From positions 17,422,001 through 17,486,000 of the forward strand of contig CM060731.1 in NCBI GenBank assembly GCA_030704615.1: a stretch of DNA of 64,000 nt. The letters are read 5' to 3'. Origin of the DNA: Takakia lepidozioides. Taxonomy: Eukaryota; Plantae; Bryophyta. A program made the translations under genes and the position numbers. Under the pieces are notes generated by a model, which did not search any database, was not told where the DNA came from, and worked only from the letters and a program-made list of their open reading frames with translations. This document shows positions 1 to 64,000 of the stretch, in pieces. Each line of letters begins with the position of its first letter. Positions within the stretch are counted from its first letter, which is position 1.

Positions 1-2183
1 CTGGGGAGCCACCCCCACTACGCCATCGAGACGGGCACTAGTCTCATGGGACCAACTGTGCCAAAAGAAAAATCGGGGAGGCTTGGGAATTTTGGACATT
101 GCAGCTCAGATCAAAGCACTTCTGGCAAAGTGGATACCGAGGGCAATAAAACACAGAAGTACTCCTTGGAGCAAACTCATTCAGCCTTATTTGATGGGGT
201 CTATCCCCGCATCTTCTCCCCTCTGGGCTCATTCTCTCAGGTGGATTGTCCAAGGTAGAAATGCAGGAATTAAGCTAGGTTCCAGACCATGGCAAACAAT
301 TTGGAAAGCATGGCATGCCCTGAGGGGCAATCTCACCCAAAGAATGTCTGCCACTATACAATAATGTCTCCGCCAGCCACTGTTCATCAACTACAACATG
401 GACTCTACCCCTCTGCTGAAGCAAACCCCGGCCTGGGCTTTTTTGGAAGGGAAAGGCTTCACCCACATCGCCTCCATTAGAGAGTAGGACCAGTTCTTGA
501 CCGAGGAGCAAGTCTCTACATCCCTGGGTGGAAGAAGGTCTAGAGCTTGGAACACTGTCCTATCAAATATCCCACAATACATGATGCCCATCCTTGATGA
601 ACCACAAACAGACTGGATAGTCCCCGCTTGGATGGCGAAACCAACAGTCAATCAATGGATGGTAATCCTCGTTCTCTCCACACATGGAAACATAGCAACA
701 GGGATAGGCTTCATACCAGATGCCGAAGACAGTTTGGCTTTTCAAGGCATCACAGACCACAACAATGACGACCTCTGTCACATAAGAGTGTTGGACAGTA
801 AAGGCAATGCCAACCCCTTGCCTCCCCCAGGAATGGAAGTGCAATGGGCCTTTCATGAATCATTTATCTGGTTCCTCTCCTGCCCTTTGGCTGACTTGCA
901 ATTCGATCCAGGAGAGTGGCGGTGGATGGACGGGAAAAAAAACCCTTTTCTTTGGTTATTCTGTGAAGCTGGGTTCTCATCAACCCACCTCGCTCTTTTC
1001 AAAGAAAATGGACAGCCAAATGGGGCAGCCACAGTTTACCTCAAGGGTGCTGGGACACGGTCTGGAGAGACATTTGGAGAAAGGACCGTTTTGCAAAAGT
1101 ATCCGGCTTCCTATGGAAACTGGCACACAGAATACTCCCCATCGGGCTTGTTACCCATGAGAACCAGCCTGTCTGCCCCCTCTGCCTGCTTGAACCAGAG
1201 TCTATTGAACACTGTTTGCTTTCCTGCAATATCTCAAGTAGGATTTGGGGAGTAATTCTTGGCTTCTATTCTCATTGGGCCTCTTTGTCCAATCCACCCC
1301 CTCCTTCACTGCTGCTCCTCAATGTTCAGATCGCTCAATCTCAGATTAGCTGCCCGGTCTGGGCTTCTCTGAGAGCTCACACCTTATGGAATCTGTGGAA
1401 AACAAGGTGTGCCTCGGTTTATGAGGGCAAACTCCCCAGAGGCAGATCGATCTTGTTTCATACATATCATGATCTGTTAACTGAGGGGAGGAAAGCTTGG
1501 GACTCTGTGTGTGCAGCTATTCCCATAACTTCAGAGCAACGAGGACGCAAGCTGCTTCAAGATTTCATACACTCCTGGGGCAAAGGTGACCTGCTCGGCT
1601 CCAACCTTCCCGACATGCGCTTTACCTGGAAAGACGCCATCCCCACTCAATGGGAAGTCTCCTGGTGAGGGAGATGAGGCAGAATTCAATTGGAGACATA
1701 AAAGAGCTAGGGACACTAAATCAAGAGCACAGCTCAGGTTTTGATACCTGGGGTTTTGGATCAGCTCGGACTCTCGTACCAACACTGGCAGTCGGCTGTA
1801 CTGATGATTTCTTGCTCCCTCGTTCTTACTACTCCTCAATCTCCTCACTTAGCAACCTTGGAAGCTCAGAACCTTCAAATCGCGAACATGTTATTGCAAA
1901 CGCTGCCTCTCCTGCACTTCCTCCGCTTTCTGCATAACTCCTCTTTACAACCACTATTTCGATCACCCTAAAATCCTTCTTATAATCTATACATCTCTCT
2001 CACACACATATCTCTCTAGCTCTTGGTTACCTCTTGTTGTTTAGCTTGTTTGCTAGGGTCACTGGGAACTTTCCCCTCAGTAAGCCTCACGGCCTTGGTG
2101 GTGGTTATTTTTTCCACCTTCTGACTTTTCTATTAATTTGATTAAAAAGGCCTCTGTCTCCCTTTTTTTTTAGAAAAAAAAAA
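1..2183 (+). mobile_element. LINE (L1-like) retrotransposon, 3' part: frameshifted ORF2 post-RT region, 3' UTR and poly(A) tail
   Basis: Translations 'PKEKSG(G)LGILDIAAQIKALLAKW' (~60-135) and 'WASLRAHTLWNLWKTRCASVYEG' (~1360-1430) match plant L1 ORF2 C-terminal motifs. An A10 run at 2174-2183 directly abuts sequence homologous to 51368 onward. Confidence 0.75.
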
Positions 2184-2623
2184 CTATATGAACTTTCAAG
2201 CATCCACCGTGGGATTGGATCTTGGTGGGTTAACGTTAGCTTTTGACAATATTCATGTAAGTTCATCAAGGGCTCCATCCAAAGCCACACCACAAGAAAC
2301 AAACAAACATGTCCAAATTTAAGATGCTGAACAAACTTGTGCACAGGGCTACCCCTCTCATCAAGCTCATTAAAATTCGTATTCACTTCCATCTTCAAGC
2401 TTTGGAGAGGCTCCACCACCCAAACCCAGAATTAGGATAGCACTCTGATTTCCACTGTCACCAGAATCAGTAAAAAATCACCCCTTCAGTCAAGTGCAAT
2501 TGTGGGCTGACTTCCTACCTATGCCGGGTAGACCCCACTATCAGGAAATGGTGGATGGTCTGAGTAGCTACACAGATCAATGAATGAAGCAAGACAGTAG
2601 CATCTTTCCAAGAAAACATCCTT

Positions 2624-5122
2624 TCACCAGAAATCACCACAAGAACAAATCCCATCTTCAAAGTGGTGGAAAGTAGTTAACGTCCCATACAACAATTGCT
2701 CGGCCAACAATCTTTGAGATGAATTTGGTGGAGGTGTGGCAGTCTCCACACACTCAAAGATTCTTGATGAGTCGTGCTGATCAGCCCAAAACCAATGGCC
2801 AGCTTCTCACTGTGGTGGCAAAGAGAAAATTCCTTTCCTCCACATTATGCAATAAAAAACGTGTGTCAGGCACATACCCCGCCTCCTTCATCTGCCCAGA
2901 CAATCTTCTCAGCTCAGCATGGATTTCCTTAATTCTGGGATGCAACTTGTCATCTGGCTCCTTTCTAACCCTCTGACCTTCATCATTCTTCTCACCTTTT
3001 GCAATATCATCCCACCTACTAGCTGTAGCATAGATGTTTGATATAGCAACACATAAGTCGCGGCATCCTGTTCATCCCACTTGAGGATAGATGTTGCCAC
3101 ACATTCAACCATCTCCACATTGCCATGGATTCTGCAGGCACCAAGCAAGGCCTTCCACACCACAACATCTGAATTGATTGGCATTTTATTAATCAGGTCC
3201 ACTGCCTCACGTAATTGTCCCGCACGTCCACAAGGTCTACCATGCAACCAAAGTGCTTTATTGGCGGGGTGGCACCATGATCTTGACTCAGGGAATCGAA
3301 GTAGCGTCTTCTTTCATTCGGTAGGCCACTGTGGCTGCATGCAGAGAGAACACATATAAAGGTGATATTGTCCAGCTTCAAGCCTTTCTTTTGCATTCCT
3401 TCAAATAGTTGCAGGACCTCCCTATGACAACCGTGTTGGGCATATCCTGCGATCATCGCATTCCACGGCACCACATTTCATTCAGCCATATTGTCAAATA
3501 CTCCCTTTGCATCCTCATTGCACTCACATTTCGCATACAAGTGAACCAGGGCAATGTCTAGAATGACATTTGGTACAATTCCAGCTTTGATGATGTCACC
3601 ATGAACCTCTTTGCCCTTTTCCAGGGCTGCCAGGCTTGCACACGCATTGCAAACGTACACAAACGTGATGTGGTCGGGCTTCACCCCTTCCCCCAGGTCT
3701 CCATCCCGCACCCCTGCTGTGTATATCCTACAAGCATGGCGTTCCATGACACCAAATCTCGTTCAACCATATTGTTGAACACTCCCTCCACATCCTCGAT
3801 GCTCCCACATTTGGCATACATGTCTACGAGGGTATTGTTCAGAATCACATCTGGTACAATTCCAGCTTTGGTGATGCAACCATGCACCTCTTTGCCCTTT
3901 TCCAGGGCTGTCAGGCTTGCACACGCATTGCAAACACAAACAAATCTAATGTGGTCGGGCTTCACCCCTTTGCGCAGAATCTGCTCATAGGTCTCAAAAG
4001 CATTCCTACCACACCCATGCTTGGTAAATCCTGCCAACATTATATTCCACGTGATCAAGATCATTGCGGCATTTTGTTGAATGCTTCCGCATCTTTTGCT
4101 TATAGGTCCCCAAAGCCTCCATCCCACACCCATGTTGTTGTGATCATCGCATTCCACGACACCACATCCCGTTCAGCCATGTTGTCAAATATTCTCTTTG
4201 CAACCTTCATGCTCCCGCATTTCGCATACATGTCAACAAGGCTATTGTTCAAAATCAGATTTGGTACAAGTCCAGCTTTCATATGTCAGCATGGACCTCT
4301 TTGCCGTTTTCCAGGGCTGCCAGTCTCGCACAAGCCTTGAGAATGCAAACAAATGTGACCTGATCGGGCATCACCCCTTGCTGTATCAGTTGATCATATG
4401 TCTCAAAGACATTCCTACCACAACCATGTTTGGTATATCCTGCCACCATATTGTTGAACACTAGACAAGCCTCCCTTACACTCCCATATTTGGCATACAT
4501 GTTAACAAGGGCAGTCTCCCAATTAAGGTATGACAAAATTCCAGCTTTGATAATGTCAGCATGGATATCTTTGCCCTTCTTCAGGGCCACCATGCTGGCA
4601 CCAACATTGAGAACACAAATGAATGTGGCTTGCACACGCATTACAAATGCACACAAACGTGATGTGGTCGAGCTTCCCCCCTTCCCCCATCATGGACCTC
4701 TTTGCCCTTTTCCAGGGCTGCCAGGCTTGCACAAGCATTGCAAACGCTCACATACGTGATGCGGTTGCATTTCACCCCTTCCCCCATCATTTGCTCATAG
4801 GTATGATCCAAGGCCTCCATCCCGCGCCCCTACTGTGCATACCCTGCAAGCATGGCATTCCATGACACCAAATCTCATTCAGCCATATTGTTGAACACTC
4901 CCTCCGCATCCTCAATGCTCCCACATTTGGCATACATGTCCACGAGGGTATTGTTTAGAATCACATCTGTACAATTCCAGCTTTGGCGATGCAACCATGC
5001 ACCTCTTTGCCCTTTTCCAGGGCTGCCAGGCTTGCACACGCATTGCAAACGCACACAAACGTGATGTGGTCGCGCTTCACCCCTTCCCCCATCATTTGCT
5101 CATAGGTCTCCAAGTCCTCCAT
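2624..5122 (-). pseudogene. PLS-class PPR-E-DYW RNA-editing factor pseudogene (copy 1, C-terminal part)
   Basis: Repeated P/L/S motifs (e.g. '[33 protein letters not shown]', 'GVKPDHITFVYVCNACASLAALEKGKEVH'). E domain 'VWKALLGACRIHGNVE'. DYW domain read manually at 2624-2880: [44 protein letters not shown]. Many frameshifts and stops. Confidence 0.9.
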
Positions 5123-6566
5123 CTACTCAACACCCTTGTCTCCATGTATGTCAAGTGCGGGAGCATCATGGATGCTCACCAAGTGTTCAACAGAATGCCT
5201 CAACGATCTTTGATCACGTGGAATATAATGTTGGCAGGAGTTACCAAGCATGGGTGTGGTAGGAATGCTTTGGAGACCTATGAGCAACTGCTGCGCGAAG
5301 GGGTGAAGCCCAACCACATCACGTTTGTTTGTGTTTGCAATGCGTGTGCAAGCTTGGGAGCTCTGGAGGGAAAGAGGTCCATGGTGACATCATCAAAGCT
5401 GGATTTGTACTAGATGTCATTCTGAACATTGACCTGGTGGACATGCAGTATGTCAAATGTGGGTGCAGCAAGCCTAATGCGAAGGGAGAGTTCAACAATA
5501 TGGCTGAACGAGATGTGGTGTTTTGGAGTGCCATGATTGCAAGGTAAGTGCAGGATGCGTATGGGATTAAGGCTTTGGAAACCTAAGAGCAAATGATGTG
5601 GGAAGGGATGAAGCCAGACCAGGTCATGTTCATTTGTGTTTATAATATGCATATGCGAGCCTAGCAGCCCTGGGAATGGTCAAAGAGGTTTATGGTTGAC
5701 ATTATCAAAGCTGGAATTGTACCAGATGTCATTCTGAACATTCCCCTGGTGTACATCTATGCTCACCAAGTGTTCAACAAAATCTCTCAACGATCTTTGA
5801 TCACGTGGAATATAATGTTGGCAGGATTTACCAAGCATGGGTGTGGTAGGAATGCTTTGGAGACCTATGAGCAAATGATGTTGGAAGGGGTGAAGCCCGA
5901 CCGCATCACATTTGACATTTGCGTTTGCAATGTGTGTGCGAGCCTGGCAGCCCTGGAAAAGGGTAAAGAGGTCCATGCTGGCATCATCAAAGCTTGAATT
6001 GTACCAGATGTCATTTTGAACACTGCCCTGGTGGACATGTTGCCAAATTTGGGTGCATTGAAGATGCAAAGGCAGTGTTTGACAAAATGGCTGAACGTGA
6101 TGTGGTGTAGTGAAGTGCGATGATCGTAGGATATGCACAACAGGGTCGTGGGATGGAGGCTTTGGAGACCTATGAGCAAATGATGCAGGAAGAGGTGAAG
6201 CCCAACCAAATCACCTTTGTTGGCGTTCGCAATGCATGTGCAAGCCTGGCAGCCCCGGAAAATGGCAAAGAGGTCCATGGTCACATTGTCAAAGCTGGAA
6301 TTGTATCAAATGTCATTCGGAACACTGCCTTGCTGGATATGTATGCCAAATGTGGGAGTATTGAACATGAAAAGAGGGTGTTTGACATTATGGCTGAATG
6401 TGATGTGGTGTTGTGGCACGCAATGGTCGCAGGACATGCACAGCAGGGTTGCGGGATGGAGGCTTTTGAGACATATGAGCAAATGATGCAGGAAGGGGTG
6501 AAGCCCAACCACATTACGTTTGTTTGTGTTTGCAATGCGTGTGCAAGCCTGGCAGCTCCAGAAAAG
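5123..6566 (+). pseudogene. PLS-class PPR pseudogene segment, inverted relative to 2624-5122
   Basis: ORFs 4997-5413, 5692-5997 and 6120-6620 carry the same PLS motifs on the + strand ('LLNTLVSMYVKCGSIMDAHQVF', '[15 protein letters not shown]'). The strand switch occurs at ~5122/5123. Confidence 0.88.
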
Positions 6567-6759
6567 GTGAATGCCTGTTGGATTACAGAGAGAAGCAGGT
6601 GCATTCAGATTTGGAACTAGTGTTATAAGTAGGGTTGGGGTGTTTTATGGAAGAACTCCACACCGTCAGTGTCAGCTGCTAGCACCAAGGCAAGGATGTA
6701 TGCCTGATTTGTACACATGCAGGGATAGCTGAAGGATCAGGAATAAAGTGTGGGTCCAG

Positions 6760-7440
6760 ATTCATCCAAGAGGGCCGGATTTCAAACACAAGATTACTTC
6801 TGATTCCCCGTGGATCAATAGCTACAAGAAACCTCCATGGGTAGATGGTCAACTAGAAACAGCAGCGGCAACAACACAATTGATAGAACTAGGCACCGCT
6901 AACAAAGGCACCTTCTTCAACACATTTCAGCCTGTTTCCCCTGTTATCAGAGTCATCCCTAAATTTTCATGTTGAATTATGCAAGTTAGCTTGTTGATGG
7001 ATCTATGGTGGTTTTGGAGTGATTTTGACATGTTACTACCAATGTGGCAACAGGAAAGTATCGAAAAACAGATAACAGAGACGAGGAGAAGCTCTAAAAT
7101 GAACACGTTTCCGACCCAAGTCAATGGTGGAACAATTGAGGCAAAAAGGTGAATACCTCTTGGAAGCAGACGCAAGTCAGCATAGGAACTCGTGTGATAA
7201 GTATGGTTGGGGTGTTTGCTGGAAGATTTCTAGGCTATCATTGCTAGCTGCTAGCAACAAGGCAAGATGTATGCATGATTTGTGCAGAGGCATGGATAGC
7301 TGAAGGAACGGGCATAGAGTGTGGGTCCAGATTCATCCAAGAGGGCCGGATTTCAAGCTCCAGATTACCTATCATTCCTTGTGGAAGGATAGCTACAAGA
7401 AACTTGCATGGGTAGATGGTCAACTGGAAGCTGCAGCAAC
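6760..7440 (+). pseudogene. Exons encoding OSB-like PDF motifs (degenerate)
   Basis: Exon after CAG at 6757-6759: 'IHPRGPDFKHKITSDSPWINSYKKPPWVDGQL'. Exon ~7053-7148: 'KTDNRDEEKL*NEHVSDPSQWWNN*GKK' followed by GTGAAT. Exon ~7331: 'IHPRGPDFKLQITYHSLWKDSYKKLAWVDGQL'. These match the W..F..P..WWDNR..K...PDFKHK...LW pattern of OSB PDF motifs. Confidence 0.7.
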
Positions 7441-7519
7441 AATGCTCCTTCACTTAACTTGCCCACCAGATTCCAAGCTACTCATGCAAGAGACAAAGCT
7501 AAGTATCTGAATCTGCTGA

Positions 7520-8110
7520 ATTGTTTTCCTTGGTTTATAGGGGGCAGGGCAAAGAATCATAGGTAGTTTTGTGCTTGAAATGCAGCCCTCTTGCATGAAT
7601 CTGAACCCACATTCCATCCCTGCTCCTTCAGCTATTCCTGCCAAGAGAAAGGGAGAGGGAGGGCGCGGCAAGGAGAGGGAGAGGCAAGGAGAGGGAGATG
7701 GTAGCCAGTGGTGTGCTCACTGTTTGGGGGGGGGGGGTGGCTGTCAGGTCGCTCACGAGCTGGAGCAAGCAGGCTGTCGCCGCCGCAGCAGCCAGCCAGC
7801 CACCAGCAGAGAGCTCCCGCATTTGGTGAGTATTCAGCGATGCTCCCGCACTTGACATACATGTTGACGAGGCAGGCGTTGCATAAAAAAATGTCTGGCT
7901 TAAATCCAGTTTGGATAAGGTGAACGTGCACCTGCCCACCAGTTTCCACGCTTTTTCATCTTTATGCTAAAATGTCTCATCGGTTTAATTAAAGGGGGTA
8001 GGGCAGCGAATCGACATATTACGTAGCTTTGTGCTTCAAATCCAACTCTGTCGGACGAATCTGAACCCACACTAGTCCACCCTTGCTCCTTCAGTTATCC
8101 ATGCCAAGAG
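7520..8110 (-). pseudogene. Further degenerate PDF-motif exon copies and an N-terminal PPR fragment on the - strand
   Basis: The reverse strand gives 'IHARGLHFKHKTTYDSL' (~7545-7600), 'IRPTELDLKHKAT' (~8020-8060) and 'ETGGQVHVHLIQTGFKPDIFLCNACLVNMYVKCGSI' (7840-7949). Each PDF exon is preceded by the same intron-end sequence seen at 6720-6759. Confidence 0.65.
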
Positions 8111-11100
8111 AGAGAGGGAGAGAGAGTGCAAGGCAAGGTAGGGCATGGAGAGGGAAATCCATAGGTTCATATGTTGTTCAGAGAATGAGTGAATTTTAAA
8201 TAAAGCTACTGTGAGGGCAACATGAGGGCAACATATATGTTATGCTGCCCCCTTTAGACTGTTTTGAGGAGCCTGATTTTGGGATTGTACTGCAATTTTG
8301 TAAATCTGAGTGATAGTTGTTTAAGACAATATCTTGTTACTCTGCTTCTATCTTCAGTGCCTATATAGTGTCCTTTGCACTTTGTCAAACACTCCTGTGC
8401 TATTTTGTAAATTTGACTGGCAATTGTTTAAGACAAGCTCTTTTTACATTTTAAGTGCCTATGTTATGTCCTTTGCACTTTCTCACTTTGTTCTTTTCTG
8501 TGATTCTTGCCTGAGAATGAAGCATTGATTTATTCTAGTATAGGTAGTAAGCTACAGTAGGTAGAATCATTATAGCAGTAGAAGTATAGATTACAGAAAG
8601 GCGTGTGCATGGCTAGGGTTCTACTATAGGTAGTAAGCAATATCACTTTAACATCACTAAACAACCTTCAATCATGCATTGACACGTGTCATATCGACCA
8701 TAAAACACCTGGCAACGAGTTATTATAAGCATAGTCGTGGTTCTCACTGTTAAATACATTTAACAAACCCCTCATATGATGCCACGTGTCCACATATCAG
8801 GATGTTTGTAGTTAGGACAATGACTGCAAGACCTCATATGCCACGTGTCCAGATATTAGCATGTTTGTAGTCAGGATAATGACTCTAGGACTTCATCATG
8901 GATATGCCACGTGGCAGTTTCGGGAGACGCCATATGGCGCACATCCACAAAACCTCATGGACTTATTATAAAGAGACACGTGTACAGTTTGTAGCAGCAC
9001 ACTAAGTCATGTATGGTAGAAGTACGTATAACTGCCACATGACAGTGAGATGTATCACTTGGTTCATCTGACTGCAGTCATCCATGACCGACCATACTGT
9101 ATTCATTGTATTGACTTGGTTTGTACGACTTAAAGTCATATAAGTCATATGTACCGTTTATGACTACGGGATAGTCATATATACAGTCATATATACCGCG
9201 ATCTGTTGTAGTGTTTGTTCTGCGGATTCTGGCTGAGAAAGAACCCCCATCGCCCTAGAATTCTCCACTGAAGGCCAGATTGGAAAAAAAGAATGGCAAG
9301 GGGAAAAAGAAGGCAAAAGACAAGGACAAGGACAACGGGGATGTTCTTGGACCGGGAGGAGGTGACCGCGTGCAGACCCCACCCCCACCCCTAAACCCGG
9401 ATCGGAGGATGAAGGTGATGAAGGAGTCATACGACGCATAGGAGCACCCATCCCGAGTCACTTTCCCCTGCAAGTCCGAACTTGTGAACGATGGATTCCT
9501 CGCCATGATGGAGACCAGGAAATCGGGTTACAGTGGTGCTCCTTCAGCAACGTGGGACAAAGCTTTGTGTTTTTCTCCAATTGGTAAGTGTAGGTGCATT
9601 AAAAAACGCGCAATTTTTTTTTTTGAGTATTTTTGAGCCAGGAGAGTCGAATTATACGTGGACAGTGCAGAATCAGGACCATTTGTTATAGAAACGATGA
9701 AACATCGACACAACTACTAGTATGGCCCGCAAATAGAAGAGTCTGCGACGTCCATGAAGCCAAAGCGCTCAGGAGTTTATACGACTAGGGTACCTGCAAG
9801 GAACAGTTGTTGAAGGCGTGCGATTCAAGTCGTCCGTTCAAACATCTAGGGGCCGATTAAATGACTGCAGACAACGGTTTGCCTATTCCTCACCTCAACG
9901 TCCGATCGCTATTCAATGCAAGCAAGGAGTGCTTGGCCTTAAGATGAAAATGCCCGATGGGCTGTGCTTTAAACGACACGGTTGACAACGGTTTTGCAAT
10001 GTACAAGTAGAAATTTTCACGTTGCCCCAATGCAGTTTCATGAGGACGCTGGAGGCGTGGATCACATGATCATGATTACGATGTTATTTTCATGCTCAAA
10101 TACAACAGTGACAACGATCAAACATGTGTTCCCCTGTGTTTTAGTTCATGCATGCAAACAGACATTGCAGTGCGGCTAGTAGCAACTACCGGCGGTGTAT
10201 TCTTTTTCCCAGGAGGACAATTAGGTTTTTGTGTATGAAACAAATTCAAGAAGCTTCCGAGATGTCTTGGTCTTCTATCAAAAATCCTAAAGAGGTTTTA
10301 TCCAGCGGTTGTGGCCGACAGGGATTTTGCTGTGCAAAGTACCTTCAGCGAACATGACGAAGCCGGAATCGAGCGCTGTTGGGGGAGGGATTTTTTGTAT
10401 GTGATTAAAAGTTATACAAGATAATGCGGAAGGAATTTCAGCCCCAAGCATTGATATCTTCATAACCAAAAAATATGCTACGCATTGAAAGCAGTGTTTT
10501 CGCGTGCAATTGACGCTTGTTGATTTTCCATGGTTGATGGTGGAACCACATGGACCTGAAGTTTGTTGGGTATTTTAAGCATACCTCAAGGGAATTTGTG
10601 GCCAAGTCTCAAGAGTTTTGGAGAGGATTTACAACAAATCACCGTTTGTGAAGTTTTCGAGCGTCCGTGGCCACAAGAAATTCAATTGAAGGGGATTTTT
10701 GGGCCTCAAAGGGATAAGAGCGCCTTGGGACAGCTGGTCAGATGAAAAGTGACACCTATCAACCAAGAAGTGTTGAAATATTTTCTTATCCAAGGATTTT
10801 GGATATTCTATCCAATCATTTTTTTTAGTTTTTCTAGTATAAATAGCTTAGGAGGTGAGCTTGCTCACCACTTTGACACTCTTGTTTTTTTGCTTGTTAG
10901 TTAGTTGCTTAGAGAGCTTGCTTGTGAGCATAGCTTTGCCTTATGCAACTTGCTTTGTGAAGTCTTAGTTTGCTTGTGAGCTTAGAGCTTAGCCTAGATG
11001 TTTTAGGCAAGCTCGGAGGAAGCAACTAGTGCAACTTATGAAGACTAGGGATACCCTAGGTGCTTAAGTTGTAGGCCAAGTGCCATTTGAAAAGGAGAAA

Positions 11101-12904
11101 ACCTCCCCAAAAAGAGGAGTGTGGTTCAACTTGAGAGAGTGGCGAGTCCTTAGAGAGAAGAGGAGGTAGAAAAGCAACTGCAATCTCCACAAGAGAGGTG
11201 AGCTTCTATCCCTTCCCCTAGGTTTTGGTAGTCTTCTTAGCCAAGTGAAGGCACCCTAGAGTGGAGAGAGGGTTTCTTCGTACTTGTTCAAAGTTTGCTT
11301 TGTTCTTTTGTGTTTTGTTGTTAAAAGTTCTTTGCACTAACCCTAGCTTGGTCCTACTAACAAGAGAGTGGTGGGAGCTTGGGAAAGAGATGAAGACTAA
11401 CTCTCCTTAGTGGCCAAGAGGCCCAATGAGTTGTCATTTTGTTCTATGTTTTGCTTTTTATCTTAAGAATGGAAAGATCTAACCCTAGAGTGCTAGTCAT
11501 ATAGTGGAGTAGCTCTAAGATGGGTGTGGGTTCTCTTTGTGTTGGCCACTAAGCCCTTTGTGTTGTTCAAGTTGATGAACCACTGACCCTTGACTTCCAA
11601 GACTAACCATGCAAGGGTTAGCTTAGTTCAAGCTTGGAATCAATAGGAGTGATTAGTTTTTGTCATTTGAAGTTGAGGGGAGTGAAGCCTAGAGCAACTA
11701 GGTCAATCACCTCTTTGTCTTCTCCACTAGGCCCTACTTTCCCCATGAAAGAGAGAGGAAACAAGAAGGTTAGGGAGAAGGAATTTTTTTTGCAAGTGTA
11801 ATTTTTCTTTGTCCCATGTCGCTGGAATTTTAAACACCTTCCCAACCCAATTTTCAGAGCTTGATTCTATTAAGTTTGGGCCCCCATAGCCCATATAAAG
11901 CTTGGGGGACCTTATTCTTGAAGAAGCTAGTATATTTTTTTGACTAACCCCAATGGTTAGTACAACCCAAAGGTTGTGGCATGTTATGGGGGATGCGGTT
12001 GTTCTTTTTCAAGGCATGATGGAATTAAAGTGGGCCATGATGATGGGCCTTTATGCCTAGGTCAATAGCAAGCTTTGGCTATTGTGTGGTACTAAGCACG
12101 AACCACGAGAAGGGGGAAAGTGGGGGGCGCGTTGATTGGCGCCAGGCCCGCACGGCTGTCGGGCTGCGCAACAAGCTTAAAAAGCGTGGGGGATTTCCAA
12201 ATTCCTTCCGGATCCCCTGGTTCCAGCTTTTACCCGCCGGCTTGGACCGTTGGACTTTGGTGCGAGACCCGCTCCAGCTCCAATAGCGTCGCGCCACCAC
12301 GCGTGTGGCAGGCCCTGCGTCCGCCGGATAAAAGCATCTTCTTATTAACCAGCGATCCCTAAGATATGGGGGTGACCACTTTAATATTTTGAGTGAGGTT
12401 AATATAGCATGAGGGTTAGGGATGGTGCATTTGGGGTAGTTTTTAGTGGCTAATCTTGAAGTTAAGGGGGCTGCTAAGGTCACCTTGGTGCCGTCGTTTA
12501 GAGTCATAGGAAATTACTTAGGGCCGAAACGGCTTTGCAGGGCAGCACGAGACACCTCGGCGAAGGAAAGAGGGAAGAAAGTCCATAGAATTTGAACCGA
12601 TGATCATTGGGGGTCCAAACGAGAGAGACGACCGAAGGACTAGCATTTGTCCTTGAGGAGTTGTTTTTACGGATGGATGTTGGTGGATGAAATAAGAAAT
12701 ATTTCATCCACATGATGGATGAACAATGGATGAATAGAGGATGATGAATGCAGTTTTTCATCAAATTGCAAGGATGAACAGAGAATGATTAGTGGATGAA
12801 AAACCAGTCCAGCTCTAAGGGGATGTGAACTTGAGACCTAGGGGCTTGGGGGTTGTTTATTAATGGGCTAGGGGGGTGTTTTGAACTATTGGGCCATTTC
12901 CCTA

Positions 12905-13666
12905 GCCTCTCATTTTTGAATAATTGGGAATTTAAGGCGCACGTGTGCGCCAGACAGATGGCCATGCACGGACGTCGGGCGCCCCCGCGACCACCCGGAG
13001 GGTCCGGGTCTGCTCGCAGGTTGGGTCTATTGGCAGGTCGGGTCTGCTGACGGTCATGTCGGGTCCGCTCACTGCTCACTGCTCACTGGTCGAGTCTCCT
13101 TGCGGGTCTTGGGTCCAACTGAATGGTCTGCTCGTCGCGCCGCAGCCCGCCCGCGAGACTTAGAAATTTTTGCGGGAAAACTCGCCCATCAAAAAGAGGG
13201 TCATTAATACACGTGCAACACCAGCCGAAACCATCATTTATACATATTTGGCGCAACCAAATTTGAACCCACAAACTCATAGGTACCACTCAATGCGCCC
13301 AACCACCACACTACCCGCTGCTTGCTGATACCCTAACAATTTTTTTCTCTGTTAACCTAGAAAACAGCCGCAGTCAGCCCCAATGCCGCCAAGGGTCAGG
13401 GCCTGCGGACCTTACCTCGCGGCAGACCCACCCGAGCTGAGTCTCGCCTAGGGTCAGGGCCTGTGGACCCTACCTAGCAGTAGACCATACCTGGTGGCAG
13501 ACCCACCTGGGCTGAGTCTCGCGGCAGACCCATCCTCGCGGCAGACCCACCGGGGCCGGGTCATGGGTCGCGGCGGGGCCACCCAAGAGCACCCGACGTC
13601 CGTGCGTGGGGCCCGCTGCCTGGCGCACACGTGAGCCTTAAACTCGCAATTATTCAACAATGAGAA
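12905..13666. repeat. Imperfect GC-rich inverted repeat (foldback/MITE-like)
   Basis: 12907-12980 'tctcatttttgaataattgggaatttaaggcgcacgtgtgcgccag..cacggacgtcggg' is the approximate reverse complement of ~13590-13666. Internal 'gcagaccc/gggtctgc' subrepeats. A related sequence occurs at 49216-49300. Confidence 0.7.
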
Positions 13667-15659
13667 GCATTTCCCTATGGTTCCTCACCATGATAATGGT
13701 TTTTGGGCAATGAAAAGGGGTTAGTGAATTATCTAGAGGCCAAGCCATAGGTCATTGGAAAGCTTAGATAAATTCCTACCTAGTGCCTATTTCTCTAGAA
13801 TTAGTGAATTTCCAACCTCATTAATTAGTTTAAAAAGGGTTTTCTGCTTAAAATATTACCAGAAAATAGGAATAGAGGTAATTAATTATAGGATTTTCAT
13901 TTCTATTTCCTAATTATAAGAGCTTACCTAGGATAGTATTTTTCCCAATTTTGTTTTATTGAACTCTATTTCTAGAATTGAGCCAGGAACCTGAAAAATT
14001 TGGATATTGTCCGGTAAAGAGTTTTTTTCTAGGCTAGGGTGTGCTCTCCCCTCCGGATAGCGGGAACGTAGGCGACCCTTTTGCACACACGTGCGATCCG
14101 GGGAAGCATGTTTGTGAAGCAACCCATACCTAAGCGACTTGTCCTTAACGCTGTGCAAAGTCTTCCGGAAGCAGTCACTCCAAGCGGAGAGGACCTCCTA
14201 ATAAAACTGACGGGTAGTTGCAGGCTACGGTGGACCAAAAACTGCGTAACATGGCAGTTTTTGAATTGACCTCCATTCATAGTACCTTTTGTAGTAAAAT
14301 CACAACTCAATATTTCATACAAGTTTATACGGTCTAAGATTTGTAATTACAGTAGAGACATACTCCAATTATTTTTATTGTAAAAAAGATCATCTATGAA
14401 AGAGCTATGGATTCTTAAAGTTGAATCTTATGGACGGCACTGTTACACATGAAAAACCTTATGGACTAAAATCCCCAAATAGGCTAGAATGTTTTTATTA
14501 GAAATTTTAGTATTTAATTCTGAAAATAGAAAATCATTTTTTATTTATAATATTTAGAGATTTTTGAATTTTTTTCCATTTATCACTTGGCACCTCTAGA
14601 TTATGGGTTTTTACACCTTTTTAGTAATGAAGATATCCCAAAAGCCTCTAAATGAGGATGATGTACATTATTGAAAATAGGCCCAGTTTGGGCCCAATGT
14701 TTAGTATAAATTAATCCATACCTCTCATTCCTGATGATTTTAGTCCATATAAAAAGTGCATTTGGGTAGCTTTTAAAAATGACACCCCTAATGTGTTTTC
14801 TTTTTTGCTATTACTTAGGTGTATTTTTTACTAAAAACGGTAAATATATCTATCTATCATCTAAAATTAAATATTTGGATAATTTCCCTCAATTTGAGAT
14901 ACCTATATGGACTTTCATAGAGGAAAAATCTACCGCTTTTGGTGTCTGCCATAGTGTAGGAGCCTGTTTGTGCTTGTTGATCTCAACAACGCAGACGACA
15001 ATGACCTCGATGAAGATTTTTCATGTGAGTAAGTTCATTTCGTCTATGCTTGCGCGCCGTGAATGCTTGCTCTCCCCTCCTGTTTTGTTCGTTGTTTCTA
15101 TTCAAATGTTGCATTTTCTGTGGCAAGATATTATCTGGTCTCTCGTGGCGCAAGGCCTCCAGTTTTTGGAGTGCAATCTGCTGCACCTCCTCCTACTTAC
15201 CTCCTCCCTGACTACGTGGAGGCCATTGCTCGAGAGCAAGCTGCCATGTTGTCTCCCCCATCTATGGGTCGGACTTCGCGCAACTCATTTATGCACCTCG
15301 GAGCAAGGGTGTTCATAGATGATAGTGTTGCAGTTTCTTGGGATAGCTGTAGTTCTACCAGTAGAGACAGTAGCTCCACATGTACTTGAAATGAGGGGAC
15401 GCAGTTACTGGTTTTCATTTCTCCATCTTTGTTATATAGTTTTTATTTCTTGCCTACTTGCTGACTCATGTGTAATGACTGCATGGAACATCACATTTGG
15501 AAAAACAAACAGTTTCTTCATTGTTGGTATCCTAACACTACCTTCATTCTCATAACACACACATGTTCTTTGAGTTCTCCTTCGTAATTAAGACGTCATT
15601 CCGCTTTATAGGGGAAGATCCAAATATGGTCTTCATCAGAAATTGCATATATTGTAACT

Positions 15660-15918
15660 CACATTTTTTTCACCTCTTCTTCAATAACAAAACCTCATTA
15701 AGCTTCACAATGTCACTCCCACATTTTTTTTCACCTCTTCTTAAAAAATAAACTTTCATTGAGCTTCACGATGCCGCTCCATTTTTTTCACCTCTTCTTC
15801 AAAATTAAACCCTCATTTGCTTTCGCGATGTCATTCCAATTTTTTTCACCTCTTTCTTCAAAATTGAACCCTCGTTGAGCTTGACGATGTCACTCCAGTT
15901 TTTTCCACCTCTTCTTCA
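15660..15918. repeat. Tandem repeat, ~59-60 bp unit, ~4.3 copies
   Basis: The unit 'atttttttcacctcttcttcaa...cctcatt(g/a)agcttcac(g/a)atgtcactcc' recurs at ~15661, 15721, 15781, 15840 and 15900. Confidence 0.9.
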
Positions 15919-15952
15919 TTGTCCCCGGTTGGGGTTTATGATCTAGGGTACA

Positions 15953-16026
15953 CTTTTAAGGTTTTAGGGTTTGCGTTGAGGGTTGAGGGTTTGGGTTTTA
16001 GGGTTTGTCGTACTTTAGGGTTTGGG
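15953..16026 (+). repeat. Degenerate interstitial telomere-like (TTTAGGG) tract
   Basis: Three TTTAGGG plus TTGAGGG/TTTGGG variants within ~70 bp. Confidence 0.55.
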
Positions 16027-16349
16027 ATAGCCTTATTTCCGCGGAAATGGGTGAGCTGGCCTTACATCTTCGACCACTTTCATGTCAAGTGGAAATAGGC
16101 TCACAGGCCCACGTGAGCCTGTTTGGGCTCACAAACTCACAGGCTCAGGGGGCTGGGCTCACGATCTAGCATTCCTCCTTCTTCATGAGTTTCTTGAACC
16201 TACTCCAACTCATGGCCTCCGGGCTTGGCCCCTGGTCCTAAAAATGCTTCTGCCACCAATGTTGATCATAGCCCCTCAAATAGATGGGAGCCACTTCCAC
16301 TCAATTATTGTCACTCAGCTTGGTCGCCTAGAAATACTGCTCCAACTCT

Positions 16350-17422
16350 AATAGCCAAGTATTGAGTGCTTTCCGATTCCGGACGCCCTTGAAGGAGCCA
16401 GGTTCATTTGGCTTCACCTTAAAATTTGCTTTTTACGGAAGTGGCATTGGCAGCCTTCACCATATCCTTCAGAGTCCCACCGAACTGATCAGCCAATAAC
16501 TTTTCTAAAAATGCTGACGACATCTAAGACATTTGATGGTCCGGGAGTGGCCCTCGGGAACATCCTCGGGCTCCGATTCTTTGGTGACTCTTGATTGGGC
16601 ATCATCACCTTCCGAGAGGTATTCCTCTCTTTCCTCTTGCTGCTCCGACCTCTCGTCGCTCCCAACGGGGTCATGACTAGGTTCATTGGCTTTCGGGCTG
16701 TTCCGCTTTTGCCTAGCCTTGCCTGACCCCATGGTGAGGCCGATCTCAAGGTCGATCGCGTACTCAACTCTAAGCTCTGATACCAAGTGTCGCGCACCTC
16801 ACTTCATTAAACTCCATTTTATGTTATAGTTGTTCGTTTTGCATGCGCGCCTGCTAACTCCCAAACTGGTTGCCGGGCCAACTTGGAGCTTTGGCTGCTC
16901 GATGGGACATAACGGTCCCTCCTTTGCTCTCCCACATAACCCTCGACTACGCGGACTGAGTGGAAATTCCCTTTGGTTGTAGGTAGTCCGGAATAGCTCC
17001 CCACGTTTTGGTCGCTCTCCGGCTCGCTTGACTGTTTCATTAGCTTTTGGTCGCTTAACGGGCTTGCATCGTTCTCGGGTTATTACTCCATATATATACT
17101 TCTGTAGGTGTCAGCGGGTTCTCACAAACAACCCAAGTCATTTTTGGTGAATCACTACCGTGAACCTCAACTCCCTGTGATGAGTTACAGTGAGTCCTAT
17201 GACACCCCCACTATGACTCCCTAAGCTCGACCACCTCACTTGGAGCCCCCACCACAACCTGGTTGTGGGGATCCTCTTAGTGAACACCTCCACCCTCTTG
17301 ACTAGTGCCTTCGGCACTCAAGGGTTGTTTAGTCCTGATTCCACTGCTGCTGCTGCCCCCACCACAGGGACAACCCCTCTTGTGTCCCGACCCCCCTGCC
17401 TTTAAGACAAAAGGCCGCGACA
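16350..17422 (-). mobile_element. Truncated Ty3/gypsy element: 5' LTR (16788-17422), tRNA-iMet PBS, start of gag
   Basis: The LTR has inverted termini TGTCGCG...CGCGACA. PBS TGGTATCAGAGC at 16774-16785 (-). Downstream gag-like 'KVKPNEPGSFKGVRNRKALNTWL' at ~16355-16425. Confidence 0.8.
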
Positions 17423-19049
17423 CCATGCCTCTAGCGTCTTCATTGAAACTACGTGAAAAAATACCTTGAAAAATATGAGATCATTGTTAACCATATCGGT
17501 TGAAATCAAGGTTGTGAATTTGGACGTGATGTGGCACTGACACGTCATATGTCACGTTAGATGTCACGTCTAAACGTGTGTCCGTCACGTCCAAACCCGA
17601 TGTTACCATGTGCAATTAGTTATTTACCATTGACTATTTATCCTCGGTACTGAGGTGGTGGCCCATGTGGACTGACCATGTGGATAAAATTTTCCTGTAT
17701 TTAAAAAACTTAAAACCAAATAAATCTTGGACCGCCACGCATTAAAAAAATTAAAAAAGCATGCGACCCCAATATTTGGCGGTCGCGGACATTTTTCAAA
17801 AAGAAAAAAAGCATGCTATCGCGAACATTTTCTTTTGTTGCATTTGTTTGTTTGTTTGTGTGTGTGTTATTAAAAAAGAATTACTTGGACACACTTATTG
17901 GAAAATGTATATGGATCATCCTATGTTTATAGCCCTTATATCAATGTCACGTCCATGAGAACAAGCGATTAACATATGAGACCACTGAACTCTCTACGCT
18001 CATGCTTGTCCTCAATCTATACTCACGTTCGTAGCATAAGCGGCGCTCACAAACTCAAGTGAGTGTGCTTACAACGTAGTGTTGTTGACATCATAAAATA
18101 TGCAAGCAACAATAGAAGCCTAGTTTATGGCTTTGCTGGCCATATCGGTATTAGGTGGTGGGCAAATGACAAACCTGTTTACTTACATTGTGTACCATCG
18201 TGAGCCGAAACATTGATTAGAATAAGCTAAAATAGCTATAAATTGTGAATGGATTGGAATAATATGAATGGAGAAGTTGAGGGGGAAGTTGGTAAGATAG
18301 AATGTGAATGTGCAACCTTTTCTTTGTTGAGGGGAAGATGGTCTTGGACATTTTGTTCTATATATATTAGCTACGCAAAATTTTCTAAAGCAACAAAGCC
18401 AAGATAGCCATTTAAATTATGTTGTGTACTAATTCCGATATATTCTTGTTAACTTTTTTCAGTTGAGCTATGTCGATCGACTAACTAGATGCCCCACAAA
18501 AGAGGACATGTTGTCCCGTAGTTTAGCTTGCCTCTATTGGTGGTTCCCCACCAAGTGTTTCGAGTTTCGACTTGCCACATGATCTCGTGCGTAGAGATCA
18601 TAGCTTTGTGGTTTCCCCCCACCCCCCCTAGGGAAAAAACAAGACTATATGCATGTGTGTGATACATATATGTATGTAAAAGGAGTCGGGAATAGGTTGA
18701 AAGCAGGGATAGAGAGCCTCTAGCAGGCCCACGGAGGCGGTGAGGAGTGAGGTAGATAGATACATGGCGGGGTGACGTGAGCAGGGTGCAGGACCTAATG
18801 GCATGGGAAAATGCGTGGTGGGCAAGGCAGACCACAGCGGAGCAGAGACACATCAGCAGCGAGGGAGGGATGGAGGCGATGTGCAGGCGGAAGACCAAGT
18901 GCAATTGCTACACTGTCGTCCCCCACTCTGTTAGCGCCGCGTCGACTGTCGCAGTGGGAGTAACGTTTGCGAGCGTCCAGGTGGTAGGCTAGGTCTATTC
19001 CTCCTCTTCCCCATCACAGACCTTCTCTCTGTCTGGCTCAGTTTCTCGC

Positions 19050-19476
19050 CATCCGAGTCGCCCGGCGGCTAATCAACAAAGTCGTCAAGTTGTCAAGTTT
19101 CCCCTCTCTGTTGTGTTTCTCTTCATGTCTCTCCTCTGCTTTTGTGATCCTCCGTCTTCTTTACATGTGTTGTCCAGTCTTACTTGTTTGAACGTAGGGT
19201 CTGGTGATTTCGTCTAATTTTGAATCTCTCCCTTGCGTCTGGTGTCTTCTCGACCACCATCATCCGAGTTGCCCGGCGGCTAATCAACAACGTCGTCAAG
19301 TTGTCAAGTTTCTCCTGTCTGTTGTGTTTCTCTTCATGTCTCTCCTCTGCTTTTGGGATCCTCCGTCTTCTTTACATGTGTTGTCCAGTCTTACTTCTTT
19401 AACCGTAAGGTCTGGGGATTTCGTCTAATTTGGAATCTCTCCCTTGCGTCTGGTGTCTTCTCGACCACCATCATCC
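19050..19476 (+). repeat. 211-bp direct tandem duplication upstream of the UPL5 start codon
   Basis: Units start 'catccgagt(c/t)gcccggcggctaatcaacaa' at 19050 and 19261. They are near-identical, and CATCC marks the junctions. Confidence 0.92.
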
Positions 19477-20003
19477 TTCCCTTGGATCTGCTCCTTGCTT
19501 TAACCTCAATGGTGGGCACATACAAGACGGTGCAGGTAGACTATTTCTTCTCAAAGTTTTGTCAGGCTGGCAGTTACGGTGGCAATACCTTTTACTTTGT
19601 TGGATCCTTGCTTTGAGTAGCTTTGCATTGCAGTCGGATCCCTTGCGTGGATGAAACCGTAATTCTCTTGGGCAAGCAATTGTCGATGATTTGTAGCAAT
19701 CGTCTACTCCATATCTAGGATCGGGAAAGAAATGGAGATATGATGAATGAGGTGAAGTGGCAAACCAGTTAGGAAGGCTGAATGTTAAGAAATGTTTGTA
19801 ATTGCTTTTGTCAAGGATACAGTTTGGGTCAAAGATATCGGGAGATGAAGCAGGAGGGATGGAGAGGACGACGGTTTTCAAAGGAGACACAAGAGTTATA
19901 GATGGTTCTACTGGGCCTGGCTTTCTGCATACTGGGACTGTTTAGGTACATACAACAAGCAACCTTGGCTTCTCCACGGAGAAGAGTGACAACGGCAATC
20001 AAG

Positions 20004-23000
20004 ATGGAGGTGATCTCTTTGAGAGAAGACGATCTGATGGCGTTGCAGTCGCCATCTCAGTCTTCTCTAATGCTTGTCCCTGCTGTGGGAGCAGGACTAG
20101 GCGTAGGGGAGAGAGGGGGAGATAGAATAGGAGGAGATAGGGAAGGGGGAGAGAGAGCCACAGATAGAGGTTTCATGATGGCGGCTCGGGCAGCGCCTTC
20201 AGGGCCATCCGTGGTTTTGCGGACTGTGTCAAGTAAACGCAAGCTTGAGGACTTTGAGACTGGAATGACCGAGGCGTTGGTCGCCGCAACTTCTCAGGTG
20301 TGCGACACGCCTAAAACTTACATTTGAAAGAGAAAATGACAGTCAGGCATTTCATTTGATGAATCGTGACTCCAACTTATTGGATGCCACTATTTCACTA
20401 GGTCATGTACTGATCCAGGGCACTTCTGCAGTACCTTGTCAGAGATTAGTAGGGTATGAGTCACACTGCTGTAGTGGCACTGCAGCAGTTTATCCAGTCT
20501 CAAATTAAGTTGCATTGCAGGTTCGTGCCCGGAGGGAGTTTCGGGAGGATATCCAGGAAGGAAGTATAGCTGAATCCAGTGGGAGGGAAAGGTATGAGAT
20601 AGGAGTTATTGTTTCGGGCGAGGCACAGTCTCTTGATGGAGAAAGCCAAATGAGAGAGGAGGGAGGGAACGAAGCAATTGATGATGACTCGACATGGGAG
20701 GAAGAACCGGGTTGGAGTGTTTCCTCCATCGAGACACTTTGCGAGTCCAGTAAGGGCCCGCCTGATAAGGTTGAGGACAATAGTAAAGTGGATGAGGCCA
20801 GTGGTGTGGAAGGACTGGATGATCATGGTAGTAGCCTTCAGGTTGGATTTGGTGGCCCTGCGGTGGTAGATGTCGGTAGCAGTGCATATGGAGGCCTCAG
20901 AGGAAGTACTCCACTGGTAAATATGTCTGGAAGTCCACATGGAGGGGTGTTGCACACAGTGGAGGGTAGTAATGGTGGGCGAATGGAGACAGGACCCAGT
21001 GATTCAGGAAGGAACATCGCAGGGGAGGAAGGGATTGGAGAAAGGGAGGGTGAGACAGGGAAGGAAATGGAGTTCGATGGTCAGTGGGGAAGACAAAGGG
21101 AAAGAGATGTAGTTGCAGAGGGTCATGAAAAGGAGTCGGTTACTGATGGCCATGGCAGTCTTATGCCAGTTGCAACTGTGCTGGCAGACTCTAGTGCAAA
21201 CGGCAATGTGAGTGCCGGAATTGATGCTGGAACAAATTTGAGCAGCAGTATATCCAGTGTGCTTGGTGGAGGAGCTGCCATTTGCAATAGTGGTGGGGGA
21301 AGAAACTATAATGAGGGAGCTTGCAGTGTTTCTGGACCGGCTGCAATGGACATCGAGATGGGTCCCACTCGGCTACAATTCTTCGTGCGAACATACATTG
21401 ATGGACGCACCATCGTGCTCCATGCCAATGCCTCTGATTTGGTAGAGTCTGTTCACCAACAAATTCTGGTGAAGACTGGGCTCCCTGTCTCTGAACAAAG
21501 ATTGATATTTGGCCGGTTGCAACTACAGCAAGACCAGACATTGGAGGCTTGCCAAGTTGCCAATGATGCAACTCTGCATCTGGTTGCCCGCATGAGAAGC
21601 ACTGCACTCCCTGCCTCGTGGCAGCTGATCAATGATTTGGTAGCTACTATTAGGCGAATGTGTGCAGTAGGGGACCAACAGGGACAGAAGCTGATGCATT
21701 CCCAGGACTGTGTGCGTGCGAGTGTTCAAGAGTTTTTGAAGATGGCTTCCAAGCCAGTGCCGGTTTCTGAGCACATGCAGGTGAGGGGCTTTCTACTCTT
21801 GTTTATAATGTTGATTTTGAAGTAGTGTTGGGAGATGAAAGTAGCCTCTAAATTGCTCCTATCCACACTGGGAGCCCCTATTTGGGTTCCAGTTTGCTAG
21901 TGACGAAAGGGCATTTTGTGTTATGAGTGTCTGGCAAAGTGTTCTAAAGGCTTTTACAAAACAGCACCTCCTCCCCCCACAAGTGCCCCTTCTCTACTCA
22001 ATCCCCCTGCTTCCTCCTCCTGTGCCCCTTTCCCTCTTTTGATTGCTGCGGGAAAGCTGGGACAATATGTGGGCAAGGATTGAAACCCAATGCAGTTGGG
22101 TCTCAGGTTTCACTTGATGTCAATTCTGAGAGCTGTTGTTCTGCCTGGGGGTATAAAAAGATAAAGAAGGGAGCCCACGGATGTGGGGGGCCCAGACTAA
22201 TATTTTTTTCCTGGATGCTGCATAGCTAGCTTCTTTCGGGAGCACAGTGATTGGCCAGGATTATGTGATCAGGTGAGTGGTCAGTGTTTTGGTTCTGGCT
22301 TGGAATTTCTCATGGACACATATTCAGCCCCTAAAGCGAGGTGCACCATTTCAAGCCTGCATCTAGAAACTGGGATACAAAGCCCCAGCATTTAGGGGTC
22401 AACTATGGTCACCTCAATTTATTGAATCAACACACTCCCCACTCAGACGATCCCTGTGGGAAATCAATGTGTGCAGGTGTTTGAGCTAGCAGGGGCGACA
22501 TCAGCACTGGTCATGCTACTCCTGTCCCCAGTTGAGAGTAACAGGGAATGTGCAGAGGATTCCATCACCCTGTTTCTTTCATCAAATGATGAGTATTTGC
22601 AAGCCCCTATCCACTGTCATTGTGCACCAGTGCTGCTGGATTTCTGCAAGCTTCTAGCTAAGAGTGCTCCTAACCATAATCTTTACTCCATGTGCCGGAA
22701 TGCTCTGGCCCGGTTGCTTGATACGGTGGGGGTGGCACATGGAAGCCCCTACTTTAACGAGGCTAAAGCTGAGAGCATTGTTCATGACTTTGCTCCCTTT
22801 GTCAATGAGTTGTCGTCAAGGCTCATTTCAAACCTGCACTGGACTGCGCGGGCATACGTGATGAAGGAGACGTCGATCAATTTTTCTTCGTATGTGAAGG
22901 AAGCAAAAGATTTCACCGCATTTGTAATCCCTCTTTGTAAAGCTATGGAGGTCTGCAAGGGAATTGAGACGTCTGGATTGGCCAGCAGTGATATATCAGA

Positions 23001-26000
23001 TGGGCCTATAACGGCGAGAGTGCTCTCTGAGTGCATGGCTGACTGTGACTCTATGGTGGAATCTGAAATGCAGTTGGGGGCTGAGAGCTCCTTCAAAGTA
23101 CAGCTGTCTGGTAGGAGCTCCGTACCAGGCTTGTTTCGGAACTGCTCTATCTAGGGCTTAGTGGAAAACCAGAGCATTTGCGTACTTGTTATGTTCTGTA
23201 TAGCTGAATAATAGGAATAGGAATGGAAAGCTAGCACAGTTCTGAAGCTTACTGAGAATCTAGAACTAGTCCGTGTGAAGAGGGACTTGTCAAGCTCCAG
23301 AGTAATAGACGTCTTCCCCTTGAGATGTGTATATTGTCAGGGAATAAACATGTTTTCCTCAAGGAAGTAATGTTGTGGTATCACCGCCTTCTTTGCATGC
23401 TTGAACCAAAGTGTTGGGCGGAGGAGAAAATTTTGAGATCCTTCCTGAGTCCAATGATAATAAGTTGAGGGTTTTTATCTGCCTCCACATACCTATTGTC
23501 TTTACTCCCGGAACATTTTGTGTTGCTTACATAGAAATGTAGGTTTGACTTTGTAGTTATACGTACTCATCTAAATGTGGGGTTGCGTGCCTTGTACTCA
23601 CTCCAAATGCAGACTTGGATCATACAAGGAACATAGCTGGGTTTGTGGGAGCTGAGATCGGGTCGCATGGCTGGCTGCGTCAGTTGTTCAAAGATCTCCT
23701 TCGAGAGATCGAAAATTGCCTGGATGCAGTGGGTCACGTTGCAGACAGGCAGCAAGATATTTCAGGTGTAGGGATGTCAGCATCAGATGATCGCCCCTTT
23801 GGATGGGCGCCATTCCTTGTAGTGCTCAAGGGGTTGCACGCTGTTGCAAAGCTTTATGAAGGGGCTATGTTGGACCTGCTGGAGATGTTGCGTGTCCGCC
23901 GCTCCTCTCTGAATGTGTTGATCCGGCAGTCACGATGGCAGGTGTGACATTTTTGAACATTTTGTCTGTGATTAGCACATGAATGTCATGGAGGGATTCC
24001 CTGTCTGCAGAGTTTGGCATTACCCTACTTGTGCCTACTTAAGAGGAGAGCAGAGATGCGAATGACATGAAAATCTGGGTACAGTGAGTTGAGTAGTGTT
24101 TGATGTATGGATGGTGGTGACTTAATACTAGGAGTTATGAGGTCAATGAGCACACTACTAAAGCCCTCTAGCTGGAAACACATCTGACAAAGAGCAAGAG
24201 ACAGAGAATTGTTCTGGGTAGAGCTTACTTACCGTAGCCGCCTTCTGGCCATATGCTGTACCCTTTTTGAACTGAGCAGAAGGTTGTCAATCCTTGCTAC
24301 AACGCTCACAAAGCTTCCAGATATAAACTGGCCAAAGTTAGCCATGGCATGGCCTTCAGCTGGCTTAATCCATTGCGTTTACAGGCTATGGACATTCTTA
24401 AGCCTAGCAGGATGGCCTGAAGCCATGAAACCAGGGCTTTGGGTGAGGGGTGCAGGGTTGGTACTTGCTGCCCACCTCTGATGCATGGTATTTATTCTTG
24501 CGTTCCAAATGCAACCACAGGCCAATGTTAAGGATCATCTGAATCTTTTTTCAGATTTTAGGTGTTCCCAGAGCCTCGAAAGCAACAGATGATAGGTTTC
24601 TGTCTTGCGTCACGGATATTCAAAAGAATTTACACATGTAGCATTCATAGCATCATCTTGTGGCTGGTAGCTTCTTCAGTTATATTTCTAGAAGGAGGAC
24701 CCTACCATCGTGCATCGCTCGAAGATGTGCTCAGAAGTAATGGTGGGGTGGCAGGATGACGACTTTTGGCTCTTGGAGCACAAGATCTTACTGGATTTTG
24801 AGTCAAAGAGACGGCTGGTGATGGCTATGCTTCCCGAACCACAAGACGACCATGAGGAGCGTCAAGAATTAGTGGTACATCGAGCGCAGCTGTTGACTGA
24901 ATCATTTGATGTCCTTGCTTATGCTGAGTCTGAGGTCTTACAGGGAGGCATCTCCGTCGAGTTTGCCACTGAGGAGGCAACTGGCCCAGGGGTTCTGCGG
25001 GAGTGGTTCTCCATGATTTGCAGAGAAATTTTTAACCCTCAAAATGCGCTTTTTTTGGCCTGCCCCAATGACCGGCGAAGGTTCTTTCCCAATCCTGGTA
25101 AGTTGCAAAGTGAATGTACTGTTGGAGTAGAGAACAAGGTTGAGACAAACCTCGTAAATGTTGAGCTGAATTTGAGCAGTATATTGTCTGTAGACAGTAA
25201 ATTCATGTTGAATAGATTCAGATATATTTGGCTTGTATGATGAATCGGCTCTTGTAAATTGGAACCACTTCTGGAGTGTCGTTAAACCTTTGGTATTTTT
25301 AGCTTAGGTTATTGGCATTGACAGCTAGAGTAGGGGTGCATGTGGAGGTCAGGTAGTCTGGCCGGCAAGTCACTGGCAGGTGGGGAAATGTTTTTCAATT
25401 TTATTTTACTTTTTTCATTTATTACATATTGAAGAGGTTTGGTAAGGGCAAAAGGTCTTGGCCCCAAATACTGTCATCTAGAAAACAATAAATCAAGAAA
25501 ATTTGCATTTCTGCAGGATGTTCGTGTGTGCTTGCCGGACATCAGTCAGGCCTCCGTTCTGGACCTCTGGCAACTGTAACCTTACTGAACAGTCCATCAA
25601 ATAGTTCCCTTTCTCACAAGAGTCACCATTAAGTATGTTTGGGTGTCCGGAAGAGAATCTTGTGCACACAATGAACTTTGCCAGAGTGGCTGTTAGGTCT
25701 CAAGTTACTAAGGTTGTGGTTGAAAGGTTGACGGGCCACTATGGTTTTGGATACGTTGTACATAACTATCCTAGGGAGTGTTACAACGTATATACCTCTA
25801 GCAAGGATACTTGAGGTCTATCAGCTATATATAAGTGGCAGAATCGACTCAAGACCAATCTGATTTGATAGCATACATTTTGCTGTGCCTGTTGTCCAGC
25901 ATCAGGGGTGAATCCAGGGCACCTCACCTATTTCAGGTTTTGCGGGCGGGTTATAGCGCTAGCTCTCATGCACCGGGTCCAAATGGACGTTGTCTTTGCA

Positions 26001-27646
26001 CTCACCTTCTTCAAGCAGTTGGTGGGGCTCCCAATCTTGTGGGAAGATGCAAAAGATGCAGATCCATTCCTATATGAGAGTTGCAAGAAAATTTTGGAGA
26101 TGGAACCTGATGTGATTGACACTGACGTTCTCGGCCTCACATTTGTGAGCGAAGTGGAGGAGTTGGGAACGCACAAGAGCATGGAACTCTGCATTGGTGG
26201 GAAGGACTTGGTAGTGAATAGTGAGAACCGGCGTCACTTTGTGGAACTGCTGGTTCAACGGCGCCTGGTTGCTTCAGTCGCAGAGCAGGTGAAGTCATTT
26301 TCACAAGGATTCTCAGATTTGCTTGTGAATGCTACCCATCAACAGTTCCTTCGCGCTCTTGAACCAGACGATCTTGACCTCATGCTCTACGGAAAGGACC
26401 GCAACATTTGCTTGGATGATTGGAAGGCCCACACAGAATACCATGAGTACAGTATATCCGACAACCAGATTGTCTGGTTTTGGCAGGTGGGATGGCTATC
26501 TGTGTTGATCTTCCAAGTGTATGTGATTGCCTGGTCACTACATAGTAATTGTCTTTGCCCTTTTAAATATGGCCGCTGAGGGTTTTTCAAGGGAAGGTCA
26601 GTGAAATTTTGTCATGTGGTCCCTATGCTTAGAGGTTTGTTACTTTGGGTTTGAGTTATGGACACGATCAAATCGATTCCATGTTAAAGTGTTTTCTGGG
26701 AAACGTCTGGAAGCTGACAAATCCAAAGTCTTAAGACAGACCTTTTGGTGGAGGAAGCCCTAGTGGACCCTTTCTGTCTGTGTCCAAACAGAGGCTGTAC
26801 TACCAAGGGCTTATGGAGTGAGTGGAAAGGGCCAGTGTCTTTGGCACATGTTGACGAGTTTTTGATATCCCGTCATTAAGTGCTGTTTCTTTGCAATTGA
26901 TGGAACTTCAATATTGCATCATCTTCAAGCGGCCTGTCCCTGTAGCTCCCATATGTGTAACTTAATGAATCTCCTGATGAAATATTATGGACGGCACTTC
27001 ATTTGACTCGAGCCAATTGAAAATTCTTACTGGGAAGCATCCAGTTGAATGATAGGAGCAAGAAAGTCGTGTGCACTGCTTGCCTCAAATTCGGGTTGTG
27101 ACGTGGAAGAGGAGATGAAGCATGGTTGCTGAGAGGTCCAAATACTTTTGTTTCCAAATGGTTATCGTTTGTTGACAAAGTTGTTTCTGATCTTATCAGC
27201 AAAAGCCCTGCGTTGTGCTGCAAGCCCTGCATTATAGGTGCCGTCTTGCATTATGGGTAAAAAAGATCAGTTCTGGGAAAGACAGGTAGCCTACAAGTGA
27301 TTGCAGTGAACATAGGTACTTGGAGTGGAAGAATTGGGAATGTACGGATCTGACAAGTTTGTAGTGGTGGTACGGATTGCAGGTGGTTGAGGCGATGTCA
27401 GCAGAGCAACGCAGGAGGCTGTTGTTTTTCTCAACTTCAGTGACGCACTTGCCAGCTGAGGGTTTTGCTGGTCTTTCTTCCAAGTTCCATATTCACAGGG
27501 CGCACACGGATATCAGCTGGTTGCCAACTGCCCATACATGCTTCTACCAGCTGGTTTTGCCAGCCTACCCAACATACCAAATCATGTACACACGCCTCCA
27601 GGCAATCACCGAATGTCATATTTCAGAAGGTTTTGGCTTCGCTTAG
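20004..27646 (+). CDS. UPL5: HECT E3 ubiquitin-protein ligase with N-terminal ubiquitin-like domain (UPL5 type). Predicted exons 20004-20297, 20521-21780, 22477-23110, 23613-23941, 24755-25097, 25900-26486, 27383-27646
   Basis: 'SSKRKLEDF' N-terminal motif. UBL 'LQFFVRTYIDGRTIVLHANASD..EQRLIFG..ATLHLV'. HECT 'EEATGPGVLREWF', 'FRFCGRVIALAL', catalytic 'LPTAHTCFYQL'. GT-AG junctions are phase-consistent when checked by hand; the start codon and the exon 3 end are less certain. Confidence 0.92.
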
Positions 27647-28574
27647 TCTGGGTATCCAATTAGAGTGATACTTGGACACATCTCTTAACCTGGTCAAACC
27701 TGGTTAAACCTGGTTGCACACTATTAGGACACATATATGCTCTCAAGCAACATGCCACAACTTCCACACTCTGCATGCTAAACTGAATGAGGGTTGGAGA
27801 GCATGGAGAGAATAGGGTCATCTTTTCCTGCAGGCAAGGGACCCCTTTCTCTGGGATGCCTTAGGTGGAGAGAGCAAAAGGGGTAAAGGTTGTAGAGTGT
27901 AGGTGTTTCTGCTGTAAAATAATCATAAGAAACTGGGCGAATGCAGCAACACTTTGAGGCAGACCTTTGTATACTTCTCATTGGATCGGGAAGGGTGGCT
28001 GGTTGAACTGAGTGGGCTTCACTTGCTCCACTGGGAAAATAAAATGTGTGAACTTTAAACCTTGTGATTGGAGAGGGTAGCTGCTGATAACCACCAAATC
28101 TGTTGGATTGTTGCTGGGCGTTTGCCATTTACTGTTGAAAGCTTCTCAAGTCTGGTTTAATTCCACGTCAATATACATTTTATCATGAGGTCATTTCAAC
28201 TTTGGCGCTCATAATGTGCACATGGTTTCACAATTTGGACAAAATTTGTAAAGCTGTACAAAAGATCGAAATGCGGTGAGTAAGCAAGGACCTCTAAGTT
28301 GAGAAGCACAAACCCCATAAATAAATGGACATATAAAGACAGAAAAACAGATCGAACTGATGTAGCATCACCTATTGCCTGAAGTAGACAATAGAAAAAT
28401 AAAAGTGGTGATAACGAGCCTAGAGGGACCATGACTAAAACCGTGGCAATTGTTGTGGATCTAAGCGTTGCACTACAATATATATCAATATAGATCGTTG
28501 TTTAACCTCACTTCATAGCACACAATGTTTCTAAGTTCTTTCTCTAGTTGATAGTTAGATCTCTCTAACACCGG

Positions 28575-30470
28575 ATAGTGGACAAGATCTGCCTTACTGA
28601 GAGCAAAACAGTCCTGATATTTTCTCAACACCTGTTCAAGTGCACACTGGTGTCCCTTTGGCAGCTTGTGATTAATGTTTATCTGTGCCCTAAGACTAGC
28701 CCAACGCACCTCTTCGGCGTGCTTGGCCTCATCATTAGGGTCCCTCTGTGGGATGTGGGGAACATGCGCAGCCACTTTCTCCTTCTCTTCCATAGCAGTA
28801 ATCATGTTCCAATCATGAAAGTCATCCTCTACCTCAGATTCATTGTTTCCCAACTCTCCCTCCCAAGCTTTGTCGTATGCATCATGTATCGTAGAAGATG
28901 CCATGTTCATGTTCGTCTCTTGCTGCAGCGCAATCCTTGAACATGCAGCACCTCCTCTCCTTCCTCGATTTCTTCAATGCAAGCCTCTATGTCAGTCAGG
29001 CCTAAACCTGGACCTTCATCTCTACACTCCAAGGAACTCTCATCACTGGTTGAGGCACTCCCGGTGGGACTGTGAGGATCTAGATCTTCCTCCATCTCCT
29101 GGTCGTTGTTGGGCATAAGTAAATGAGCAGCAGATGTAATTGTCATGATGTGCTCATGCACTTCCTCCCTCACGGACACACAGCTCCCCTGTTCCACTTG
29201 TTCAATTTGGTTGATGGTCAACTTTTCCAACTGCCCTGGCACTGACATGATTACATCCATAGGAGAGAGGGAGATCCTTCCCTTGTAAAAATGCTTCAAA
29301 ATCTTTGACCTTGGGCTACTTTCAGCAGAACGAGGAGCTCGTGGGGTTTGTACTGCAGCCCCCGAACTTCCTGACTCTCCACTGGTATGCTCACCCTCCT
29401 TAGATCATCCAGAGCTGATGGCCGAAGGCAGTGGAACTGGGGTACGATTTCGAGGGAGTCTTACCTCATTAATGTCTTGTTCCCTCATCAATGTAGTCAT
29501 CTCGGCCAAGATCTGGTCTTCATCATCACAATATACCTCCACGAAGTGAGTTGCAGGTGTCCCAGTGTTGTTCGTCTAAAGCTTTCGACTACACACATTC
29601 TCAAGGTGCCCCAACATCTTACAATACGAGCATCTAACCCCACACATCTCTGTTCGGTGGCCCACTCTGTGGCATTTTCCATAGGTTGGTGGTGCTCTCC
29701 CCACAGGACAAGTGGCGGCAATGTGCCATTCTTGATTGCAAGTATTGCAGGTGCGCACCCCCCTTGGTGGTGTCTTGCTGCTTGATGATTCCCCATACAC
29801 CGGACCCTTGTCAAAATAGGGTATTGGTCATATTGTCCAGTCTCTTGTCCATTGGATTCAAATAAGCTATTTCATCACTGTCTCTTCCAGCGGCTCCAGA
29901 GGGGTTTCACCCAATCTTCCCAGTCCGCGTTCAATCTCAATCGCAGTTCCAAAGCTTCATCTATATCCACAAATCATCTGCCAAGCATGGCCCTCATTAT
30001 TTCCGGTCGCAAGCCCCCAACAAAGCGCTTGCGCTGCTCCAGATCAGCTATGCCTCCTTTCAAAAACACACGGCTCAGCTTATCAAAGTACGCCTGAACG
30101 CATTGCTTATGCTCCTGTTTGATTGAATCCAGTCTCATCTTGATTTCCGCCACGTCCACAACTCCAAACTTGGCGGTAATTGCAGCCTGGAAGTCTGGCC
30201 AATTGTCTGGCCTTGGGTTCTGCTTGCGGAACCATTCGTCCGCCTTGGAACGCAGATTCAACCAGGCCACTTTGAACATCTTGTCTTCACTTAGATCCTG
30301 TACGTCTCCAAACATCTGGATTCGGTCGATCCAGTCGTGAACATCTTCGTTCTTCCTACCGAAGAACGGGGCCTCAATGCCCGCTGGGCTCGTCATCCTC
30401 CAAATACACAGTAGCAGTCAAAACGAAAGGAAAATAGTAAGCAATCAAAATCAACAGGCAAACACACACA
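28575..30470 (-). mobile_element. Decayed Ty3/gypsy remnant (different family): gag with three zinc knuckles and a pre-RT linker fragment
   Basis: ORF 29974-30396 is gag-like ('FFGRKNEDVHDWI..LRSKADEWF..FVGGLRPEI'). ORF 29576-29800 has CNTCNQEWHIAATC, a degenerate (G)KCHRVGHRTEMC and CSYCKMLGHLENVC. 'ININHKL..LEQVLRKYQDCFA' occurs at ~28600-28690. Confidence 0.75.
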
Positions 30471-33400
30471 CCTGACCAAACCCGGTCGATGCACAACCTG
30501 AAAGTCATACTCCTGGAGTATGAGTGCCCACCGTGCAAGCTTCCCCATAAGCTTGTCTGACTCCATCAACCACTTGAGTGGCTGGTGATCCGTAACAAGG
30601 GTGAAGAGATTGTCGTATAGATAGTACCTGAAGTGTGTACCTGCAGCTAAGCACTCTCCCTCATATGAGCTGTACTTAGCCTCTGCAGCGTTGTTCGAGC
30701 GGCTAGCATAAGCCACTACAAACTCTCTTCCCTCATCATCCACCTGTGTGAGCACCGCTCCAAGCCCCAGCATGCTCCAATCCGTATGCAGCTGAAAGGG
30801 ACGCCCCCTGATAGGTCGTCTCAGGATAGGCGCCGAGGTCAACCTCGCCTTGAGCTCTTGAAAAGCTCGTTCCTGCTCATCTTCCCACTGCCACTCCTGG
30901 TCCACCTTGGTCAGCTTGGTTAGAGCCTTTGCAATGGCACTAAATCCCTTGACAAACCCGTCTATAATAGTTTGCCAACCCCATGAAAGCTCGAACTCGG
31001 CTCACATCCGTGGGGCGTGGAATTTGTGCAATGGCCTCTACCTTAGTCTGCTGTATCTATAGGGTCTCCAAAAGATTGGTGTGTCAGTGGCCAACTCAAT
31101 ACAGATCTCTTGACCCTTCAGTGCTCCCAAGTCCTTCAAACTGAAGGCAAAGCAATTCCTGTAAGCCCTCAGGAACCACCGTATACGTCGTCTCTCTCCT
31201 CCGGTGACAATGGGTCCAATGTCAGGCTCCCAATTGTCTTCCGTAACTGCAACCTTAAGTCCAGTGGGCTTAGAGGTAGAGGACGCGTCCAGTGGTTGCT
31301 ATGTTGCAACCTCTTGAGCAGTACTCCCTACCTGCTCAGTCAGTGACAAGGCCTCATCCTGCCCCATCATCTCATCCTCAAGGACTTCCTCCACCCGAGA
31401 AAAATCCCCAACCTCATCTATCACCGCCACCTTGGCTGCCAACTCCCTCTGAACCTCGAGCACCTCCCACGTGTGCCATGGATGCCAGCGCCCCGTGGTC
31501 CTCACATGATCGCCCCCACTCACTGCCTGTACCGTCTCGGTAGGCAGACTGACCATTGAGGGAAGTGTACTCCGCACTCTGCGTTGCTCAGCCATAGTCA
31601 AGCTGATAATCCAGGTCAAGCAATTGAGATCCATTGCTTGTCCCACACCTGACGACGTGATGCCTCAGAAAGAGACGACACCACCGTGGTACCAGTGGTA
31701 AAACCCATTGCCCGCTCACGCTCGTCAGCATTAGGCTCCACTAACTACTGATTGCCATGCCTATAGGAAGCTGACTCCTCCCAAAAATCCAGGGTGAAGC
31801 CCATGGGGTACAACACTGCCCCACCAACCAGGACATCGTATGAGACCGCGTCTGTCACAATGGCCTTGGCTCGCATCACTGAGCCATCTGTAGGGTGATC
31901 CGGCCGTAGTCTGATAGCTAACTCACGCCGTGTCATGCCCCGAGCCTGCTTCGATCCTCCCAGAGACGTCTGTATCTGGAAAGGACAAGGCTCCATATCC
32001 GCCTCCGTGAGGCCCAAGCCTGCAATAGCAGCTCTGCCCAGTATCAATGGCTGAGCTCCCGAGTCCAACAAGACCCGCAGTGGCCCGGTACCTCTTGCCT
32101 GCCGGTCCACTCAAACAGAAAATGCCATCCTAGTTGTTTAACATGACAACTCCAGGTGTAACCGTGGCGCGCTCAATGGCTGGCCTAGCTGGCAACTCCA
32201 TCAACCTAGCAGCTGCAGCTTGCCATGGCGCCGCCGTGGTAGTCTTGACCCTCAAATCCGAGGATCCCTCCGGCACTACACCTCTCATTATCTCCGTAGA
32301 AGATGAAGTAACCTCCCCACTCTCACAGAGTGTAGCTGCCAGCCTGAACACCTCAGCTAGTCTTATCCCCGGTGTCGCAATCATGGTAGCCGAGAACAAT
32401 GGAGCCTGGCACACAGATGTGGCCGCTACTAGCAGCACACTAGCTACCGTAGCCTTGGCAACACTAGGTAGTGGTGCTACCCGTGTAGCTCTCCCCAATG
32501 GCATAATAACCTCCGCCTCGGTAACAGTCGGGCGAGAACTAGGTGCCATGGATGGCGTCGACACTGTCTCCGCCAATGTGAATGACTGAGGAAGCCTAGC
32601 CTGACGGCTTGCCTCCCCACGCTGTGGATCCAACTCCACCTCTGCATCTCGTGGCTCAGGAACTCGTGCTGCTCCTCGAGTCACGGCTGTAGCAGACTCC
32701 ACCTGCACTAGTGGTAGTGCTGCTCCACACATGAATCCCATGCCTCCCATATCTCCTCCCTCAGGAGCAGGAGGTGGACCATCCGGCCTTGGAGCCGGTA
32801 CCACCTGAGCTGTAGCCATGGCAGCGAGCCTCTGCTCTAGCTGCTGAAACCGGTTGGTCATGCCTTGGTCAACACCCTGACCTCCGCGTCGCGTCCTTGG
32901 CCATGTTGAGCTTGCCCTTGGCCTGCACCTCGTGCTTGGCCACCTCGTCCTCTCTGGGCTGCTCCACCTCGCCCCCGGCCACCATTGTTCTCTTGGAACT
33001 AGCCTGGGCGTAACTCAGGATACAAACCATAACACTGGGCCTCTCCATGCCCGTGCTTGCCATAATGCCTATACTGCAACTGTACAGGCTGTGCATGTGT
33101 CGGCCCTTTGCCTCCCTCTGGACAATCCTTCTTGACGTGGGGTCCTCCACATGTCCAACACACCACATCCGCCCGTTGTTGGCCTGCAAATGAAGGGGGA
33201 GACCCCTACATCTGAGGTCCTCTCTTCCCTTCCCTGAGCTTCACCTGAGCCCCCTTGTTTGCCTTGAGCACGTTGAGGTAGTGGTTGGCTAGGAGCACCA
33301 CTACCCCGTGGTGTCTCCTTAGCAAATCCCACCATGACCACTCGTTCCTCCACCATGTTGAGCTCTATCCGCTCTGCCAGCAAGAACACATTTGCTAAGG

Positions 33401-34964
33401 TGGGTTGGGCCACTTGTAAGAGAGTTGCATCCCGCACCCTTCTCCTCAGCTCCTTGTCCAATATCCCATACCAGAATTGGACTGCCTGAGCTTCCGTAAT
33501 CCCTTGGGTTACATTTATCAAGCGCCTCATGCTAGTGAAAGCCTCCCTCAAGCTCTCAATCGGCTTCCGTTGGAACTCTTGCAAGCTCCGCAACTTCTTT
33601 GTCCTCATCCCTTGGTAGTTCTCTCTTAACTCTTCGAAGAACTCCACAACAGGGTTGAAGGCAGGCACCGCCACTGGTGCTGGTGCAGTAGTAGCTTGGG
33701 TGGACGTCGTAGCTACGGTATCACCAGTCCCACTAGTCCCACTGCTGCTTGCTGAAGCTACCGGTGTAGCGGTAGGTGTAACCACTGCCCTCGTGGCTCT
33801 AGTGCCCCTAGTGATGGAGACATAGTCGGGTGACCAGACATCCTCCACTCCTTGATCTCAACCTCATGCCCCCGCCTGAACTCATGGTATCGTCCATAGG
33901 CGGCCCTCAAGGTCTGAAACAGCCCCTTCCATGCCATGAAAGGCGTAAATAGTTGTGGATTGCGCATTTGCTACAAATCACACCAACTATCAAACTCTTG
34001 GATAAAATCATCCAACTCGATGGTGCCCACTGCCCCAGAATACATTCATGGCCCCTTGGTAGCTCCATAGATCTCCTCCATTGTGTCCCACAACAATGAC
34101 AAGGAAACAACTTGCACCGCCGGTGTGACCGCCGGTGTGGTCCTCCTGATTCAGAACCTTCCGTAGAACACACGGAGGTGAAGGTGGCCTAAACCGCACA
34201 CCTCGTCTCGTGGACCCCCTATATTGCTAGTGCTCGACCCGGCACTTCCCCAGGCAACTAGTGGCCCTCGTGTTGACAACTGTCACTCAACCGTCATGGC
34301 TTCAAATGTCCCATAACCCCCCTCCACAAGGTAACCGGGTAGAGAACCTGTTTTGCGGCTTATGGTTTGAATACTAGGTTCCTAACATAGCCTACACTGC
34401 CTTGCATCCACCGCAAGCACTCCTATGGTTGGCTGATCATCACCTCCAACCTCACCACAAGAAAACAATGATGGTCTGACTGGTCATCACCCCAGCCTCA
34501 CCATCGACAACATGCTCTAGGACTGGCCGGTGATCAAATCCGGATCAATCACCTATAAAAACAAGCGCCCACACAAAACTAACATGGCGCACAGTCAAGC
34601 ATGCAGGTATGGAGGGGATCCAAACACAAGAAATCAGAACGTCAACTCCCCCATACCAAAAACACCTCCACGGTGTTGCTCCTGCAAGGATACCCCAGCC
34701 CAAACCCGGACTGACTCTTGCCTCCACCTACGGAAAGGTCTTGGCCTAATGAGAGGGTGGAAAACTATGAGGAAGAGGAGCTAAAGCAATGCCTAACCCC
34801 AGCATGCCCTCATCCCAACACTTTTTCTTTCTCTCCTCTCCTTCCCTCACTTGCATGACCATGGAAATATCATGAAGATACTCTTCAACCCGCCCTCCAT
34901 GAGCTTCAAATTTGGGCCTTCAAGACATGCCAGTCCTTAGGCAGTCCACCAGTGCCTCCATGAG

Positions 34965-35795
34965 TCAGCACAGGCCGTCCACAGATCAACACGGGCCACC
35001 ACAGACCAGCACAGGCCCACACAGATCACTGGTCACACAGCCGTCACACACAAGCCCACACATGCCATAGCCTGTCACAGAGCCCGTCACATCCCCAAAA
35101 GCCACAGGTCACAACCTGTCACTGCCCTACACAGGTCAACAGGGTCACAGCCCCAAATGCCCAATGTCACAACGACCAGCCTTTCCAAGCCCATCACAAC
35201 CCCAAAGGCACAGCACACGCCTATCACAGCCCTACAACAGGTCACAGGGTCCAGCCCCAAGGCCACAGCCTGTCATAGCCTATCACAGCCCTACACAGAT
35301 CACATGGGTCACATGGGTCATAGCCACAGCCTGTCACATGTCAGAGGGGTCACAGGGCACAGGGCACAGCCTGTCACAGCCCACAGCCCATCACAGCCCC
35401 TCACAGCCCCATCAACAAAGCCCATCACAGCCCCACAGGTCATAGGCACAGCCTGTCCACAAAACCCTACACAGGTCCCAGGTGTCACTACGGCCCTCCA
35501 AAGGCCACAGCCTGTCCACAAGCCCTACACAGGTTAGAGGGGTCACAGGCCCCAAGGCCACCACCTGTCACTAACCTGTCACACAGCCCATCACAGCCCC
35601 ACAGCCACAGGGCACAGCCCTGTCACACCATACACAACCCAACCACCCCACACACGTCACAGGGGTCACACAACCACAGCCTGTCACAGGTCAGAGGGGT
35701 CACGGGCACAAGGGCAACAGCCTGTCACACACCCAACACCACAGCCCCATAGGCCACATGCCACAGCCTGTCACACACAGCCCCTCACAGCCCAT
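34965..35795. repeat. Low-complexity CA-rich minisatellite in the copy A leader
   Basis: Dozens of 'cacagcc', 'cctgtcac' and 'ggtcaca' modules. Confidence 0.85.
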
Positions 35796-36194
35796 CCATG
35801 GCCACTCTGGCAGTTTTAGCCATTTCTCCAAGGTTTTAGCCACACCACGCTAGGGTTTGTGTCTCTTGGACTCTATAGCTCTTTTGCAACACCGTGCTAT
35901 GGCGGCTGTGAAGAAATCAGCAAGGTATTTCTTGCTCTTTCGGCTCCCACACACACCCTAAACCCTAAGCCATGAGGAAGATGGTTGCCACAAACCAAGC
36001 CTTCTTTCTCACTTAGACCCCCCAAACACGCCACCAAACTCAATGGCAAACAACCAAGCCTGGTTTCCAGCCCTTGTGAGCACTCATTCAAGCGTTTTCC
36101 CTTGGCCATAACATCTGTTTTAGAGCCTATTCCAGCCCCCTACATCTGCCACTTCAGAGCCATGCTCTTCTAGCTTGAGGTTGAACCCCAACTA

Positions 36195-36640
36195 AGAACA
36201 TGCTCTACAAGTGTCCGACTGTCACATAAGACGCTCAGCCCCTTACCTTCTCTCTCTAGTCTCTAAGCTTGAAAACAAAGCCCAATGGACTGAAGGCATA
36301 CTCCACACATGCCCCACTCTCACCACAAGAGAATCAGCCTCTTTGCTTCCTTTCTTGCACCCACCAACCTGAAAATACAAGCTTCAAGCGGGCTGAAAGC
36401 ATGCTCCACACATGCCCTACAGGGAAACCAACCATTCCTTTCTTTCTTGGCACTCCCAAACCTGAAAGTACAAGCCTTCAACAGGCTGAAAACATGCTCC
36501 ACACATGCATTGCCCTCACATAAGGGAAGTCAGCCCTTCCCTCTTCCTTGCTTGCCCTCCAAGCTTGAAGATGGAAGCTTCAATGAGCTGAATACATGCT
36601 CCACATATGCAACCTCTTCCACAAGAGGTATCAGCAACCC
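36195..36640. repeat. Diverged ~100-bp tandem repeat (~5 units) in the copy A leader
   Basis: The anchor 'cat(g/a)ctc(c/t)aca' recurs at ~36199, 36297, 36400, 36493 and 36595 with similar flanks. Confidence 0.75.
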
Positions 36641-37165
36641 TATCTTGGCTCCTTGATGCTCTCTAAGACAAGACTAAGCCTCCACAGCCTTTGCCAAGCT
36701 CTTGAAAACCTAAGGCTTACATTTCCAGTCACAAGACACTCCTCTTGTGGTGCAAGAGCTCTTCTTCCAAGCTCTGAAACCCTAGGTGGCACATTCCATG
36801 GCCTTGCCGCACCTCTTAGCTCCTGTTCCAGCCCTGCTCTTGCCATGACAAGAGCCCTCTCATGTTGAAGCTCGAGATTGAAAAAACCCATCTCAACATA
36901 CTCCACAAAGTGCACTGATTTGCCCCAAGCCAAATCAACCCTTTCGCTTGTCTTGCAATCCTTCACACAATGAAAGCTCGCATTCCCAAGTCCAGTTCTC
37001 AGCTTTGCCACCAAAGCCACTATAACCTGCTCTTGACTGGTCCTCTTCCCAATCGTGCTTGCTCATGCATGTACACAATCTGAAACCATCGAGGTGCTCT
37101 GGAATTACCTGCAGCATGGTGCTTTCATCTCTGAAGCTGACGATTGAATGCCAAGGTCTACCACC

Positions 37166-37652
37166 TCGTAACCCACATCGCCTCCGCTTCTAACACCAAG
37201 AGCTCCACGGTGCTCCTTGCATAACACCTTGTTTCTCTCATTCTCAAGAAAAACCACAAGTGCTACAAATAACTCGTATGCTGGCACTCCCGATACGAGC
37301 TCATCTTTTCTCGAGTGATCAAGAAGAAGAATACAGCACAAGCTCACAAAGCTGAAGCATAAAACTCATGCATATATAAACTCATCACTCAAATACAAGT
37401 CAAGCCACGTGCACCCCACACATGGTGAATCCACACTTACGGCGTCATAGCTAGGCGCGGCGAGGCCAACTCGAGAAAAATGAGCCTCCCTTCCCGATCA
37501 CCTTCCCTCCCGCGCTTGTCCGTGAAGATAACCACTCCAGGGCCTAAATCTGCCTTGACCCCTGATTGACACTTGGGCCAATCCCAAATATCAATATGTA
37601 AAAGCTAGCTATTTCCTAGCTAGTTTCACACTAGTGGTAAAATAACTTGACA
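37166..37652 (-). repeat. Putative 5' LTR of copy A
   Basis: The minus strand begins TGTCAAGTTA..tgtgaaacta(g)ctag..caagtgt..tcag..gtcaag..ttatcttcacg, homologous to the LTR at 45459. The inner end is inferred from a TGG-initiated PBS-like site at 37149-37163. Confidence 0.65.
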
Positions 37653-40600
37653 AGTTCTTGCGATTGATGCAGGTGCAGGTGCCCTTAGCCATTGGGACAT
37701 GACAATTTAAGCCGCAACAGGTGCCCACCCGTGTCACTGTTGGAGTTAGCTATAAGCCTTATGTGTCCACGTGGACATGTTTGGATAACAACGGGCATCA
37801 TGGAGTTGCCAGAGGGTTCAGAAGGATAGACCAACACTAGCACCAGTACTGTCAGTGGGTTCACGAGGCGAGGTGTTCGGTTCAGACCACCTTCACCCAC
37901 ACCTTCATCTGGTGCAGAAGTCTGACATAAGACTCGGATGCTTCATCACCAAGTGTGCAGTTTCATTTGCCATTGTTGTGGGACGACATGGAAGAGATGT
38001 ATGGAGCTACCAAGGGGCCTCGCAGGTACTCTGGAGCTATGGGCACAATCGAGCTGGATGACTTTATCCAGGAGTTCGATAGCTGGTGTGATTTGCAGCA
38101 GATGCGCAATCCACAGCTGTTCACCCCATTCATGGCGTGGAAGGGGACTGGTTCCAGCATTTGGAAGGCCTGCTTATGGACGATTACCACAAGTTCAGGC
38201 GAGGACATGAAGCAGGGATTGAGGAATGGAGGATGTATTGGTCACCTGACTACGTCTCCATTACTCGAGGACGACGCGACCAGCAGCTGTATCAGCAAAC
38301 AAATCTCTAACTGCAATCACTAGTAGTGGGACAAGTGGTACAGGTTCTGGGAAATCCACTCAAGCTCCTGTTGCAACACCAGCACTCGTTCTTGTCCTCA
38401 ACCCAGTGGTGGAGTTTTTCCAGGAGTTAAGGAGGAACTACTAAGGAGTACGGACAAGAACTGCGAAGTTTGCAAAGACTTCCAGCGCAAATCCAGTGAG
38501 AGCTTGCAAAGAGGCCTACACTCGTATGAGCGCTCTGATAAGTGTGACCCAAGGGGTTACTGAAGCTCAGCAGTCCAGTTCTGGTATGGAATTTGGACAA
38601 GGAGCTTAGGAGAAGGGTGCTGGATGCAACCCTGTTACAAGCGTCCCAACCCACATTAGCAGATATGTTTCTGCTGGCTGAGCGGATTGAGCTGAACATG
38701 GTGGATGAGCAAGTTGTTACCATTGGATTTGGCAAGGACATACCTGCACGAGACGCCGCTGCTAGCCAACAGGCACAAGGGACTGCCCAACAGCATGGTC
38801 AGGGGGGCAAGGTTGCCCACCCCAAATTCCATGGAGCTTACAGGGACCTCAAGTGTAAAGTCTAATGCTTCTTTTGCAGGCCAACAGCATAGGGGTGGTA
38901 TGTTGGACATGTGGAGGACCCCATGTCAAGAAAGATTGCCCAGAGAGTGGCAAAGGGTTGGCACAATCACAGCCTGCACGGTTGCAATGTGGGCATTGTG
39001 GCAAGTATGGGCATGAAGTTATGACTTGCACCCAGTGTTATGACTTGCCACCTGAGTTGTTGCGAGGCCAGTTCCAAGGGAACAATGATGGCCGAACGCG
39101 AGGTGGAGCACCTTAGAGAGGACGAGGTGGTCAGGCACAAGGTGCAAGACGAGGGCAAGCATAGTATGGCCAAGGACGTGGAGGTCAGGGCGTTGATGAA
39201 GGCATGGCCCACCGGCTTCAGCACTAGAGCAGGGCTTGCTGCCGATGACCACAGCTCAGGTGGGTACCAGCTCCAAGACTGAGGGTCCCCTCCTGTTCTT
39301 CCTCAGCAGTGTCATCCTGACGGAGGAGACATGGGAGACATGGGTTTCATGTGTGGGGCAGCACTATCACTAGTGCAGGTGGAGTTTGCCGCAGCCGTCA
39401 TTCAAGAAGCAGCACGAATTCCTGAGCCACGAGGTGCAGAGGTGGAGTTGGATCCACAGCATGGGGAGGCAAGCCGTCAGACTAGGTTGCCTCAATCATT
39501 CATCTGGCGGAGACAGTGTCGACATCATCCATGGCACCTAGTTCTCTCGCCCGACGGATACCGAAGAAGCAAGAGGCCGTTATTGCGCCATTGGGGAGAC
39601 TACACGTGACAGCACTGACACATGCCTGGCCAAGGCTAGTGCAAGCCATGTTGTTGTTGTTGACGGCCACCTCTGTTTGTCCAGTCCCCACTGTTGTCGG
39701 CAACCATGATTGCGATGCCGAGGGTAATACCAGCTGCAGTGTTCAGACTAGCAGCACCACTCTGTGAGAGTGGGGAGGTCACTTCATCTTCCACGGAGTT
39801 AGTGAAATGTGTAGTGGCAGAGGGATCCTCGGATTTGAGGGTCAAGACTGCCACTGCTGTGCCATGGCAAACTGCAGCTGCCAGTTTGACGGGCTGCCAG
39901 CTAGGTCAACATTTGAGCGCGCCATGGTTTACCCTGGAGTTTGTCTTGTTAGATCAACCATGATGACATTTTCTCTTTGAGTAGACCGGCAGGCAAGAGG
40001 TACCGGCCACTCGGGGGTCTTGTTGAACTCGGGAGCTCAGCCATTGATATTGGGCAGGAACTGCTATTGTAGGTTTTGGCCCTCACGGAAGCGGATATGG
40101 AGCCCTGTCCTTTCCAGATACATATTTCTCTGGGAGGATCATAGCAGGCTCGGGGCATGACACGACATGAGTTGGCCATTAGACTACAGCCGGATCATCC
40201 TATAGATGGCTCAGTGATGCGAGCCAAGGCCATTGTGACAGACGCGGTCCTCTTACCGCTGTCCTCGTGGGTGGGCAGTGTTGTATCCCATGGGCTTCAT
40301 GCACCCTGGATTTTTGGAAGAGTCAGCATCCTACAGGCCACTGGATGGCAGTCAGGGATGGTCGTCGTGTACAGCTCCCTGTGTGATATCATTGGGGGTG
40401 TTGCTGTGCCCAGCGGGGCAAGATGCAAACCTAGCCCCTTCACAGCTGCAGTTAGTTGGCCTGGAGAGTTGCTGGAGGGCAATGCCTATGCAGAGAATGT
40501 GCCACCTCCAACAGAGCAGGATGACATGCATGGTACGGCGGAGTTTCTTCCATGGTTGCTCACACTCCATTGTGGGGTATGAGCAAGGATTGCAGCAGGC

Positions 40601-40742
40601 TGCTGATAGAACGGTGCATCAAGCCTGGGTAGAGACCTTTGTACAATCAGGAGAGGAGGAGAGTGCGGTGATTGCACCGGGACCACCTCAGTTGTCGCCA
40701 TTGGACACCACACCTCTTGTGTGGCAGTGCCCGGATGAAGAC

Positions 40743-41690
40743 ATATGCTTTCTGAACTTGTTTGGCGGGATCAAGCACTGTTGGCTGCAGTGCTGCAAAG
40801 GCAGGTGTACGAGTTCGACGTTACCTATATGTGGAGAGGGATTAGATGGCACGACGCGTCTCACTGCGCCATGTTGCTGAGTTGGTGCAGCAGTACGCTG
40901 ATTTGTTGTCATTGTCTGCAGTTTGTGGATACCAACAAGCCTTGCCAGCAGACATCTCTTTGCTAGGGGTGCATGATTTGGAGCGGGTTGGCTCTATTCA
41001 CTTGGTAGTGGCAGGTTGGCCGTGCCAAGGGCATTCATCAGCCGGGCATGACAAGGGGTTACAAGACTCAAGGTCACCCCTGTTTTGGGAGATGTTGAAG
41101 GTCCTGCGCTATGTACAGCTTCGGCATACAGACTCTCCGGCATATATCTTGGAGAATGTGCCATTGATGGGTGATTCTCGGGCCAAGGTGATGGCCAGTG
41201 TGCATCAAGTGCGGTCTTGGCTTGGTTAGCAGTGTTGCTGTTGCAGCTCAGTGGGGTCACGAACTCATCGCCCACGACTATGGTGGACCAACTTGATGCC
41301 ACATGCACTGCTCAAGCGTGCATTTGATGGGGTGCAACGGCCACCAAACCTCACGGTGGATAGCATTTTGGATATATGGAGGCAGTCTCAGCGTGTGAGA
41401 CATGATGATCGATCACCTTTGGCAGTGGTCAATAAGGTGGGCCACCCATGAGCAGCATTGCCTACATTGCTCAGCTTTCTAGGATCTCATGCTTTCCGGG
41501 ATGGTAGACCTGGCCTCTTGTAGGATAGCCAGTTGCACAGTTAGTGGAGCCCAATGCTGACGAGTGCGAGCGGACGATGGATTTTTACCCTGGTACCCAC
41601 GGCGTTGCCATCTCTTTCTCTGTCTTCATCATCACATCGTCAGTTGTTGGGGCAAGCAATGGATCTCATTGCTTGACTTGGATTATCAGC
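40743..41690 (+). pseudogene. DNMT3-like cytosine-5 DNA methyltransferase domain within gypsy pol (frameshifted)
   Basis: Ordered C5-MTase motifs: I 'ICFLNLFGGI', II 'RRYLYVERD', III 'PADIS', IV 'HLVVAGWPCQGHS' (PC at 41020-41025), V 'GLQDSRSPLFWEM', VI 'YILENV' (ENV at 41152-41160), VIII 'RTHRPRLWWTN', IX 'ECERTMDFYPGT', X 'QLLGQAMDL'. Confidence 0.9.
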
Positions 41691-44600
41691 TTGGCTATGG
41701 CTGACAGCGCAGCGAGTACGGAGTACACTTCCCTTGATGGTCTCTCTGCCTACCGAGATGGTACAGGCAACAAGTGGGGGCGAATAGGTGAGGACCACGA
41801 GGTGCAGGCCGCATCCATGGCACACGTGAGAGGTGCTCGAGGTTCAAAGGGAGTGGGCAGCCAAGGCGGCGGTGATGGATGAGGTTGGGGATTTTTCTCG
41901 GGTTGAGGAGTCATCAAGGATAGATGATGGGGCATGATGAGGCATTGTCACTGACAGAGCAGGCAGTGGTCACTGCTCAAGAGGTTGCAGCAATTGCAAC
42001 CACGGGACGCGTCTCTACCTCTAAGCCTGCTGGACTCAAGGTTACAGTCATCGGAGGACAACTATGAGCCTGATGTTGGACCCATAGTCCACCGGAGGAG
42101 AGAGACGATGCCTACGGAGTTCTTGGGGCTTACATGAACTAACTGATTGGTTGCCTTCAGTTTGAAGGACTTGGAGCACTGAAGGGTCAAGAGATTCACA
42201 TTGAATTGGCCACTGACACGCCAATCTTTCGGAGACCCTATAGATACAGTGACATGGAGAGGTCCTTGATTCAGATGAGGACTCGGGACCGCTAGGAGGC
42301 TGGTTTGGTGGAGCTTATCTGGTGGAGAGTATGCTTCAAGCCACAGTGATGCTAGCCAAGAAGATGTCTATGGCAATTGGACGGAGAGACGTATGTGCGG
42401 TGATTACCGGCCTGTAAATCGTCAGACCAAGTCTGATAGGTATGCCATGCCAACACCAGAGGAGATCTTTGATGCCATTGGGCATGCCAAGGTCTTTAGC
42501 ATTTTGGATTTACAATCCGGATATCACTAGTTGCCGATCAAGGAGGCGGATAAGCAGAAAACGACATTCTGGGGGATCAATGAGCATGGGAAGGATTGCC
42601 TATACCAGTGGCGGTTCTTACCATTTGGGCTTAAGAACGCTCCTACAGAGTTTCAGAGAGTCATGGACAGGATTCTAGCAGGGGTGGAGTTTGCTCGGTG
42701 CTACATAGATGACATCATCATCTTTAGTGCAACGATGGAAGAGCATGAGAGACACCTTTAGGTGGTATTTGAGCGCCTGAGGGCACACGGATTGAAGTTA
42801 CATCCGGGGAAGTGTAAGTTTTTCCACAACCAAATTCAGTATCTGGGTCACATGATATATCCTAGAGGATTGGGGGTACAGCAGACTAAGGTAGAGGCCA
42901 TTGCACAGATTCCACGCCCCACAGATGTGAGCCGAGTTTGAGCTTTCATGGGGTTGACAAACTATTATAGACGGGTTTGTCAAGGGATTTAGTGCCATTT
43001 CAAAGGCTCTGACCAAGCTGACCAAGGTGGACCAGGAGTGGCAGTGGGAAGATGAGCAAGAACAAGTTTTTCAAGAGCTCAAGGCGAGGTTGACCTCGGC
43101 GCCCATCTTGAGACGACCTATTAGGGGGCATCCTTTTCAGCTACATACAGATTGGAGCATGCTGGGGCTTGGAGCGATGCTCACACAGGTAGAGTTTGTA
43201 GTGGCTTATGTTAGCCGCTCGAACAACGCTGTAGAGGCTAAGTATAACTCATATGAGGGAGATTGCTTAGCTGCAGTGTGGGCCGTGGCACACTTCAGGT
43301 GCTATCTATACGACAATATCTTCACCCATGTCACGGATCACCAGCCACTCAAGTGGTTGATGGAGTCAGACAAGCTTACAGAAAAGCTTGTACGGTGGGC
43401 ACTCATACTCCAGGAATATGACTTTCAGGTGGTACATCGACCCGGTCTAGTCAATAGGGATGCAGATGGGTTGAGTCGCAATCCATGCACGAGCCAGCAG
43501 GATGACACTTGAGCTCGGTGGCATGGTGAGACGGATGAGGAGATGGTGCCCGGATGGCATGCATCTGCATTTCTGTGTATCTTGGCAGCGGAAAGCCAGG
43601 TTGGACCTACAACAGGAATGACTGTAGACCGAGTGTCTGAGGACCCTGAGGCCAGCAATGAGCAAGGTGGCGCCAAAGATATACATGAGGATTCAGTTGT
43701 GTTGGACTACCTCCGCACTGGAGACACGGCAGCCACTGTGACTGCCAATGAGAGGGATCGGATCCTACAACGAGCCAAGAGGTTCAAGTGGGAGGGGACA
43801 TACCTGCTCCGAGTGTAGGAGGATGGTCGAGTGAGGATTGTGCCTCACCCAACACAGCGGGCACGGTTAGTGCGGCATGCCCATGAGGAGTTGGGGCATT
43901 TTGGGGTGCGACGCACTCATAGTCTACTACAGGGGCAGTATTGGTGGCGTGGTATGCACACAGAGGTGCAACAATTTGTGGCTAGGTGCATGGTGTGTGA
44001 CAGGGTGTGTGCTTCATTCAATGCCCCTACACCACAATTGCACCCTCTTCCGATCATGGGATTAGGCTACAGGTGGAGTTTTGACTTCGCAGGGCCATTG
44101 CCACTGACCATGCCCCACAACAAGTACGTGTTGATGATGGTGGAGCACTTCTCCAAGTGGATCGAGTTGGTTCCATTGCCTGATAAGGCTAGTGAGGGAG
44201 CTGCGTATACATTCTTGGATCGTGTACTTAGCCGATTCGGTGCTCCAGCTGAGGTACTCACGGATCAAGGGAGAGAGTTCTTGGGGGAGTTTCAGGCGTT
44301 GTGTGACAAGGCCTTGATAGACCACCGCACCACTTCTCGAGATCATCCTGAGGCTGAGGGCTTGGCAGATAGGGTTGTGCAAACGATTAAGAGGGGTTTG
44401 CGCAAGTATGGCTTGCATAAGGGACACCTTGGAGATTGGGACCTTCAGCTATCCTGGTTAGCCATGGGCTACAGGTTCAGAAAGCAAGCATCACTTGCCT
44501 CGTTCTCGCCTTATTTCCTTCTCTTTGGCCGAGAGCCAAATTTGTCCGTGTCTTTTCGCAAAGAGGCTGCAGTAGTCCTCAATCTTGACGATCCGGACGT

Positions 44601-44978
44601 ATGGGCACGTGCATGTGGTCAGCACGCGAGTTGTTCAAGAAAGTCATGCCCATGGATTTCGAGAATCTTGCCATTGCACAACATCGTGATACGTTGAAGT
44701 ATGCTATTATACGTGGTGGGGGCTATTGTCCTGGGATTCGGAGATTTCACCCTAGTGACTATGTTTATCTGCAGCAGACTGCTCCAACGACCCTGGATGT
44801 GACTGCAGGAAGTGTTATTTTGAGGGTTCAAGAGGTATTGCCCTCAGGCGTCCTGATCTTAGAGGGTCGGGATGGCATGACTTGGAAGGACCATGTACGT
44901 AATTGCGCGCCATGTCACCTTCCGAATGTCGATGGCAGGATTGACCCCAACCTGGCAGTGGTACCTGCAAGTTTGAGG

Positions 44979-45113
44979 TGCATGTTGTGTGGGTCTGCTA
45001 GAGGGGCAGCCACCATGCTGGTGTGTGGTCGATGCTCTAGAGGTTGGCATATGGGATGCTTGACTCCACCTCTTGAGATGGTTCCTGATGGGGATTCGTT
45101 ATGTCCGCATTGC
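44979..45113 (+). other. PHD finger (Cys4-His-Cys3) at the integrase C-terminus
   Basis: CMLCGSARGAATMLVCGRCSRGWHMGCLTPPLEMVPDGDSLCPHC in ORF 44601-45122, in frame with the integrase C-terminal region. Confidence 0.9.
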
Positions 45114-45458
45114 ATTGGATAGTGGGAGTGGATACAACCATGGAATGCTAACAAGAAATGCAAGGCCAAGTTACTAGGAGACCAACACACGAGATCCTGG
45201 CTCAAGTTCATAGATTGCAAGATGGCGATGGGCTACTCTTGTACCCGGCCTCTTGGTCTATAGAGTTTGAGTACAATAGGGACAGTGATAGAGGACTTAG
45301 TACGGTTGTGGCTATTACATCTTGTAGCTATCTGGAGTTAGAGTGACCTAACCACCAGCTAGGGGGGCGATTGCGGCAGACTACTGTATTGTGCATATAT
45401 GTGTGGTGTGGTTTGGACAGCGTTGTAGTTATGTAGCGATACGTATGCGCACGACAGC

Positions 45459-45899
45459 TGTCAAGTTAAATAAACACAATGTGAAACTAACTAGAATAAA
45501 TCTAGCTATTTGTATTTAACACTTGGAATTAGTTCAAGTGTTAAGTCAGGTGTCAAGTTTAGCTTGAAACCTGAACCATCTTATCTTCACGAGCTCGTCA
45601 GTTGTGTGGCTCATCTCTCTTGAGTTGAGCCTGCACGACCGAGCTCCCTCGTTGCTTAGCATCTGAGTGTACTTATGGAGGGAGAGCAAGATGTTGTGGG
45701 GTGGAGTCCCTATAGCTTGGGGTGCCCCTGGCTCGACTCTTATGTTAACAAGTGAGTCTGTTGTATTTCGTGTTTGAGTGTCATCAGACAGTGTGAGTTT
45801 AGTTTTCATATCATTGTGGCAGACTACTGTATTGTGCATATATGTGTGGTGTGGTTTGGACAACGATGTAGTTGTGTAGCGATACGTATGCGCACGACA
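45459..45899 (+). repeat. 3' LTR of copy B (441 bp), preceded by an extra 85-bp copy of its own 3' end
   Basis: Termini TGTC...GACA. 45372-45456 is a near-identical direct repeat of 45815-45899. The start is homologous to 37652 read on the - strand. Confidence 0.72.
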
Positions 45900-46599
45900 A
45901 AGAAGTTCGCTCCTTAATCACCTAAGTAATTCAAGCAAAAAGTTCAAACATGCGCCCTAATTTACTTAGGGAATTTGCGCCACATGGAATATATAGAAAA
46001 AAATAGAAAATCTCAAATTTAGGAAAGTACCTCCCCAATAAATGATCATGAGGGAATTCCAAAGATGCACATAGCACCTTTATGAGAACAGGTGAACCCC
46101 CTGAGAACTCAATGGAGCGCCGGAAACCGCCCAGGATCCGCTCCCCGCAGTAGGGAACTATCGCACCCTCGTGGATGAATGATATCCGCGTCGTCCGGAT
46201 CCTCTGTCCGTTCATCCGCGCGCAAAACACACCTGTCGCCGGCCTAAGATCTTCCCACGGGTGGGGCCACCTTATTCCGCCACTACTAATATTAAATAAT
46301 CCACCCCCCAGCGCCTTTCCCTCCGGGAAATGGTCGTCTTTGGGGCTCTGACACGTGTGGCTCTGTTGCCAAAAAACGCGGCATAGTACTTCTATATGCC
46401 CCTTGTCTCTAGCCTATCCTCTCTAGTACTCACTGCTTTGGAGTCCGCTCTGTCCCTCTCACAGCTTACTGTTTAGGCCTCGCTGAGGGCTCTCTCTTCC
46501 CCAAAAACCACCGTTTCTCTACATCTAAATCTCTCAATCCACCCCTCTAAAACTTAAAGGGGTCAGCATAAATCGCAATAGTATAAGGTTGAGAACAAC

Positions 46600-47892
46600 C
46601 CCCTATACTGACAATGGTACCAATTTACTAGCTAATTTTGGAATAACCTATTTGGTCTTTTTAAAACCGGATTAGATATGTCGACAGCCTATCATCCAAA
46701 GTCAGATGGATAGACAGAGCGAGCAAACCGTACAATTGAAGACATGTTTTAGGCCTTTACGTTAGAAGATTAAGAAGAGTAGGATTGGTTACTATTTTTG
46801 GTAGAATTTTCATACAATAATTCGGTCAATGCGTCAACCAAAGAGACTAATTTTTTTTAATGTACAACGAACACCCAAAAATGCCAACAATTATTACAAA
46901 GTTCAAGTTGTCAAATGAAGAATTATCCAAAGTAGTCGCGACTAACGCATTTGTATAACGAATTCGACGAGGAATACTTCAAGCTAAAGTTGAAGCTGAT
47001 GATTGCCCAAAATCGTCAAAAGCAATAATATTATGCAGATGCACATCGACAAGATGAGAAGTTTACAGTCGGGGATATCAAGTGTAATTGTCTACAACCA
47101 ACTTACACATCATTGGATCGCGAAAACTAGGGGCACGGTTCATTGGCATTTTTTCGATCATTAAACATATTGGAATAGTAGCGTACAAGCTAGAGATACC
47201 ACCACATATGAAGATCCACCCGGTGTTGTATGTTTCTCTACTACGTTGTAACGAACTTTGACTGTCAATATTCAAAGATAGTTAAGAACCACAACTTTTT
47301 TAGAAATGATAGACGGAAATGAAGAGTGAGAAGTCGACCGAATTTTATAAAAACGCACATACAAACGAGGACGGCATGAGCTGTTGGAATATTTGGTTTT
47401 ATGGAATTGATTTCCATTACATGAAGCTACGTGGGAACCGATGCAAAATCTCACAAACGCTCAATTGACAATTCAAATTTTTGAAAATTCAAACAACGAG
47501 GACGTTGCTTCTTAAAATAGGGGAGGATTGTAACATGGTAAAATCTAGAAAGTTCTAGATGGAGGAGGAAAAGTTCCCTAGAAATTAACAAGATTTCTAT
47601 GAAATTTGATTTTAATATATTTATATTATAATAAGTAGGTCAAATACTCGATAAAATTCATAATGTGGAGAATATATCAATCCTCTAGGAAGATTGACTT
47701 GAGAATATGTCAAACCTAGGAAGGTTGACTTAAGAAAGTTTGACTTTAGGCTCTTCAGTCAAAACTTTAATAATATATTTAATATTATTGAGGGTATATA
47801 AACATGCAATGAAAGTCGAGAAGACATCGAGTTGTTTTGGGAAAAAAATTGGAGCCACTCAATTATAGTCTATGTAAATATTGGGTGTCACA
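46600..47892 (+). mobile_element. Chromovirus-type Ty3/gypsy 3' remnant: integrase C-terminus, chromodomain, PPT and LTR (47529-47892)
   Basis: Manual translation gives 'MSTAYHPKSDG*TERANRTIEDM', 'VEFSYNNSVNAST', 'VAYKLEIPPHMKIHPV' and chromodomain 'E*EVDRIL..EYLVLW..EATWEPMQNL'. PPT 'aaataggggagga' is followed by TGTAAC...GTCACA. Confidence 0.8.
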
Positions 47893-48899
47893 ATGTACAT
47901 CTATAATAGATAACACATATGACTATAAATGTCAGGACGTGTGATTCGAAGGGTTATAGAGTTGTTGGCTTCAAGGATTTTGATTTTGGATGGTCAAGAT
48001 GGCATGGTCAAAAAAACCATGTGCACAATAATTTTCCGTTATGTCATCTTCCATATGGGGATTGAAGGATAAATCTCCATATTACTATAGCACTTGCGAG
48101 GTCGTGTTGCATGTTATATGGACATGCTAGTGCTGTTGCAACCATGTTGGTATGTAACAAATGCTCATGAGGATGATGGAATTCGTGAAGGCAGCATGTG
48201 CACTATTGGCACACATATAGTCCCAAGAGTTCCACACCTTGAAGATAATGAGAAATTTGGTTCTTGTAAACGCAATCTCGACACTCCTCCTGGTTTTGAT
48301 GGTCGCTCCGGTCTCACAGGGAAAACTTCTCCACCCCCCCGTGTTGCATCACAAAAAGTACGCATTTCGACAATCATCCTTTGTAGGAGAATTGTTTTTA
48401 CAGCTCCCAGATCCATCATCCACGGATCTCTTGATCTCGTTGCAGCTCCCAACATCAATTCAGACCTATCAGGACCCTTTTCACCACCACTTAAGGACGT
48501 TCATACTGGGAAATTATTGTGTCCACGATGTCTTGGACAGAGGTAGTGGGCATGACGATGGTGAGACTGACAAGGAACCCAAGGTCTAGCTAGTAAGAGA
48601 CCCACGCCATGGAACAAAGTGAAAATCATGGATGGCAGGAAGACGGGGCTACTTTTGCACCCGGCCTTATCTGAAACCGTGGCATTGAAAATCAAGCACA
48701 AATGCAGTTGAGGTGGATAAAAATGTTACAAACATGCAATATCGATGATGATGATATTCCTGATCTTAACATTCTCTCAGATTCAAAAGATTCACATGAG
48801 ATAGGTGATGAGACTTATGAGGATGTAGTTGCATCAATGGAGGGCCCTTTGGAAGTTGTGTGGACATGAAATTTTAAATAGTAGGTATTTTTGCCATTT

Positions 48900-49075
48900 T
48901 TGGACTTTAAATAATACAATTTAGGCATTTTTCCACATATTTGGATATTTTTGTATTTTTCATAATTTTCGAGCAATTAGACACTTTTTAGGCACATTTT
49001 CCAAAAATGTACTAAATTTAATTAGGCACTTGATTTTGAATTAATTATTGCCTAATAAGCTAGGTAAGTACGGTA
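48900..49075. mobile_element. Possible TIR DNA-transposon end with TTAGGCA subterminal repeats
   Basis: 'ttaggca' at ~48921, 48988 and 49022. The terminus-like 'gcctaataagctaggtaagtacggta' (49050-49075) recurs in split form at 56113-56213. 'tgcctaa' repeats occur at 50667-50727. Confidence 0.4.
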
Positions 49076-49534
49076 TTGAACTCAAGATGGTTTTTGTTTA
49101 TGTTTTACAATTTTAAGAAAAGGGGAACGAAGCCCTGGAGTCAAAAATAACAGAGTCATAGAGCCATGAGCACAAATTTGAAAGTTCTCGGCACATTCTC
49201 ATTTAGCCATAATATGCCTCTCATTTTACAATAATTGGGACGTTATGGCGCACGCGCGAGCTGACCGGTGGGCCCCGCGCACGGACGCCCGGCACCCCCC
49301 CCGGACCCCCCCCCCCGCCCGCCGCTGCGTCTGAGGAGATCAAACACACACGGACCGACTCCAACGAGACTGAGACGGTGAAGAGAAGAGTGGATCGGAC
49401 AGTCACTGTCGCACTATCTGAGCCAGTTCTGCAAGTAACCTCCACTAGACAGTCAAGGTTGCCATCTGGTGCCACAGAGATGGAGGATACTGAAAGACGA
49501 GGAGCATCTGAAAAGACTTTGCTTGCATATGCAA

Positions 49535-50565
49535 CATTGCAATCACATGCTCCAGCTGTTGATATTTCTGTGACAGGATGGCTCCTACCCCTTTGCTGGA
49601 CCAGTCCACATCAAGGATGAAAGGTCTGGAAAAGTCAGGTCTAGCCAAAACAGGAGCAGTCATCAATTTCAAACGCAAAGCTTCAAAAGCATACTGAGCC
49701 TCAGCTGACCATTTAAAGGGGATATCCTTCCTGGTCAAATTGAACAAAGGCACACATATCATAGCAAAGTCTTGCACATAAATTCGATAATAACCAAACA
49801 TCCCCACAAACACCCTCACCCCCGTGGGGTTCTTCGGGATGGGAAAGGACTGAATTGCAGCAATCTTACTTGGGTCAGGCCTGACTCCCTCAGCAGACAC
49901 CACATGACCAAAAAAAAACCAACTCATCATTACCAAAAGTACATTTGTCTGGGTTCAGACGCAGGTTAGCAGCATGCAACCTCTCAAAGACTCGAGCCAA
50001 ATGTTGCAGGTGTGTGTCCCAATCCAGACTGTGAACATTAACATCATCCACAAAGACCTTTGCACACTCTCCAATTTCCATGGCCGGGATGGTATTCATG
50101 GCCCGCTAGAACGTGGCAGTGGCATTTTTTAAGCCAAATGGCATGACCGTCCATTCGTATAAACCCCTCTTGGTTATGACTGCAGTCCTCTTCACATCAT
50201 CCTCATTCATTTTGATATGCCAAAATCCACTTTGCAAGTCCAAAGCAGAGAACCAGGCAGCATTACCAAGGCTATTGAGCACATCATGTATCAAGGGCAT
50301 GGGATAAGAGTCCCTCCTGGTCAGATTATTCAGCGGGCGATAATCCCCACATAATCTTTTGGACCCATCCTTCTTGGGAGGTAGAGTCACCGGGCACGAG
50401 TACTCCGACTTGCTCTCCCGCATCTTGCCTTGCAAGATAAGAGCCTCAATTTGACGTTGCACTTCCCCTTCCTCCCACTCAGACAATCTGCTGGGCTGAC
50501 TCCTGCATGGTGGAAACCCTTGGGTATCTATAACATGCTCCACCATTGAGCAAAACCCCTTCATG
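49535..50565 (-). mobile_element. Ty3/gypsy RT-RNase H fragment
   Basis: ORFs 50106-50564 ('RLCGDYRPLN..LDLQSGFWHI..MPFGLKNA'), 49890-50099 ('VFVDDV') and 49445-49936 ('FILDVDWSSKGVGAILSQ'). Confidence 0.88.
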
Positions 50566-51367
50566 CCATTTTCAAGTGTAAATTTTTACTGAGAAACAAT
50601 TTCATAACATTAAGGGTGACATAACAAAAAAGCAGATACTATTTATCCAGGGTCGACTGTAATACATGCCTAATGTTTGGAAATTACCTAGGTGAGGTGC
50701 CTAAATAATAAAAACGAATCTGCCTAATAATATTCCATTTTTATTAATTATTAGGCGCGGAAGTGGCTAATAAGCACCTCTGAATTTTGTGTGGCCTGGT
50801 AATGAGGCTGGTCAGACGATGGGGCCCGCCGTCTCATTAACATAGGAGCAAACTACATTCATGCAGTGAGGACTTAGTTTTTTTTTGGCATATGAAATTT
50901 ACAACTACCTCCATGCAGGTAGTTTTAGGATTTTCTACATGAAGGTAGTTGCAAAACCAAGCTGAAACTATCTGCATGAGAGTAGTTACACACCCACCTC
51001 TACCCACCTCCATGGAGGTAGTTGTAGTCATTGCCTACCACCAGAACCACGTTCAGGGAATGGAACCCGAGACCTGCATCGCCACATCATCATCGACGTA
51101 CCACCAGACCACAACCTCCACCGTGCCAACAAACAATAGTTTTTTTCATATACTAGGGCTTCGCGTTGCTCCGCACTACTAGCGACGAATTCTGAGAACC
51201 ACGTTCAATTTTTCACAAAAAAAGGGTGGGTCATCCCCACGGTGTTACATGCAGGGATCCCGTGTTTTGTTTTTATCTAGAAGAAAAATGGCGGATTTGC
51301 ATTTCAATGTTCAATTTTCACAAGCCGCATCAATCAATAACAACATACCCAAATACCCTTACATTCA

Positions 51368-53990
51368 CTATATGAACTTTCAAGCATCCACCATGGGATT
51401 GGATCTTGGTGGGTTAAGGCTAGCTTTTGACAATATTCATGCAAGTTCGTCAAGGGCTCCATCCAAAGCCACACCACGAGAAACAAACAAACATGTCCAA
51501 ATTTAAGATGCTGAACAAACTTGTGCACATGGCTACCCATCTCTTCAAGCTTTGGAGACACTCCACCACCCAAACCCAGAATTAGGACAACACTCTGATT
51601 TCCATCCACTGTCACCAGAATCAGTCAAAAATCACCCCTTCAGTCACGTGCAATTGTGGGGTGACTTCCCACCTATGCCGAGTAGACCCCACTATCAAGA
51701 AATGGTGGATGGTCTGAGTAGCTAGAAAGATCAATAAATGAAGCAAGACACTAGCATCTTTCCAAGAAAACATCCTTTCACCACTAATCACCACAAGAAC
51801 AAATCCCATCTTCAAAGTGGTGGAAGTAATTAGCGTCCCATCCAACAATTGCTCGGCCAACAATCTTTGAGATGAATTTGGTGGAGGTGTGGCAGTCTCC
51901 ACACACTCGAAGATTCTTGATGAGTTGTGCTGATCAGCCCAAAACCAATGGCCAGCTTCTCACTGTATGTGTCAGGCACATACCCCGCCGCCCTTCATCT
52001 ACCCAGACAATCTTCTCAGCTCAGCACGGATCTCCTTAATTCTAGGATGCAACTTGTCATCTGGCTCCTTTCTAACCCCTCTGACCTTCATCATTCTTCT
52101 CACCTTTGCAGTATCATCGCACCTGCCTGCTGCAGCATAGATGTTTGACATAGCAACACATAAGTCGCGGCATCCTGTTCATCCCCCTTGAGGATAGATG
52201 TTGTCGCACGTTCAGCCATCTCCACATTGTCATGGATTCTGCAGGCACCAAGCAAAGCCTTCCACACCACAACATCTGGATTGATTGACATTTGATTAAT
52301 CAGGTCCACTGCCTCATCCAGTTGTCCCGCGCGTCCAAGAAGGTCCACCATGCAGCCAAAGTGCTTTACTGTCGGAGTAACACCATGATCTTGACTCAGG
52401 GAATCGAAGTAGCGTCTTCTTTCATTCAGTAGGCCAGTGTGGCTGTATGCAGAGAGAACACATATAAAGGTGATATTGTCCGGCTTCAAGCCGTTCTTTT
52501 ACATTCTTTCAAATAGTTGCAGGACCTCCCTATGACAACCATGCTCTGGGCATATCCTGCGGTCATCGCATTCCACGACACCACATTTCGTTCAGGCACA
52601 TTGTCAAATACTCCCTTTGCATCCTCAATGCACCCCTTCCCCCGTCATTTGCTCATAGGTCTCCAAGTCCTCCATCCCACGCCCCTGCTGTGCCTATCCT
52701 GCAAGCATGGCGTTCCATGACACCAAATCTCGTTCAGCCATATTGTTGAACACTCCCTCCGCATCCTCAATGCTCCCACATTTGGCATACATGTCCACGA
52801 GGGTATTGTCTAGAATCACATCTGGTACAATTCTAGCTTTGGCGATGCAACCATGCCCCTCTTTGCCCTTTTCCAGGGCTGCCAGGCTTGCACACGCACT
52901 GCAAACGCACACAAACGTGATGTGGTCGGGCTTCACCCCTTCCCCCATCATTTGCTCATAGGTCTCCAAAGCCTCCATCCCACGCCCCTGCTGTGCATAT
53001 CCTACAATCATCGCACTCCACGACACCACATTTCGTTCAGCCATACTGTCGAACACTCCATTTGCATCCTCGATGCACTCACATTTGACATACATGTCCA
53101 ACAGGGCAGTGTTTAGGATGACATCTAGTACAAATCCAGCTTTGACGATGTCACCATGGACCTCTTTGCACCTTTCCAGGGCTGCCAAGCTTGCACACGC
53201 ATTGCAAATGCAAACAAACATTATATAGCGGTCGGGCTTCACCCCTTCCCCCATCATTTGCTCATAGGTCTCCGAAGCCTCCATCTCGCGCCCTTGCTGT
53301 GCATATCCTGCAATCATCGCCCTCCACGAAACCACATCTCGTTCAGCCATACTGTCGAAAACTCCCTTTGCATCCTCGATGCACTCACACATACATGTCC
53401 AGTAGGGCAGTGTTCAGAATGACATTGGGTACAATTCCAGATGTGACGATGTCACCATGGACCACTTTGCACCTTTCCAGAGCTGTCAGGCTTGCATACG
53501 CATTGCAAATGCAAACAAACGTTATGTGGTCGGGCTTCACCCCTTCCCCCATCATTTGCCCATAGGTCTCTGAAGCCTCCATCCCGCACCCTTGCTGTGC
53601 AAATCCTGCAATCATCGCCCTCCACGACACCACATCTCATTCAGCCATACTGTCAAAAACTCCCTTCATACATGTCCACGAGGTATTGTTCAGAATGACA
53701 CTTGGTACAGTTGCAGCTCTGACAATGTCGTCATGGACCTCTTCGCCCTTTCCCAGAGTTGCCAGGCTTGCACACGCATCGCAAATGCACACAAATGTGA
53801 TGTGGTAGGGCTTCTTTCCCTTTTTCCAGAGCTCCCAGGCTTGCATACGCATTGTCAAACACAAACAAATGTGATGTGGTTGGGCTTCATCCCTTCGCGC
53901 AACATTTGCTCATAGGTCTCCAAAGAATTCCTACCACACCTATGCTTGGTAAATCGTGCCAACATTAGCACGTGATCAAAGATCGTTCAG
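51368..53990 (+). repeat. Direct segmental duplicate of ~2184-5122
   Basis: Starts 'ctatatgaactttcaagcatccacc' at both 2184 and 51368. Collinear through the 3' flank, DYW, E and PPR motifs, with indels. Confidence 0.85.
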
Positions 53991-55590
53991 GCATTGGTGA
54001 GCATCCATGATGCTCCCGCACTCAACATACAAAGGGTGTTGAGTAGAAAAACACTTGGCGTGAATCCACTTTGGATAATGTGAGTGTGCATCTGCTTTCC
54101 AGCTTCCAGACCTTCTCTCCTGATGCACTTAAGCAAGAAACAGACATGTGCATCTGAATCTGCTGAAATGCCTCCTTGGTTTAAAGTCTGTAGACCCTCC
54201 GTCAATCTTCCTGTCACACAAAGCATCTTCACATGCCCAGAAGTTTCATAAGAGGCATTGTGGACTCTTCTCTTAAATATCCTCTTTCAGAAGCTGTGGT
54301 CATGATTGCGGTGCCTGATTCTATCAACTGTGCCGCTGCAGCTGCTGCCTTTAGTTAACCATCTGCCCATGCAGGTTTCTTGTGGCTATTGATCCACAGG
54401 GAATCATAGGTAATCTGGAGCTTGAAATCTGGCCCTCTTGGATGAATCTGAAGTGTTCCAGTAAACACCCCAACCCTACTTACCACACTTGTTCCTATGC
54501 TGACTTTCCTCTACTTCCAACATGCATTCACCTTTTTGCCTCGATTGTTCCACCATTGGCTGGGGTCTGAAATGTATTCATTCCAGAGTTTCTCCTCGTC
54601 TCTGTTATCTGTTTTTTGATAGTTTCCTGTTGCCACATTGGCAGTAACATGTCAAAATCACTCCAAAACCACCATAGATCCACCAACGAGCTAACTTGCA
54701 AAATTCAACATGAGAATTTAGGGACGATTCTGATAACAGGGAAATACAGGGTGAAATGTGTTGAAGAAGGTGCCTTCATTAGCAGTGCCTTGTTCTATCA
54801 ATCCTAAATTGCATCTGATTCTCTCTATAGTCCAACAAGCATTCACCTTTTTGTCTCCATTGTCCCAACATTGACTGGGGTCGGAAAAGTGTTCATTCCA
54901 AAGCTTCTCCTCATCTCTGTTATCTGTTTTTGGGTACTTTCTTGTTTCCACATTGGCAGTAACTTGTCAAAGTCACTCCAAACCACCACAGATCCACCCA
55001 ACGAGCTAACTTACAGAATTCAATATGCATCTCAGGACCTAGTCTGATGAGATGGTAAAACAGGCTGAAATAGGTCGAAGAAGAAGGTGCCCTCACCAGA
55101 TTGTCCTTGACCTTGTGTCATGATCCATGGAGGATATGACCGACCATCAACCCAAAAGGACCTCTTGTGTGTGCTGCTTGTGTGGGTAGTCAGGTCGGAT
55201 TGGTTTGTGAGAAGTTAGAACCACCACGGTGCATCTGAGCAGGTAGAGTTTGAAACACCCAAGCTGACTCTCCCAAGAACTTTGCAGTAAACATCACGAA
55301 AAACACCAAGTCATGGTACTAACAAATGCATCTCAGGGCCGAGTCTGATGAGAGGGCAAAATAGGCTGAAATAGGTCGAAGAACAAGATGCCATCACCAG
55401 ACTGTCCTTGACCTTGTGCCATGACCCATGGAGGATTTGACCGACTACCAAAATGACCTCTTGTGTGTGCTGTTTGTGTCTGTAGTTAGGTAATGTCGGA
55501 TTGATCTGTGAGAACCACCACGGTGCATCTGAGCAGGTAGAGATTGAACACGGCCTGCTAAGACCAAGCTGACTCTCCCAAGAACCTTGC
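51778..55590 (-). pseudogene. PDF-motif repeats + PLS-PPR-E-DYW pseudogene (copy 2)
   Basis: PDF-type exons at ~55430-55590 and 55120-55290 (degenerate), ~54847-54945, 54532-54626 and ~54318-54447. PPR start 'MLCVTGRLTEG..GKQMHTHIIQSG' (53987-54232). PLS array 52490-53950. E domain ~52100-52490. DYW '[36 protein letters not shown]' ending at 51778. Confidence 0.85.
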
Positions 55591-56915
55591 AAACATAAGG
55601 AAGAATACCAAATCATGGTACTGACAGGAGCTAAGAGCCCACCTTTGCAGGATGGACAAACTTCTTCAGATTGTACATTAAGAAAAAGCCACACCCTTCC
55701 CCAATCATTTGCTTGATCCTTCATCTGCCAAGACAATCTCTTCAGCAAGTCTTCAGCTCAGCATGGATTTCCTCAATTCGTTGGGAGCTTGCAGCTTGCA
55801 AGGTGCACAATGGCGGAAAACGCAGATCAACATCCGGGCATTTTGGGCAGTTCGGAAAAAGTTGTCGCGGCAATTTCTATTGGCTTATTTCGGGCGGGCA
55901 GACCGGGCAGATATAAAGAATTTGACGACGAAAGCGTGGCACTATGGCACCCTATTCTTGCTCTACACTAAACTAGCTTCCGACCTTGAGTCCTCGCTAG
56001 AATAAGAGGAACTAGGGAATAGGGATCGTTTTAATGTAGCGGGGCCGCTGTCAGGTCCCGTCCCCTCTGCACCCTGCGGCCTCATTACGAGGAGGCCACA
56101 CAAAATTCTGAGGCCTAATAAGCTAGGTACTTAAAGTAGAAACACCCAAATGTACAATCACCCCACTTGGGTCTTTTTATAAAGCTATGCAGGATTTTCT
56201 CTCAAGTACGGTAGTGAAGCTCCGAGAAGTGTTCAAACATTCAAACAACAAACGGTGCCTTCACCAGATGCAGCCGGTGGGCGCTGAGGAAACAGAGAAT
56301 AGACGAATAGACCTGTGCAGACGTATCGGTACATCCTTCTGACCGTTGCTCACGCTCCGCGTCTTCTTCAAGACTGGATTCTGAAGCATATGCCCGAGAA
56401 TGCTTCCTTGCTTTTCTCGAAGGCAATGCATCCCTGGGGCCCACACAGACAACTCCATGCTTGATTGCATTCGATGAGGCGAAATTCTGCATTGATTGCC
56501 AGTGTATGACTCTCGGATCTTCTGTGGAGCATACCTACCAGAGTTGCAGTCATGAGAGCACCCTTTAGCTGACTGGTGGACTGCTGGTTGCTGCAGGACT
56601 CCAGATATCGTGAAACACTCTACACGTCCTTGTAGTCTTTACTCGTCTGGGGAGGTTTGCCACATATGGGTCCTGATAGATAGCCTTTATGCCATACATG
56701 ATGGAAGGCAGAAGCACAATAGGTTGTCAGACCACAATATAGATCCTCTCTTTGCTTGGATTGAGTGGGACAGAGCTGCCAGGGCCATGAGGAGAACGGA
56801 GATCGACACGCATGGAAACATAAATTGAAGAGTCTCTTCCTATTTGTCTGAAAGTGCCCAGTCCTGGATATTGAGCAAGGGATAGTACCAGGATTCCGTA
56901 CCTGAGCGAAGAGAC

Positions 56916-59900
56916 ATGGGGTCAATGAAAGGCTCACCTGTGATGAAATTCAAGTGGTGGTTGTGTGCGACAATCACAGTGTTAGATATGATTAATGCCC
57001 AGGGGGCGCCAATTCCCACCACATTGGAAGGTCCCTTTCAGCCTATCACTATCAGCTTTGATCCATCCCTGCGACATGGGAGCGATGATTTGGCAGTAGA
57101 TGATCCACGCGTCTTAAAGCGTGTTACAGCGGTTTTTCCAGAACAGATTGCATTGGCACTTTCAACGCCCGATGCTATGTGGATCTCGTGGGTTACAGGT
57201 GCGGTTTCCCCCTCTTTCTGCCTTGATGACATTCATAGGCATGTTAGATAGAGAGAAGACTCCTTCCGAAACCAGCGACGCATGTAGGAGCTGCCATATT
57301 GAATGGATAGAAGTTTTGGACATCATTTAGATCTTGCAACAGAATGGGGACGGAAGCATACGGAAAAGTAGTCTTGGTTGTAAGGCAAGAGCTTGGGGGA
57401 CAGAAAACTGTGTTGAAAAGCCATTGGAAATTGTCAATATTTGCTTAGTATGGCCCATCTCAGAACTATGTAGTTAAATGAGACACAGACAGAATGGACC
57501 AGAACACACAGCTTAAGACAGTGATTAAACTGTGTGAAGTGTAGGGGATGCGCAGATAGGCCCAATGGTGACCCCATTAGACCCCACCTCCGTGGCCACT
57601 GTGGTACAGTATGGAACACAATCGGGCAACTACAGCCTTTCCACGCAGGGTACATCGCTGGTTTATAATCAGCTGTATCCTTATCCGGGCCTGCTCAATT
57701 ACACATCGGGCATTATTCACCATGCACGCCTCACAGGTGCTCCTCTTTACTTCTCAAACCTTTCCAGTCTTCCATTAGTAACGCAATTAAGGACGTTGGG
57801 TAATTTCAATCTTGAATTTCATACTAACTCTCCCTCTTCTTGGTTTATGCGACTTGTAATTTGGAAGTAAACGGGCTCAATTTAACTGAGTGAGGACTTG
57901 CAGACAACATCCTGTATGGTTGGCAGGGATGCATAACACCATGGATTCTCCCCTGGAGACTGTACCCAATGTATGCTTTACTTTAAGAGGAACAGAAAAA
58001 GGATGTGAGCCATTAGACACCACCAGCAGCCTGCCAGCCACTCGATCTCTGTGCAACGTTTGGGGTACCGTTGCTCTCTAGGGTTAATGTGTTGCATACA
58101 GAGTCCCCAAGTTCCCGCGTTCGGAATGGATGTCTTCCATGCTTTCTTTCTTTCTCTTGGACAGAAATCAGGCATTTGCATTTGCCGTCTAAGTTACCCT
58201 CCAACATAACATCACAAAAGGAATCCTCCATCCAAATCCTATCAGCAGTTTGGTCCATTACAGCCTGGGCATTGGGAGTCCTCTTCTTCCTACAGTGAAA
58301 TTGCATAACACTTTTCGGAGACCGGGAAAATAAAACAAAGATCTTCAGGACTAGGGTTTAAACATGTCCACACTCAACACACCAGGTTTGTGAGGGCATT
58401 GGATGCTCGGGAGTGTTAGGAGAGATGAGGTCCATACAGGCATCTTGGATGAGTAGGAGGTACACCATTCAATGCTAGCGGGATTACAACTGGAAGATTC
58501 TACTTCTATGGCTGTTTCGGCTTGTTCCAGATTTTCTTTACTTTTTTTGCAAGACATTCCCAATCTTTGCAATCCCTGGATCTGTTACTAATCAGCTTGC
58601 ACCTGCTCAGCCCTACTTTGAAGAGACCTTTGTGTCTGAGGGATTGCACATCTGGCCATGCCTACTGGCCACGCTGCAGAAAGTCCTCCGCAAAGTATAT
58701 AGGAAAGAATGCTAGAGTGATGTCAGAGCAGATTGTGGTACTTGAACCAAGTAGACTTTACTGTAGGACTCTTGACTTCTTTGATGGGAAGCTGGGAAGA
58801 GAGAGCAGCAAGCTCTTGTGCAGGACTTGCTGGTCTCATTATATTGAGTTACTGGTGGCACTCATTGATACTAACACTGTATTTTATGTCACTAGGGCTG
58901 CTTCCCAGCACACAGTACTACTTCAGCTGCGGAGATCCTTCACTAAACATGATGAGTGAAGAGCACACCTTCACCACTATCCCTCTCCCTGCCCCAAATG
59001 CATATCCAGCGCGCATTGCCGTTGTTGGAGATCTGGGGCTTACATACAATTCAACCACCACAGTTGATCACATCCTTCAAAACAACCCAACACTGTTGCT
59101 GATACTGGGGGACTTGAGCTATGCCAATCAGTACTTGACAACTGGAGTTGGGTCATCGTGCTATTCATGTGCATTTCCAACGGCACCTATCCGGGAGACC
59201 TACCAGCCTCACTGGGATGAATGGGCTAGGTATATCTCTGCCCTCTCTCTCTGGCTTTCATCTTTGCTTGCACTTCTCTGTGTGCTTGTCAGAGTTGTTC
59301 TTGTTGTTCAATTTTGAGGAATGCTAAACGTATTCATTGAATGTTTTGCAAGTCTATATCCTCTGGAAGGGGGATCTTGTGAATTTTGGACAGTCCCTAG
59401 ATACACTGGACCGTTGTGGGGCTGAAATTTGAAGGGAAATTGAATTTTGCCGCTCTAGTCTCAAAAGTGTAGAAAGTCAGCTCTCGGCTGTGCTTGTTAC
59501 ATCACTGAGGCCTCCTATCAAGATTCTGATGTCTGATAGAAGGATACAGTATAATTTCTCCCTGAACTGAGGTGGTCTATGCTCACATTGTAGGTTCATG
59601 CAACCTTTGACGTCGACTGTGCCAATGATGGTGATTGAAGGCAACCATGAAATTGAGCCTCAGGCTGAAGGGGCCACATTTGTTGCCTATAAATCACGTT
59701 TCGCAGTTCCCTCAGAAGAGAGTGCATCTAATAACAGTCTCTACTACTCCTTCAATGCAGGGGGCATTCACTTCATTATGCTTGGGGGTTATATTGACTA
59801 CAACAGAACAGGTGGGTGAACTTGGTCTTTGGATGCATGGGATTGATGTCATCTGGAAACCAGCAGATTGGTCCAACTATTTAACGCTGGTGTTTGGATT

Positions 59901-61836
59901 GAGTATGGTCGAGCTTTTTACCTACAATTCTGTACATGTTGGGTGTACATCAGCCACAGTTTCCCAGAACTCAAAGTCGCCATCCTTACTCAATTTGTAG
60001 CAGTTGTAACAAATGAGTTTGTCTTGTGTTGTCGGAACACCTAATCAGAGTTTTACTAGTTGGGTAGATCCGCATGTGCTCCTCAGCTTTTCAGCCCCTG
60101 CCCCCCAGGTTGGGCACCAGTTGGTAATTGTTAGGAGTTTCTAGTGTGTCTGAAGACTTACTTTTGTCATATCTCAAGTATACAAGTCCAGGGCTGCTAG
60201 AAACCTCATCCATTTGTAAGAGAGTGCTAATGGAAGTGAGTTGGGAGGGACCAGGAGCACAGTTTGCATGGCTGCAGAACGACTTGCTTAGCGTGGACCG
60301 TACTGTGACCCCATGGCTAATTGCTGCATGGCATCCTCCATGGTATAACAGTTATAACTCACACTACCGGGAGGTGGAGTGCATGAGGCTACAGATGGAG
60401 GATCTACTGTATTCACACGGTGTCGACCTCGTTTTATCTGGTCATGTGAGGGAACATTGGTCATAACCAACCTTTGTGCTTGCCTAGAGCTTGTAAGGGC
60501 GAGAAGGATACTAGCAGATGCTTTGATATAAATTAAAGATAAGGTTGATACAGAATGCCAATCTTAGTCCCAGCTCTTCTTAGACCGAACTTCTTGGCAG
60601 GGGGGAGAATCCATAACTAGACTGCATTTTCTGTCATTTTCTGTCATCTTGTAGTTGTAGACAATTGACGTGGGGGAGAAGGGAGGAGGAGGGAGGCTCC
60701 TACAGACAGGTGGGCAGAAAGATTAGGGGGGTACAGCTCCAAGCTTCATACCATGCACTTGATTGTGAAAGAATGCTCTCTACTCCTTTGTAGAGAATGA
60801 AGGATGGCAGGTCGGGTAACTTTTCTGGATGGCCCTTAGTTCATAAATGATGGATGGGGACTTGAGGGTGACTGCATTGATTAAGTGAGATGTAGGACTG
60901 GAAAACTAAGCTCTCGCTCTTTAGTAATGCTCTGACCTTTGAGAAGAAATCATGGTGTGGGCATGGATAACCAGGTACATGCATATGAGCGATCGAACCG
61001 GGTCTACAATTACAATCTGGATGCATGTGGCCCTGTGTACATAACAGTGGGTGATGGCGGTAACATTGAGGAGATTGACATCACGCATGCAGATGATGTT
61101 GGCCAGTGCCCTAAGCCCACTGATAACACCCCTGAATATGGTGAACTTTGCCCCTTCAATTTCACATCAGGGCCTGCTGCTGGTCAGTTTTGCTGGGACA
61201 GGCAACCTGAGTGGAGTGCATTTCGAGAGAGCAGCTTCGGCCATGGCATTTTGGAAGTAAACTCTCATCCACGATCCGAAGAGGCACTATTTGCAGCCAA
61301 GTGACTGTAGCAGGATGTTTGTCAAGGCATCTAGTTCGGAGTTGTGTTATATTTCTTTAGCAGAGCATCCATTCATTGAGCATTTGTTTGTTAAAGTTAG
61401 TTCCCAGACAATAGCTTCCTGCCTCAATGATTGTAAACAAAATGTTAGTGCAATCCTAACTGCAACAAATTGGTGAATGGGACCTTGTGGAATAGTATTG
61501 TAAAAGGTTCTGCAAGTGTAGAATGCTCCTAAATACCACATTTCTGACAAGATAGGTCTAGTCTAATATATACCAAGTTTAGCACTAGTGGTCATTGAAT
61601 TGAGGATCAGATGTGGTCGAATGCTTCCTTTCCAGCAAAGATCTTCTACTGTATGATGCTCTGTCAAATGCTGAGGGGTGGGAGAAACGCAGGTGGTGAA
61701 CTCAAGCCATGCACTGTGGACATGGCATCGTAACCAAGATGTTTATGGTAGTGAGTTTGGTGACCAGATTTACATTGTGCGACATGCAGACAACTGCCTG
61801 AGTCAAGCTCGAGGCCGCAGGTTGACAACTGGGTGA
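56916..61836 (+). CDS. Purple acid phosphatase, PAP15/PAP23 (phytase-like) subgroup. Predicted exons 56916-57198, 57545-57736, 58896-59229, 59594-59811, 60255-60445, 60975-61256, 61693-61836
   Basis: Signal-peptide-like start, then 'IPTTLEGPFQP', 'PEQIALAL' and 'YTSGIIHH'. Metal-ligand motifs GDLG, GDLSY, GNHE, HPPWY and GHVH. C-terminal 'FRESSFGHGILEV..ALWTWHRNQD..GDQIYIVR'. All GT-AG junctions are phase-consistent. Confidence 0.93.
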
Positions 61837-62639
61837 GAAATGCCACATAGATGGAGAGGCCTTGTAAGGCTTCCATGATGAATGTGGGCAAATGGGACCT
61901 GATATTGTTCCAACTGTGCTAAATCCAATGGATTAGAGTTGGCTCTTATTGAAACCTCGTCATTCTTTCACTGCTCTTGGCTGGGGGTTGTTTCATGTCA
62001 GCACTTCAGACCAAGAAAAGTTTATAAACACAGTTTGCCTCACAGGAGAAGGTTTAGAGTGGAAGTATTCTCCTTATGTTGTGTTTTGATTTTGTTGCTT
62101 GTTTTCTGCACATGCCTGTGGACTTTCCTGTCTTCTGTGATCCAGAATTGTTTTCATAGAATATTGAACAGGTAAGTCTGTCTGGACACAACTTAGAGAG
62201 AATTATGGCAGGGGAGAAAGAGTCAGAGCTATAAGAGAGCAATGGGGAGGTGGATGAATGGAGAGTAGAGAGAGAAAGAGAGGAGCATTGTAGTATTGGG
62301 AATCATGTGACAGCGAGAACAACAGTGCCACACTAACTTGTTAAATTGCACAGCCGCTGTAGTCTTCTTTACTTTTTGAGTGAACCTATATTCTAGTTCT
62401 ACAAGTCTCCTGATCCTTCAATCACCTACAGACCATCTCTCTTTGATTGAAATCTGACAAGGATGCCAAGCATATCCTACTTAGTTCATCTGTTGTGACA
62501 TTCATAGTTCATAATCTTGATACAAATCTGCAGCGTCCTCTTTCTTGTGTCTTATATTTGGATTTCATAATATTTTTACGAAGTGTTTGATGATCAGTGC
62601 TCATTCTACATCAAATTCATGATAATTGTGACCGTTTCT

Positions 62640-64000
62640 GATGTTATTTGTGTGCTAGTGGCTGATCCATATCCCTGACCCTCTTCATTCCTGACAAACA
62701 AGGAGGTCTTGTTTTAAGCAGTTGCAGAAAACTCTGCAACGCGTACAGCATGAAAGTATGGTTTGCGCACCAAGGAACGGGTAGATGTGTGTAAGCCCCG
62801 CGGTGTTTGCAAACAATGCGCGAGATAAAAGGTCTGTCGTGCTTGTCCATCCTTGTGCCACTGCGTAAGGAGTAGAGCTAGCGTGTAATCCATAGCGCCC
62901 ACCATAGCTGCTAGTCTATAGCCTTCACTGCGCCCTCTTTCTCGGCAGTGGTTATGAGGGATACCACCTACCCTGCCACTCATAACTATCCGTTTTTCTT
63001 GATCTTGTTTTTTAAAAGAACCCTCATTGGCCGTTTTTCCTCCGTTGATTGGCTAATGAATAGTTGCTAGGTAATTTTCCTACATTACCTTCCTCCGCAT
63101 TTCACATATTTCTCTTGAATGACCACTATAATCACAATATTGGCATAACCTCCCTCTAGGTATTCGTGTAGAACATTCAACAACCTGCCTATCCGGTGCA
63201 TTTATTGGTCCCAGATTAGTTACGGCAGTAGTACCGGACAAGTACTTCGGCGGCTCTGTTCGTCGTTTTGTGCAATGGCGCTCGCCATTGCAGATCATGC
63301 AATGCGGATAGCCATGCGCCTTAAGCCACGTGTTTGAGTTCAAACACTCTCCCGTTTCTTTTTGGCCGTGTGGCAAATTCTCCGAGTTTGGCTCCCAAAC
63401 AGTTTTTGTACTTCTTGGCTACTTCACCAATGTCAACTTGTATCCACCTGTCACTGTTCCTATGGCCTATGCAACCTGTGTAGCATGTGCAGCATGTGAT
63501 GGGCTGTGTTGGCTATGTGAACACCGTGTTCCCTCCTATGACCATACACATGCGGCGTTATGACAAGTACATCCTGCTGGTGTTACTGGTGTAGCATGTG
63601 GCTGCGTCTGTGCTTCAATATATAAATCATGTTGTAATGGTCTATCATGGATACCATTGTATCCCTTTAATTTGTTGGAATTGACTCTACCAAACATTTC
63701 TTTGTTAATCATTTGTAACATAGCTGTGTTGTTATCATACATCTTTTGTGTGACATAAGGTCCCTTCCATGGTGACTTAAGCTTAGAAGCTTTAATCTTT
63801 CCTTTTTTCTGCAACCACAGTACCAAATCTCCTGTCTTAAAAGTTTTTAGTTTGCCTTCATCAAACCGATATTTCATTTTCATCTGAATTCTCGCCATGT
63901 TATCTGCTGCACCAGCACGAACTTCTTCTACATGATATAGTTCATGTTTCCTTACTTTGATTGAATCTTCCAATTCCATTCTCCTTCCCCATTCAGTTCT
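62640..64000 (-). mobile_element. Ty3/gypsy integrase C-terminal region plus downstream Cys-rich ORF remnants (element continues beyond the window)
   Basis: ORF 63536-63979 'MKYRFD..FKTGDLVLW..KLKSPWKGPYV..RVNSNKLKGY' (GPY/F motif). ORF 63080-63376 has CMICNGERHC and CQYCDYSGHSREIC. Confidence 0.7.

What the first reader, a model, noticed from the sequence alone, without database searches (positions are those of the whole stretch)
51778..55590. PPR-DYW deaminase gene apparently fused to N-terminal OSB-type PDF (ssDNA-binding) motifs
Seen: on the same strand and immediately upstream of the PLS-PPR start are repeated exons. One type is 'EEKLWNEYISDPSQWWNNRGKK', followed by a GT..AG intron and then 'IHPRGPDFKLQITYDSLWINSHKKPAW'. 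More degenerate copies lie further up ('NPTLPNYRHKQHTQEV', ~300-bp duplicated units at 55026-55620). The same PDF/PPR linkage appears at 5123-8110. Established: PDF motifs are the ssDNA-binding modules of organellar OSB proteins, and DYW is the cytidine-deaminase domain of C-to-U editors. Inference: the parent gene encodes (PDF)n-PLS-E-DYW, an editor that might be tethered to organellar nucleoids/ssDNA or might act on DNA. I do not know this architecture as characterised. Both local copies are pseudogenes.
Basis: partly seen in the sequence, partly recalled or inferred. Interest (0 to 1): 0.72.

Follow-up and report, generated by a model that had tools for sequence, protein, structure and literature searches.

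The report
RNA editors carrying a DNA-binding module
This is a dead copy of a very large plant gene family whose intact members in mosses, a liverwort and a clubmoss join a likely organelle RNA-editing enzyme to a small module otherwise known for gripping single-stranded DNA, which likely helps the editor hold on to its targets.

Summary
On the minus strand an intron-split PDF motif (54597-54352) runs through one stop and one frameshift into a PLS-PPR-E-DYW pseudogene ending at 51778. PDF and PPR belong to one gene. Intact PDF-PPR proteins exist in Diphasiastrum, Sphagnum, Ceratodon and Calypogeia: 121 of 208 proteins retrieved (a set partly selected for PDF), 45 with a complete DYW zinc site. 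The same motif retrieves OSB3. RNA contigs from this organism splice the PDF intron and bridge PDF to the first PPR. DNA depth suggests thousands of related copies (rough). Across lineages the PDF is 59% identical, against 68% for DYW and 21% for upstream sequence. It was absent from 36 gymnosperm PPR proteins. No Pfam model or solved structure covers it, and ten literature searches found no description. This scan noted the fusion twice before on other DNA. Best reading: C-to-U RNA editors with an accessory single-strand clamp (inferred, untested). DNA editing has no support here. The second local copy (2.6-8.1 kb) is scrambled, so it does not show the same order cleanly.

The parts
55717..55798 (-). 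Stray E+ fragment of another PPR-DYW copy upstream of the PDF repeats; the locus is a mosaic
   Evidence: blastn to 2884-2949 and 51992-52056; translation
55410..55505 (-). Degenerate PDF second-half exon, frameshifted; acceptor AG at 55507-55506
   Evidence: translation; joint 55505|55643 with CT..AC ends in run X5; X5 loose end at 55507 reads by hand as a PDF first-half exon
55110..55205 (-). Second degenerate PDF second-half exon in the duplicated ~300-bp unit
   Evidence: (weak, 2.2 bits)
54847..54912 (-). PDF first-half exon, upstream copy, with GT donor at 54846
   Evidence: PDF profile 16.7 bits; splice joint 54447|54847 in RNA-type runs X5 and X7, not in DNA run X1
54532..54597 (-). 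PDF first-half exon core (EEKLW...NRGKK)
   Evidence: PDF profile 23.6 bits
54448..54531 (-). 84-nt phase-0 GT..AG intron inside the PDF motif; shorter than its 182- and 193-nt counterparts at 7149-7330 and 6567-6759
54352..54447 (-). PDF second half (IHPRGPDFK...PAW), with a stop at 54357-54355
   Evidence: PDF profile 14.3 bits
53990..54351 (-). Linker and first PPR unit, one frameshift near 54270; matches the unit that directly follows the PDF in Diphasiastrum fusion proteins
   Evidence: blastp best stretches are the post-PDF segments of P0029, P0189, P0036, E about 1e-11 to 1e-12; bridging contigs
52499..53989 (-). PLS-type PPR array with stops and frameshifts
   Evidence: Pfam PPR families
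51778..52498 (-). P2-L2-S2, E, E+ and DYW domain, disabled (PG box deleted, YSEK, CGDCH kept, stop in the DYW triplet)
2627..5124 (-). Second PLS-E-DYW pseudogene, 87% identical to the first over its 3' part and sharing its PG-box deletion; keeps HSEK
5122..7429 (+). Inverted PPR array joined at 6566/6567 to a PDF intron, then PDF half-exons at 6760-6861, 7083-7148 and 7331-7429
7833..8060 (-). Very degenerate PDF second-half start followed in frame by a PPR L-motif fragment

Best explanation
The locus is a dead, partly scrambled copy of a large family of PLS-PPR-E-DYW proteins that carry one to three OSB-type PDF motifs in front of the PPR array; the intact members are likely organellar C-to-U RNA editors, and the PDF likely acts as a sequence-independent single-strand clamp that holds the editor near its target. 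Shown: the architecture, the homology of the motif to OSB PDFs, its conservation, and spliced transcripts of paralogs. From established knowledge: the PPR array reads an RNA sequence and DYW deaminates the target C. Inferred: after import, the PDF binds unpaired nucleic acid, either displaced ssDNA at transcribing nucleoids or the RNA just 5' of the PPR-bound stretch. This would raise avidity or keep the target open, a job done in seed plants by separate cofactors. The fusion likely arose by capture of intron-containing PDF exons from an OSB-like gene before mosses and lycophytes split.
For: The window's spliced PDF alone matches 34 of 120 PPR relatives at E<=1e-11. Of 208 proteins from two searches, 121 have PDF+PPR and 45 also have HxE and CxxC. 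Pfam confirms PPR+E+DYW in Sphagnum P0194, Ceratodon P0197 and Diphasiastrum P0060. The fusion's PDF region retrieves a protein named OSB3 at E=1.2e-20. Core W, P, D, R, K, PDFKHK, LW and PxW columns are 89-100% conserved in 149 fusion motifs and 75-100% in 168 OSB motifs. Mean identity in 23 cross-lineage pairs: PDF 59%, DYW 68%, C-terminal PPRs 53%, upstream 50 aa 21%. The splice joint 54447|54847 is in X5 and X7, not in DNA run X1; X7 is spliced over an intron of the neighbouring gene. Contigs bridge PDF or linker to the first PPR (X7 54170-54381, X9 54045-54346). The main X5 indels near 54270 (+1 and -3) would together restore the frame (my arithmetic). N-termini of 85 proteins are S/T-rich (17% vs 9%) and D/E-poor (7% vs 12%), as transit peptides are. 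AlphaFold folds the PDF as an ordered module (pLDDT 87 alone), and the whole model best matches a PPR-DYW:RNA crystal structure (9kfx, E=2e-48). Review passages say the PDF of OSB1 suffices for ssDNA binding.
Against: No binding, localisation or editing was tested for any member. Only 45 of 121 PDF+PPR proteins have a full DYW site; the rest are E-type or truncated models. No single contig spans PDF to DYW in this organism, the bridging contigs have low depth (4 and 7), and X9 is of unknown type. The moss editor PPR56 edits in E. coli with only 14 residues ahead of its first PPR, so an N-terminal module is not needed by every editor; I did not test whether PPR56 has a PDF. Upstream PDF copies are often degenerate in Diphasiastrum. 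The DYW tree needs 6 changes of PDF state, so a single origin is not shown. Whether a PDF binds RNA at all is untested, and the primary OSB paper was not available.
Confidence: 0.55

Rival explanations
1. The PDF is a structural cap or protein-contact module: it packs on the first PPR and stabilises or oligomerises the PLS solenoid instead of binding nucleic acid.
For: In Sphagnum, Calypogeia and 5 of 103 Diphasiastrum proteins the PDF's last helix runs straight into the first PPR through a conserved short junction. The model is ordered across that junction (pLDDT 77-84). MORF cofactors are restricted to seed plants, and PDF was absent from 36 gymnosperm PPRs.
Against: 98 of 103 Diphasiastrum proteins, Ceratodon and this locus have a longer variable linker. 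The basic and aromatic residues are kept as in OSB motifs. Tandem copies of two or three motifs suit avidity better than capping.
Confidence: 0.2
2. The PDF is a passenger: a PPR-DYW retrocopy landed in an OSB-like gene, took over its promoter and transit-peptide exons, and later expansions carried the motif along.
For: The PDF keeps an intron while the PPR part is continuous. Several gene models break or retain sequence at the same point in the motif, including an OSB3 model. PPR expansions in non-seed plants are reported to be driven largely by retroposition.
Against: The PDF is 59% identical across moss and lycophyte pairs while the sequence just upstream is 21%, which a neutral passenger would not keep for that long. 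This may explain the origin, not the retention.
Confidence: 0.1
3. Many members are not editors: PPR plus PDF couples a specific RNA to ssDNA, for example at R-loops or replication primers, or acts in splicing or RNA stability.
For: 76 of 121 PDF+PPR proteins lack a complete DYW site. OSBs act in organellar recombination control.
Against: Many of those models are visibly truncated or end in E motifs, which are normal for editors that borrow a DYW (established knowledge). Complete members keep HSEK, CxxC and DYW.
Confidence: 0.1
4. The fusion is a DNA deaminase: the PDF holds organellar ssDNA and DYW converts C to U in the genome.
For: The PDF is an ssDNA-binding motif in OSBs. Designed PPRs can bind ssDNA (5orq).
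Against: The DYW domains are ordinary, with intact editor signatures. A site-specific DNA edit would erase its own target, and thousands of such enzymes would be mutagenic (inference). One search on DYW and DNA substrates returned only an unrelated bacterial-toxin paper.
Confidence: 0.05

Closest known systems
PLS-class PPR-E-DYW C-to-U RNA editing factors (moss PPR56 and PPR65; synthetic PPR-DYW, PDB 9kfx)
   Same: PLS triplets, E and E+ motifs, DYW domain with HxE and CxxC in intact relatives; the fold matches 9kfx (TM 0.76 on the target).
   Different: One to three intron-split PDF motifs between the presumed transit peptide and the first PPR; I found none described for editing factors.
[quoted passage not shown]
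   Same: Homologous PDF motif with the same core residues, and tandem copies.
   Different: No OB/SSB domain; the PDF is N-terminal to a PPR array instead of C-terminal to an OB fold.
Known accessory-domain fusions of PPR proteins (RRM-PPR such as maize PPR4; MORF-P, RRM-E and RRM-DYW fusions in PMC13386178)
   Same: An auxiliary nucleic-acid-binding or cofactor domain built into a PPR protein.
   Different: The added domain comes from DNA maintenance, has no Pfam model, and marks whole expanded subfamilies (103 Diphasiastrum proteins retrieved) instead of scattered genes.

Membership tests
PLS-E-DYW RNA editing factors | Array of P, L and S type PPR motifs | tested here: met
   Pfam PPR hits in the window and in relatives; about 101-residue periodicity visible
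PLS-E-DYW RNA editing factors | E/E+ motifs and DYW domain with HxE, CxxC and terminal DYW, in intact relatives | tested here: met
   45 of 121 PDF+PPR proteins have HxE and CxxC; Pfam DYW_deaminase 139-148 bits in P0194, P0197, P0060
PLS-E-DYW RNA editing factors | Intact reading frame and zinc site in the window's own copy | tested here: not met
   Stops, frameshifts, PG-box deletion, YSEK, stop in the DYW triplet
PLS-E-DYW RNA editing factors | Organellar targeting peptide | tested here: inconclusive
   Composition of 85 N-termini is transit-peptide-like; no predictor available
PLS-E-DYW RNA editing factors | Site-specific C-to-U editing activity | not testable with these tools
   Needs an assay
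OSB proteins | PDF motif of about 50-55 residues | tested here: met
   Fusion PDF retrieves OSB3 and 60 OB-bearing proteins among 146 new representatives; shared core columns
OSB proteins | N-terminal OB/SSB-like domain with the PDF C-terminal to it | tested here: not met
   No SSB hit in the full Pfam lists of P0194 and P0041 at E<=0.1, while OSB-like P0193 and P0137 gave weak SSB hits; the PDF precedes the PPR array
OSB proteins | ssDNA binding through the PDF | not testable with these tools
   Known for OSB1 from review passages; untested for the fusion

The most novel reading that the evidence does not exclude
Early land-plant RNA editors carried a built-in ssDNA-binding module taken from the organellar genome-maintenance machinery. 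It tethers them to transcribing nucleoids for co-transcriptional editing, underlies the hyper-expansions of editors in mosses and clubmosses, and was dropped in seed plants when MORF cofactors arose.
Probability: 0.25. Interest if true: 0.85.

Novelty: new variant of a known kind. Interest (0 to 1): 0.62.

Why it matters
RNA editing factors of non-seed plants are treated as PPR array plus DYW, and the heterologous assay I checked trims the N-terminus away. A conserved module with no Pfam model sits in front of the array in moss, liverwort and clubmoss proteins, and marks the main expanded subfamily retrieved from Diphasiastrum and apparently thousands of copies in this genome. It offers a direct test of how MORF-less plants run very large editing loads and of whether editing is tied to the nucleoid. 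It could also be a portable part for engineered PPR editors. The locus itself is a pseudogene; the value lies in the family.

Tried and rejected
No whole genome is held for this window, so no intact paralog of this organism could be read. A homolog search with the intron-containing read-through of the window's PDF found nothing among 54 candidates. The run search listed no holder on record as RNA; I treated X5 and X7 as RNA from their behaviour. The ESM Atlas gave no usable hit for a PDF motif. No Pfam family covers the PDF, no PDB sequence matches it (best E=0.72), and fold searches gave nothing clear (Foldseek best E=4.5; VIA-align best Z=2.6); this does not show a new fold. The idea that the PDF exons belong to a separate OSB gene was rejected. 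A Pack-type transposon origin was considered from a 46-bp, 80% inverted repeat at 50766-50808 and 56079-56123; by eye the match does not extend and high DNA depth continues past it to about 56290, so it is left as weak. The DYW tree does not settle a single origin; I ran no clade test, and P0207/P0208 appear misplaced because they lack the E region. Zaegel 2006 could not be opened. No complex prediction was run, as the open question is nucleic-acid binding.

Full report
Observation. The quoted peptides are on the minus strand where stated. A first-half PDF exon ends at 54532, an 84-nt GT..AG intron follows (54531-54448), and the second half starts at 54447. There is no further intron in my reading: the second exon runs through a stop (54357-54355) and a frameshift near 54270 into the first PPR unit, then a broken PLS array and a disabled E-DYW end at 51778. 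A PDF profile built from 46 database motifs finds six half-motifs in the window at 8-24 bits, against at most 3.2 bits in 20 shuffles. Further upstream are a spare first-half exon (ends 54847), two degenerate second-half exons in ~300-bp duplicated units, and a stray E+ fragment. The locus at 2.6-8.1 kb is a scrambled relative. There the PDF exons lie after a plus-strand PPR array, and it shares the PG-box deletion with the 52-kb copy, so both likely descend from an already damaged copy.

One gene or two. No genome is held, so I used relatives and reads. A search with the longest PPR frame listed the best 120 of 6534 hits; the closest by identity (about 55-62%) are Diphasiastrum complanatum proteins. 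I place the window only as a non-seed land plant. The window's own spliced PDF matched 34 of these 120 at E<=1e-11 and three more at about 1e-4. With the refined profile 39 of 120 were positive: Diphasiastrum 33 of 45, Calypogeia 1 of 1, Adiantum 1 of 12 and Ceratopteris 1 of 3 (both partial motifs), unnamed 3 of 23, Cryptomeria 0 of 20, and Gb_-numbered proteins (Ginkgo, inferred from the prefix) 0 of 16. The profile was built from these hits, so the Diphasiastrum count is partly circular. Several negative Diphasiastrum models begin right after where the PDF would end. A search with the PDF region of P0026 gave 177 hits of 684-2177 aa, 120 listed, adding five Sphagnum species, Ceratodon, and OSB-type proteins including one named OSB3 (E=1.2e-20). 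Of the 208 distinct proteins, 127 have a PDF, 121 also have PPRs, and 45 of those have HxE and CxxC; this set is partly selected for PDF and gives no prevalence. The window's first PPR unit best matches the unit that directly follows the PDF in these proteins, which ties its two halves to one gene type.

Reads. Nine of ten listed runs hold part of the stretch; none is on record as RNA. I laid five of them. X7 has a contig spliced over an intron of the neighbouring phosphatase gene, and X5 and X7 lack cover in stretches that DNA run X1 covers, so I read them as RNA. The joint 54447|54847, with GT..AG ends on the minus strand, is in X5 (depth 830) and X7 (53) and not in X1. It is the PDF intron spliced out in paralogs whose first half resembles the upstream exon. 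Contigs bridge the PDF second half or linker to the first PPR (X7 54170-54381, depth 4; X9 54045-54346, depth 7, type unknown). In X5, nearly all depth at 54268-54276 carries a 1-base insertion and a 3-base deletion; by my arithmetic these together restore the frame, though I did not see that they lie on one contig. No contig spans PDF to DYW. In X1 the summed depth over 54030-55758 is 2.3e5 to 9.6e5, against 56-121 over the phosphatase gene. The tool warns that this is no copy number, so I take it only as a rough sign of thousands of related copies.

The motif. A seven-sequence PDF profile finds 1268 cluster representatives at E<=0.001 among 1.84 billion. Of the 146 new ones among the best 150, 60 carry an OB domain, 14 PPRs, and 72 neither or are fragments; Pfam on 42 of the 146 agreed where it gave hits. 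The core residues are kept alike in 149 fusion and 168 OSB motifs. In 23 cross-lineage pairs the PDF averages 59% identity, DYW 68%, C-terminal PPRs 53% and the 50 upstream residues 21%, which points to selection. AlphaFold gives an ordered helix-strand-strand-helix module (pLDDT 87). The full Sphagnum protein models at 82.6 and best matches a PPR-DYW:RNA structure. No Pfam, PDB-sequence or fold match exists for the PDF, which likely explains why domain surveys miss it. A quick tree of 79 C-terminal regions, limited to proteins with a complete DYW end plus the window's read-through, holds a clade of Sphagnum, Diphasiastrum and unnamed proteins (SH-aLRT 99; 10 of 11 PDF-positive), with the window's copy beside it (95). 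Ceratodon and the large Diphasiastrum expansion lie elsewhere, and the PDF state needs 6 changes. An origin before the moss-lycophyte split is likely; a single origin is not shown.

Mechanism. PPR-guided C-to-U editing by DYW is established knowledge, and the intact members keep its signatures. The role of the PDF is inferred. I favour a sequence-independent single-strand clamp (0.55), binding displaced ssDNA at transcribing nucleoids or the RNA 5' of the PPR footprint. Rivals are a structural cap (0.2), a passenger from exon capture (0.1), a non-editing RNA-DNA coupling role (0.1) and DNA editing (0.05). Against a required role, PPR56 edits in E. coli with only 14 residues ahead of its first PPR; whether it has a PDF I did not test.

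Literature. Ten full-text searches showed no description of the fusion in the rows listed; five of them listed only part of their matches (20 of 36, 20 of 80, 20 of 178, 12 of 13, 1 of 2). 'PDF domain' with 'pentatricopeptide' and 'RNA editing' gave 0 papers. 'PDF motif' with 'PPR' gave 2: an OSB review whose PDF passages do not mention a fusion, and an unrelated virology paper seen only in the listing. I read sections 6 and 10 and term passages of PMC13386178 (2026 survey of editing factors and their domain fusions; 0 hits for PDF or OSB). I read term passages only of PMC13393729 (2026 OSB survey; 0 hits for PPR), PMC6963530, PMC6451138, PMC9459714, PMC10226603, PMC10482289, PMC6397227 and PMC9508816. 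Zaegel 2006 was not held. Subscription papers and all supplements were not seen and may mention the fusion. This scan has two earlier notes on the same fusion in other genomes; my reading was formed before seeing them. Look-ups by sequence and by place returned nothing.

Verdict. A real and apparently undescribed variant of PPR-DYW editors, seen here through a pseudogene. Interest 0.62.

Noticed in passing
window 56500-60000 (+): Purple acid phosphatase-like gene in several exons; weak Pfam hits and a spliced contig in run X7. Used as the low-copy control.
   Followed up: partly
window 20509-26579 (+): Ubiquitin-like domain plus HECT domain gene; the name UPL5-like is recalled.
   Followed up: no
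window 30393-45122, 49445-50585 and 488-1668: Retrotransposon remnants, including two long inverted copies at 30473-34102 and 37967-43453; types judged by eye.
   Followed up: no
window 50766-50808 and 56079-56123: 46-bp, 80% inverted repeat flanking the pseudogene; possible transposon ends, weak.
   Followed up: partly
proteins P0123, P0141, P0211-P0214, P0216: Unnamed proteins with 7-13 tandem PDF motifs; those checked for it (P0212-P0214, P0216) have no OB domain, and several start with hydrophobic targeting-like peptides. Possibly a non-plant PDF family.
   Followed up: no
protein P0023, residues 10-33: Unnamed protein with a DYW:KP-like end (label from recalled motifs) has an N-terminal stretch resembling the PDF's last third, below profile significance; a lead that U-to-C editors may carry PDF remnants.
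   Followed up: no
proteins P0004, P0029, P0043, P0096, P0115, P0193: Gene models start, break or retain extra sequence at the point in the PDF where the window has its intron, including an OSB3 model; suggests a shared intron position.
   Followed up: partly
window 6566-6760 (+): A PPR motif is joined through a short shared sequence to the PDF intron donor; splicing would put half a PDF in frame after PPRs, a snapshot of exon shuffling in the family.
   Followed up: partly
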